DNA of 64,000 nucleotides from Octopus sinensis. Lineage: Eukaryota. The position numbers and the translations under genes were made by a program. The DNA is taken from NCBI RefSeq assembly GCF_006345805.1, contig NW_021832227.1, positions 1 to 64,000 on the forward strand, in the 5' to 3' direction. This document shows positions 1 through 64,000 of this stretch, piece by piece. The first letter of the stretch is position 1. Every line of letters starts with the position of its first letter. The notes below the pieces were generated by a model. That model was given only the letters and a program-made list of their open reading frames with translations, had not been told where the DNA came from and ran no database searches.

Positions 1-600
1 GATTTAAGCATTCTATTACACCGAGTTGTCAAATGGTAGAATGTCTTATTAGAAATTTTGCAATCAAAACATGGCTTCAAATTTAGGAGAAATATTTCTT
101 TTTACAATTCATTTTGAAAATGTCTGTATATGGAAAGTCTCATTTTCAAGTGATTCAAATAATTTTGAATGGACAGTTTTCTTTTTGATAGTTTATAAGA
201 AAGAGACACTCAATTTGCAGACTCTTTAGTGTCTGGGTTGATTCATATTTTATTTGCAAGAATTCTGTGATTGTAACCATATGTGACTTTCTTTGTTGTT
301 CAGCCCACACAATTCCTGCACTCCTCAGAGAAGTAAATTTTCGCCTCTCCAGACTTTTTTTGAAATCGAGCAAAATTTTCTCAGCTTTGATAGTGATTGA
401 TATCAGTCTTCTTCCAAACATATTCCTCGGTAAGTAAAATCTTTTTTTGCAAGCTGGTTTCATATGCACATTCAAATTCATAAGTATCTTTCTAACTAAT
501 TTATCAATTTCTTCAAATTCACAGGGTTCCAAGTCAATGAGACAAATATAGTAATTGCAATGATAAAGCATGTTCATTGATTGCTCTAAATAAATTGACT
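1..600 (-). mobile_element. R4/Dong-like RLE non-LTR retrotransposon fragment (RT C-terminal region)
   Basis: ORF 155-577 contains HMKPACKKRFYLPRNMFGR, the RLYLPR-GRG motif of RT C-termini. The paralog at 47.0-48.2 kb continues into CCHC and RLE domains. Confidence 0.65.
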
Positions 601-859
601 GAGTTTAATTTAGTTTCCGATAACTTTTCAATACGATTTTGCATTTCTTCTTTAATATTTTTGAGTACGTCTTTTTTTGAGTACTTTAATACATCTTTTT
701 TCTAGAACTCCAAAATATCTGTAGCTGTCTTGACTTTTTTTTGTATTAGTGAATATTTGAATATATTTAACGAATATTTAAATAACAAAAATTAAAATTA
801 TTGATAAAATTTTAAATAATTTTTCCTCGCTATTTGTGTGTGGTAAACTATGAGTGCAA

Positions 860-1010
860 GGGTGAACAATATGAAGAAAAAAAGAAAAACATCAAATTTA
901 ACAAAAACTAGAAGTTATTGATTTCAGAAAAATAATCCTGATGTTACTCAGGAAAATTTAGCAGCGGTTTAATATGCCTATTGGAGTGATCAATTCAACG
1001 TTGACGAAAA
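860..1010 (+). mobile_element. pogo/Tigger transposase N-terminal HTH remnant
   Basis: Frameshifted MKKKRKT...KLEVIDF.KNNPDVTQENLAA resembles the HTH_psq/CENP-B N-terminus. Confidence 0.5.
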
Positions 1011-1011
1011 C

Positions 1012-1262
1012 ATGACACGTGGCGTTATGTGGTTCACCAACTCGCTTGAATCTTGCAATTCAGACGTATTTGGAAACGCTCAGGGGATACCTAATGCCCA
1101 CCGGAAAAGAACCATCAAAACTCGTCCCCCTGGTGACATTTTCGTTCCAGGACGATGCACTCTACCTATGTCTCACTCCTGCCGGAGGACATCCGCACCC
1201 CGAAGACGTAGAAAGCACGGTAATCTACAATTTTAGTCAATGTATAAATCTCGACGTATAAA
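1012..1262 (+). mobile_element. SINE-related insertion carrying the same central core as the SINE at 31137 but a different 3' part
   Basis: CGTGGCGTTATGTGGTTCACCA...TTTGGAAACGCTCAGGGGATACCTAATGCC aligns with 31317-31400 and 34757-34840. Confidence 0.55.
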
Positions 1263-1318
1263 CAATATATTTTAATTATTTTTTCATTATTTATTAATTT
1301 TAATGGGATTGTCTAGAT

Positions 1319-2522
1319 CAGGCATTCTCAACCTTTTTTGTTCATCGCCCCCTTAGATATTTTATCGCCCCCTTTTGAATTTTATCGCCCCCTTGTCCAC
1401 ATACAATTTAAAAATTTTTGGGCATTGTCCCTTAATTGGTTGTTTTTTTTATATAACTCAAAACCCATGGATAATCTTTTTTAATAAGAGAAAAAAATCC
1501 CTTATATCTTCCAACCATTGACATAGCATCATCAGTCGCACAGGAATCCAAATTTTCAAATAATATTCCATTTGTTTCAAAAAACCCTTTTACTACGGAA
1601 TATATTGACATTCCAGTTGTACAGGTTTCCAATAATTCGACAAACAATAAATCCTCATTTAATGCACATTCATTATCAAAATACCTAATTTTATTAAAAC
1701 TTCCAAAATAACCTCACAAATCCCATTAAAACAGCTTTACTATCTACAATGACGCTTTCATCAATTTGTAATGAGAACTTACTTCGCTTCAGTCTTTCAA
1801 TAAGGATTTCCTTTACATTGTCACCCATTTCATCAATTCTTCGACGAATCGAATCATTGCTAAGAGGTAGACTTTTAATAATTTTAGAAGCATCTTGATG
1901 CATTACATCCGATATTATTACTTCCAGTGATGGAATTATTACATTTTCTGCGATAGTATGAGAACTGGAAGTTTTCGCAATAATTTCAGCAATTTTATAA
2001 GAAGCGATGTGCGCACCCACAACTGCATATAAATAAATGTTAAATAACCATCATGTACTGGCTTTGTGAATAACTATTTGATCGTTTTCTTATTTTCAAA
2101 ATTGTATTTTAAATTTTCAAAATATTCAATCGGCTTTGACATTTTATCCGGGTGCTTGCGTTTAGATGATCCTGTAATCGTTATGGCTTCATCGCCTCAT
2201 TTGAAAAAGAACATTGACAAATAAGACAATAAGGCTGTTTTGTATCTTCAGTACTTTGAATAAACCCATATTTTAAATATTCGTTTTGATAATGACGACT
2301 TTTCTTATTTGAGCGAGAAGACATCTTAGATACCAAACAAGAATGTAAAAAAGCGTGCTATTTTAAATATAAGGATAAACACTATAGAAAAAATATTAAT
2401 AAATCTGAAACATTATTAAAATTAACATGTATAAATACTTGTATTATATTTAAATTCGAATATTTTATTAAATATATTATCGCCCCCCTGTACAAAATTA
2501 TCGCCCCCGTTGAGAACACCTG
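1319..2522 (-). mobile_element. Internally deleted hAT (Buster/Charlie, ZBED5-like) DNA transposon
   Basis: TIRs CAGGCATTCTCAAC and GTTGAGAACACCTG, 8-bp TSD GTCTAGAT. Remnants include a BED finger (CLICQCSFSNEAMKP), FSLQIDES and TDDAMSM. Confidence 0.92.
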
Positions 2523-2589
2523 GTCTAGATTTTCATATTTTTTAAAAATACAAAATAAGCCGAAAATCGTATTTGTTAATTATTAGGAG

Positions 2590-3600
2590 CAGAAATTCTT
2601 GGAATATCTTCTCTTTATCAACTAATGAGGTCCGCCACATGAATTCGTCCAAATAAGATTGCCTCTTTGGCTTTCTCTTCGCTCGCATTCATGTGTTGTC
2701 AATATTTTGAGTATGGATGGAGCGGTCCAAAGGGTCAACAAAATGCTCAGAATGATTTATCACAGAATGTGAATAAATCCCTCCTCCAATCTGCCCATTA
2801 TAGGCTGCCCAACCATCAGTAATGATAAGGGTGCCGGAAGTACGCATCGAATGATAACTTCATTAAGTGTTTCCACTGTTCTGTCTAAAGGATAAATGGA
2901 AAAAAGAACCTGCAACTTCTTCAAAAAGCACTTTCTAGTTTCCCTGTCTATTCCACCCAATACTCAATGGCCTGGTCGCAATGACCCCGATGATAGTACT
3001 TTCTGAGAAAAAATTACACTCGTCGATTTCCACTATCGACTCTTCTAAAAATTAAATGAATTACGTAATGTATCTTTATTAACCACGAGTCCCCCAAGTT
3101 TAATAGGAGCATTTGCAGAGACACACGTAATATGTTCTCTGCAGAAGTTCGTCCAATCTGTAATCGTATTTTGCGAAATTTCTAGTTCGTATGAGATGAG
3201 ATTTCCCTGGTATTTAATGCCCACATATACGTAAGCATCAAAATTTTCGCAAACGGTAATGACTTCTTAAAATTAGTTTGAGGATCACTTACTGCAAAAC
3301 CAGCTGTTCGTTCTTATACTTCGAGAAGTATTGCATGGAATACATAACCAAATTGCGTTGTCCACGTTTCTTCTTGACTTAGATAAACGACAGCGTCTCT
3401 ATTTGTGAGAATATAGGTCTTACTTTACAGCGAACGCATTTCATTGTGTTAGAGATCAACCGCCTCTTTGCGCACCAAATTACACACTCTTCTATATTAT
3501 CGCCGAAGAGCCTGTTTAGAGACAATAACCGGTTATATTCCTGCATTATTTGCTCATCAGACTTGATTGCAGCCGCATCAACAATAGAAAATCCCATGTA
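2590..3600 (-). mobile_element. Merlin (IS1595/ISXO2-like) transposase, degenerate, with micro-introns
   Basis: Motifs [35 protein letters not shown] and YLDEFMWR. GT-AG introns at 3399-3423 (25 nt) and 3045-3064 (20 nt) restore the frame. Confidence 0.85.
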
Positions 3601-3699
3601 AAATTAAACAATCCCATTAAAATTAAATTAAAAAATAATGAAAAAATAATTTGAGTCTATTGTTTATACGTCAAGATTTATACATTGACTAAAATTGTA

Positions 3700-4140
3700 G
3701 ATTACTACGATCAAAAAGACGTGAACAACCTCATCAAATTCTATGTAGAGACTGCACACAAGGAGCACAGGAAATCCAATTCACTCCCCTCTAACCGAAG
3801 CCTAAAGAAACGGGCGGAACCTCTCCTCCTCTCGGTAAAGGAGATGGAAGATACCTTGCACTTCAAAAAATCATCGTATTCTCAAGGAGACCCAAATCGA
3901 GGAGGTCCAACAAAGGGCCCTCAGATTAACCGATCGTTGGTCGCATGAGGGGAAACGCACCGGTCCAGCTTCTCTTGAAGACCTTATCAATTTAGCCAGG
4001 CTCCGCTGTGAGGACGACAGGCCGTCTCAAAGCAGGCCAAACGGTGTTGGTCGAGGGATTTACGGGACGATTTGATGCGGGATTGAAGGTGGACTTCGTC
4101 CCAAACAATTTGCCTATACGGGTCTTCCGGGATTTCTACT
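3700..4140 (+). mobile_element. APE-type LINE fragment of the same family as 35186-37708
   Basis: Nucleotide match to 36590-36735 (AAAAGACGTGAACAACCTCA...GGAAGATACCTTGCAC). Confidence 0.7.
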
Positions 4141-4179
4141 TGATCAAAGAATTGTGCATTCATTTAAATCGTTGCATAA

Positions 4180-4791
4180 AAAAGGAATGACTACAAATTT
4201 GAGTATGGGAACAAATATGGAAACATTTTCATATACAGATGAACTTACCAAATTCAAATTAGTGAATGCTCTACCTTTAATCATTGAGGCTTGGAACCAA
4301 GTCAAGTGAAAACTATCAAAATTCCTTTAAGAAAGCATTAAACAATTGGAAGAAGATAAATGAAAAAATACTCGAAGAATCCACTGACGATAAAGGTATT
4401 AAATTTGAATCACCTTACAATTAAAGATAATAAAAGTGAAATTATGATTGAGTTTCCTATCTGTGCACCTCTCGTCTGCGAAGAAAACGCATATCTTGAT
4501 ATAATACAATGTGAAGAAGATGAGCATGAAGAAATAGATAGCACAAATGACAATCCCATTGGTTATGCAAATGCACTTAAATATTTGGAAAATATTGAAA
4601 AATATTTTTTGCAAGAATCTGGTGAACATATTCATATGATTACAAATTTGAGAAATATAATGACGAAAATTATAAAGCAGGAACCTAAAATTATCGAATA
4701 CATGACAAATTTTTAATTAAAAAATTGTTTTTGTTAAATTTAATTAACGAATTCTCAAATTTGGTTTTCGTTACATGAATAGTCTACTGTA
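4180..4791 (+). mobile_element. pogo/Tigger 3' remnant with terminal inverted repeat
   Basis: ALPLIIEAWNQVK.KTIKNSFKKA (DDE_1 C-terminus) and an acidic tail. It ends in AGTCTACTG-TA, i.e. CAGTAGACT TIR plus TA. Confidence 0.6.
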
Positions 4792-4844
4792 TTTATTTCT
4801 TCCTTAGGTTATCAGCAAATTACTTTTTTTAAAAGCAAGTCATT

Positions 4845-5020
4845 TTTAATATCTAAAAAGTTATGTGCAAGCGGCAAGGACGCAGTGTACGTTGCCGCGA
4901 ACGATGGTCAGACTGATGCGCTGGCGGAACCAGAGGCCCTCTCTCGGGTTTTTAAGCCTCCTCCCAATGGACTGCCCGACCTCGTTGAGAAACGAGTCGG
5001 TCTCTTTTCCCGCGGCTTTT
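4845..5020 (-). mobile_element. CRE-clade non-LTR retrotransposon 3' end (RLE C-terminus)
   Basis: FLNEVGQSIGRRLKNPREGLWFRQRISLTIVRGNVHCVLAA. Confidence 0.75.
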
Positions 5021-5684
5021 TTGTTTTTAATTTTGAACATATTGTGTATAATTATGAACACACAATTCTCAGTAATGGAGGTGGAAAGTGTGTATGAGCG
5101 GGGCTTGTTTCCCCTACAAACACAAAAATGTGGTTTGACTAATCCGGATAAGGCGGGACGTGAAGAATACACATTTCTGGAACATAGAAAAGGGAATAGA
5201 TTTGTAATTTTAATAATAGACAGGTTCTTTCTCTCCTCTGGCACTTTAGATCACCGAGAAGTTGCAGTTAATCGCCTCTCACTGACTAAATGCCATGAAA
5301 AGGCTGGATTGGCCAGCATCAAATAAGATACTCTTCAAAGTCCTCTTAAGATAGTTAACTGTATAGACTTATCTACATTCAACCGGAGCACAGAAAAATT
5401 CAAGTCTCTAACTTATATCATTATTTAAAGTTTTTATCGTCTTATTAAAAATATTTTTTGATTGGCTTTAGGTTTATTTTAAACAAGACCGACATTAAAA
5501 GTAAAGTAAATGATCATTTGAGAAAGAATTGAGAAAAATAATATACAAATTAAAATATCTACTTCACTTTTAATCAAATTTACAAAAAAAGCTTGATTGC
5601 AAGTTTATAACTATTTGATAGAATAAACCTCATTAACTAATAGGTTTTATTCGAAAAATATTTTAAATTTATTAAATGACATAA

Positions 5685-7771
5685 TTAAAGTTTTGATTGA
5701 TATTTGTATGCGGAAAATCTCAAAACAGCCAGATAAAAACCTTGAAACGAGTTTAAGAAAACAAAAATAAATTGCAGAAATACTGAATGATTATACTTTA
5801 TGAAAAAACCAAGAACCCAGGTTATGCCTAAAAAATTGGAAATAATGTACCAAAAAGGAATATTAATCCAAATAGCAAAAAGAATTCTTTAAATTTTGAC
5901 GGCATGTTTTTTGAAAATAATTTTTTTCGTCTTCTATTTTTATCGAGAGAAATAAGGATGAGTATGAAAATAATGATATTAATTGCTAAACAAATAGCAA
6001 TAGGGAAGTATAAGCCTAAATATAATGAAAGTCCATTCAGCCAGCATCTAAAAATGATGTTAAACAAAAACATTTGTTTCTGCATATACATTTTCCAATT
6101 AATAGCTGATATGATGGTCGGAGGAATAATGGGAACGCCTAGTTGATTATATCATTCGAAACTGACCCCAAGCAGTAAAAAATGCAATTTTTAAAAAATC
6201 GACAGAAATACTTCCAAAAACTTTAACAAATAAATAGTAGAAAAATATTCCTTCTGCTGTCATCCAGGAAAACACAGACAACAATGAATAATGCAATAGG
6301 AATCCGACTGCCCCACAGCTTTTATTTTTCCCGAACTCAGTCCCAAAACCAAAAACAAGGTTCATCAAAAGCATTGCAATACATAAATTCAAAAATAAAT
6401 TAAATGAATAAGATTTATGCCCATTTCTAATATTTAAAGTAACTATCTAACCTCCAAGACATAATCGAGTAAACAATGACGACAATCTCTGTTATTATTG
6501 ATACTGCAAGACCAACATGTGTAAAAATGCTCAGCCATTTATATTTTCCTACTAAAGATGGATCCTATATGTAATAATTATTTTACAAAAAATACAAAAA
6601 TGACAGCAAAATTAGTCAAATGAGAACAAGTACAGCGCATCCCATTCTCAATAATCTTACTGCTGCATCCATTTGATCTCCAATCTTGTGTGGACACATT
6701 CAGATATACACAAATTGATTGTTTAGTGAAATCTTATTTATTTTAATCACAACACACTTCCTGGAAACTCAAGTTGTATTGTCAAGTTGTGAATCGGCTT
6801 GTTAGTATTCACCAAGATTCCCACAACTGATGTTTGAAGCTTTGATTTATTAAAAATATTAAAAAGTTCATCGTTTTTCCAGAAAACAAACGCTATTTTT
6901 AGTTTCGCAGATTCTTACAGGTAAGCTATTTTATTTTACCTTCTAATAAATCTTGAAGATGATTTTTGTCAAGTTTTATTTTAATTGGCGATTCTTTATG
7001 ATCAAGAATAGTCAGATTTGTGTTTGTTTTGTTCAAAGTCAATAACTTTGCATCAAAATTTTGTAAGCTGAATTTAGTTGTTCCGGGTTTGCCATCAGTA
7101 GAAATTATTGTTTTTGTTATGGTTTTCACAATTCTAATTAAATTAAAAATGATATGACTTTATGTTTGTCGATTTCACCTTCTCATCAGAAACTGTGGAT
7201 TTGGAATAAGACAATTGATTACTAATTGTACCAAGAATTGCCTAAATGCAATAATCATGTGTTGTTGTAATTGTTTTCTACTGTAAACAAAAAATACCTG
7301 ACTTTCTTTTTCAGTCAAGTTATTTTTCCATTTGCATAATTCAAAAACTGGTTTACGTTGTTCACTTCCTATCAATTATTTCCTAAACCTAGTCACCTCA
7401 TCTGTGTTTTCGACTTGGATTATTTTGAAGTTTGCCATTATAGTCGTAATTGCATGTTACAGTTCTTGAATCTTTTACAGAAAATACTTTATTATTACCA
7501 GTTCCCTTTTTGCATTCTTTAATGGCACCTTTTGTAAGAATTTATGTTAGGACAATAATCGTGGATTTTTGCAGTTTGAGGTTTTAGATTACTCGTTGTC
7601 ACGGGAAAAATAACCAAAATATCTATCCTGACAGTTCATAAAAGTTGCCTGCAGATATCCATCGTCTTGAAAGCAAAAGTTATATTTTATAAAATCTAAA
7701 TTGAATTATCATTCTACTTCCCGTCCAAGATATAAATATATTTCCGATAAGCATAATATGCGTCGTTAATA
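5685..7771 (-). pseudogene. Adhesion GPCR, 5'-truncated and frameshifted copy
   Basis: GPS motif WRSNGC...CTCSHLTNFAVIF and 7tm_2 helices. It lacks the first exons and has several 1-bp deletions relative to the 53.2-55.6 kb copy. Confidence 0.8.
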
Positions 7772-7779
7772 CACATTGA

Positions 7780-8200
7780 GATATTAGCACGTTGCATAAC
7801 AGACTCCCCTTTTTGTTAAATGCTCACAAGGTGGAATCCCGATGTTTCTGTTTTTGAATATTAGTTTTCTCCTATTGTTTTTGTTAATTGCAGCTTTTAT
7901 AGTAGCTATCATTAAATTAATTTTCGAATAAAAGTCTTATTTTCTCAAAACAATTGTGTAATAGATGAACGGCACATTTGACATGTAATAATAACTTGGA
8001 GTTAACATTTTTAAGTATTTTGCCAGCTACAACGTAAAATTTACCTGATTTCATATATTTTGCGGCTGCAAAATTAACAAATTTCGAAGTGCATTGTTGA
8101 GTAATTATGCTCTTGTTAAGAGCAAAATCTATCGCCTTAAACGATATCAGATATGCTGTTTTAGGAGAATTTAACGATTCAATGATCAAAGCTTGTTAAT
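7780..8200 (-). mobile_element. CGGBP1-like hAT transposase fragment
   Basis: AAKYMKS[18-nt intron]AGKILK...HVKCAVHLLHNCFEKI is homologous to the 14524-16404 transposase. Confidence 0.75.
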
Positions 8201-8819
8201 TTAAAAAATTCATTCATTATAATTGATGATTATTTAATTATGCGTTCCCTGAATGTTTCGGAGTATCATGTGTATTATTATTTAGTAATGTGGGATTGTG
8301 ATTAACTATAAAATTGTAAAAATAATATTAAATTTTTTGAAATTTAATATAGCACGTTCTTTAAAAATTGTTTCTGATGCCTTTCTTGTCAAAGAGAAAA
8401 TGTATTTTTAACCAAACTATTAAGAAGGAATATTTATTTCTTAAAAAATTTGTGCTATTTGCGTTTCTCAATTTTTCATGTAGGTCGCTCTGATATAAAG
8501 ACTCACGTTAATAAAAAAGCATAAAATATACATTTGAAAAGCAGCTGGAAAAAATTCTCCATTTATATGATGGCTTAAAATTATATTTTTTATCTTATGA
8601 AGATTGCCCTATTCTAATTAGGTATATTTTTTGATTAAGATTTTTTTTGACAATCCTTATGGAGAGATTTATCTTTTGTTCGTTCAATGCCAGCTTACTA
8701 TATTCAATACAACATTAATAATAAAGCAATTGATTCAAAGATATTAATGTCTACGATTTATTGATGAATGTGTTAATGTTACATTGTTCAGGTCAACAAT
8801 AAATAAAAAATGAAAAACT

Positions 8820-9545
8820 AATCAGGCAAAGAGCATGTTGAGCTCGCGGGGGTCGTTTCTAATTCTTCCGAGGTAGCGGCTTCTCTTGGTGAGGAAACGA
8901 AGAGTTGATGGTCCAAGCGTACCAGACGTTTTGACTGATACTGGTTCAAAATGAATTTTTCAGCGAGGAATCCGAGGAATTCGTTGGAAATCTAAACAAA
9001 AGTATTTCTCAGCAGTGAATTGAATTCTCCGACTTCATCTGGAAAACGGAAACAGGGTGAAGTACGGAGTGCGTACTCCAAACGAGCAAAAGTAAGAAAG
9101 TTCTTCGGTATAAAAAAGGCAACCTGGGCGTTGATGGATTTAAGAGTGTTGAATGATTTTTCCGTTATGCAGAGTTTAGCCTAGAGAAATGATGGAATTC
9201 CAGACGAGAAAAGAGGCGTGTCAAAAAGAGTAAGATCTGCGGGCAAAATAGTGTGTATGGCTGGAAGATAATAATCTAAAAAAGGACGGATTTCCGAAGT
9301 AAAGATTGTTGGTTTGTAGTCAATGTTGAAAATCTCTGATTTGTGTGGTTAGGCTTATAGAGGCCAGAATCGGAGCCACTTTATCAAGGTCATTTACCAC
9401 GTTATCAGCCAGGCCGATAATCTGGCGTCGTCGAAGTACCAGACGTTGAACTCAGAAATGCAAGTGCGGACCGCCTCATCGATGGCCAGCAAGAAAAGAA
9501 GAGGGCCAAGTGGATCCGCTTGTTGTACACCTGTGACGGAAATAA
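8820..9545 (-). mobile_element. Internally deleted CRE-clade retrotransposon (RT and RLE remnants)
   Basis: GVQQADPLGPLLFLLAI...SEFNVWYFDD (RT) and HFEPVSVKTSGTLGP...NDPRE (RLE). Confidence 0.8.
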
Positions 9546-9739
9546 TGGTAGAAGATAATATAAATTGTGTAATTTATAGACTTTTTACAGTAGTTTATAA
9601 GGTTTTATAAATTAGCCACTTATTTATCAATTACCATAAATACCAAAAAGGTTGTTCTTGAGCGGCAAAACTTTATCTAAAATTAATCCTAAAAGGACTA
9701 AAAAAAGTCATCCAAACAAATTGAGTGCATAGAAAATGT

Positions 9740-10330
9740 CTCCAAGATGGAACCTAACAAAATTATCATAAAAAAATACTGAAGAGTAAAAAATAATAAA
9801 ATCAATCTTCGAAGAACTGAATATATCAACTTCTCGGAAGTATAAACTAAAAAAGAAGGCTAAAAATTTTGTTTTACTAGCTTTATTTTCAAGATTCTTT
9901 ATCTAAACACAGGCCTCAACCAACACACAGAAGATGCGGACAATTGCAGAAGAGATTCATGAAGCTAATCGTTGTGGACACAATGCATTAAAAGAATTGT
10001 GTGGAAAACGATTTTGTTTTATTAAACAGATATTATTCGTCAGGTGGTAAGAGACTGCGATATATGCCAGTCGGCAGTCCCATTAAAACAATATGACTAT
10101 TTAAGTTAAATATTTTTACAGATGTACCGAATGAGAGCTTTCGGATTGATCTGATTGACCAAAAGAGGTATAAAATTGTGTTATTTTCGAGGTTTGTAAA
10201 TTACAATGATCAATTTTTGTGGTTGTTAACTGTCATTGACGTCTATTTAAGATTTGCCATTTTAGAAAAGTGGAATGAAGTTGCTGAAAAATTAAACGAC
10301 ATTGAATAATTGGAAGACGATTTTAAATAA
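9740..10330 (+). mobile_element. Ginger/Gypsy-like integrase remnant
   Basis: Zn-binding region (IHEANRCGHNALK...VRDCDICQ) and core FRIDLID..WLLTVIDVY. Probable 24-nt intron at 10168-10191. Confidence 0.65.
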
Positions 10331-10574
10331 TGGTAGCTAATAATTTAATGCCACCGTGAAAAATTATAATGTTTTTACGTTTTTCATTTGATTGCCGGTT
10401 TCTTTGTTTATTTTTAATTGGTTTTTAGTATTTTTTTATTTATTCTACCTCTAAATTTAAAAGGGATAATACTTCATATTATAATTGATATTTTCCGAAT
10501 TGTAAAAGGATTTTAAAATTCAGTTTTTTCGAATTCTGAATTATAATTAAAAATTAGATCACTAAGAAAAGTAA

Positions 10575-10690
10575 AAACCTCAACGAGACTCAACATCATC
10601 TCTAAAGAGTCTCGTTAGCGATCGTCCTGGGAACAGCCAGGCCATCATATGCCCCGGCAGCTCAATATAATTTTTGTCTGTGTTTTTATC
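10575..10690 (+). mobile_element. CRE 3' remnant (same family as 26555)
   Basis: RVSLAIVLG motif and the shared 3' sequence GGCAGCTCAATATAATTTTTGTCTGT. Confidence 0.5.
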
Positions 10691-12271
10691 TTTCATGCAC
10701 TAATAATAATTGAATTCATTAAAAAATATTTATTGTATCAATTTTGATTTATATTATACCATTCAAAGCAAATTTAACTTGATGGGTTGAAACTAAAGTA
10801 CAATAGTTCAAAAATTCACATTTCTGGCCCCCAATTATATACAGCCCATTCCATGAATATATTGCATTACAAAATATGTAATGGATTTTTTCATTAAAAT
10901 ATTTTTGCTGCATGATTGTCTAATAATTACATTAAGCATATTTAATTGATAATTCAACAGGATTTGTTTTTTGAAAATGATTCGATTATTTAAAAAAAAT
11001 AGAATATGGGTTTATCATACCTAACAAAGAAGAGAAAAATCCAACAAATTCGCTTTTAAGGGGGCATGGAAACGAGAACCACGAAAGTCTCACTGTCTTT
11101 AGCCCTAGAAGATTTTTCTGATCCCTATTTAACGAATTCGAATTTTGTTAAGAATTACTTTCATCGTGTCAATTTTCCGCTCATGCGAGTCCTCCGTGGA
11201 CTGCTCATCTCGAGACCGAATACCAGTTTGATGCAAATCGTCGAGTTTTTTCGAGTTCGGCGTTTAGACGGTCCCTTTCGTACGTTTAATACAATCCCTC
11301 CGATCCATTTATTAGCAGAGGATGAATGTACGTTCCCGTGTTAAGACTGAAATGCTCTAATCCTTTTAGGATCTTTGCGCATTATTTACGATTTTCGTTC
11401 ACAATTAGTTTGTAGAACCCGCTAGTGTCTACTGTTATTCCCATGTAGTATAGGTTCTCGAAAATTGTTAACTTACCACATGAGGGCTGAAATGGTCAAT
11501 TTTGCAACTTATAGAATCCACATCATAACTGAAAAGTTTGTCCAAAACTTAAATCTGCGTCTCTCGGATCTTAAAAAATTAGTTTGTCAAAGTGAATTTG
11601 TCGGTCAACGGAGTTGTCAAAAGTTTGTATTTTATGTTATTTTTGTCTGAATATGGTTTTCTAATATATTTAAGTGAATTAGACAGTTTTTGACAGATTT
11701 TGATTTGGATCTTTTTAGATTTTTTCAATTGTCAGATAAAAAATAAGCATTTTTTAAAAATTAGAGAAGATTATCGGAAAATGCAAAAACAAATTTAAAA
11801 AGAATTACACCAGCACTGTATTTTGTATGAACAAAGTATTTTTTAATATTGTGTTTGAAAAGAATCATCGTCTTTTTCCAGGAAATATATTATCAGAATT
11901 TTAAAACCAGTCGATTAAAATTTTTGAGATTCTTTAATTCCTATTTAAAATTTTTGTTAATGCTGACGTAATATATATAATAAAAAGTGTAAAATTCTTT
12001 TTTTGAGACAACACTAACAATTTCAAATGTAAGCTTGACTATTTAAATTGTTTTTAAAAAGGAAAATTTAAATAATATCGCAAAAGCTACAGAGTTTGCT
12101 AGAGACTAAAAATAATTTTAAAGCTTGTAGTCGCTGGTTATGCAAGTGGATGTCCTGTTATTTTATCTAGTCTTAATCTTTATATTGAAGTTTTTTGTCT
12201 ATAAATTTATTAATAATAACATTATTTTAAAAATACTTAAAATTTAAATAAATTGCTATAGTAGAGTTGTC

Positions 12272-12692
12272 ATGTCTGACTCGTTCCCTGTTGACGTTGT
12301 TTTTAAATAAATCTAATTATATTTAGTTATCCGATGTATATATAGTAGTCCGTCGACAAAAAACCTCAATATACATTGATGTCCCTGAATATGCAATAGT
12401 AAAGCATCTAAAGACCATATTGGAACAAATATGTCAGAGATCTGTGACTGACATTCGTCTACTCCACGACTGTGTGGTATTTTGTTGTAGAAAACATACA
12501 AATCAGATTATGGAGGATAGATTTAAGCTATCTGATTATGGACTGTCATCGAAGACTGCCCAAGCTCACAAACCAATCACTCTGACTATGTGTTTTAAAC
12601 AGGAAGGTTGATTAGTCGGGTTATTGTAAGGTGGAATGTTCGAAGACGCCGTGATTGAGGAATATTCTAAATTGTCTAATAATAATGAGTAA
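12272..12692 (+). CDS. ELOB: Elongin B; exons 12272-12295, 12327-12476, 12507-12606, 12631-12692 (about 111 aa)
   Basis: Spliced product DVYIVVRRQKTSIYIDV...LSDYGLSSKTAQAHKPITLTMCF...FEDAVIEEYS aligns with Elongin B (MDVFLMIRRHKTTIF...). Introns are 31, 30 and 24 nt; the first exon boundary is less certain. Confidence 0.88.
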
Positions 12693-12827
12693 TTTTGTTT
12701 AAATTGATTTATTCTTTATTTATTATTTTTTAATAAATATATAATATTTGAGGCAGACCGATTTAAATAAAAATATTTTTTGTTTTCATTAGACATTTTT
12801 TATTTTTTAGAGTTTGTAATTATAAAA

Positions 12828-13980
12828 TGTCACAGTCCAGGGCTGCGAGACGCCAGGGCTGCGAGGTTTTGAAAATATTAATAATTTTTAAAAAAATTAC
12901 ATTTCTGAAGTTCTTTTGTTGATCTCGTCAATAAATATCTGAAATTATTAATTTGTTCTTAATTATTTCAGAGATTGTGATTTCATGAAAACCAACATAT
13001 CACCAAAATCATTGATTTAACGTAGCGTTTTTTGATTCTATTAAAAAATTCACGGAAAATGGTTAACCAAACTAATTTTTGCGACGAAATTTATTAAAAA
13101 TATTAATTAAAATTTATAATATTAAACTTATAAGACTAAACTAACCGACAGCCCTACGGGCAGATCTTTTAGCTTGCTACTAGACCCTATGCGGCCTTCG
13201 GCCGCGGTATTTTTGATACCCTAACTTTCTAGAGAGGTATTTTTCCAAAACATTCTCTTAGACTCAAAAAATAAAAATCAAAAAATTAAGGAAATTTAAG
13301 TTATTACAACTTTTTTACCCTAACCCTAACCTAACCCTTAAATCAACAAGATCTACGATGTACCGGTCTCTCGGTGCATAAGCAATGATAGGCGTAATTA
13401 TAGGTTTGGTAGCAAGCATTCTTTTAGACTAAACTTGTTAAAAAAAATAAATAACCTGACAATAAACGCATTTAGATACCACAGTGGCAACTTCACTACG
13501 TCTTGCACCATAAATCGTCAGTGACAATAAACAATATAATTTATCTCGTCCAAAAAGGTTTAAATTGTGTTGAGCCTAATTTAAATCAGGAAATATCAAA
13601 CTTCAATGTATTTGAGCTTCAATTCAGCTTCCTCGATACAAAAGAATCGCAACTCTCGACCATTTTTAGCAATGTAGGCTGCGGAATTCTTGAAAGTGAA
13701 ACTTTCGGCATATCGCTTGATTTTTGCCTTTTCCCTCCAGTCGATGCATTCATCTAGTAGTCCGGATTCACTGAAATTCTTAATTTTTTGAATTGTTTCA
13801 AGTGTTAATTCCACTAGAACCATTTTTATAATTAATATTTAAATTAAAATTATATAATAAGTTTTATTTTTTTATTATTAATAATTTTTTCCAATGAAAA
13901 GTTTTCTAAAAAAATATTTTTTTTGCATTTTAAGCATTGACCTCGCAGCCCTGGACGGCTCGCAGCCCTGGACTGTGACA
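12828..13980 (-). mobile_element. Ginger-type (TGT...ACA) DNA transposon, deletion derivative
   Basis: About 39-bp TIRs TGTCACAGTCCAGGGCTGCGAG and 5-bp TSD TAAAA. Spliced integrase N-terminus QHNLNLFGRDKL...CVYCQ-SKRMLATKPIITPI...RYIVDLVD with 26- and 27-nt introns. Confidence 0.85.
13151..13338 (-). mobile_element. Helitron-like 3' terminus plus (TTAGGG)-like tract nested in the Ginger element
   Basis: On the minus strand, hairpin GCGGCCGAAGGCCGC, then 7 nt, then CTAG|T. A second hairpin GCCCGTAGGGC follows. GGTTAGGTTAGGGTTAGGGT lies at 13316-13338. Confidence 0.45.
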
Positions 13981-14109
13981 TAAAATATAAATACATATAG
14001 AAAGAAATAAACATAGATAAACAAAAATATGTACATTAGAGAGTTATTTAGTTGAAAACTCACATTTTGACGAAACTGTGTTAAGTTTTGATTGAGTCAT
14101 TTCACTAAT

Positions 14110-14345
14110 TTCTAAAATTTTCCCCAATAGTCTTCTTTTAGGCATAATTTACTGGTATACATAATGTTCCCACAGTAACAGAAAATATGCAAATACACTG
14201 AATTGGACGATTTTTACATTTCTAAAATTTCCCCTAATCCTCCAATAGTCTTCTTTTAGGCATACTAGTATTCTACTGGTAAACATAATGTTTTCACATT
14301 AATAGAAAATGTGCAAATACATTAGAACTGGACGACTTTTACATT
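14110..14345. repeat. Degenerate tandem duplication (two units of about 115-125 bp)
   Basis: CCAATAGTCTTCTTTTAGGCATA...ACATAATGTT...GCAAATACA...GGACGA occurs twice. Confidence 0.7.
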
Positions 14346-14523
14346 GATATGGATCTAAATCTGGAATAATATAACTGAGATGATAGTCTGAAATCAAAAA
14401 GTATAAAGGACGTTTTTCCATTACAAAACAATTAAAAACAAAACGGAAAATACCTAAAAACTATTCAAAATATAGCCATGCTAAGAAAAAAACCGTATTT
14501 TTGTATCTCAAATGAATTATCAC

Positions 14524-16404
14524 TAGGGCAATTTTTTTCAGGCACTTAAAATTTATTTTTAGGACCTTAAAAATAGGCATTTTAGGACTTTATTTTTAAT
14601 TTTTAGGACTTTATTCTACATTTTTAGGCACATTTTAATAAGGTATTAAATCAAAAAGTCGTAAAAAATTATTTGTTATAGTAAGGTATTAAATAATTTT
14701 TGACATTTTCCGCATTGAAACCTCTATCTTTAGTAATTAATTTTTTAAGCATAGAAAATGCTCTTTCAACGGTTGATGATGTACACTGACATTTTCTTAT
14801 TAGTCCATATTCTTCAGGGGAGATATTACTTTTCTCCATTTCTATAATTGATTCTATGTCATTTTTGTGTAATCTTTTTTGTATGTATTCATTTATTTCT
14901 GCATTATCAGACGGAAATTTTAACAAACAAAGATCTGAATGTGCATCATTTATTGTATAACTTGTGGATTCCATTTTTTTCAATATTTGATTAAGTATCT
15001 GATAATTTTCATTTATTTCCATTAGACTTTTTCTTAAGGTTGGCGATTCAATTGCTTGTTTTACTTTTTTAACTAATATTCCGTCGTCTTTGAAATTCTC
15101 CACAATTTCAGCAATTGATACAAAATTATTTGCATAATAGTATGCTGCTTGCAGCCAACTACCCCATCTAGTTATGATGACGTCGGGCGGATAACCAATT
15201 GTAGAAAACATTTTTTTCTAGTTTTGTTTTTCACTATTGATGTCTTTATAGTCGCAATAAGATTATCAACGTCCGAATAATACGCCTTTACTCTGAGACA
15301 GCAATTATGTAACAAATGTGCAACACATGTTACATGGAACATCCTAGGATAAAGCATTTTCAATGTTTTTCCGGCTAAAAATAATTCAACAAACTACCCA
15401 AAATCATATACGGGGCTGCATCAGAAAGAAAAAGAAGAAAATTATTGCGTATAATCTCGAATTTTTTAATCTCTTCATCGATAATCTGAAGAATTGTGTT
15501 AGCAGTTACAGATTCATATAAAGGTTCACACGAAATTAAATAGGTCTTCTCTGGATAAGCGATATTCCCAATGAGAACAACTACAAACTTCTGTCCATTT
15601 ACGTCACCCTCGTCAACAACCATAAAAATCTTTTGAGATCTAAAAATTAATCATTTGTTAACCTTAGATCACTTTTATACTTGGATAATTTTTGTTCACT
15701 GATTGCAGGAATACAATTGCGACAGGCTGACTGGGAAGGAAGCGAAATATTCAATTTTTCAAACAATCCCTTTAAGCTTGGATTATTGAGCTTATGAAGA
15801 GGAATGTTTGCTTCAGAAAAGGCTTTGGCAACTTCCATCGGCATACTCTGAAAGTCTTCCGTTTCGGTTTGACCGTTGAATAGGGAATCTAAGGATTGTT
15901 GGAATCCTTCATTGTTATCTAAAAAAAATAATTTTAAATTACTCAAAAGCTTTAGATGTTTTGTAGATTGTCTATGCTGATCAATATAATATTTTTTTGA
16001 TGCATTGACGTAGATCATACATATTTTACAATATAGACTGCCTTTAATCACTGTGAATTCTTTTACGTAAGTTTCATAGGCTTTTAGAGCTTTAGACTTT
16101 ATTGTAGAACGTACACGTGGCATTTGAACACAAAAAAGTAATTTATAGCGTGCCTAATTTGTTATTTTTAAAATATTTTTTTGTAACATTTAAAAATAAT
16201 TTATTTTAAAAATTTTTAAGACCTTAAAAAAATTTTTTAGGACCTTAAAAAAATTTTTTAGGACCTTAACAATTTTTTAAGCATTTAAGGCATTTATAAC
16301 TCGTTGTAGATAAATCTATTTTAATTAAATTATAGCTTAAATTAATTATTTAAATAAATAGACCTTTTGGTGCAAAAAGGCATTTTAGGCAAAAAATTGC
16401 CCTA
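14524..16404 (-). mobile_element. Near-intact hAT transposon (CGGBP1-like) encoding a spliced transposase of about 469 aa
   Basis: TIR TAGGGCAATTTTT and 8-bp TSD ATTATCAC. BED finger (CKIC...H...H), VDE, SDAAPYM, CVAH, TRWGSW and VERAFS motifs. Two 23-nt introns (15640-15662, 15375-15397) and one 1-bp homopolymer frameshift near 15215. Confidence 0.92.
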
Positions 16405-16602
16405 ATTATCACTAAACGCGTATCATATGGGTATTTTTTGAAGGGTTTTTGTTAAAAAATTGAATTCAAAGCTTTGCTTAAATACGATAAGAACTTTTTT
16501 ACTGAAGGAAAAAATAAATTTCAGAGTTTTGTCTCCAAAAAATGTGATGATCAGAGAAATACTTTTCTGCTAAAAAAGTCGGAAATTTGATCATATTAAA
16601 TA

Positions 16603-16910
16603 TTTTTTTTTTTTTTTTTTGGAAAAAATTATTTATTTTAATGAAAATTTTTCATTATTAATAATGTCAGTTAATAAATTCAGAGAAGAGATTGATTTGA
16701 GAAATCAATTGAGGAAGCCCGCTGCCTGTATGGAAAGCGAGTTCCCTTGGAGTATGGCTATTCCGATCCTTTGTCTTAGCCATACTCCTTCACGAGGATC
16801 ATTTTTCTTTGTGGCGAGCATTCTTCCGAGTTCGCGCAAGAACTCGGCAGTCGCTGGGCCAACAGCTCCTGATGACTCAGCCGCAACAGGGGTGAATCTG
16901 TAGCGGTCCC
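16603..16910 (-). mobile_element. 5'-truncated CRE retrotransposon with poly(A) tail
   Basis: RYRFTPVAAESSGAVGP...NDPREGVWLRQRIGIAILQGN, followed by a 3' UTR and an A18 tail (T-run 16603-16620). Confidence 0.82.
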
Positions 16911-17149
16911 ATTTAAAGATATATATATTTTAAAGATATATTTGTACATTCGTCGATTTAAAATAAAAAATTCAAATAATAAAAACTACCAAAACCGCAA
17001 ATAACATTAAGTAATAAACTGTTTTTCTGTGTTCTACATGTAATAAAATATGTAATTTATTTACATCATATTTTATATATTCTGCTGCCGTATGCATATC
17101 AAAAATGCCATTTTTATTGACACGAAAATAAAAATTCGTTTTATTTTAA

Positions 17150-18200
17150 CATTTTCTATTCACATTATGCTTCAACATATAATTGTAAACATTCAAAACA
17201 ATGATTAATTTGACATATCTGTATCTTTACGCAAATTAAATTAATTATTGGCTATGTCATATAAATTTACGTTGGTTTAATCCTCAGAAGAAACCTATAA
17301 AAAGTTAAAAAGTCTTATAACAGAAAAATAGTTTCTATTCCAATAAATCTCTGTTCTCCTGTTGGCTATGTAATCGAAATCAGTGTTCATTTTCCTCAAA
17401 AGAAATCTATAAAATTTAAAAAATCTTATTACAAGAGGAGAGTTTCTGTTCCAGTTCATCTCCCATCTCCTGTTGGCTATGTAATCAAAATTGGTGTTCA
17501 TTTTCCTCAGAAGAAACCTATAAAAAGTTTAAAAAATCTTATTACAAGAGGAGAGTTTCTGTTCCAGTTTATCTCTGGTCTCCTATTACAAAGGGGGAAT
17601 TACGATAATTTAATAATCGCTTATTATAACACTTCCTATTAACATTATCCTCCTACATAGCATTGCAGACATTCAAAGCAATGATTAAATCGATATATTC
17701 CCAGATCAAACACTATTTTTTTTCTTTTCAAATCCGTAAATTGATGTTCGTTATCCTCTCAGGTGAAATCTTAAAAAGTTAAAAAAATCTTATTACAGGA
17801 GGAGAGTTTTTTCCAGTTTATCTCTCGTCTCCTGTTGACTATGTCATAGAAATCGGTGTTCATTCTCCTCAGAAGAAACCTATAAGTTGAAAAATCTTAT
17901 TACAGGAGACTTCCCGTCCCAGTTTATCTCTGGTCTCCTATTACGGTTTTTAGCGGAGATGAAGAAAATTTAATATTACGTTTGTTCGGTTTTTAGCGTG
18001 GTCTTGGTGATTTAATAAATAAATATTACAAAGGGGAGATGAAGAAAATTGAATAATCGCTTGTTATTTACTATTAACATTATGCTCCTACATATCATTG
18101 CAGAAATTCAAAGCAATAATTAAATTGACATACTCTTTCTTTTCAAATCTATAAATTTTGCGGCATTTTTTGAATTTTTGATTGCTTGATATCAATAAAT
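17150..18200. repeat. Degenerate tandem repeat with about 110-bp units plus a second longer unit type
   Basis: Repeated CTCAGAAGAAACCTATAA...ATCTTATTACA.GAG...CCAGTT...CTCCTGTTG.CTATGT. Confidence 0.8.
17980..18021 (+). mobile_element. 42-bp LINE 3' UTR insertion with 8-bp TSD
   Basis: TTTGTTCGGTTTTTAGCGTGGTCTTGGTGATTTAATAAATA matches the 3' UTR of the LINE at 35186-35232 and is flanked by AATATTAC on both sides. Confidence 0.75.
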
Positions 18201-18569
18201 TCAATTTACAGGAGCTTTCAAATTTTTCTTTCTTCAAAATTGCTATTTCAACGTCATTTTCCTGCTCTCCTTGGGATCTTAAAATCAAAAAACAATAAAA
18301 AACTTGGAAATTGAACTCATAACAAACAAAGACAAATTTTTTAGCTGAAATTTAGTCAAACTTTAGCATTCAATTATTTTGCTCACATTGCCATATGAAA
18401 AAATGATAAAAATCAAATATTGTTTAATTTTTCATTTATATTATTTATTTTCAATAAAAATCATATTGAATTTTTTTCTAAAAAGAATAAAATATTTAAA
18501 AATCTAAATTTCAGTGTTTGCTTACTAATCAATTTTATTAATTTACGAATAATGGGAATTTCGGTATCA

Positions 18570-19330
18570 AAACCGAGAAAATCTAATCCAGGCAGACATT
18601 CAATTTTTATAAATAGATAGAACTAGCGATCCCTTATTTTCCTTTGACCCTCCACCAAATTTCCGAGCCTCAAGGTCCCGTTTTTCCCGTCGATCAATTC
18701 GATCAAATTTTTCAATGAAGAGACATCGACTTTCATATTTATCTTATTCACAAAAATTACAACTATGGGCGGGAGATGAAGATCTCGTGGCAAACTCTAA
18801 TTGTTCCTTCTTAGCCAAAGTAAATAAGCCTTTCTAAACCCCAGTACATCGGATCGGCTCTTTTGGAATCTTCAAAAAACACAAAAGTTTGTCAAGAAAT
18901 GTTTTTAAGTCTCAAAAAAGTGATTTCTGGTTGATTTATTTCAAGAAATGCCAAGAACGTGTATTTGTGGAAATAAAAATAACCCCAGAATGGATCAGAG
19001 TTATCGACAGTGTTCATAATGTATAATTTATAATCATTTTAGTCAGTCCTGTTCGATCAAATCATTTCAAAAATATCATTTTGTTGCCCCATCAGTACTC
19101 ACTGGAAGGGATTTGCCTACGTTGTTTGCGACGGGTCGACCAGGACTTATCAAATGTACTGTTTCTCTGCTATAAATGAGTCGGTAGCCTATAATTTGGC
19201 TTGATTCGTAGGGAGCACGTATTTCTAATGCTTTTGGGTACGCATTTCGAATGATGTACGAACTATCGCAGCCCAGAGAATCTGAATCTATAAGTAGCCC
19301 GCATTTTGCGATTTTTTAGGCTCATGAGGG
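18570..19330 (-). CDS. Putative unidentified intron-containing gene, head-to-head with PCMTD1
   Basis: GC-elevated, coding-like stretches with GT-AG micro-intron candidates (for example ...FIEKFDRIDRREKRDLEARKFGGGSKENK). The full frame was not resolved. Confidence 0.3.
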
Positions 19331-19700
19331 GGGAATATGCTAATAATTATTAACTATTTATATTTTAAACATTATTTTTAAGACATGTGGTTAGATATTT
19401 GGCGTGAAATTAATACGTTTTTGGTTAATTAATAAATTTTTGTAAAATATAACAATTGTTTAAATATGATTTTAATATTTTATCTAGTGATAAATCTTGG
19501 ATTTTATTGATATTTTTATATTTTATTTTGAAATTTGAAATATTGATTTTTAAATATATTACTACACTCTATTTAAAAATCCAAGACAGCTTATAATTAC
19601 AGAATATTTCAAAAAATATTCCAAGTAAAATTAATCCTTGTTATTATTTAATTATCTTAAATTAAAATCAAATAAAAATAATAATAAATAAAGTTTGTTA

Positions 19701-20852
19701 ATGGGGAATACTGTTTATAAACGAAACAACGATGAGGTGGTGGATGACTTATGCCTTCAAACGGAATTTTCCTACGAGATTGAAATGGCACTAAGGATAG
19801 TCGACAGAGGATTTTTTGCTCAACTAACCGAACCCAAGTTGATATATTCCTTCAATCCTCTGACAAACGGACTCGTCCACATCTCTAGTCCCACCATTTA
19901 TGCCATTGCCCTAAAACACCTCGATATCAGACCCGGGAACAGTTTTCTCAACATTGGCTCAGGTTCGGGGTATTTTTCTACCATTGTCGGCTTTTTGCTC
20001 GGTATGCCTCCTCAGTAGTATAAAACGAGGTACATTTGGGACAAATCACGGAATCGAACAGAATCTTGACATGGTGGAATATTCGAGGGGCCGAGTCCAC
20101 GAATTCAAACTCAAAAATCCATTTTTTGATATGTTTGATTTCTGTGAGCCCAAATTCTACTGGGGAAATGCATTTTCCATAAATTTTGATAATTTTCCGC
20201 CAATTTTATATGACCGGATATACGTCGGGGCTAACGTTCCTTCACAATTCCGTGATTTTTTCATTTCGTTGTTAAACATTAACGGACTATTGATCCAGCC
20301 CTATTCAGGAAATGTACACATTCTTAAAAATATCAAAAAAATAGTTTATTTTGATAAAAAGACTCGATTATGACAGATTTGAATATTCCAATGTCCTCGA
20401 AGTCACTTTTACAGAAATGGTCAGACCCTCTGACGTCACAAACGTGGTACTTCCAGGTAAAACTGATTTTTAAAGTCCCAGAGCGTAATGTGCCTTCTTT
20501 GATGGAGATTTGCCGAGATGCGATTCGCGGAGATCTCCGGGAAAAAATCACGTGTCACCTCGGTCACCAGTATGTCCCACTCCGTCGGCTTTATTTTGAG
20601 TCTACAAGAGGTAGTAGAGCCTCAAAAATGACAGAAGAAGATATAAGAACGAGTGTTGATGTTTTCGGGTTTTTGGGGGATGAACGACGGTTTGTGGTGC
20701 TGCCGGATTCCCCTGAAGAACCGAGTTGTGCGGAGTTTGAATATAAGGGGGACGATGAGCCGTATGTTGACTTGATGAGTCGGTTTGTGTCTGCCTTGCC
20801 TGTGCATTATGCGCTAAAACAATTTCTAATGTACTCTCGATTATTGTTTTAG
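19701..20852 (+). CDS. PCMTD1: PCMTD1/2-like protein; exons 19701-20001, 20030-20313, 20345-20456, 20476-20852 (357 aa)
   Basis: MG start, SFLNIGSGSGY, NHGIE, YDRIYVGA, BC box PSLMEICRDAIR and C-terminal LPVHYALKQFLMY. Introns of 28, 31 and 19 nt give one continuous frame. Confidence 0.92.
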
Positions 20853-21289
20853 TGTTGATTGGATTCGATATTTAAACTTTATTTCATTTATTGTATAACG
20901 TGTAGGAAAGATGACTAAATTTTAGGAAATGACTAAATTGGCGAGTATTTGATTGAATTTAGAGAGAACAGTCGGCATACAGAACTAAAAACGGTAGAAA
21001 TCATATTTGGATGTTCACTAACAACTGTAATTGAAGCTAACTATTGATTGACTGTAACGCTGGAACAAGTCTATAATCCAAAATAGTATTGAATATATAA
21101 AAATCCTACAGGGAGTATATTTCCGTAGAGAAATACTCCAAAAATTCATTATTGTCCTTTCTCGAAATTTTTAACTTTGATTTTGTTTCTTGGTATTATT
21201 TCCTCAAACGTAAAAAGTCCTACTATAACTAAATTTTTAAAAACTTTTATAAAATGAATTATTTAGTTCAGAACAACAAGTAATGATTA

Positions 21290-21870
21290 ATTTTTAATTA
21301 ATGCGCCTCTTCAAGCCAAAGCGAATCTCTTCGATGGGCACACTAATCTATCTTACAAGACCGACCGACTGTGGTTGCTCTCAAGTCCGACTTAATGGCC
21401 ATACTCTTCTAAGCCCTCTCCGTTGTTTGATTTGTAAACCAAGACTTTTAGCATTCTCTCGGCGGGATCATTCCAAACTTATGTTCTGTACGCTTATTCT
21501 CCAATGTTTTCCAGATAAACACTGACTAAAGTAGGCTAATTTATATCCTTTGAGACCGATTCAGTCGAAATGATGTTTATAGAATTTACTCACAACATGT
21601 CACATGTTAGTACCAATAGTACTACAGTTACCTCGTCGTTCTGGATTACTCCTAGTTATGTGAGAATGAAATCGTACTTGTTTGGAGCTATTGAACTTCA
21701 ACTTGCTTCAGGTTTTTTCGGAAGGTGATCCCGAACTCTATAAGAGTGATTATGTTCTTTATATTGTCAAGTACAAAGATATCTACTTTGTTAATCTCGA
21801 CCTTCGTTTTCGTATTTATTGTCGTGTCAATACAAATCTCTACAGATTTATTCGCGGTAAGTTACTTTTG
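21290..21870 (-). mobile_element. R4-like RLE retrotransposon 3' remnant
   Basis: INKVDIFVLD...TLIEFGIT...LKQVEV, the PD-(D/E)xK endonuclease region. Confidence 0.6.
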
Positions 21871-22099
21871 GATTTTTTAAATATTTTATATTTTTGATCG
21901 TTATTAAAATTTTTCGTTATCAAGACCAAACTTTCAATTTTTTAGACCATTATTTAAATTTTGTTTTCTTTTCATTCTCTGATAATACTTTCATAGTTAA
22001 TTTTAACATCAAAAATAAATATTTTTACACCTTAATTTAATTTAATTTTATATTCATTTTTACAATTCAATTTTGATATTTCTTCTAATTTGATCCTAT

Positions 22100-22600
22100 T
22101 ATTGGAAGTGTCTTGAGAGACTAAATTTCTGTAAAATGTTAAGGTAACTATTTTATTTTTGAATTCTTTACCGTTTTAATATTTGAAGAGATCCAGAATT
22201 TATAAATAAATCTTCTAACTAGGAATTCTTGCTTCAAATTAATGGCTTGGGAAAAGCAAAATTTTGAATAAATATCAATTACGTTAAAAAAATTTCAGAT
22301 CATCATTTTTTAAGACAAACTACTCAAATCTATTATATTTATTTAGTAACGCTCCTTTAGACCTTTCGTTTTAATGTTTATTAAAAGAATGTTCGCATTT
22401 AAAAACAGACTTTTACCATACGGCATATATTCAGCACAAACTTTTAGGATAATAGATCTCTTAATATTAAACAAATAGTTATCAACGTATCCTTTCCTTT
22501 TGTTTACTCCACAATTCGTTTTCAAATGCAAATTTAAATATTCAGGCTTTACAATTTTCACACGATCTTAAGGAACTACAATTTTTTGGTTCATCATTGA
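22100..22600 (-). mobile_element. Ginger-like integrase remnant
   Basis: HLKTNCGVNK (Zn-binding), NVIDIYSKF and NGKEFKNK. Confidence 0.55.
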
Positions 22601-22699
22601 TTATTAACCTAAAGTCTTTTAGTTAAAAACATTTTGTCTTATTTGAAAATTTTTGCTTCTTCATTCTAGTTGAACTTTTATCAATCGAATTGCATTCCA

Positions 22700-23560
22700 A
22701 ATAAGAAACAATGCTTTTGTATTTTCCAATAATTAGTACTAAATTTTTAAGCAGCATTCTTGACAAAAATGGGAACATCTAAATATCAAAGATGCATCGG
22801 TTTAAGCGAAGACATACTATTGGAATCCATTTATTGTCAGGTGAAAGTTCAAGCGTGGATCCTAAGACAGTTTATGATTGGATTGAAAAATCAAACGAAA
22901 TTTGTGACAAATATAATGGAAATGATATCTTTCCATTTCTAATTATGGACAACTGTCCATGCCACATTATTCCGACGTTATTGAATATTGAAGTGCACTT
23001 TTTGCCTCCAAAAACAACAAGTCACTTACAAACATTGGATTCCGGAGTAATACCTAGTTTAAGGCACATTACCGAAAATTACAGCTAAAACATATTATTA
23101 ACTAACTTAAAACAAGTAACAATTCGCATATTGGGCATATTGGGTTGGATGATGCAAGACGTTTTGTTGGAAAATCATGAAAAAGCGTAAACGAAGAAAC
23201 AATTAAAAACTGCTAGAGGCAAACCAAGATTTGCCATGTCGAAACAAATAACAGTGAAAATTCGAAAAAAGAAATTGTTGATCAAAATCTATTGAATCAA
23301 CATTGAATATTAATGATGAGATGGATGTCAACGAATATATTTTGGTGGATAGTAATGCTAAAACATACTGTCATATTGAAGAAGACCAAATATTTTCTAC
23401 ACTTCGGAGAATCAATGACAGTGATGAAGAAGACATAATAGAAGACTTTACTAAAAAAGACCTTCTAAAAATGAAATGGGTAATGATGGTTCGAAGTTAT
23501 GCTGCGCGGGATCGAGTTTACTCAAGGGATGTCGAAAAAAGCTTACAATATATTAAGCAT
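22700..23560 (+). mobile_element. pogo/Tigger transposase remnant, internally deleted
   Basis: HRFKRRH...SGESSSVD, LIMDNCPCH...FLPPKTTSHLQTLDSGVI, and an acidic tail. Confidence 0.72.
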
Positions 23561-23590
23561 AGTAAAAGGGAATATCGGAATTGTCTAAAA

Positions 23591-24122
23591 CAGCGGTTCT
23601 TAACCTTTTTCAAATTTTTGATAAAGTGTACCCCTTGGGGTACCCCCTATCGATTTTTAAATTTTTACATATCTTTTTTTGAGATAAATGATTTAATTAT
23701 AAAATATAAATTATTTTCTAACTAAACAAAATCAATAAAATATTTTATGCCGAAAAAGTGTAAAAGATTTAATTTTAATGAGATATTTGTTGTTGCTTTT
23801 CTACAAGTTTTCTAATATTCAAATCTATGTTGCTAAGAGCGATTCGCATATCATCTCCAACTTTCAATCGATTACGAGATTTATTTTTAATAAATGATAA
23901 ACAAGACATCGCAGTTTCGCATAAGTATGTTGTTAGATAAGGAATTAAATATTGCATACTAGCCATAGTCAATAACGAATACTTTGGAATCATTTTACTC
24001 CAAAATTCCATAAGTGTGCAAGCATTGAAACATATCTGAATAATCACAAAAATTGTTCCGCGTACCCCCTGGATCTTCTCGCGTACCCCCTAGGCACATG
24101 TACCCCCGGTTAAGAAACCCTG
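23591..24122 (-). mobile_element. Non-autonomous hAT (Buster/Charlie), 532 bp
   Basis: TIRs CAGCGGTTCTTAACC and GGTTAAGAAACCCTG, TSD GTCTAAAA, hATC remnant TTYLCETAMS...KNKSRNRL. Confidence 0.9.
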
Positions 24123-24561
24123 GTCTAAAAAATAGATGTAGACAGTTAACGATTATGGAGTTTTTAATAAATATTAAATATTTTGTGTTTAATTAATTTT
24201 AGGGGGGTGTTATAATGCCACCCCGTTTATTCCCATGAAGTTTCTTTTAAAATAGTTTCTTTTAAAAATTATCGAGTTTATTCTCTAATTGGCAATTTCT
24301 CAAATTGCCGAACAAAATTGAAGGAACCAAAAATGGCCAATTTGAGAGGGTTGAGTGTATTTGGTTTTTTTTTCGTGGAAATATAGAGAGGTATCATAGT
24401 AAAGACCGTGATAATTTATTCCAACAAGAAAAAAATATTTGACTTTAATATCATAATAAAATAATGTTAAATATATTTATTTAAGAAAAACTATTAGTTA
24501 ATAATATACTATTACAATTTATGTTTTGTTGACCTTTTTATTTTGTGTTACCACGAGTTTA

Positions 24562-25485
24562 ATGATCTCTAATCATGATGAAAAACTAAAAACTGAATAC
24601 ATCGTGGCTAACAGATACAGACTAATCCAAAAAGTAGGCAGTGGATCTTTCGGAAAAATATATTCCGCCTATGACATTACCACCGGAGAAAAAGTAGCCA
24701 TAAAAATGGAGAAATCTCAATCCAAACATCTCCAGTTGTGTTTTGAGAGCAAAGTATACCGAATCCTCCAGTCCTACGCAGGAATTCCTGCCATGAAGGA
24801 CTATATCGAGGAGAATGACTACAATAGTCTTGTTATTGAGCTCCTGGGTCCCTCACTGGAAAAACTATTCGACAAATGCAAACGAAAATTCAACCTCAAG
24901 ACTGTCCTTATGCTGGCTTTGCAAATCATAGACAGACTGGAACTTCTCCATTCACGTTGTTTTATCCACAGAGATGTGAAACCTGACAATTTTCTGATCG
25001 GGACCGGTCGGTTGTGTCACAGATTGTACCTCATTGACTTTGGATTGGCTAAAAAATACAAAAGTTCGACGACAGGAGTCCATATTCCTTACAGAGATGA
25101 TAAAAGTCTGACGGGAACTGCGAGATATGCCAGTTCTAATACTCATATGGGTATTGAGCAGAGCAGAAGGGATGATATGGAGTCCCTGGGATACATGTTG
25201 CTATATTTCCTGAGAGGGAACCTTCCATGGCAGGGTTTACAGGCTTCAAATAAGAAGGAAAAGTACAGGAAAATTGGGGAAATGAAGGTTTCTACGAGCA
25301 TTGAGAGTCTTTGTCGTGGATTTCCTAACGAGTTTGTGTTGTATTTCAAGTATTGTCGGAGTTTGGATTTTGAGAAGAAACCTGATTATAATTATCTTCG
25401 AAAAATTTTTAAATTGCTGTTTAAAAAGATGGGGTACGTTGATGACGATTTGTATCTGTGGTTTTTTGTTCCTGATGAAGAATGA
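24562..25485 (+). CDS. CSNK1A1: Casein kinase I (alpha-like), intronless
   Basis: [49 protein letters not shown] and LPWQGL motifs. The isoform assignment is tentative. Confidence 0.93.
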
Positions 25486-26554
25486 ACTATCTTTACAGAT
25501 TGCTAACCATTGTTTGCTTTTTCTTTTAAAATTACTCTTTTTTACTACTAAATGTGAATATGGGTTTATTGGAGCTTGTTTTATAATGATTTAACAATAT
25601 AATTTCCGGTGAGTCGTTTATAGTTTTTCTCGGGGTAAATGAGATTTCAGTTACAGATTCAGGTCAGACTTTTGCTATCTTTTTTGATGATGGGTAATCG
25701 GTGATTATTCAGTTAGTTTGGGTAAAATATTAAATCTAAAATGATTCAGTTCTTGAAATTTGATATAATAAAAAAATGTGAATAATTTGGGTTTAATGAC
25801 CATCAATTTATTACATTGACGAAATAACCAAATACAATAATTAATCAATTTTAAAATCAACTTATCAAAAGAAGTACTTTTATGGAAATCAGAATTAGCC
25901 ATATTTTACAAAAGAATAAATAAAAACTAATTTTTACAAACGGAATTTTAGACGAAACAAAAGAAGAACGTCAGGTATTTACGGAGTCAATATTAATCAG
26001 TAGTTTGGAAATTAAATATAAATCAAAGAAAATAAAACTTTTAAATAGAAACAAAGGTTAAACAAAGAAGATCAAATATATGAGGAATTAGCGAAAAAAT
26101 AAAATCCAAAAAGCAAAGTTTTCATAATAGATCTTTGTCGTAAATAAACTCGAATTCAATGATTAATTAAAGTTAGTTTAAAAATAAATAAAAACTAAAG
26201 GAAAAAGTTTAGTAGAGTACTTTTTAACGATTAATGTTATTATATATTGATTAAAACATTTACAAATCATTAATAATACAGCTGGTAAAAGAATTGATTT
26301 GAAACTGCCTCAAAATATTGCAAGTAAAATTATTTTCACGACTTGAAACCAACATTTCATTTGAATTGAGAGATTAAAAGATAAAAAATCAGAAAAAATA
26401 ATTTTGACTATTACAAGTCAAAATGAAAGATTAATTTTTTGATTCATAGTCTTTTGTTTTTGTTTGATATGCAGAGACGGCACATGAGTCAGAGATCAAA
26501 TTTTTTTAAAATGAATTATAAATCAATATTGCAGCCGAAATTTCTAAGAAAAGT

Positions 26555-26665
26555 AAAAATCCCAACGAGAATCGTCATCTTCTCGAAAGAGTCTTGTTGG
26601 CGATCGTCCAGGGGAACAGCGCCGGCAGTTCAATATAATTTTTGTCTGTATTTTTATCTCTGTCT
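26555..26665 (+). mobile_element. CRE 3' remnant
   Basis: NPNENRHLLERVLLAIVQGNSAG. Confidence 0.55.
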
Positions 26666-28699
26666 TAAAAAATCAATTTTTTGCGCAGATTGAAACCTTG
26701 CTATTTAGTTGCCAATATCATCTATAAAAGACTTTTTACCTGTGGATATAAAAACTTATCAATTTTCATTGCTAAAAATATTCTCAGATCTGATTTCTTT
26801 ATTTTCAAACAAAAAATATTGACAACTATGATTGATTTACTAATGTTATTAGCAGATAAAATTAGAGTAGTATTTGTTCCAATGAATTTTCAAATTTGTT
26901 CAATTCGTCCAAATGCTTCTTTCTGGCTATCGTTTACTTTCTCGTCATCAAAATGGTAGTCCATTACTCTAAAGATGGGGAGTCAGAATTTGTTTTAGTT
27001 ATGGTAACTCTAGATGGTGTATCTCAGACCCCAATGTGAGGAGAGTTTGACTCGTTTATATTAAGTTTGCCTTTTTTGCACAAACAACACATTTGTATGC
27101 AATTGCTATAAATTAGAGTCTTATAATCTTGTGAACTAAGAGTACTCTTAGTTACATGTGCTTTTGAAATTTTACAAAAATTTATTTTAATATCTTTGCA
27201 TGTACTTATGTAGAAAATTTGATTAAATGTCAAAAGAATTGAAAAAACACTCTATTTATATTTTGAAACGTTTTGTTGAAATACAATATAACAAATATTG
27301 GTGTGGTTACACCTCAGTAGTGGAAATACTGGAAAAATGTGGCATTCTAGTCATTAATTTAAATTCAGATTGTACTGATTGTCCTTAGCTGGATTATCCT
27401 CATATATTCAAAAATTGACATTAGGAAAGATCATTTATCCTGACAACTGCATCAAAAAATGTAAAAAACCATCCTGCTTAAATATAAAAATGGCCTTGAT
27501 GAAATTGTGCAATCATTAGAAAAATTCTCTTTAAATATTTTTTATGATTAATAAAGAATATAAAATTAATAATCTATTTCCGAGATCTTGCATATGCATT
27601 TGTGAACTTTGGAGGAGCAGGGAAAAAATTCATTGGAACAAATTTAAATTTTTCTGATACTTAAAAATTTTAGAAAACTTGCTTGTAGTTTTCCATCGTC
27701 CCAACACTGTCTAGGAAAACATAGGCGGGGGTTTGGAGGAAAGCAGTCTAAATAGAATTAAAATTAAGACCAGGTGTCGATGGTGGAAGTTTGGAGGGAT
27801 AATCGGAATTTGGACGTTCTATGAATATATAAGAAGTGTTAGTTTTTGGGGGTGATAATTGTAACGAGACGTCGGGTTTTGTTGATTTTGAAATTCGACT
27901 GGGCGTATGAGAACTGGACATTGTGTCTTGTGATAAGATTATGGTTATTTCGGCATTCTTATCTGTTATATATCCGCTAATCTGGATAAATTTTTTATGA
28001 CTAATTATTGCAAGTCATTGCATTCCCAACACGTGTTTTCACATGTGTATATAAAGAAATAGAAAAATATACACTTCTCGACAAAAAAATACCGCAGTTT
28101 TATAACAAATACATTTCTCAAATTGAAGGAGACTGCTCAGGTCCACCTGATTTGACATTGTGCATATTCTACAAGAGGATATAGCAGATCCGTCTCCTTT
28201 GTCATTTTTTCGGTTTTTCCGAACCATATCCACAAGCAACTGCAACTGAAGTTCACAGTGATTCTAACTGCTGTCACCTTCAAATTTGTGATGAACCAAA
28301 ACCTCTCACAAATTTCGTATCTCACATTTAATACTTGTGGTTTATAATATTTGTTTATGGTAGATATGTAGCCTGGCGGATAGTTGTGGTTTTAATATTC
28401 ATTGTCAGAACACACATATTTTCTTCTTGTTGCTCCTTCTAGTGCTTGTCTGTTTTTGGCACAGCATCATCCCTTCAGAAATAACAACAAAATGGGAAAC
28501 AGAATTGAAAATTGTGTTTTTGTTTTCTTCGACATTTCCTATTTGTGCCTGCAAATTTGGTTTATTTTTGACATCTACAACCAAATAATACTCGTTGGTC
28601 ATCTTAAAGCTTTCAATAAAAACAGCACTTGTTTAATCGTTCTCTAACATGTTTTAATATATCTCACTTTTATGACGCTTTTTTGGTATTTGAGCAAAT

Positions 28700-29150
28700 A
28701 GCCAGCAGCTATAGTTGAGAGTTTGTATTCCGGACGCATTCTCTCTAATGTCTTTTTAATCGCGATCCTCTTGACATAGACACGAGTTGAATCCTCGATT
28801 TTTAGGAAATTTTGTGAAGCTTGTACAATTTAGATACTATTCCACTCCATGTGAAATTCAGTGGTACGACGTACACATTTGCATCGTGGAACAACCGGAT
28901 TTTAAAAGAAACTTAAAAACTAAGAAATTCCTAAGAGTTGCATCATTTTGTGGAATTCCGATCCCAAGCTGATCAAAAAGGCCTTTTTCCTCAGTCAGAT
29001 TTTTGCTGATTCTAAAAATGTAACAATTTTTCTTGTCTCTTATCACTACTCCGTTCCTTCTGGAGTGTAGAAGACCCATTCATGTAGTCTTTGTAAGCGA
29101 ATATCAAACTAAAGCAAAGAAACTTTGCTAAACTATCAGAGTTGTTGAAA
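28700..29150 (-). mobile_element. R4-like RLE retrotransposon 3' remnant
   Basis: VYVVPLNFTWSGIVSK...RVYVKRIAIKKTLE. Confidence 0.55.
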
Positions 29151-29539
29151 AAGTTTTTTTATTGCGAGTCTACCGATTAATACCTCCCGTTTTCCACATT
29201 CGAAGTCATTTTTACAATTGTAAATTAATTTTGCTGTCATTATTTTTGTGATCAAAAAAACTTTTAACGAGTATAACCCCACAAGGACATTTTATAAAGG
29301 AAATTTGCTTTTCGCCAGAATTCAACATGATCCTTTTTGTTTTGCTGCATTCTGTGGATAAATAAAGACCAAGTTCACTTTGCAAGCTTACAAGAACACA
29401 GAAGGTTTATTTTCTAAATTACAAACTCGTCATTAACTAATTAAAGAAGAAAATAAAAGAACCAAAACGAATCCAAAAAGAAAGAACCGAGTTTGTTTTA
29501 CTGATTGGGTCAGATTGAAACGAGACATCATATGTACCT

Positions 29540-31110
29540 TCAACTAAAAGAAAAATTGCCCCATGCATCTTCGTGCTTCGTCAAAAAAGTTTAATGTTTT
29601 TCGTTCCCTCGTTGCTTTTGAACCATCCCCGAAATCCATAGATCAAGAATGGTTCGATGCACGCGAGTATACGTATAGAAAGCTTTCCGATTCAGTTGAA
29701 ATCGTTTGAGAGCTTTCAGCATTGCAGTAAGCTTTTTTCTTTCTGCTGATTATATGATTTTTAAAAGATCCAGATTCATCTACAACAGGGGTCGGAAAAA
29801 TACGGCCCGCGGAGCAATCCAATCCGGCCCGCGTATAGATTTTTATATATTACCGATAAAATAAATTATTTAGATAAAATATTTAATTTGTACTTCTGCT
29901 TAATGAATTAACATTTGATTTCCGCAAATACTTTGGCATTTTGTTGATTGTGTATTCATTAATGAAACAAAATATTTCTAAAAAGCGTAAAGTTGACAGC
30001 GAGTGTCAAATTTTTAGTGATTATTGGACGCTCGATTATTTCTTTGTTGAACATAATGGGAATCCTGTTTGCATGATTTGTTTTGACAGGATCTGTCAAT
30101 AAAATTTTAATCGTTCGGAGACATTATGAATCATTTCTTTCAGAATTTTTTTCTAAATTTACGGGCCAAGAAAAAATTAATGAAGTTGAAAAATTCAAAC
30201 GAAATTTAAAAGTCAAACTTCATTTTTTCAAAAAAAAATCTGCCCTAATTCATTCTTTCTGCCATGCAAGCTATGAAATTTAATTGCGAATTTGTGAAAG
30301 AATCGTTAATGATTGTCAAAAAATGAAACCTTTTTCTGATGGCGAATTTATGAAAGAATCGTTAATGATTGCTGCTGATGTTATTTTCCCTAAAAAAATG
30401 CAATTTTAATCAATAACTTTATCTCCTAGAACTGCAATTCGACGTATTGAGGAACTGTAGCGGCCACGACCTATGCACCTAATTTCAATGAACTCTCGAA
30501 CAATAAACGACAGTATATGAAAAATTAAACAGCAAATTCAATTAAAATAAAATTTACTCGTTGTTTAGTTAAATAAAGTTTTATGCAATTAATTAATATT
30601 CGCTTTAAATAAGTAAAAAAATTATCCGGCCAGCAGACCAATAATTTTTTTATAATCCGGCCCGTGAAGTCGGAAATTCTGCCGACTCCTGATCTACAAC
30701 TATTCCGAGATATTTTAGATTTTTCTCGGATTTTATTACTCCACTGTCAATATAATGATCACGTTTCCTTTTGTTCTTACCAATCCAGGCAACAGTACTT
30801 TTTTTCAAAAGATAGGACAAGTCTTTATCTTCACACTATCTTCCAATCTTTTCAATATGACCAAAGGGTTCTTTTCCATGATATTGATTTGCTCAAGGAT
30901 AGATCCATAAGTAAAATATCATCTTCATAAACGATCATCTCCATGTTAGGATGACCCACTTGTCGCACATCACAAAATTAAATAAAAGTGGACTAATGAC
31001 TAATCCCTGTGAAACTACTCTCATAAGCAAGATTTTCTTCCACAATTGGTTTCCGACGCGTAAGCTCACAAGAAAATCGCTGAATAATCAAACATTTTAA
31101 CGAACGGTAA
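29540..31110 (-). mobile_element. Degenerate LINE RT, interrupted by a hAT
   Basis: VSQGLVISPLLFN, VYEDD and LKYLGIVVD. The sequence rejoins across the 29786-30691 insertion. Confidence 0.6.
29786..30691 (+). mobile_element. Internally deleted hAT (SPIN/GTF2IRD2-like)
   Basis: TIRs CAGGGGTCGG and CCGACTCCTG, 8-bp TSD ATCTACAA, and a BED-region remnant (KRKVD...W..DYFFVEH.GNPVCMIC). Confidence 0.88.
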
Positions 31111-31136
31111 ACCAATTTCCTTTTATCTTAATCAAA

Positions 31137-31570
31137 GCCCCCTTGGCTGAAGACTAAGCTATGGATAATGGATTTGGATGGTCGTGAGTTCGATTCCGAA
31201 GGAGGACAGTTTTCATCCTGGGGCTAATTCTCGTTATCGTTCCCCTGCCCGTGAGGCAACGAGTACTTCTGGCACGACACAGTTGGAAATGGGGATCTCT
31301 TACCTTCCGGGCTTAGCGTGGCGTTACGGGGTCCACCATGTCAGTTGGAAATTCCTTCGGATATGGCAACGCTCAGGAGGCACTTAATGCCTTCCGAAAG
31401 AGGACTCTTAGCTTCTCAGACCCTGGGACATCGTCGTCTCAGGCCGATCTTGCGGGAAGGATTGAACCTTTCAGAAGGATCTCCCTCGTTTGGATCGGCG
31501 ATCACGGGATTAACTATAATTAACTGGCTTGCCCGTATTGGTCTTTAAATAATAATAATAATAATAATAA
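31137..31570 (+). mobile_element. Full-length tRNA-derived SINE with (TAA)n tail
   Basis: tRNA-like head with an A box (TGGCTGAAG) and B box (GAGTTCGATTCC), a second copy at 34691-34965, and a (TAA)n tail. Confidence 0.75.
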
Positions 31571-31884
31571 AGCCTGGCTCAGTCTCTCGCAAAACCGAGA
31601 AGATGAAGATTGGAAAGTACAAGGAGCTCTCTGAACGGTATCTGTTCACTCCCATCGCCGTCGAGACTTCCGGCGTCATCGGCGAAAAGTCTCTTTCCTT
31701 TCTAAAAAAGCTTGGCCGCATGATCTCCCATAAACGGGGAGACCCACGCGAGTCCAAGTGGCTTTTCGAAAGGATTTCCTTGGCCATAGTACGTGGAAAC
31801 TGTGTTTCCATTTACGATGCCGGAATTTAGTTAGTTAATAACTATTTGTTAATTACATATAAAAAAAAAAAAAAAAAAAAAAAA
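31571..31884 (+). mobile_element. 5'-truncated CRE retrotransposon with A24 tail, inserted in the SINE TAA tail
   Basis: KYKELSERYLFTPIAVETSGVIG...DPRESKWLFERISLAIVRGN. TAATAATAA flanks both sides. Confidence 0.85.
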
Positions 31885-32077
31885 TAATAATAAATAAGCA
31901 AGTCAAGAAAATCAGACAATTTTTTAATGTTGGACTTGATTATGTGTATTACACAGTAATATCGAGTTTGCTCTGTAATTAAAACTTTTAGCCTTAAAAT
32001 ATAAAATATCTCGGTCGTTGTGTTACGGGATAATTGCCATTCAAAACGCAGAAATAACCCTTGTACTCTCCATTATT

Positions 32078-32345
32078 CACTTACCTGGCTAGTATCTGCC
32101 TTTGTTTTTTTGACTCTCACTCTTAATAATTTGTTTATTTTCGAAAAAAATATGTTAATTAAACGTCGGCAAAAATTGTAAAACAATACTTTAAAAATAA
32201 TTTTTTTCCACACAAAAAGTTTTAAATATAAAATCCAGAACTTTTTCATCGACCCCTCCATTAACCACGTGCTCACTGGAAACAGCCATTGCATTAGCCG
32301 CTAATTTCAAATCTTTTGTCGCCAAAACAATCGGTCTTCCAAATG
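32078..32345 (-). pseudogene. Duplicated 3' fragment of GTPBP3/MnmE-like tRNA-modification GTPase
   Basis: DLKLAANAMAVSSEHVVNGGVDEKVLDFIFKTFCV, frameshifted. Direct repeat of 33631-33900. Confidence 0.6.
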
Positions 32346-32350
32346 CTTAT

Positions 32351-33600
32351 ACAGTAAACATCGGTTAATTGCATAAATCGGTTAATGGCATAAATTCATG
32401 TTTAAAACCATAACTTATATGGTTTCCAATGAAAAAATATCGGCTAATTGCATATCGGTTATTTGCATAAATCGGTTAATGGCATAAATTCATGTTTAAA
32501 ACCATAACTTATATGGTTTTCATTGAAAAAATATCGGCTAATTGCATATCGGTTAATTGCATAAATCGGTTAATTGCATACTTTCATTGGGAACATTTGC
32601 TATTTTTTCTTATAAAAATTTTTGCATAATTGCATAATTATAATTTGTAATTTTAGAATTTAATTATTATTACACATGTTATCTTCGTTACGTCGTGATC
32701 TTACACTTTCTCAAAAATTGGAAATAATCAATTTGTTTATTCAAGGAGGTCAAACTCAATCAGCTCTATCTGCAAGATTCAACTGTTCTCAGTCTCAAGT
32801 CTCACGGATTTTGAAGAATAGAGAAGAAATTATGCTATTGGCTGAATCTAATTGAACCAATTTGAGTCGAAAAAGACGACGCAATGGGAAAGAAAAGAAC
32901 GTAGAAACTGCATTGTCCGTTTGGTTTGCTCAAACCAGGACCAAAAATGTACCAATAAATGGTAACATACTAACCCACAAAGCTACTAGCTTTGCCAAAA
33001 CAATGAAAATGGATGACCTTATTCCTACTTCAGGTTGGCTTCAGCGTTGGAAAGAAAGAAACAACATATCATTTAAACGCATTTATGGGGAGAAAAAAGA
33101 TTCCGATATAAATGCTGCTGAATACTGGTGCCAATGGACATTAAAAGATCTTTTAAAAGACTATACACGGGAAAACATTTATAATTGTGATGAAACAGGA
33201 CTCATATTCCGAAGTTTACCCGACCGGACATAATGAGGATGAAGAATGTATCGGAATCATGTCCGATGAAGAAATATGTTTAATGTCAAGAGATATTTCT
33301 TGTGAAGACGATGAGGACGATGAAGATCCCATACCCGTGAAAACAACCAGTTCGGAAGCTATGGGTGCATGCAGATTAATACGCCAGTTTCTTACTAACA
33401 GCGATTTAACAAGTGAAATGGATATGGACAACTTCTATGAACTAGAAAAAAGCGTCCTACGCCTTTGCCAGAAGACTAGACAGTCCAAAATTAATGATTT
33501 TTTTAAACGTTTTTGATTATTTTCTTTTCTTGACTATTAAAAAAATTATTGATTTTTATTAAAACATCGGTTAATTGCATAAGATTTTCCGTGGACAAAT
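32351..33600 (+). mobile_element. pogo/Tigger element (HTH_psq, CENP-B HTH, truncated DDE)
   Basis: TA-CAGTAAAC start and subterminal CGGTTAATTGCAT repeats. Motifs SVWFAQ...VPING, SGWLQRWKERNNI and IYNCDETGL. Confidence 0.82.
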
Positions 33601-33630
33601 GGGCAAATTTCCGTCCACTATCCTTTCAGC

Positions 33631-33975
33631 CACTTACCTGGCCAGCATCTGCCTTTGTTTTTTGGACTCTCACTCTTAATAATTTGTTTATTTTCGAAAA
33701 AATATGTTAATTAAACGTCGATAAAAATTGTAAAACAATACTTTACAAATAATTTTTTTCCGACACAAAAAGTTTTAAATATAAAATCCAGAACTTTTTC
33801 ATCGACTCCTCCATTAACCACGTGCTCACTGGAAACAGCCATTGCATTAGCCGCTAATTTCAAATCTTTTTTGCCAAAACAATCGAAGTCTCTCAATTGC
33901 TCATAAAATCACCTTAAATGTTCCCTCGATTTCCTCATATACGACTCATGTCTCGACCAATCACTTTGTCCTCAC
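33631..33975 (-). pseudogene. GTPBP3: GTPBP3/MnmE-like C-terminal fragment
   Basis: SRHESYMRKSREHLR*FYEQL...DLKLAA...VLDFIFKTFCVGK matches the MnmE C-terminal IF..FCxGK signature. It has an in-frame stop and no GTPase domain upstream. Confidence 0.65.
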
Positions 33976-33979
33976 ACCT

Positions 33980-34490
33980 TACTAAATAAAACATGTGAAA
34001 TACAAGGCCATCAATCTGGACGACAGCATAAAAGGGAGTGTAATTCTTTGGTATCGACTTTACTACCACATTGGCATTTGCCCCCCGAGCAGACATTAGG
34101 ATCCAAGCGCATTCCTACGCCAAACCTCACACAGTCATTATCAAGAAAAGTTCAGACTGAGAGAAAGGGAGAGCAGTAAGCCAAAAACCACTTTCAGGTC
34201 TAGCACCTTCACAGAAACAAACAAGGTGGTGTTGATCCAATGTAGGTCTGATTGTGTCAATTTTAGCTTTGCTGGAGATATCATCCTATTCCTTGAGATG
34301 TTGAATAAAATGGCCAATTCGGATTTCTTCTAAACTGCACAAGCTCCAGAGAAAACTTGGTCTTTTTCCAATCCGCGAAAGTAACGTAAGATTTGAGTGA
34401 TGAGGACGTGCGAGTTGGCGCCTGAGAAGAGAAAGGCAGAAAGGGCTATGTCCAGTGGCGAACGTAGTCCAACTTTACCAAGGGGTAGAG
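33980..34490 (-). mobile_element. CRE-clade retrotransposon fragment (post-RT zinc-finger region)
   Basis: ESGFWLTALP...LDNDCVRFGVGMRL...CQCGSKVD...HSLLC. Confidence 0.7.
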
Positions 34491-34690
34491 GCTTGCAACA
34501 TGATTTAAAAATCATGATTTTTATCAAAAAGTCAAAAAATCTGATTTTGTTGATTTAAACAGGATTTTTTTGATTTAAATCAGATTTTTATGATATAGAT
34601 GATTTTTATTGCAAAAACAAAATAGATAAAAATAACAAGAATAAAAATCGTATTTATTTAAAAGCTTGTAAATAAAGACAAGTTTGACAG

Positions 34691-34965
34691 CCAATGAGTA
34701 CTTCTGGCACAACACAGTTGAAAAATAAGGATCTTTTACCTACCTTCCTTTCTTAGCGTGGCGTTATGGGATCCACCATGTCAGTTGGAACTTCCAATTG
34801 GATATGGAAACGTTCAGGAGGCACTTAATGCCTACCGAAAAAAGGACTGACATGTGGGCAGGATCGAACCTTTCAAAAGGATCTCTTTTGCTTGAATCGG
34901 GGATCACGGGGATTATAATTAACTGGCTTACCCTGGTCTTTTGGTCAATAAATAAATAATAAATA
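34691..34965 (+). mobile_element. 5'-truncated SINE copy (family of 31137)
   Basis: Colinear with 31258-31570, with an AATAA tail. Confidence 0.72.
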
Positions 34966-34969
34966 GACA

Positions 34970-37830
34970 GCCTTTTCAATTCCAAGCCTATTTCGTACAT
35001 TCGAATTTAGGAATCCAAAAGTCGAAAAAATTCGTTTTATTCCACCTGTTGAAGCGGCTGCTCCAAGAATTTTTTTTGAAGAGTGAAATTTTTTTATGAT
35101 TCCCAGGTCCATTGGCTGGACCAAGCCTGTACTATTTCGCGGTATAAACATGATTTCAATATTAGACAAATTTTCTGGTATGCGATTTATTTATTTATTA
35201 AATCACCAAGACCACGCTAAAAACCGAACAAATGTCACGTGATCCCGATACACTCAACCAGGGACCTCATCCTCGCTCGGTGGTCTTTCCACGAGCCCAC
35301 ACAAGATCGCACAGGGCGGCAGGCCGTTTTTGGCGGAGCAGTCGCTGACGGGCCCAGGTTCAGTTTGATGAGGTCTTCCAAAGAGGCTGGACCGGGGCGT
35401 TGGCTATCATGTGACCAACGATCGGTTAATCTGAGGGCCCTTTGTTGGGCCTCCTCGATTCGCCTCCTGTTGGACCACGATAGCCGCGGACCCCATGATC
35501 CGCAAGCGTACGCAACACAGGGTTCGAAGTACTGGCGGTAGATATTCGCCAGTACCGGGTGCGACCCGTTTTTCCAAATACCAGATAGAGTTCGCAGAAT
35601 GTTCAGTTTATGTTCGCATTTGCGAAGGAGGTTGTCCACATGAGGGGAGAAACAGAGGTGCATGTCGAGGGTTACCCCTAGGACCGTCTGACTCCTGCAG
35701 AAGGGAACGGAAGTATTGTTAAGCTTTAAGTCGACAGACGTCCTTCCCAATCTTTTATCCGAGGTGAAAAGTGACGTGGCGGACTTCGCCGCGTTTACCA
35801 CGAGCCGGTTTTCCGTCAGCTATAGGTTCAGCCGATCCAAGTTAGCTTGGAGCCTTTCAGAGGCCTTCTGGATGTCCCGGTCCCGTGAGGCTAGCACGAT
35901 GTCGTCCGCGTATGAGAGAACAATGTCATTGTTGTCGAGGGAGTGAGGGAGGTCTTCCAAAAATAGGTTGAAGAGAGCCGGGGATAAGGGGGATCCCTGA
36001 AGTACTCCGTTGGGTAGAAGACGAGATTTTGACTTCAGACCACCGAGGCACACCCTTCCCCTTCGTCCACTTAGGAAGTTGGTAATCCATATTTTTAGCT
36101 TCAGAGGAAAGTCGGATTGGAATATCTTCCTTGAGAGGAGCTTCCTCGAGACGAAATCGAAGGCTTTATGGATGTCGACGGAGCAGAGCACGGTCTTTTG
36201 GTGCCTCGGTTTGCTGGCAAAACCGGTACAGATGAAGTTTGACAAGGATTGGAGGTACGAAGACGTGGACTTCGCCTTCTTAAAACCATGTTGAAAATGT
36301 CTTTCGGGTAAGAAAGCTTCTATTCTGCCAAGAACCAGTCTTTCCAGGATTTTCGACATCGAGCATAACAGGGAAATCGGCCTGAAAGAAGCCGGGTCCC
36401 CTCTTGGTCTTCCAGGCTTCAGTATTGGCCTTATTAAGGCCTGTTTCCATAAAGCCGGAATTACGTTGTTGTTAATAGAATGGTTGAAGATTGCTGTTAG
36501 AAATCTGACACCTTCGGCACCAAGGTTTTTTAGTAGGATCACCGGGATTTTGTCCGGGCCGTGAGAGAAAGAAGGTTTTGTTGAGTGCAAGGTATCTTCC
36601 ACCTCCTTTACCGAGAGGAGAAGCGGTTCAGCCCGTTTTTTAGGCTTCTGTTGGAGGGGAGTGAGTCGGATTTCCTGTGATCTTTATGTGCATTTTTTGC
36701 ATAGAAATTCATGAGGTTGTTCACGTCTTTTTTATCAAAATCTTCGAAAGGTTCGGGAGCGTCCCCCCTGGCCACGTGCCGAATGGCTTTCCACACTTCA
36801 CTTGTTGAACGATTGCGGTTCACGGTAGAAAGAATTCGATTCCATTTCAAATAGGTGTGTTTGAGTTCATTGGACTTCAGTTCCTTGTTTAAGTGACGGA
36901 TGCGGGTAATTATGTCAGAAGACATCGGTTTGACCTTTTGAGGCGATTTCTCTCCTTGGCCAGACCGGATATCCTTCGACTACAAGCAGCGTGAGGAGGA
37001 CGTTTAGGAATAGCCTTTGCTCTTGCTTCCAGAATGATCTTCGAGAAGAAGCCAATGGCTTTGTCCAGAGAGCTAAAGTTGCAAAGATTGCAATTTTTTA
37101 GTCTCGTGTTCAATATCTCTTGGAACCGTGGCTAGTTGGCCGCTTTGTAATTGTAAGGAATTGGAACTTTCCTGGTGAAAACTTCTCTTTTGATCTTCAC
37201 CGTTATCGGGTTGTGATCGCTTCTCGTTTCATAGAAGACTGACCACTCCGTAGATGATGCCAGAGAAGGAGAGCATAATGTTACATCGGGTGACGTGGGT
37301 TTGTCGGACCCTCTGAATGGGGTTCTTGTGTTTCTCAAAGGGTCGTTCAGGATGGTTAAGGAATCCAATTGGGAAATTAGAGATTTCCCTCTCGTATCCG
37401 CCAACTGATTAGAGAGCCAAAGGGGATGTTTTGCGTTGAGGTCACCGCATAAGATGACCCCGTCTGTCCGTGCAAGATTGGAGAGAGTAGGGAGGCAATA
37501 GCTCCTTGGACAAAATCCGGGAGGTGGGATGTATATATTGACGAGTAATAAACGGCCCTTCGATGTGCCAAGCGAGATTCCGATTAACTCGGAAACTTCG
37601 TCAGCCCCGATGATGTTCCTCCCTGAGCGTTTCCAAATGCGTCTGAATTGCAAGATTCAAGCGAGTTGGTGAACCACATAACGCCACGCCAGTCTATTGA
37701 TAAAATTAGATGGGAAGGACAGTTATCCAGAATAAGCAAAATTTGTTTTCTTAGTCTGGACACATCGAAAGAGTGTTATATTAGTGAATTGGTAGATTTT
37801 CTCGAAAATATAAATAAAATTCATATTTAT
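34970..37830 (-). mobile_element. pogo transposase DDE remnant split by the LINE insertion (34970-35185 and 37709-37830)
   Basis: The flanks rejoin in frame as ILLILDNCPSH-RIPENLSNIEIMFIPRNSTGLVQPMDLGII. Confidence 0.72.
35186..37708 (-). mobile_element. 5'-truncated APE-type LINE (APE, RT and C-terminus; frameshifted) with (TAAA)n tail
   Basis: APE motifs VNIYIPP, CGDLNAKH, SPDVT and SDHNPI. RT motifs GPDKI, FRPISLL, QHGF, VDIHKAFD, GVLQGSPLSPALFN and YADD. Confidence 0.92.
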
Positions 37831-38559
37831 TAAAATTATTACACTATGGTTAACCTATTGTAAAGGTAATCCTAATAAATTATAACACGCTGATACACGT
37901 GGTTGGTTTAGTTTGTTAGTATTTTATGTGTACTTTTCTACATTCTTATTTAATTTGATTTGTAAGGAATAAATCTTTATGAACTTTCATTTCCTGATTT
38001 CAGAATTTGAAATTTTATCATTTATATCATTTATTTCGATTTTATTCCTTCAAAGTCAATCTCTTTTGTTATTTTGACATTTTTATATTGGTTTTTGTAT
38101 ACCTTTTCGATTTTTTTACTTTATCTTTATTCTTATTTATCTATTAAAAATCACGAAGTTTCCTTTTGAAGTTTGATCAACCCTTTCACATTAACTTGGG
38201 TAGCACCTAGACCAGGGGTCGGCAAATACTTTTGGAGAAAGCCTTAATAGCCAATTTTGGAAATTTCGAAAAATTGAAAAACTGGCAATATTTGCAGTCA
38301 TGGCATTGTGATGCCAATATTTAAACGCGGAATTCTCGATCTGATAATTCTTTGCAATTCTTCTACAGCTTTCTTTCGCGAATCACCAATTGGATATTTT
38401 TTGCGAAATTTGAATGTTTTGTGTTAAAGTGTCTCTATAAATTTCACTTTTTATTTTGATTCAAAGTTTCCTGGCAAATGAGACATTTTGGTAGTTGTTC
38501 TGAATTAGACGTGAATGCACAAGTTTCAGTCCATTATCGATTTTTTATTAATTTTTTTA

Positions 38560-39690
38560 TTGCTACTAGGTCACCGCACACATGGGTGTTAGTCGCCGAC
38601 TTGTTGTAGTTGAACTCCTGACCAACGGCCGTCATGAAACCTTTCAAGGCTTTGCCCATCGAGTGGAGAATCTTTGAAGACCAAGCGAACAGTTTAATGT
38701 CGTTTATGAACATGAGCTGGTTGGTGCTAAAACACCCTCCATCATGCTCGATCGATATTTGTTCGAATTGGGCAAGAGGTTCTACTTAACCTCGCCTATA
38801 TCGCATTTTTTTGTGAAGAGAACACAATAAAACAAAGAACTAAAGAAACAATAATTTTTCCTCTAATTGTGAAATTAATTGAAGATTGTCAATTGGATCC
38901 GAGGAAATTAGTTTCAATTTTAACTGATGGTGTTTTTTATGGTTGTCAGTAAAACTGGTTTTCTTGGACTTTTGTACACCTTTTTGAATTTTTTTACTTT
39001 ATCTTTATTCTTATTTATCTATTAAAAATAACGAAGAATCAAAAAAGGATAAAATAAAACAAAAAATCTATCACTAGCAGATATCAATCCAAGACGAGTC
39101 AATTCCTGAAAGCATGAAAGGAGGAATTAAGGAGCTGGTCCAGAAGTACGGAATGGAACAATTTCCACGAATCCTTCCAGATAAAGCTCTTTTTTGATAC
39201 AGACTAGACTAAAAAACTATTCCTATGGTATTTTTTGATTTGGCAAACATCGTGTCCGATCGAAAACATATCCTCTTTACTGAATTATGGCAAGAATCTG
39301 TCATCTTAAACATAACAACAAATTAAATACACAAACTAGATTGATTTTGAAGAGGGAAATTGTTTTAGAAATTAGTATTTTGACTTTCACAAGGCTATAA
39401 TACAGCGATTTTTATTGAAAATGCCGCGCATTATCGATTTTTTATTGATTTTTTCTATTGCTACTGGGTCACCGCACACATGGGTGTTAGTCGCCGACTT
39501 GTTGTAGTTGAAGTCCTGACTAACGGTCATCATTAAACCTTTCAAGGTTTTGCCCATCGAGTGGAGAATCTTTGAAGACCAAGCGAACAGTTTAATGTCG
39601 TTTATGAACATGAGCTGGTTGGTGCTAAAACACCCTCCATCATCCTTGATCGATATTTGTTCGAATTGGGCAAGAGGACTTTACTCAGCG
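38560..39690 (-). mobile_element. Two near-identical R4-like RT fragments (38560-38790 and 39400-39680)
   Basis: NQLMFINDIKLFA...GQEFNYNKSATN, a decayed YxDD region. Confidence 0.55.
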
Positions 39691-40189
39691 GTTCTACTTA
39701 ACCTCGTCTATATCGCATTTTTTGGTGAAGAGAACAAAACTAAAAAAACAAAGATTCTTCCTCTAATTGTGGAATTAATTGAAGATTGTCAATTGGATCC
39801 GAGGAAATTAGTGATGGTGCTTTTTATGGTTGTCAGTAAAACTGGTTTTCCTGGACTTATGAATAAATGGAGATGTGATAATAACTGAACTTCAATATTA
39901 TTGTGTCGTTACATTATACATCAGGAAAATCTAATTTCTAAAAATATAAAAATGGAAAATGTTTATTTTGTTGTAATAGGAATCGCTAATTGGATTCGGA
40001 CGAACGTTTTGAATCACCGAAAATTTAAAACATTTTTAACTGAAACGGATTCGGTCGATGGCAATGTTTTTCTTTTTTTAGTAGTGAGATGATTAAGCTG
40101 TAGCTCAAGTCTCAGAAAGTAAATTTCTTTTATATATTTTTTTTACAAAAATAAGGAACAATAAGGAAGTGAAAAGATAGCTAAGCTAA

Positions 40190-40350
40190 TTACTGGCCTT
40201 ACGAGACACCCGGCCAGCCTCGCGAATGGCGAAGCCGTTCCCTCAGATCACAGCAATCGACAGACGTTCCAGGAGCCAAGAATACTCTCTTGGATCGTGG
40301 CTAGTCCTTGAAATCCGTCGGCCGAGCGAGCGAAGGAAGCGGAGTGTCTT
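40190..40350 (-). mobile_element. CRE 3' remnant
   Basis: SLGRRISRTSHDPREYSWLLERLSIAVI*GN. Confidence 0.7.
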
Positions 40351-40733
40351 GGGGCTTTTATATTTATATATAAATTTTATCAACTTCTTCCTGAAATTAT
40401 TTTATTAACTGAAAATAAAGTTGACAATACACTATTGAAAGACAAAGGATGGGTAGCAGATATAGCATTTTATGTTGATATATCTGTACATCTGTCTACA
40501 ATGAATGTCGAAGTACAAGGCTAAAATAAGCTTAATTATCAAATTTAGGATATATTGATGCATTCGCTAAGAAATTACGTTTATGAAAAACGCAGATATC
40601 CACTAAAGAATACATACATTTCATATATTTGTAGGAAAATTTCTTAGGTGGTTCAACTGAAAAATATTTAAAAATAATTGAAGATTTAATATCACAATTT
40701 GAAGAAGGATTTCAGGTATTAGTATTTAATTCA

Positions 40734-41540
40734 GGGGTGTCAAACTCATTTGGCTTCAGGGGCTCTATTTATAATAATTTTTCATAAAGGAAAGATTATT
40801 TATTTTAGTATAAAACCAAGAATAAGGAAATCGAAATATTTAATCACCATCTTTTAATCGTGTTTGGACCTACTTCTACATCTGTTTTAATACAATTTTG
40901 GATATATCGGACTCAATTGTTTGTGTAGTCCCGACATTAATTAAAGCCGAGAAATTTTCATCTGTGACTCGTGTTCTATTAACAGTTTTTGTTAATTTCA
41001 TAAATGAAAAAAGTTGTTCACACACATATGTCGAATTAAACATAACCGATTGAGTTCCTCTGCAAAAGGAGGAGAAGGCGTTTCCGGGTTACGGTTGGGT
41101 CATCAGAAGATCATGTAAGAAGAATCCGGCTGTTGTTGGAGGCAGGGATCACCTAATTAGTTAGTTCTGACCTATCTTTCTCGGTGATCTTGGAGTTAAT
41201 AAATAATAATTATTATTTTAGCAACAAAATTTCTAAAGATTTTCAGGAAGATGCGTAAAGAAAGTAGGTATTCCAGCCTTCAAATATTTAGCCTTTCGTA
41301 TAGAATCCGATTGGATCTCAAACAATTCCATTTGAAAACTTATCTGCATTGAAAGGATTGAAAGAGAATGGTGCCGTGAATAATGAAAATTCATGTTCAA
41401 AAGACGAGAAATTATTGAATCTTTCCTGAAATTCTTTTAAAAACAAATCCAGTTTTCTTTCATAGGTGTAAAAATTCATTGCAGTATGTACAAATAATAA
41501 GCCAGGATTTAACTTTTCTATTTCATTTCGTAATTTAGCA
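40734..41540 (-). mobile_element. hAT (SPIN-like) 3' remnant
   Basis: TIR CAGGGGTGTCAAACTC and hATC remnant FNSTYVCEQLFSFMK. Confidence 0.65.
41065..41215 (+). mobile_element. LINE 3' end nested in the hAT
   Basis: EDHVRRIRLLLEAGIT* is homologous to the C-terminus of the 35-kb LINE (KDHRARMRSLVECIGIT*). AATAA tail. Confidence 0.55.
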
Positions 41541-41596
41541 GCAACTCAAGAATGTCGTTTAAAGTTTAGAAAAAAAAAATTTATTATAAAAAAATA

Positions 41597-41877
41597 TTAT
41601 TCTGCCTTAGCCCTTTTTCCGGCTTCGTTTTCTTTGTTTTGGTAGGTCCTTATAAACTGTGCATCCACCAATTTATCAAGTACTTCTTGATAACCGACCT
41701 AAATTGTTATAAATTGTAATCATACCCCCATTCCTCCCTTATTCCTTTTAATGGTGACCAGTTCGGTTCGCCCTTGATTGTTTTTTCCTAGACCCGAACC
41801 TTTATATTTTATAATTTATAACACAAACCTTCTTTCCAGCCATATTTTTCCAGGAATTTCTTTGAGGAGAAAACCAT
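41597..41877 (-). CDS. Small G-patch protein (GPATCH4-like N-terminus, 74 aa); exons 41877-41829, 41799-41726, 41698-41597
   Basis: Spliced KFLEKYGWKEGSGLGKNNQGRTELV...GGMGVG (G-patch). Introns are 29 and 27 nt. Confidence 0.8.
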
Positions 41878-42204
41878 TTGTGCATATTTTATCGCAGTTT
41901 TATTTATTTATACAGTTTTTCTATAATTTACTTCCTTCCACGTTGTTTATAATTTCCTTCCTTCTACGTGTTTCCTTTTTATAATTTCCTTCCTTCTTAG
42001 TAAAATTTAACAAATTTAATTTTAGTAGTAAATTTACTTTTTTAGTAAAATGCAGGGACTCGGCGGTCTTTATCTACCCTCTACTAACAGCCTCTTTTTA
42101 AATAAATATTTTTATTTCCTTTCTTCCACGTGTTGTACAACATATCATGCAAAAAAAACTTTAATCAATTTTACTTTTTTAGTAAAATTTAACAAATCAG
42201 AAAA

Positions 42205-42420
42205 TTCACGCCGCACCGTTATATCTTTGCCCCGATCGCAGTGGAGACGTCGGGAGTCCTCGGTCCCAGGACTAAAAAATTCCTTATTAAACTGGGGGAC
42301 CTGAAAAGCAGAAGGAGAAACGATCATCGAAAACAGACATGGCTTTTCCAACGCATATCAACAGCCATCTTGCATGGGAATTGGCATTCCATCTTATCCT
42401 CTGCTGCTAATTAAATACTA
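42205..42420 (+). mobile_element. CRE 3' fragment
   Basis: RYIFAPIAVETSGVLGP...WLFQRISTAILHGN. Confidence 0.8.
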
Positions 42421-43118
42421 ACTAACACTTTTTGATTGGGTAAAAAAATTAACTGTTTAAAAAAACATTCAAGTGTATGGTGCCTTACTTAAATAATCAA
42501 GTAATTATAATTTATAAATTCAATACACTTATATAACATCGCACACATGCACAAAAATATTTTAACTTTTTCTCTAAAATTTTTTTCCTTAAAAATTCCT
42601 GGATTTTGTTAAATTTCAGTTTTTAGAAAATCTTAATTAGTGTCCATAAGTCAACTGAGAGTAGTTTTAAAAAGCTTTGTTGAGATGGGGATATGTCATT
42701 CCTAACCAAACAGTTCAATACAATTAGGACTGACTTTTGAATTGTGAATCTGGAACAATTTACCAGAATTTAAAGAAAATTGACGGCATTATTTTTTATA
42801 AAGATTGAAATTAGCCTTTTTTAAACTAATTTCTGTTGAAAATTTTTTTTAAGTTTCCAATGTAATTTCTTTAAACTCACAATTTATGTAATTTTGCCTT
42901 TTCAACTTATTTCAGTTAAATAATATTTTTAAATTGATATAATCACGTTTCTGAATATATTTAAATATTAAATTCTATTTGTGACTTTGGAAACGACCGA
43001 AATTTCAGAATCATAATCGGATCGTCATACTCGGCAAAATATATTTATCTATTATAAATATTGTATTAATATATATTTAAAATAATAATATTTTTATTAC
43101 TCCTTGTTGTAGTTTATA

Positions 43119-43442
43119 ATGATTCGAAATTTACTCCACTTTGGAGACCATCTCCGCCTGATTAAACAAAGAAAAAGAAATCTAAATTTTGATGTCAAGT
43201 ATTAAACAAACCCTATTTTATCTGATAGATGGTTTTACCGAAAACCAGTCGAAGCCAGTCCTTCCGAAGAACGCATAGCCAGCATAGTAATGACGAGTGT
43301 TTGGTGGTGGATTTTACACCAATTTTATTGGCATCCGGATGCTGTTTTTGTAGAATTGTTATTTTTTATATTTAAGGGTGAGTTTCCTTATCCTGACCCT
43401 TCTCAGTGGACGGACGAGGAATTGGGGATACCTCCTGAGTAG
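43119..43442 (+). CDS. NDUFB2: NADH dehydrogenase 1 beta subcomplex subunit 2; exons 43119-43198, 43229-43349, 43377-43442 (88 aa)
   Basis: [37 protein letters not shown] is the diagnostic C-terminus. Introns are 30 and 27 nt. Confidence 0.93.
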
Positions 43443-44467
43443 TTCACTCGGTCTAATAACTAACATTCTTTTTTAATTATTTTTTAGTTTATTTGATTTT
43501 TAATTATTATTGTGACCGGTTTAGAGCCGTCACTAATTTTTTAATGAAAATCAATCAATTAATTCCTATTTTTAAAATGATTAGTAATTTTAAGAATTTT
43601 AAATTATTCACATATTTTTATTTTCTTAACAATTTATTTCAGATAGAAAAGAAATAAATTTTTACTCACGCTAGTTGTCTTGTTATAAAGTTTGGCCATT
43701 TTACTCTGCCACAAATTTATTGAAAATGTGCACCTCAAAATTTCCATCCTGATCCTGATAGATTTATTTCTCTTTTAAAGAATCTAATATACGGATTTTG
43801 CAGAATATTGTTTGATTTAGTTGATCTACTCCATTACTCAAATTTCAATGAAAATTATTGCTGGTTTTGGTTGGATTGGATTCTTTTTCCAAAATTTTGT
43901 TGGAAAAAGGCCTCTAAAGAGTAAATCCGCTATGAAGGTGTAATTTCAATAAAGAGTATCATGTTTGAAAAACCATTAATTTGCACACAGACAACGATAG
44001 GAATTGTAAATGAAAAATGTTGGAGTCGTGCCAAACATATTCAATAAAACACGTCAGGGGCGTCCCAGGTGTCATCGGACACAGGGACAAGTCGAGCTTC
44101 TGAATCAGACTTTGAAGTTTATGTTTTCTTCTTTTCAGCACTCAACAACACTTCATTCAAATTGATGTTTGGAGCTTCTACCGATGAAACCATAAATGAT
44201 CATTATTCTGAACAGGAAATGAATAAAATATTCCAGCAAATTAATTCGTGAAATGAAGAAACACAAACAGAAGCGACTGAATATAGCATCTATAAACTGG
44301 AAATTGAACCATTTTGCTTGTTTTTGGTTATTAAATGAAACTATGAAAACGAAAGCAATTTCAAATTTAGACAATGCGAAGGAAAATTGGTATGAAAAAG
44401 AGTGTGTAAAAATGGTATTCCTTTTTAAATTCAACATCTGTGATCGAGTTGTCAGAATGGTGTAGGC

Positions 44468-46511
44468 CAGTGATTCTCAAGCTTTTTGCTCAGGGCCGCA
44501 AATTAAAAAAAAAAATTTACAGGGGCCGCAAATAATTTTTAAGAATTATTTATTAACCAAATAATCAAAATTAGGTTTAATTCTACTTGTTGAAGTACGT
44601 AACAAATCACTCAGATGAGTATAGTCAATCTGCTGCGAAACTTTGTTTTAATTCGAACGAGTTTACTAAATGTCGATTCGCAGACATATGTTGATCCAAA
44701 CATTGCTAAAATTTTCTTTGCATTATTGACTAAATCGGAAATCGGTTCTCTGGAATTCTCGAATAAAAGTCAATTATTGAAATGTTGTTGAACAAACTTT
44801 TCAGTTCAACATCATTTTGCAAATCAATCAATTCCAGTTGGTAAATCCGGAAACCTCCTCACTTTTCATAATTAATGGAGATGCAAATAATCTCATTGAA
44901 TTTGCACCTTCTTTAAAGCTCTGTCAGCTTAAATAAATACTAAAAACCTGAAATCTTGCATCAAATTGCAAATTTAATCTTCAATTATTTTTAAATATTT
45001 ATCAGTTGAGCCACTTTCGGAATTTTCTGACAAATAAGGAAAATGTGTGTAATCATTATTTGATATCTGCGCTTTCCATAAAATTAATTTCTTAACGAAG
45101 GCATTTTATATCCATAAATTTGATAATTTAGCTTATTTTCCCCTTGTAGTTCGACATTTAGGGCAGACAGATGCACCGATAGATCCACATAAAATGCTAA
45201 ATCTGCTACCCATCTATTGTCTTTCAATAATGCATTGTCCACTTTATTTCAGTGAATAAAATAATTTCAGGGAGAAGTTGATAAAATCTAAATATAAAAA
45301 TAAAAGAAATTAACTTTTGAGACAAGAGCTACGGCTTAACCATCTTACTACTGAGAAAAGAAGGACATCGCCATAATCCGAATCGGTTTCAGTTAAAAAT
45401 GTTTTAAATTTTCGGTGATTCAAGGCGTTCGCCCGAATCCAATTGACAATTTTATCACTACTTCAGAAACATTTTCCATTTTAATATTTTTGGAAATTAG
45501 GTTTTCCTGATGAATAATGCAATGATGCCATAATACTGGAGTCCAGTTATTATCACACCTCCATTTATTCATACGTCCACGAAAACCAGTTTTACTGCCA
45601 ATCATATAAGGGGCTCCATCAGTTGAAATTGAAACTAATTTTTTGGATCCAGTGATAATCTTCAATTAATTTCACAATTGGAGAAAAAATCTGTGTTCCT
45701 TTAGTTTCTCCGTGAAGTGAATTCAATGAAAAAAAATTCTTCGTATACTCGAAAGTCAGATGTTACTCCCCTTATAAACACTACTAATTGTTCGATATCT
45801 GAAATATCTTTGGAACAATCAAGCGCAAAAGAATAATATTGAAAATCTTTACAAATTCTAAAAATTACAAAAAATTTGCATACTGTAAAAGTTCGTTAAT
45901 CAGATTATCAGATATATCACTGACTCTTTTAGTAACAGTATCGTTACTTAGAGGTAACTTTTGTGCAATATCCAAAACGGTGGTCGAACAACATTTTGAC
46001 GTAAATATTTCAATTTATTTAATTTGCCATCAGAATAAGGTTTCATATTTTTAGCCAATAGGCAACTAATTTTGTATGATGCCAGGTTAATATTAGACGA
46101 ATATGCGGCACTTTTAAAAGTTGTAAATAATCTTTTATTTTTTTAGATTTTCGTCCGAGACACACCAGTGAATGTGTCATAAAGAATAGAGTGGAAACGG
46201 TAATGCCGTTCGATTGTATACGTTTTTAGAGTTGCAATAATAGAATGGCATATTAGGCAAAGAGCCTTTCCATTGATCTCAATAATGAAATATTTTTCTT
46301 CCCAGATGTGTTGAAAAATCCTATTTTCCTCGGAAAGTTTTCGACAACGTTTAGAATCAGACATCACAACAACAAATAAAAAACGTGACATTTTTTATTC
46401 ATAAAATTAAAAATATTAAATTAAAAAATAAAACATTTATAAAACCTAGGGGCCGCAAATTAAATCCTAGGGGCCGCATGCGGCCCCAGGGGCCCGACTT
46501 GAGAATCACTG
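44468..46511 (-). mobile_element. Degenerate hAT (SPIN/GTF2IRD2-like), both ends present
   Basis: TIRs CAGTGATTCTCAAG and CTTGAGAATCACTG, TSD GTGTAGGC. Motifs WEEKYF...LCLIC, STDGAPYM, HCIIHQENL and FGSTYVCE. Confidence 0.9.
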
Positions 46512-46949
46512 GTGTAGGCTAACAATAATAAAAAAACACGTAAAAGTGCCCTAAATAAACACATTGATACATAAACATATCATGTTAAAGCAAAGCCAGA
46601 ATAGCTTAATCATAATCTAATGAAATTTATATTATCAAAAATAATGTAGTGAATAATTTGACTAGCATGAAGAAAACTTGTAGTAATTTTAAACGCCGAG
46701 TTGTAAGATTTTCTTACAAATTAATTTAAATAAGATTAGTTAAGTGATAACAAAAACTAAGATCTTACATTATTGTCAAAAATGATCAAAAAAAGTTGTT
46801 TAGCAATTTAGGCTCTCCACTACCCTTTGACTTTTTGAATCGGTATATTGAATGATTTAGTTTCGAATAAAGTGGAAACTGTCTGGATGATAAATAAAAA
46901 GTACAGTATTTTTATTATAAGCAAGGAATTAAAAATTAGATTAATTAAA

Positions 46950-48200
46950 ATTTTCAATTTACTGGTCCTGGGCCTCCCTGAACAGGGCCATCACCTTTCG
47001 TGATCCTCTTGCTATTATTTTGCCTTTCCTCAGAGTATTCGTTTTCTGTCACCTTATCATGTCTCCTTTTCATTGAGTTAGCTCCACTTTGTTGAGTGTT
47101 TCACACTAAATAATCTTTGTTGAGAATCTATTCTTTAGTCATTACGTCTTCGAAATCATGTTTATATTCTACAAATATTCATAATACTTGAGGCGATCGC
47201 ATCCCAGGTAATAACAATCGGAAGTATTTTGGCTTTGTAAATTATTTCTAATTCACTTGCCAGAATATAAATTATCCATACACGTCGCTCCAATTTCCAT
47301 TAGCTATATCCGGTTTAATTCTTTGTTTTATATGAAAATGTCCGGCTTGTTATTTTGAATTTTAGATTTGGTAGGAATAGTAGTATCAAGGAATAGTCTT
47401 ATTTCAGCACGATCGATGGTAATTATGGTTTGAATAGAGTGATTTTTTGAATCCAAATTTTCTGCATAGGTGTATGCATTTAACAATTTTGTTTTGTCGC
47501 CTTGTATAATCAGATTTACGCATTCTATTGTATCGAGTTGTCAAATGGTAGAATGTCTTATTAGAAATTTTGCAATCAAGCTTGCAGAAGAGAATATTCT
47601 TGTTTTGCAGAAGGAAAAACATGGCTTCAGATTTAGGAGAAATATTTCTTTTTACAATTTATTTTGAAAATGTCTATATATCGAAAGTCTCATTTTCAAG
47701 TGATTCAAATAATTTTGAATGGACAGTTTTCTTTTTGATAGCTTATAAGAAAGAGACAAAAAAAAGAAAGACACTCAATTTGCAGACTCTTTAGTGTCTG
47801 GGTTGATTCATATTTTATTTGCAAGAATTCTGTGATTGTGGCCATATGTGACTTTCTTTGTTGTTCAGCCCACACAATTCCTGCACTCCTCAGAGAAGTA
47901 AATTTTCGCCTTTCCAGACTTTTTTGAAATCGAGCAAAATTTTCTCAGCTTTGAAGGTGATTGATATCCACCTCCTTCCAAACATATTCCTCGGTAAGTA
48001 AAGTCTTTTTTTGTAAGCTGGTTTCATATGCACATTCAAATTCATAAGTATCTTTTTAACTAATTTATCAATTTCTTCAAATTCACAGGGTTCCAAGTCA
48101 ATGAGACAAATATAGTAATTGCAATGATAAAGCATGTTCATTGATTGCTCTAAATAAATTGACTGAGTTTAATTTAGTTTCCGATAACTTTTCAATACGA
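46950..48200 (-). mobile_element. R4/Dong-like RLE retrotransposon 3' half
   Basis: RLYLPRNMFGR, HLTTRY...DYTRR...VKCIHLC (CCHC region), NNKPDIFI and PIVITWD. Confidence 0.72.
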
Positions 48201-48868
48201 TTTTGCATTTCTTCTTTAATATTTTTGAGTACGTCTTTTTTTGAGTACTTTAATACATCTTTTTTCTAGAACTCCAAAATATCTGTAGCTGTCTTGACTT
48301 TTTTTTGTATTAGTGAATATTTGAATATATTTAACGAATATTTAAATAACAAAAATTAAAATTATTGATAAAATTTTAAATAATTTTTCCTCGCTATTTG
48401 TGTGTGGTAAACTATGAGTGCAAGGGTGAACAATATGAAGAAAAAAAGAAAAACATCAAATTCGACTAAAACTAGAAGTTATTGATTTCAGAAAAATAAT
48501 CCTGATGTTACTCAGGAAAATTTAGCAGCGGTTTAATATGCCTATTGGAGTGATCAATTCAACGTTGACGAAAACATGACACGTGGCGTTATGTGGTTCA
48601 CCAACTCAATTCAGACGTATTTGGAAACGCTCAGGGGGTACCTAATGCCCACCGGAAAAGAACCATCAAAACTCGTCCCCCTGGTGACATTTTCGTTCCA
48701 GGACGATGCACTCTACCTATGTCTCACTCCTGCCGGAGGACATCCGCAGCCCGAAGACATAGAAAGCACGGTAATCTACAATTTTAGTCAATGTATAAAT
48801 CTCGACGTATAAACAATATATTTCATTATTTTTTCATTATTTATTAATTTTAATGGGATTGTCTAGAT

Positions 48869-50071
48869 CAGGCATTCTCAACCTTTTTTGTTCATCGCCC
48901 CCTTAGATATTTTATCGCCCCCTTTTGAATTTTATCGCCCCCTTGTCCACATACAATTTAAAAATTTTTGGGCATTGTCCCTTAATTGGTTGTTTTTTTT
49001 ATATAACTCAAAACCCATGGATAATCTTTTTAATAAGAGAAAAAAATCCCTTATATCTTCCAACCATTGACATAGCATCATCAGTCGCACAGGAATCCAA
49101 ATTTTCAAATAATATTCCATTTGTTTCAAAAAACCCTTTTACTACGGAATATATTGACATTCCAGTTGTACAGGTTTCCAATAATTCGACAAACAATAAA
49201 TCCTCATTTAATGCACATTCATTATCAAAATACCTAATTTTATTAAAACTTCCAAAATAACCTCACAAATCCCATTAAAACAGCTTTACTATCTACAATG
49301 ACGCTTTCATCAATTTGTAATGAGAACTTACTTCGCTTCAGTCTTTCAATAAGGATTTCCTTTACATTGTCACCCATTTCATCAATTCTTCGACGAATCG
49401 AATCATTGCTAAGAGGTAGACTTTTAATAATTTTAGAAGCATCTTGATGCATTACATCCGATATTATTACTTCCAGTGATGGAATTATTACATTTTCTGC
49501 GATAGTATGAGAACTGGAAGTTTTCGCAATAATTTCAGCAATTTTATAAGAAGCGATGTGCGCACCCACAACTGCATATAAATAAATGTTAAATAACCAT
49601 CATGTACTGGCTTTGTGAATAACTATTTGATCGTTTTCTTATTTTCAAAATTGTATTTTAAATTTTCAAAATATTCAATCGGCTTTGACATTTTATCCGG
49701 GTGCTTGCGTTTAGATGATCCTGTAATCGTTATGGCTTCATCGCCTCATTTGAAAAAGAACATTGACAAATAAGACAATAAGGCTGTTTTGTATCTTCAG
49801 TACTTTGAATAAACCCATATTTTAAATATTCGTTTTGATAATGACGACTTTTCTTATTTGAGCGAGAAGACATCTTAGATACCAAACAAGAATGTAAAAA
49901 AGCGTGCTATTTTAAATATAAGGATAAACACTATAGAAAAAATATTAATAAATCTGAAACATTATTAAAATTAACATGTATAAATACTTGTATTATATTT
50001 AAATTCGAATATTTTATTAAATATATTATCGCCCCCCTGTACAAAATTATCGCCCCCGTTGAGAACACCTG
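48869..50071 (-). mobile_element. hAT Buster element (duplicate of 1319-2522)
   Basis: Same TIRs and GTCTAGAT TSD. Confidence 0.9.
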
Positions 50072-50139
50072 GTCTAGATTTTCATATTTTTTAAAAATAC
50101 AAAATAAGCCGAAAATCGTATTTGTTAATTATTAGGAGC

Positions 50140-51130
50140 AGAAATTCTTGGAATATCTTCTCTTTATCAACTAATGAGGTCCGCCACATGAATTCGTCCA
50201 AATAAGATTGCCATTCATGTGTTGTCAATATTTTGAGTATGGATGGAGCGGTCCAAAGGGTCAACAAAATGCTCAGAATGATTTATCACAGAATGTGAAT
50301 AAATCCCTCCTCCAATCTGCCCATTATAGGCTGCCCAACCATCAGTAATGATAAGGGTGCCGGAAGTACGCATCGAATGATAACTTCATTAAGTGTTTCC
50401 ACTGTTCTGTCTAAAGGATAAATGGAAAAAAGAACCTGCAACTTCTTCAAAAAGCACTTTCTAGTTTCCCTGTCTATTCCACCCAATACTCAATGGCCTG
50501 GTCGCCAATGACCCCGATGATAGTACTTTCTGAGAAAAAATTACACTCGTCGATTTCCACTATCGACTCTTCTAAAAATTAAATGAATTACGTAATGTAT
50601 CTTTATTAACCACGAGTCCCCCAAGTTTAATAGGAGCATTTGCAAGAGACACCGTAATATGTTCTCTGCAGAAGTTCGTCCAATCTGTAATCGTATTTTG
50701 CGAAATTTCTAGTTCGTATGAGATGAGATTTCCCTGGTAATTTAATGCCCACATATACGTAAGCATCAAAATTTTCGCTAACGGTAAATGACTTCTTAAA
50801 ATTAGTTTGAGGATCACTTACTGCAAAACCAGCTGTTCGTTCTTATACTTCGAGAAGTATTGCATGGAATACATAACCAAATTGCGTTGTCCACGTTTCT
50901 TCTTGACTTAGATAAACGACAGCGTCTCTATTTGTGAGAATATAGGTCTTACTTTACAGCGAACGCATTTCATTGTGTTAGAGATCAACCGCCTCTTTGC
51001 GCACCAAATTACACACTCTTCTATATTATCGCCGAAGAGCCTGTTTAGAGACAATAACCGGTTATATTCCTGCATTATTTGCTCATCAGACTTGATTGCA
51101 GCCGCATCAACAATAGAAAATCCCATGTAA
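50140..51130 (-). mobile_element. Merlin transposase (duplicate of 2590-3600)
   Basis: Same motifs and introns, with different small indels. Confidence 0.85.
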
Positions 51131-52374
51131 AATTAAACAATCCCATTAAAATTAAATTAAAAAATAATGAAAAAATAATTTGAGTCTATTGTTTATACGT
51201 CAAGATTTATACATTGACTAAAATTGTAGATTACTACGATCAAAAAGACGTGAACAACCTCATCAAATTCTATGTAGAGACTGCACACAAGGAGCACAGG
51301 AAATCCAATTCACTCCCCTCTAACCGAAGCCTAAAGAAACGGGCGGAACCTCTCCTCCTCTCGGTAAAGGAAATGGAAGATACCTTGCACTTCAAAAAAT
51401 CATCGTATTCTCAAGGAGGCCCGAATCGAGGACGTCCAACAAAGGGCCCTCAGATTAACCGATCCGTTGGTCGCATGAGAGGGAACGCACCGGTCCAGCT
51501 TCTCTGGAAGAACTTATCAATTTAGCCAGGTTCCGCTGTGAGGACGACAGGCCGTCTCAAAGCAGGCCAAACGGTGTTGGTCGAGGGATTTACGGAACGA
51601 TTTGATGCGGGATTGAAGGTGGACTTCGTCCCAAACAATTTGCCTATACGGGTCTTCCGGGATTTCTACTTGATCAAAGAATTGTGCATTCATTTAAATC
51701 GTTGCATAAAAAAGGAATGACTACAAATTTGAGTATGGGAACAAATATGGAAACATTTTCATATACAGATGAACTTACCAAATTCAAATTAGTGAATGCT
51801 CTACCTTTAATTATTGAGGCTTGGAACCAAGTCAAGTGAAAACTATCAAAATTGCTTTAAGAAAGCATTAAACAATTGGACGAAGATAAATGAAAAAATA
51901 CTCGAAGAATCCACCGACGAAAAAAGTATTAAATTTGAATCACCTTACAATTAAAGATAATAAAAGTGAAATTATGATTGAGTTTCCTATCTGTGCACTT
52001 CTCGTCTGCGAAGAAAACGCATATCTTAATACAATAACAATGTGAAGAATATGAGCATGAAGAAATAGATAGAAGAAATGATAATCCCATTGGTTATGCA
52101 AATGCACTTAAATATTTGGAAAATATTGAAAAATATTTTTTGCAAGAATCTGGTGAACATATTCATATGATTACAAATTTGAGAAATACATTGACGAAAA
52201 TTTAAAAAAGGAATATAAAATTACCAATTACATGACACATTTTAATTAAAAAATTATTTTTGTTAAATTAAATTAACGAATGCTCAAATTTCGTTTTCGT
52301 TATATGAATAGTCTACTGTATTTATTTCTTCCTTAGGTTATCAGCAAATTACTTTTTTCAAAAGCAAGTCATCT

Positions 52375-52550
52375 TTAATATCTAAAAAGTTATGTGCCAG
52401 CGGCAAGGACGCAGTGTACGTTGCCGCGAACGATTGCCAGATTGATGCGCTGGCGGAACCAGAGGCCCTCTCTCGGGTCCTTAAGCCTCCTCCCAATGGA
52501 CTGCCCGACCTCGTTAAGGAACGAGTCGGTCTCTTTCCCTGCGGCTTTTT
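52375..52550 (-). mobile_element. CRE 3' end (duplicate of 4845-5020)
   Basis: DPREGLWFRQRINLAIVRGNVHCVLAA. Confidence 0.75.
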
Positions 52551-53213
52551 TGTTTTTAATTTTGAACACATTGTGTATAATTATGAATACACAATTCTCA
52601 GTAATGGAGGTGGAAAGTGTGTATGAGCGGGGCTTGTTTCCCCTACAAACACAAAAATGTGGTTTGACTAATCCGGATAAGGCGGGACGTGAAGAATACA
52701 CATTTCTGGAACATAGAAAAGGGAATAGATTTGTAATTTTAATAATAGACAGGTTCTTTCTCTCCTCTAGCACTTTAGATTACCGAGAAGTTGCAGTTAA
52801 TCGCCTCTCACTAACTAAATGCCATGAAAAGGCTGGATTGGCGAGCATCAAATAAGATACTCTTCAAAGTCCTCTTAAGATTTGTTAACTGTATAGACTT
52901 ATCTACATTCAACCGGAGCACAGAAAAGTTCAAGTCTCTAACTTATATCATTATTTAAAGTTTTTATCGTCCTATTAAAAATATTTTTTGATTGGCTTTA
53001 GGTTTATTTTAAACAAGACCGACATTAAAAGTAGAGTAAATGATCATTTGAGAAAGAATTGAGAAAAATAATATACAAATTAAAATATCTACTTCACTTT
53101 CAATCAAATTTACAAAAAAACTTGATTGCAAGTTTATAACTATTTGATAGAATAAGCCTCATTAACTAATAGGTTTTATTCGAAAAATATTTTAAATTTA
53201 TTAAATGACATAA

Positions 53214-55594
53214 TTAAAGTTTTGATTGATATTTGTATGCGGAAAATCTCAAAACAGCCAGATAAAAACCTTGAAACGAGTTTAAGAAAACAAAAATAAA
53301 TTGCAGAAATACTGAATGATTATACTTTATGAAAAAACCAAGAACCCAGGTTATGCCTAAAAAATTGGAAATAATGTACCAAAAAGGAATATTAATCCAA
53401 ATAGCAAAAAGAATTCTTTGAATTTTGACGGCATGTTTTTTGAAAATAATTTTTTTCGTCTTCTATTTTTATCGAGAGAAATAAGGATGAGTATGAAAAT
53501 AATGATATTAATTGCTAAACAAATAGCAATAGGGAAGTATAAGCCTAAATATAATGAAAGTCCATTCAGCCAGCATCTAAAAATGATGTTAAACAAAAAC
53601 ATTTGTTTCTGCATATACATTTTCCAATTAATAGCTGATATGATGGTCGGAGGAATAATGGGAACGCCTAGTTGATTATATCATTCGAAACTGACCCCAA
53701 GCAGTAAAAAATGCAATTTTTAAAAAATCGACAGAAATACTTCCAAAAACTTTAACAAATAAATAGTAGAAAAATATTCCTTCTGCTGTCATCCAGGAAA
53801 ACACAGACAACAATGAATAATGCAATAGGAATCCGACTGCCCCACAGCTTTTATTTTTCCCGAACTCAGTCCCAAAACCAAAAACAAGGTTCATCAAAAG
53901 CATTGCAATACATAAATTCAAAAATAAATTAAATGAATAAGATTTATGCCCATTTCTAATATTTAAAGTAACTATCTAACCTCCAAGACATAATCGAGTA
54001 AACAATGACGACAATCTCTGTTATTATTGATACTGCAAGACCAACATGTGTAAAAATGCTCAGCCATTTATATTTTCCTACTAAAGATGGATCCTATATG
54101 TAATAATTATTTTACAAAAAATACAAAAATGACAGCAAAATTAGTCAAATGAGAACAAGTACAGCGCATCCCATTCTCAATAATCTTACTGCTGCATCCA
54201 TTTGATCTCCAATCTTGTGTGGACACATTCAGATATACACAAATTGATTGTTTAGTGAAATCTTATTTATTTTAATCACAACACACTTCCTGGAAACTCA
54301 AGTTGTATTGTCAAGTTGTGAATCGGCTTGTTAGTATTCACCAAGATTCCCACAACTGATGTTTGAAGCTTTGATTTATTAAAAATATTAAAAAGTTCAT
54401 CGTTTTTCCAGAAAACAAACGCTATTTTTAGTTTCGCAGATTCTTACAGGTAAGCTATTTTATTTTACCTTCTAATAAATCTTGAAGATGATTTTTGTCA
54501 AGTTTTATTTTAATTGGCGATTCTTTATGATCAAGAATAGTCAGATTTGTGTTTGTTTTGTTCAAAGTCAATAACTTTGCATCAAAATTTTGTAAGCTGA
54601 ATTTAGTTGTTCCGGGTTTGCCATCAGTAGAAATTATTGTTTTTGTTATGGTTTTCACAATTCTAATTAAATTAAAAATGATATGACTTTATGTTTGTCG
54701 ATTTCACCTTCTCATCAGAAACTGTGGATTTGGAATAAGACAATTGATTACTAATTGTACCAAGAATTGCCTAAATGCAATAATCATGTGGTTGTAATTG
54801 TTTTCTACTGTAAACAAAAAATACCTGACTTTCTTTTTCAGTCAAGTTATTTTTTCCATTTGCATAATTCAAAAACTGGTTTACGTTGTTCACTTCCTAT
54901 CAATTATTTCCTTAAACCTAGTCACCTCATCTGTGTTTTCGACTTGGATTATTTGAAGTTTGCCATTATAGTCGTAATTGCATGTTACAGTTCTGGACTC
55001 TTTTACAGACAATACTTTTATTATTACCAGTTCCCTTTTTGCATTCTTTAATGGCACCTTTTGTAATGGAATTTATGTTAGGACAATAATCGTGGATTTT
55101 TTTGCAGTTTGAGGTTTTAGATTGCTCGTTGTCACGTGGAATTAAATAACCAAAATATCTATCCTGACAGTTCATAAAAGTTGCCTGCAGATATCCATCG
55201 TCTTGAAAGCAAATAGTTATATTTTTATAAAATCTAAAATTGAATTATCAATTCTACTTCCCGTCCAAAGTATAAATATCTTTCCGATAAGCATAATATG
55301 CGTCGTTAATATCTGAAATCCACTCAAAGTAATTAATAAATGATATTGCTCCCATCCATCCTCTAGCTAACAAAATGTGAATGTAATTAACAAAACATCC
55401 AGTTGTATATTTATATATTTCTTCAAGTTCATTAAATTTTGTTATCGGTTTGTAATCTGTGCTCCATAAACTTATGTATTCAGTCCACGTGACATTTTCA
55501 ATCTTTACGTAGTTATATGAAATAACTATAATAAACAATTCACAAAATTACTCCGATTTTCATTAATAAACAAAAGAAAGATAAAATTAAACAT
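53214..55594 (-). CDS. Adhesion GPCR (signal peptide, Cys-rich ectodomain, GAIN/GPS, 7tm_2), multi-exon
   Basis: Candidate start MFNFIFLLF at 55594. GPS CTCSHLTNFAV, TM2 MNLCIAML, TM3 LHYSLLSVFSWMTAEG and TM6-7 FG-ITWVLGF...FLNSFQG. Examples of micro-introns: 55526-55551 and 53357-53379. Confidence 0.85.
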
Positions 55595-56060
55595 CACTAG
55601 TAGTTTTATATTTTGGATTAAAATCGGAATATATAGCTAGCGTCAATTTTTGAATAATGAAAACCGCAATTTTTATTGCCAACCATTTTTTAAATTGTTT
55701 TACATCCAGTGGACATTTTATCTTGTAAAATGGTTGCTTTGAGTCTGCCGATCTGAATTTTTTTTTATAAAATTGGTGAATATTTCTTTAATAAAGAAAA
55801 TTATTTATTTTCTTAATATATTAAAATCAATAGGCGTAACTCAATCATAATATAACCTCTCGAATCGCCAATCTTGGGACGATCAAAAAATAGCAGATTT
55901 GAGAAATCAGTAAATTCGAGAGGCAATTTAAATAATATTTTATATACAAATTACTGAGTAAATAAATTATTTATATTCAAAAAATCAGAAATTTTATGTT
56001 ATTTATTTATTTTTCTTAACATTTCCCCAATTCTCATAATTTTTGCGTGATCATTTATAT

Positions 56061-57326
56061 CAGCATTTCTCAACCTTTTTTTAATGAGGATCCCCAAAGT
56101 GCTTTAAAAAATTTCTGGTACCCCCTAGTATTATTTTATTTTAATCAAGAATTAAATCAAATTTTATTAATAAAAATTTATAATGTAATTAAAAAAAAAT
56201 TAAACTGCCTAATGGGACTTTTGTTCTTGCATTTTAGAGATTAAAATATCAGTTTTCAGCTTTGTCTCAGATAGGGCAATACGCAAATTAATCTTCTACT
56301 TTAAGACAATTTCGATATTTTGACTTTAAATATGCAAGATGTGACATTGCCGTTTCACACTTGTGAAATGGAATGAACTTCTCTAATGCTATTGAACTGA
56401 GTAATGGATATACAGTTCTTAGTTCACACTAGAATTCCATTAATGTACTTTTTAAACGATATCATAGAACTTTGAAACTTTTTAATTCAATAAGAGATTC
56501 TTGAATTTTGAGATCGTCATCTAAATTCTTAGAAGAAAGGAAGGAATTTATAATCCAAACAGGAACAGAATTTTGTGCAAGAAAATAATTTTTAAAGGAA
56601 ACATTGATATATTTAATTTTAAAAGTTTATTTTTTCACAAATATAATTTATTTTTGAATGCAATGATTATTTCATTCAATTCAATTGAAGACATATATTT
56701 TCATAAAAATTCATAAATACAGTTAACCTTGCAGAGATAAATAAAAATCATTCAAAATAGAAAAAATGGCAGCAAAATAAAAGAATTTTTTGAATTCAAT
56801 GGATTCCATCAATTCAAATAAATCAAAACGATTATTATTTTTCAAAAACATTGAAGTAGAATTAGACAATTGGGCAACTCTTGTCAAAGCCTTTCCCAGG
56901 AAAGCCATCTGACTCAGAATGATACAACAAAATTAAATGTTCTGATAAAAGTTCTTGTGACAGCTTCTAAAAAATTAATTATTTTTATTATTTGATCGAG
57001 GACAATCTTCATCTCTGATGGCAAAGTTTTTGATGCAAAATTTGTATATTGCACAATGGAAAGATTGGATATTTTGATTCTTTTTTTACATTTGCAATAA
57101 ATCCTGACCAATAACGAATCATTGAAAGAGCTCCGTCAGTGCAAATTGATCCGACTTTATTCCAATCAATAGAATTAAGTTCCATAAATTTGTCAACAAC
57201 AGCAAAAATATCACGACCTCGTGTTCTTTCATCAAATTCGATACAAGAAAGAAAATCCTCAAAGATCTTGGTTGCCAAAAATATATTGCAAATATAAAAT
57301 TCTGGGGACCCTGTCAAAAAACGCTG
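56061..57326 (-). mobile_element. Degenerate hAT (Buster/ZBED5-like)
   Basis: TIR CAGCATTTCTCAAC and a decayed GTCAAAAAACGCTG, TSD ATTTATAT/ATCTATAT, motifs EDFLSC...TRGRDIF...ICTDGA. Confidence 0.75.
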
Positions 57327-57462
57327 ATCTATATATCTACATTGGTCAGGAGAGCAAAAGTTATAATAATCTCTTGAGCCCTAAAGCTTTCTAAGATTAA
57401 CTTTTTCATTATCTTAACTGGTGGAAAATTTAAGAAAACAAATTAAGTTAGGAATGTACAAA

Positions 57463-57566
57463 GGGGAAATTCCGGGGGGCTAAAGCACGCACCCTCCTGC
57501 GGAAAGTACCGCATGCGTGTTGCCACGGAGAATGGCGATGGATATCCGGTGCAATAGCCACTTTTT
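57463..57566. other. GC-rich structured island ending in a T5 run (candidate ncRNA)
   Basis: Several complementary stems in otherwise very AT-rich DNA; see findings. Confidence 0.3.
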
Positions 57567-58409
57567 CATTATTCGATAATTGATTTCTAAGTTTAATTAT
57601 TAAATAAAATCACTAACTGATTGAAATTTTTTATGCTTAAATTTTTTTAACTCACACACTTTTAGAAAGAATGAACTGGTTTCGTCTTATTATGAACATT
57701 TTCCAATCCATATTGTTGAATTTTTAAACTGATTGTGTCATTAAAATCAGCAATAAATTTTTCATCATGATTTACCGATTTCTTAACTCATAAAATTTTC
57801 TTAACTTAAAACCATTTCTTAATTTAAACTTTGCTAGCAAACTCACGACTTGCTATAAATTCTGAATCATTTTTTCAAATTTAAGAACTTTTGCAATTAA
57901 CATTGAATCTGATTGAATTTCTCAACTAGATGTCATTAAGTCAATACACGTTATCATTGCTTCATCAATTATATTGGATGTGAGTTTTGAAATTCTCGTT
58001 ATGTTTAATTTTTTGATATTTTCATATTCAAAAGGTCCGATTTTGATTTAAGGTCGTTTATGTATGTATTTTTAGAAACATTTTTTGGATGAATATCAGA
58101 TTTTGTCGGTTAAAGTTTATGATTTACTTTAAACTATCATTTCACCTCTTCCATTTTATTGGGATATATTTTGTATACTAAACGACTGTATAAATTTTAA
58201 ATTATATTATTCTTTAAATATTTTATTATTAATTGAAATATCAAAATAAATTAAATTTGATTTAATATAAATAATTATTTAGTTAAAATAAATAATTAAA
58301 ATTTAACAATCCTAATTTTATTTAAATCCCTTGTGGTTACTATTTTCCAACATTTTTTAATTTTAAATAAATTTAATTAATTAATTTACAAATTAATTTT
58401 TTTAGATTA

Positions 58410-61400
58410 ATGGAAAAAATCGAAAACCCTCTCGTTACCTGTGTAGTCTGTAATAGAAAGGTATTCTCAACTAAATTCCTTCACTAGAACATCAAATGTA
58501 AATTCAGTCTCATTTACAGCGGTTCTGTAAGGCAGATTTGCAGCCGACTGTGCCTAAAGTCTTTCAGAGAATCTCCCGACATGTTTTTAAACTCCGAAAA
58601 GCCCGATGTATTTTTACAATGTGAACTATGCGGACAAAACTTTTACCAAAGCGAGTCTGTAGAGTGGCAAAACCTCAATTTCTGTCGAGATGAGTGTGCT
58701 GAGGGATACAAGCAGAATTGTACGACTTCGTTTTGTTTCTTCTGCGGACAAAGCACACAAATAACCGAAAATTTGTTGATTTTATCCTTCCGAGCCGGGG
58801 AAATGAACTCTGATCGAATTTTTTGCAGATTTTGTTCTCAGGATTGCCTAAACTCATTTTCAAGCCAACAAATTGCCTGTCGAAATTGCTCAAACAATCT
58901 TCCTGCTGATCGGAACAACATTTTTGCTGATATTTTGGACGAAAGTGAATCTCTAAGTTATTTTTGCTCTTTTTTGTGTCTGGAAAACACGAGATCTTCT
59001 CTGGGACCTCACCGTAAGTTGGAAAGGTCCTTGGATGTGGTTGTGAAGAGGAAAGCCCTCTGTTCGATTTGTGGAAAGTACAATTTTCCCCACCACGAAG
59101 TGAACGTGCAAGAAAAAGTATTTTGTCAGTTTTTTGATGATTAGATGCACTCTTTGTGTTCTGATGAATGTTTTGAGGAGTTTAGGGATAGGAATGTGAG
59201 TGCCAGTGTCCACATGTGTGACCAATGTTCTACTCTGTGTGATACAAGTGGTGATTCTAGTGCCTTGACTGCCCATTTTGGCAACAGGGATCACTTTTTT
59301 TGTGACGAACAATGTTTAATTTTGTTCAAAGCGTCAAATCGTGCATTCTCATATTGTTATCGGTATTTTGATTGTATCAAATTCAGTTGTTCATCAAAGC
59401 GGGGGAAATATGGGATTCTTTATTTGAATTTGGGGGATTCGAAAATTAAGTTGTTTTGCACAGCCACCTGTCTTATTCAACATTTTTATGAAGAGGTCAA
59501 AAACTCGACTGAGCCCCTAAAAATTGGCTGTGGTTTTTGCCAGAAGAATCTGAGTGACCCAATGTACTGCCAGACTAACTCGATCGGGACTGTCCAGCTG
59601 TTTTGTTCGGAGAATTGTTTCCAGCAATGTGAGGGAGACAATCACTGCAAGAAATACACAGTCGACAAATCAGGAAATGTCCCCAAATGCAGTTTTATAT
59701 TCATTTAATTTAAAATAGTCAACGTTCATTGGGAGAATGAGGAATATGTGACACATCATACTCAGAAACGACCCCAAAATATCTCCACGACTGATTTGGA
59801 TGGTTTATTCTTAAATAATAATCTCCAGAATCCTCAACCTCAACAATGTTGTCAGAAAATGAGTCATGTTCTTCAGAAGTGAGTGATTTGTGTGACTGGT
59901 TAGAATCATATTGAGCCAGTCAAACGTAAATATGCGAGTGTGGCTCACACAGGAATGGTTTGTCGACCAAATGTGGTAGACAGTGCTATCACAGTCACCC
60001 CAATGACTCATGACGTTGAATGTCAGACTGGTTGTGCTATAAAATGACCCAAAGATGAGGTTGTGGATTCTCAAATGAGGCGAGTGACCCCTGTGCCTTT
60101 GCCTTATTTATGTCCTTTGCCTATGGCCGCATATAAACATCCAATTTCGGTTCCTCATCTCCTTCCAGTGCCAATCCCTGCTCCAATTCCTATCAAATTG
60201 TCGAGTGCAGAGGCCGTGGCTAATTTCAATGCCTCGATTCAAGTTGGTTGATGTCCCCAAGTTGTAGAAGTCTATCGAAAGGGTACCTCAAGATGCCTAC
60301 GAAAATGCCATAGTGAAAATGTCAATGCTACTATCAGATTCCAATCGTAGGCTAATATTAAGTAATAGTTCAGCTACGAGGGAGAGGAAGGTGAAAGATG
60401 AGGCGAGGATGAGTTATCGGAATATTCCTGAGAGGTCATTTGAGAGGAGTCGACAGTGCGAGGTTGTGGAGGAAAAGAAGTCGTTGGATGAGAATTGGTC
60501 ATTTAAATTCATGTACGGAGTAAAGGCGTGGGATCAGTGGATAGCCACATGTTCATTGGATGATATGTTTGTCTTTAGTATCAGCTGTAGAGGAATCGAG
60601 GTAGACAGAAGGGGAGATTTGACAAATTACTCAACCAAACAAGTGGCCGCATTGTTGGCTGAGTTTGTTTATAAAGTACGTAAAGTAAACGGTGAACAAT
60701 ATGCCCCTGACAGTCTCTACTATCTATGTCTTGGTTGTATGTTGAGTGGTCATGTCTGAAGGGATCCAAGCTTACTTGCACGTGATGAAACGAACCGAAG
60801 ACGTGTTTTCAGGATTTGGAGAGTTCAGCAAGTTTTCTGACAGATTGGACTCCATTTTGTCCAGTTGGCAACCACGTGCTAATGAGAATGGTTAGTTATT
60901 GTGTTTAGTGGTAGGTTTGTTGTTATGTCGTGTTGAGGAAGAGCATTTGTGGGAGTGTAGGCAGTTGGGTTCCTGTTCTGCCTATGTGTTGTTAAATACT
61001 CTTGTTTATTTCAACGCCAAGTACTTCCTGCTCAAGACCCCCCAAGAGCACTACAATTTGTCCTCTGCCAGCATAGTCAAACAATCCCGTCGTTCTGTCT
61101 ACCGGGCTAACCCCGAGGGCAGGACAATGTTTCTAAAGTACTACGGCGGGAATATCTCAGACAAAGCATATGAACAGCCCGAGAATAGTTCTAACTATTT
61201 TAGATGTCCTGTTCGTCTGTACGAGTTTTATATGATGAAATGGTGGGTGGATGTGTTTAGACTCTAGTCCTGAGTCGATGAGGTCGAGAAATGATGTTTT
61301 TTATCTGCGTCCTGAGAGCTGTGTGTTGCCGGACAGTCCCTATTGGTTTACAACTGATCCTTTGCCTATTGAGGAGATTCGGAAAATGCTCAATCGCATA

Positions 61401-61448
61401 TTTATTGTGAAGGAAATACAGGAGGCTTATATTACAAACGATAAATAG
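58410..61448 (+). CDS. ZMYM4: MYM-type zinc finger protein with DUF3504 C-terminus (ZMYM2/3/4, WOC-like), 11 exons
   Basis: Repeated CxxC...FCSxxC fingers, a Pro-rich VPxPxP block, YAPDSLYYLCLGIQ, VEEEHLWECRQLG, LLNTLVYFN and RCPVRLYEFY. Ten GT-AG introns of 24-28 nt restore the frame. Orthology within the family is unresolved. Confidence 0.9.
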
Positions 61449-61859
61449 AGGGCTGGGATTTATTCATTGTGGCTTAATAAAGTTTCAGACTATTTTACAC
61501 GTCCTTTTTAGATTTGCTTTATTATGTCAAATTTGTAATTTAGTTTTTTAAATAAGAAACATTACTAAGATTGTAATATGTTGTCTTAAATGATGAAACA
61601 ACAGTGTTAAAGCATCACAAATGTGTCATATATTTCTGCAAGCTAATGCTTTTCTAAAACAAATCAAGGCTGCAATTTTCTGGGCTATGCGAAATAGTAA
61701 TTTATTATGACTTTTAAATTCGGTAATTTTTATGGCACTTGAATGATAAGTTATCATTGATAACGCTTTTATGTTAACGATATTCTAATTCACATTATTT
61801 TTTTATCAGCAAAATTGTTCAAGGCTATAAATTTGAAACAAAACAAACTACTGCCCAAG

Positions 61860-62740
61860 TAGAGCAGGAATTTTGCGGGTCATTAATTTAAAGAAAAACC
61901 GTATGGCCACTATCGTAGAATTCTTATTTCGAAAATACAATGCTGAAAATGTAAATGAATTGACAATATCGAACCTGATCTAATTTCTGAAGAATACTGC
62001 AGTTGATGTTAATGGATGTTTAATTTACGAAAACAATCCCCTCTGGACTTAATTAAGCCTGTGTCTGCTGCAAGACCGAAACTTGTTTTTCAATAACAGA
62101 GAAAATAAATGCAGCTACTTTAATTCATCCAAAAAGACTGTCGACCACCTTGCATTATTGACCTCCCCTATCTCAGACGCTATAAAGAAGTGGTCAAATC
62201 CTTGCATCTGCATCTATGTCGCCAATATGGAATTCAAAAGTTGAAAAAATTAAAAATACATTTAGTCCAATCTGTTACCACAAACAAATTTGTGGAAATT
62301 TGAGCTGGCACAAATTTTCCGACGGATAATGCTATCCTAAATAACATGTTTGACATATTTGTTCACGGCAAATCGAGCAACACAATTAAATTTATCAAGG
62401 TGGAGATCACTTCACAAAATTGTCTCAAGCAGGTCGAAGTCGAGAAGCTCCACAAATACGACTGACAAATGAACTGGGAGCGATCCATTGGACGAAAATG
62501 AAGATTGTCCCTGTCATTATGACATGAGCCGGATTCTTGTCAAAATTCTTCAAGAACCATCTGGAGGTATTTGGACTGGAGGACACGATGAAAGCATATA
62601 TCCAGAAACTGGTGTTAGGGGAGACCGTTGAGAATACGCAAACCAAGACAAAGCACAAGTTATTGATGCCTGCTGAGGAAGTAGCCCCTGAATTTACACT
62701 GCGCGTTGACATGGATCTCGTACACAAAACATGGGCCTAA
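61860..62740 (+). mobile_element. R4-like RLE retrotransposon 3' remnant
   Basis: KTVDHLA...LHLHLCRQYG, DIFVH...VEITSQ...KQVEVEKLHKYD and KAYIQKLVL. Confidence 0.68.
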
Positions 62741-62769
62741 GAGATACCAAAAATTACGAAAACTGAAGC

Positions 62770-63180
62770 TAAATAACTATTAAAATTGGTATTCTTTACA
62801 TATTAAATTATGTTTTATTAACAAAATCTTTATTGAAGCGATTTTTCCTTCGATTTCTTTGATGACAGAAGTTGTTAGAGGGCCAGTTACTCCAGATGTC
62901 TTCACAGCGATAGGAATAAAGTGGTACCGTTGTCCAAGATTTTCATATTTGGCAATTTTTCTTTGTTCTGTAGTATCTGCTGGAGAACCTGGTGAAACAG
63001 CTAAAGAGGCCATGTTTCTTTGGGAATGGTGTCAATACAGGTTAATTCCCGAGCCAATGATTTCCCGCAGGAGTAAAGAAAGGTGGCCAAATTCTCACAT
63101 GAAATTTTAGGGGTTTGTGTTCGCATGCATTACGACAGGTCTTTTCCATGTTATATCCTACAGATATTAGTAAATTGAGT
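62770..63180 (-). mobile_element. CRE RLE fragment
   Basis: AKYENLGQRYHFIPIAVKTSGVTGP. Confidence 0.75.
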
Positions 63181-63379
63181 TTTTTAATGTTTGCTGTAAG
63201 ATTATCTTTTATTAAATGATCTCAAATTTTACCCCATTATCTTACTGGAAAAAGCTTCCAAAGAAATAAAGAAACTGAAAACTGAACGCTATTCAGGATT
63301 ATATAGCCCTGTAAACATACATGAAATTATTTTCTATTTTTATAATATGTCACCTCTCATAAATGGGATCAGGTCACAC

Positions 63380-64000
63380 ATTGTTGTTGTTGCATAAACC
63401 CAGTTATAGATCAGAGTATAAGAACAGCAAAAATGACCTTAGGGGAAGGAGCAGCAAGTTTTTTGAGGATAAGGAGAAAACCAGGATATCGGAAAAGATG
63501 ATCGGTTGAGCGGTCGTCAAAACAGCAGAAGGCAGAAAGGAGAGATCGAGTTTTTCATTCTGTGAGCGTAGAAATTTAATGAGTAGTGATGACCCGATCT
63601 GAAACGTGCGAGGTAGATCTGACCGGAACGCTCCAGAAGCATTTCGTAGGGATCCCGGGTGTATTTAGCAAGGATCCGAGAGTATTATTTGGCAGGATTA
63701 TTCTTCAGTGCACGGTAATTGTCTTTTAATATGTCGCGAGCGCTCAAGCGACCGAACGCAGCGAGCGACATAATATGTTTAGAGCAGTACAAGGATTTAC
63801 GCAAAGCAAATAGGAATTCTATTCTCCTCATATTTTGATGTTCTTCAATCTGGAGAAGATTGGTTTCACAGTTCAGGTGGTCGATGGGTGTGATTTCAGA
63901 CACCTGGATATAATGCGCATAGCCTTGTTTTGTACTGATTGGAGTCCCACAGTGAAGCTTGTAGATAAACAGGGAGCCCAGCTTGGACTTGCGTAAATTA
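63380..64000 (-). mobile_element. APE-type LINE post-RT region (runs off the window)
   Basis: YASPSWAP...LQSVQNKAMRII...TPIDHL, and LARFRSGHH...SPFC. Confidence 0.72.

Follow-up and report, generated by a model that had tools for sequence, protein, structure and literature searches.

Whose gene lies between positions 58410 and 61448 of a contig filed under Octopus sinensis, if its coding sequence is broken up by ten GT-AG segments of only 24-28 nt? The stretch of DNA that was analysed (the window, 64,000 nucleotides) comprises bases 1-64000 of VCDQ01001820.1, a 456-kb contig of the O. sinensis assembly GCA_006345805.1. We believe, with considerable though not complete confidence, that the locus is a probably functional ZMYM/WOC gene of a dicyemid mesozoan, i.e. 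that parasite DNA was sequenced together with that of its host and was deposited as an octopus contig.

Without splicing, stop codons are abundant in every frame of the locus. When the ten segments are removed, a 2781-nt ORF runs from the ATG at 58410 to the TAG at 61446-61448 and encodes a protein of 926 amino acids (Table 1). The C-terminal part of this protein has Pfam matches to the QRICH1 domain (PF25561, aa 638-750, 2.6e-25) and to DUF3504 (PF12012, aa 761-912, 1.1e-47), and human QRICH1 (PDB 9hjt) matches the product at 7e-56. The zinc fingers were defined by a regular expression (C-x2-C ... C-x2/3-C-x3/4-F/Y). Only one of these seven fingers reaches the Pfam cut-off for zf-FCS, and it does so marginally (aa 205-240, 22.6 vs 22.4 bits). 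In fingers 1 and 5 an intron separates the CxxC half from the FCSxxC half. The earlier note had proposed that a conserved ZMYM/WOC protein is restored by ten GT-AG removals. Both parts of this proposal hold: the removals are supported by the 926-aa ORF, the Pfam matches and the QRICH1 alignment across junctions 8-10, and the ZMYM/WOC-type identity by the combination of seven MYM fingers, QRICH1 domain and DUF3504. An intron-aware ORF search of the same region returned a 920-aa model with a score of 194 on the forward strand, and at best 228 aa with a score of 26 on the opposite one. The ORF finder, which used a flat length prior, recovered the gene with some boundaries placed differently and produced spurious models antisense to a LINE, and its result is used as a strand control only.

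Table 1. Genes, domains and introns located in the 64,000-nt window
Feature	Position	Strand	Length	Phase	Basis or remark
ZMYM/WOC-type gene, 11 exons and 10 introns	58410..61448	+			splicing and translation, Pfam, QRICH1 alignment
Seven MYM-type zinc fingers (exons 1-3)	58440..59600 (approximate)	+	aa 11-389		regular expression on spliced protein
QRICH1 domain and DUF3504 (exons 8-11)	60268..61445	+			Pfam, PDB QRICH1 alignment, C-terminal module search
Likely polyadenylation signal, AATAAA	61476..61481	+			starts 28 nt past stop codon
ZMYM/WOC intron 1	58461..58487	+	27 nt	0	GTA..TAG; in-frame stop; other donors would remove zinc-finger cysteine
ZMYM/WOC intron 2	59118..59144	+	27 nt	0	in-frame stop; zf-FCS match crosses junction
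ZMYM/WOC intron 3	59692..59718	+	27 nt	1	89% A+T; in-frame stop
ZMYM/WOC intron 4	59803..59828	+	26 nt	1	sole alternative 53 nt
ZMYM/WOC intron 5	59879..59903	+	25 nt	0	in unconserved linker; 28, 37 or 40 nt also possible
ZMYM/WOC intron 6	60031..60054	+	24 nt	1	stop inside; 21 nt also possible
ZMYM/WOC intron 7	60243..60267	+	25 nt	0	28 nt also possible
ZMYM/WOC intron 8	60734..60761	+	28 nt	1	at YYLCL|G; gapless QRICH1 alignment, insect exon models
ZMYM/WOC intron 9	60891..60914	+	24 nt (or 18 nt)	1	stop inside
ZMYM/WOC intron 10	61243..61267	+	25 nt	2	at YEFYMMK|C; gapless QRICH1 alignment, ant exon model
Adhesion-GPCR gene, 3' part	5688..7159	-			GPS motif and 7tm_2
Elongin B-like gene	12272..12691	+			weak ubiquitin-like Pfam match only
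Elongin B-like intron	12296..12326	+	31 nt		donor allows 28 or 37 nt
Elongin B-like intron	12607..12630	+	24 nt
PCMT-domain (PCMTD-like) gene	19701..20852	+			PCMT match aa 23-218, spans two junctions
PCMTD-like intron	20002..20029	+	28 nt
PCMTD-like intron	20314..20344	+	31 nt
PCMTD-like intron	20457..20475	+	19 nt
CK1 gene, intronless	24562..25485	+	307 aa
NDUFB2 gene	43119..43441	+			NADH_B2 match 2.8e-22, spans both junctions
NDUFB2 intron	43199..43228	+	30 nt
NDUFB2 intron	43350..43376	+	27 nt		stop-free

The layout of the protein (N-terminal MYM fingers, a proline-rich linker and C-terminal QRICH1 and DUF3504 domains) is that of the group formed by ZMYM2/3/4, QRICH1 and Drosophila WOC, although QRICH1, unlike ZMYM, WOC and the window gene, is without the array of MYM (FCS) fingers. 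The C-terminal module of QRICH1 domain and DUF3504 is conserved in all of these proteins. According to Kojima and Jurka (2011) it is reportedly derived from a Crypton. In the window gene this module is 36-45% identical to its arthropod and fish homologues. A search with the full-length protein gave two fish proteins as its sole matches (1192 and 1462 aa), both of them, like vertebrate ZMYM proteins in general, longer than the window product. Compared to the family, the fingers of the window gene are divergent, every intron is miniaturised and two intron positions are held in common. Neither the exon ORFs nor the spliced protein has an exact match among 15 billion proteins, so that the locus is without a public protein model.

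GT stands at the start and AG at the end of all ten introns of the gene. For introns 5, 6, 7 and 9 the logic of the reading frame leaves more than one choice of boundary, and every alternative is still very short. Over junctions 8 and 10 the alignment with human QRICH1 is gapless, whereas past junction 9, three residues further downstream, it has a gap of one residue. Intron positions were compared for introns 8-10 with the exon models of two insect orthologues (P0136 and P0137). Intron 8 falls in the same codon and phase as introns of 543 nt in the beetle Asbolus and 326 nt in the ant Vollenhovia, and intron 10 in the same codon and phase as a 104-nt intron of the ant gene; intron 9 has no counterpart in the beetle and ant models. 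Because codon and phase agree with those of long insect introns, introns 8 and 10 are old spliceosomal introns that have since shrunk, and not sequencing errors. In our preferred reading, all ten interruptions are spliceosomal introns of the ordinary major (GT-AG) type, of which two or more are ancient, and all were compressed to about 24-28 nt, as is general in dicyemid genomes.

The same kind of intron is found in four other genes of the window. The six introns of the adhesion-GPCR gene are 26, 25, 31, 25, 28 and 23 nt long, and a second copy of this gene, 97.7% identical, is situated at about 53217-54688. The gene listed as Elongin B-like is presumably just that, an identity that we take mainly from a comparison with human ELOB. 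Altogether 23 introns of five genes are supported by homology. They are 19-31 nt long (median 26, mean 26.3, SD 2.8), which agrees with the range of 18-31 nt noticed earlier for the window; 19 of the 23 are below 30 nt and all have GT...AG boundaries. This count excludes a stop-free, 30-nt candidate in the Elongin B-like gene (12471-12500), whose support is its spacing relative to human ELOB only. Since retention of 22 of the 23 introns brings in a premature stop, unspliced mRNAs would be non-productive. In a model-free test, GT..AG segments of 20-32 nt were compared to other dinucleotide pairs for how often they connect long open frames. Any signal was swamped by the GC-rich LINE region, where open frames overlap, and all that could be seen was a 2.6-3-fold excess at multiples of three (18, 21, 24 and 27 nt).

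The splice signals were tabulated in a pooled set of 57 introns, consisting of the 23 curated ones and 34 that were predicted on another sub-megabase O. sinensis contig (L002). Position +3 is occupied by A in 22, T in 17, G in 13 and C in 5 introns, and G is found at position +5 in only 8, i.e. there is no GTAAGT consensus. The preceding exon position (-1) is enriched in G. At the other end, a pyrimidine stands at -3 in 45 introns (a weak YAG) and an A at -8 in 27, and the pyrimidine content is 0.59 upstream of the AG vs 0.51 downstream of the GT. The three length classes modulo three hold 15, 22 and 20 introns, i.e. multiples of three are not depleted. The remark in the earlier note that most introns begin with GTT is correct within the ZMYM/WOC gene (6/10) and does not extend to the 23 introns of the window, where GTA (10) and GTT (9) are similarly frequent.

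These signals bear on how the introns are removed. We suppose that those of the ZMYM/WOC gene are spliced out by intron definition with a minimal set of signals, namely a G|GT donor, a weak YAG acceptor and, as the likely branch point, the A-rich position about 8 nt upstream of the 3' end. Another possibility, which was put forward in the earlier note, is compatible with a dicyemid origin and receives a minor share of our belief, is that a substantially remodelled spliceosome recognises these introns chiefly by length and not by the conventional 5' splice site, branch point and 3' splice site. The narrow length distribution, the missing donor consensus and the slight pyrimidine enrichment would suit such a mechanism, as would the observation that conserved A residues lie farther from the AG in longer introns (PMC13644364), a hint that distance may be measured from the 5' end. 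On the other hand, the invariant GT-AG, the G-enriched exon end, the pyrimidine at -3 and the A at -8 are conventional elements. Conventional, U2-dependent splicing is also favoured because U2 snRNA and U2AF are conserved in the myxozoans examined, the other lineage of animals with ultrashort introns (PMC13644364). As to remodelling, the 64-kb window lends it no support, for it contains no spliceosome gene, and Rfam and tRNA scans of it gave no snRNA, rRNA or tRNA.

Animals with introns of this size are already known. Dicyemids are tiny parasites of the renal sacs of octopuses, where they occur at very high densities and with a prevalence of up to 100%, and Dicyema japonicum was collected from O. 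sinensis itself. Their ultrashort introns go back to Ogino et al. 2010, at least as that work is cited in PMC6543705, and two genomes were described in 2019 (Lu et al. 2019, PMC6736024; Zverkov et al. 2019, PMC6543705). The introns of Dicyema sp. have a median of 27 bp and two thirds of them are below 30 bp. The genome of D. japonicum has 36.7% GC, 48.9% repeats, many copies of LINE ORF2 and 6.2 introns per gene. Its splice logos retain no more than 'GTa' and 'AG' and, ahead of the latter, weak A residues (Hadjez et al. 2026, PMC13644364).

The window shares with dicyemids GT-AG introns whose lengths peak at about 25-27 nt, genes with several introns, conserved intron positions, reduced GT(a)/AG signals with a weak upstream A and no clear polypyrimidine tract, a small genome rich in AT and repeats, a bilaterian gene content (ZMYM, adhesion GPCR, PCMTD, NDUFB2) and O. 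sinensis as the host. The window is rich in transposable elements (a LINE, pogo fragments and further TE-like remnants), and its GC content is about 33% overall (32-33%; 28-44% locally), i.e. slightly lower than that of the D. japonicum genome. None of the tested features differs; what differs is that the window sequence is filed as octopus. The earlier pointer to dicyemids has fared well, as the octopus host, the intron length, the weak splice signals, the repeat load and the divergence all fit the published genomes. We infer this origin on circumstantial grounds. Protein searches with the full-length ZMYM product, its C-terminal module and CK1 returned no close dicyemid homologue. Whether or not the source species is D. 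japonicum, a protein identical to the window CK1 was found in the octopus record only. The DNA of the parasite was most likely sequenced with that of the host and came to rest in the O. sinensis assembly as an apparently unplaced contig.

Short introns are not peculiar to dicyemids, and the DNA could in principle stem from another eukaryote, be it a myxozoan resembling the myxobolids, a chromidinid ciliate or an undescribed parasite. We regard this as improbable, even though the likeness to dicyemids was judged from published descriptions. Paramecium has introns of about 25 nt and the nucleomorph of Bigelowiella introns of 18-21 nt. Those of Stentor measure 15-16 nt (PMC13644364). Such introns have in common with ours the narrow, near-minimal lengths, the GT-AG ends and the stops that arise from most retained introns, and chromidinid ciliates do occur in the renal organs of cephalopods. 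Unlike ciliates and the nucleomorph, however, the window contains animal-type genes (MYM fingers joined to QRICH1 and DUF3504, an adhesion GPCR with a GPS motif, PCMTD, NDUFB2), uses the standard code and shows no depletion of introns divisible by three. A reassigned ciliate code is argued against because TAG, TAA and TGA all act as terminators at the points where the homologues end. A ciliate origin was rejected on account of the standard stop codons and the animal genes.

The myxobolids Henneguya salminicola, Thelohanellus kitauei and Myxobolus spp. have median introns of 22-27 bp (PMC13644364) with similarly reduced splice logos, and they too are parasitic animals with compact genomes. They are, however, cnidarians of fish and annelids, and myxozoan genomes are described as relatively poor in TEs, whereas the window has many TEs and an octopus was the animal sampled. 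Moreover, Henneguya has lost its mitochondrial genome and does not respire aerobically, but the window encodes NDUFB2.

There is very little chance that the contig is genuine nuclear DNA of the octopus, which would then possess a set of genes with 24-28-nt introns. In favour of this one can cite the label, i.e. the sequence was deposited as O. sinensis and its CK1 stands in RefSeq as an octopus protein. But between the window CK1 and the true CK1 of the octopus there is only 59% identity. The true protein does not differ between O. sinensis and O. vulgaris and is encoded on chromosomes of 174 Mb and 182 Mb, respectively. No protein at least 90% identical to the window CK1 was found in O. vulgaris, O. 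bimaculoides, Argonauta or any other cephalopod, even though O. sinensis and O. vulgaris share 96-98% identity over a genuine octopus locus of 21 kb. The exact window protein occurs under the octopus record only, and the proteins nearest to it (70, 66 and 62% identity) are again exclusive to O. sinensis, encoded on contigs of 0.67-1.03 Mb. An octopus retrogene family was considered for these CK1 paralogues and rejected, as the sister species lacks them and they lie on contigs with ultrashort-intron genes.

Tetranucleotide usage is correlated among the thirds of the window and contig L002 (r = 0.72-0.90) and less so between these and octopus chromosome loci (r = 0.24-0.52), where the octopus side of the contrast is the single 21-kb locus. 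On L002, which is one of the contigs with a relative of the window CK1, the removal of predicted 20-41-nt introns restores a Ski2-like helicase, an SBF/MTMR-like gene and TFIIS. VCDQ01001820.1 is probably unplaced, because it has an accession of its own, whereas the true CK1 locus stands under a chromosome record. Finally, a survey of 51 genomes found introns as short as these only in myxobolids and D. japonicum (PMC13644364).

It is scarcely credible that the frame breaks are long-read errors or decay of a pseudogene with GT..AG segments present by coincidence: the assembly is based on PacBio reads, coverage of a contaminant may be low and most junctions allow alternative GT-AG pairs, but the segments are 24-28 nt long and not indels of 1-2 nt, five of the ten are multiples of three that cause no frameshift and are stop-bearing insertions, QRICH1 aligns over junctions 8-10, two positions and phases match insect introns, and the pattern recurs in the 13 introns of the four other genes and the 34 predicted on the other contig.

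With a dicyemid as the preferred source, the locus is one more clean example and not a discovery, because ultrashort introns of dicyemids were described before; animal introns of about 25 nt have been on record since 2010, were seen genome-wide in 2019 and were re-analysed in 2026. It is the filing under octopus that changes the use of the finding. The octopus reference assembly and the public protein databases (RefSeq, UniRef) very likely hold parasite genes under the name of the host, and such mislabelled genes can distort analyses of cephalopod gene families, horizontal transfer and intron evolution. Records such as XP_029654342.1, XP_036354894.1 and XP_036354776.1 would be candidates for re-examination. 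We would put at about even the chance that a dicyemid genome, assembled from long reads over several megabases, lies hidden in GCA_006345805.1 and in the RefSeq/UniRef proteins based on it, perhaps from a species other than the one already sequenced; no report of such an assembly in the O. sinensis reference was found in the literature that we searched. If this is true, a second dicyemid genome is at hand for the study of minimal introns, and the mislabelled 'octopus' proteins need to be flagged. We note that the contigs in question (0.46-1.03 Mb) are longer than those of the published draft of D. japonicum, in which the contig N50 is 196 kb, and such long contigs could be a better substrate than that draft for studying how a spliceosome handles introns that are nearly free of signals.

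Once ten GT-AG segments are removed, the ZMYM/WOC-type gene reads as one frame of 2781 nt (926 codons) from ATG to TAG; without splicing, all three frames of the locus are repeatedly interrupted. The segments are as the earlier note had described them, i.e. all ten run from GT to AG, and their lengths are confirmed (Table). An AATAAA begins 28 nt 3' of the stop codon. The spliced product contains DUF3504 (aa 761-912, 1.1e-47), a QRICH1 domain (aa 638-750, 2.6e-25) and one MYM-type zf-FCS finger that is barely over the Pfam threshold, and a pattern search found seven MYM-like fingers at aa 11-389. This is the architecture of the ZMYM2/3/4-WOC proteins, and arthropod and fish homologues share 36-45% identity with the C-terminal module.

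Four lines of sequence evidence argue that the ten segments are real introns (numbered 5' to 3'). The alignment with human QRICH1 (PDB 9hjt, E = 7e-56) runs through junctions 8, 9 and 10; junctions 8 and 10 are free of gaps, and a gap of one residue lies three residues past junction 9. Exact exon models were reconstructed from the genomic loci of two insect orthologues (P0136 and P0137, from the beetle Asbolus and the ant Vollenhovia). Asbolus (543 nt) and Vollenhovia (326 nt) both have an intron at YYLCL|G, phase 1, the codon and phase of window intron 8, and a 104-nt intron of Vollenhovia at LYEFYLSK|C, phase 2, has the codon and phase of window intron 10. Ancestral intron positions would not be struck by chance GT..AG pairs or by read errors, which argues for real introns. 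Moreover, five of the ten have lengths divisible by three and leave the frame unshifted, being insertions with in-frame stops; indel errors cannot yield such stop-carrying insertions. Finally, a search for ORFs that allows for introns yielded a 920-aa model on this strand (score 194) vs a 228-aa model on the opposite strand (score 26). When every frame-compatible GT-AG pair was enumerated per junction, several boundaries proved non-unique: intron 5 can be 25, 28, 37 or 40 nt, intron 6 21 or 24 nt, intron 7 25 or 28 nt, and intron 9 24 or 18 nt. Whichever boundaries are chosen, a very short intron is required at every site.

Thirteen further introns were resolved by hand, from homology, in four other window genes. 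The 23 introns of the five genes are 19-31 nt long (median 26, mean 26.3), in agreement with the 18-31 nt proposed previously for the window. Retention would introduce a premature stop in 22 of the 23 cases, in 19 of them inside the intron itself; in other words, intron retention would give non-productive mRNAs. The second NDUFB2 intron is the only one whose retention would add 9 aa in frame, and its removal is supported by the spacing of human NDUFB2. The Elongin B-like gene has a candidate stop-free segment whose excision restores the spacing of human ELOB; alternatively, the segment is coding, as a 10-aa loop insertion, and it was left out of the census.

Table. Features of the window and of two comparison loci, L002 (suspect contig) and L006 (O. 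sinensis chromosome)
Feature	Position	Strand	Introns	Remarks
ZMYM/WOC-type gene	58410-61448	+	27, 27, 27, 26, 25, 24, 25, 28, 24, 25 nt
PCMT-domain gene	19701-20852		28, 31, 19 nt	continuous Pfam PCMT match after splicing
NDUFB2	43119-43441		30, 27 nt	continuous Pfam NADH_B2 match after splicing
NDUFB2, second intron	43350-43376	+	27 nt	phase 0, no in-frame stop
Elongin B-like gene	12272-12691		~31, 24 nt
Elongin B-like gene, candidate segment	12471-12500	+		30 nt, GT-AG
Adhesion GPCR	5688-7159	-	26, 25, 31, 25, 28, 23 nt	continuous Pfam GPS and 7tm_2 matches after splicing
CK1	24562-25485	+	none
LINE	35238-37656	-		RVT_1 (reverse transcriptase) and Exo_endo_phos_2 (endonuclease) ORFs
pogo/Tigger-type transposase fragments	22783-23085, 32664-33513	+		DDE_1 and HTH_Tnp_Tc5
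Transposase-like long ORFs	14672-16153, 1697-2050, 57012-57380	-		no Pfam match
Direct duplication	66-7771 / 47616-55311			7.7 kb, 97.7% identity, ~47.5 kb apart
Tandem ~110-nt unit	17298-17639		
Open-frame chain	18399-19023	+		no Pfam match
Ski2-like helicase	L002 146-3559	+	15 predicted
TFIIS	L002 6759-7441	-	1 predicted
CK1 paralogue	L002 10001-10942		none
SBF/MTMR-like DENN-myotubularin gene	L002 15900-20798	+	18 predicted
Octopus CK1	L006 10001-10972		none

CK1 divergence, the genes of L002 and tetranucleotide usage indicate, at the level of sequence, that the contig does not derive from octopus. The window CK1, whose protein is present in NCBI and UniRef, matched a single record by its exact sequence, the 456,459-bp contig VCDQ01001820.1 of the O. 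sinensis assembly GCA_006345805.1; by its coordinates, the window corresponds to bases 1-64000 of this contig. True octopus CK1 (XP_029632993.1), whose locus sits on chromosome-scale records, does not differ between O. sinensis and O. vulgaris, and the O. bimaculoides protein is >90% identical to it. The window CK1 is only 59% identical to the true octopus protein, i.e. no nearer than to plant CK1s (63%), and the protein collections searched contain no other protein that reaches 90% identity with it. The closest proteins are three named 'casein kinase I-like [Octopus sinensis]' (70, 66 and 62% identity), each found only in the O. sinensis assembly, on contigs of 0.96, 1.03 and 0.67 Mb. Around one of them we took the 21 kb of L002 (VCDQ01004456.1, 620326-641267), where predicted introns of 20-41 nt restore genes whose products have full-length Pfam domain matches. 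In tetranucleotide usage, the thirds of the window and L002 correlate with one another at 0.72-0.90, but with octopus chromosome loci the values are only 0.24-0.52 (0.24-0.49 for L006, whose O. vulgaris counterpart is 96-98% identical). On these grounds, the O. sinensis assembly appears to hold a second animal genome that is very divergent and has ultrashort introns. In this genome CK1 has apparently undergone a small expansion, to four paralogues (62-70% identity); all four, i.e. the window CK1 and the three outside the window (XP_029654342.1, XP_036354894.1, XP_036354776.1), are labelled octopus in RefSeq and UniRef. Introns are absent from the genuine octopus CK1, as they are from at least two of the foreign paralogues.

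The source is very probably a dicyemid, which we strongly infer rather than demonstrate; the pointer to this group in the earlier note is well supported by intron lengths, GC, repeats, host and splice signals. Octopus renal organs harbour dicyemids in very high densities and at up to 100% prevalence, and O. sinensis is the host from which D. japonicum was collected. The D. japonicum genome has 36.7% GC and 6.2 introns per gene, and repeats make up 48.9% of it, including many LINE ORF2 copies; the window is similar, with ~33% GC, abundant transposable elements and several introns per gene. In Dicyema sp. the median intron is 27 bp and two thirds are <30 bp, and intron shortening was already evident in an earlier 40-gene survey. 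A myxobolid, from the other animals with ultrashort introns, fits worse: the hosts are fish and annelids, myxozoan genomes are described as relatively poor in transposable elements, and Henneguya has neither a mitochondrial genome nor aerobic respiration, whereas the window carries NDUFB2. A renal ciliate was rejected on account of the animal-specific genes and of TAA, TAG and TGA all being normal terminators.

Splice signals were pooled from the 23 curated window introns and 34 predicted L002 introns (n=57). G is found at exon position -1 in 33 introns; intron position +3 has A 22, T 17, G 13 and C 5 times. The proposal that most introns begin with GTT holds within the ZMYM/WOC-type gene (6/10) but not in the wider sample. 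The GTAAGT consensus is absent, since only 8/57 introns have G at +5. A pyrimidine occupies position -3 in 45 introns and A position -8 in 27 (background 26%), and pyrimidine content immediately 5' of the AG is scarcely elevated (0.59 vs 0.51). These signals match the published D. japonicum logos, i.e. 'GTa', 'AG' and weak upstream A residues thought to mark branch points (PMC13644364). Conventional U2-type splicing via intron definition is the most economical reading; the introns would be compressed to near the steric minimum and still be removed in this way. A remodelled, length-measuring spliceosome, as suggested in the earlier note, is the less likely mechanism, and the 64-kb window, which has no snRNA or splicing-factor genes, lends it no support. 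Among animals, the other lineage with introns this short has a conserved U2 snRNA and U2AF (PMC13644364).

Ultrashort dicyemid introns are a known phenomenon; the probable dicyemid contamination of the O. sinensis assembly was not mentioned in the literature searched. This assembly and the derived RefSeq and UniRef entries seem to carry dicyemid genes under the octopus name, and the suspect contigs have the length needed for use as a second dicyemid genome.

The window also contains transposase fragments and a LINE, a 44% GC island broken across several frames, which accords with the abundance of LINE ORF2 in D. japonicum. The direct duplication, which includes the adhesion GPCR gene and transposon remnants, may have arisen by recent segmental duplication or through misassembly. 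On both strands, open frames of the tandem unit encode repeated peptide motifs (…FYRFLLRKMNT.FDYIANRR…). The open-frame chain, with the peptide MGISVSKPRK as a possible N-myristoylation start, is perhaps a short-intron gene that is specific to the lineage and unannotated.
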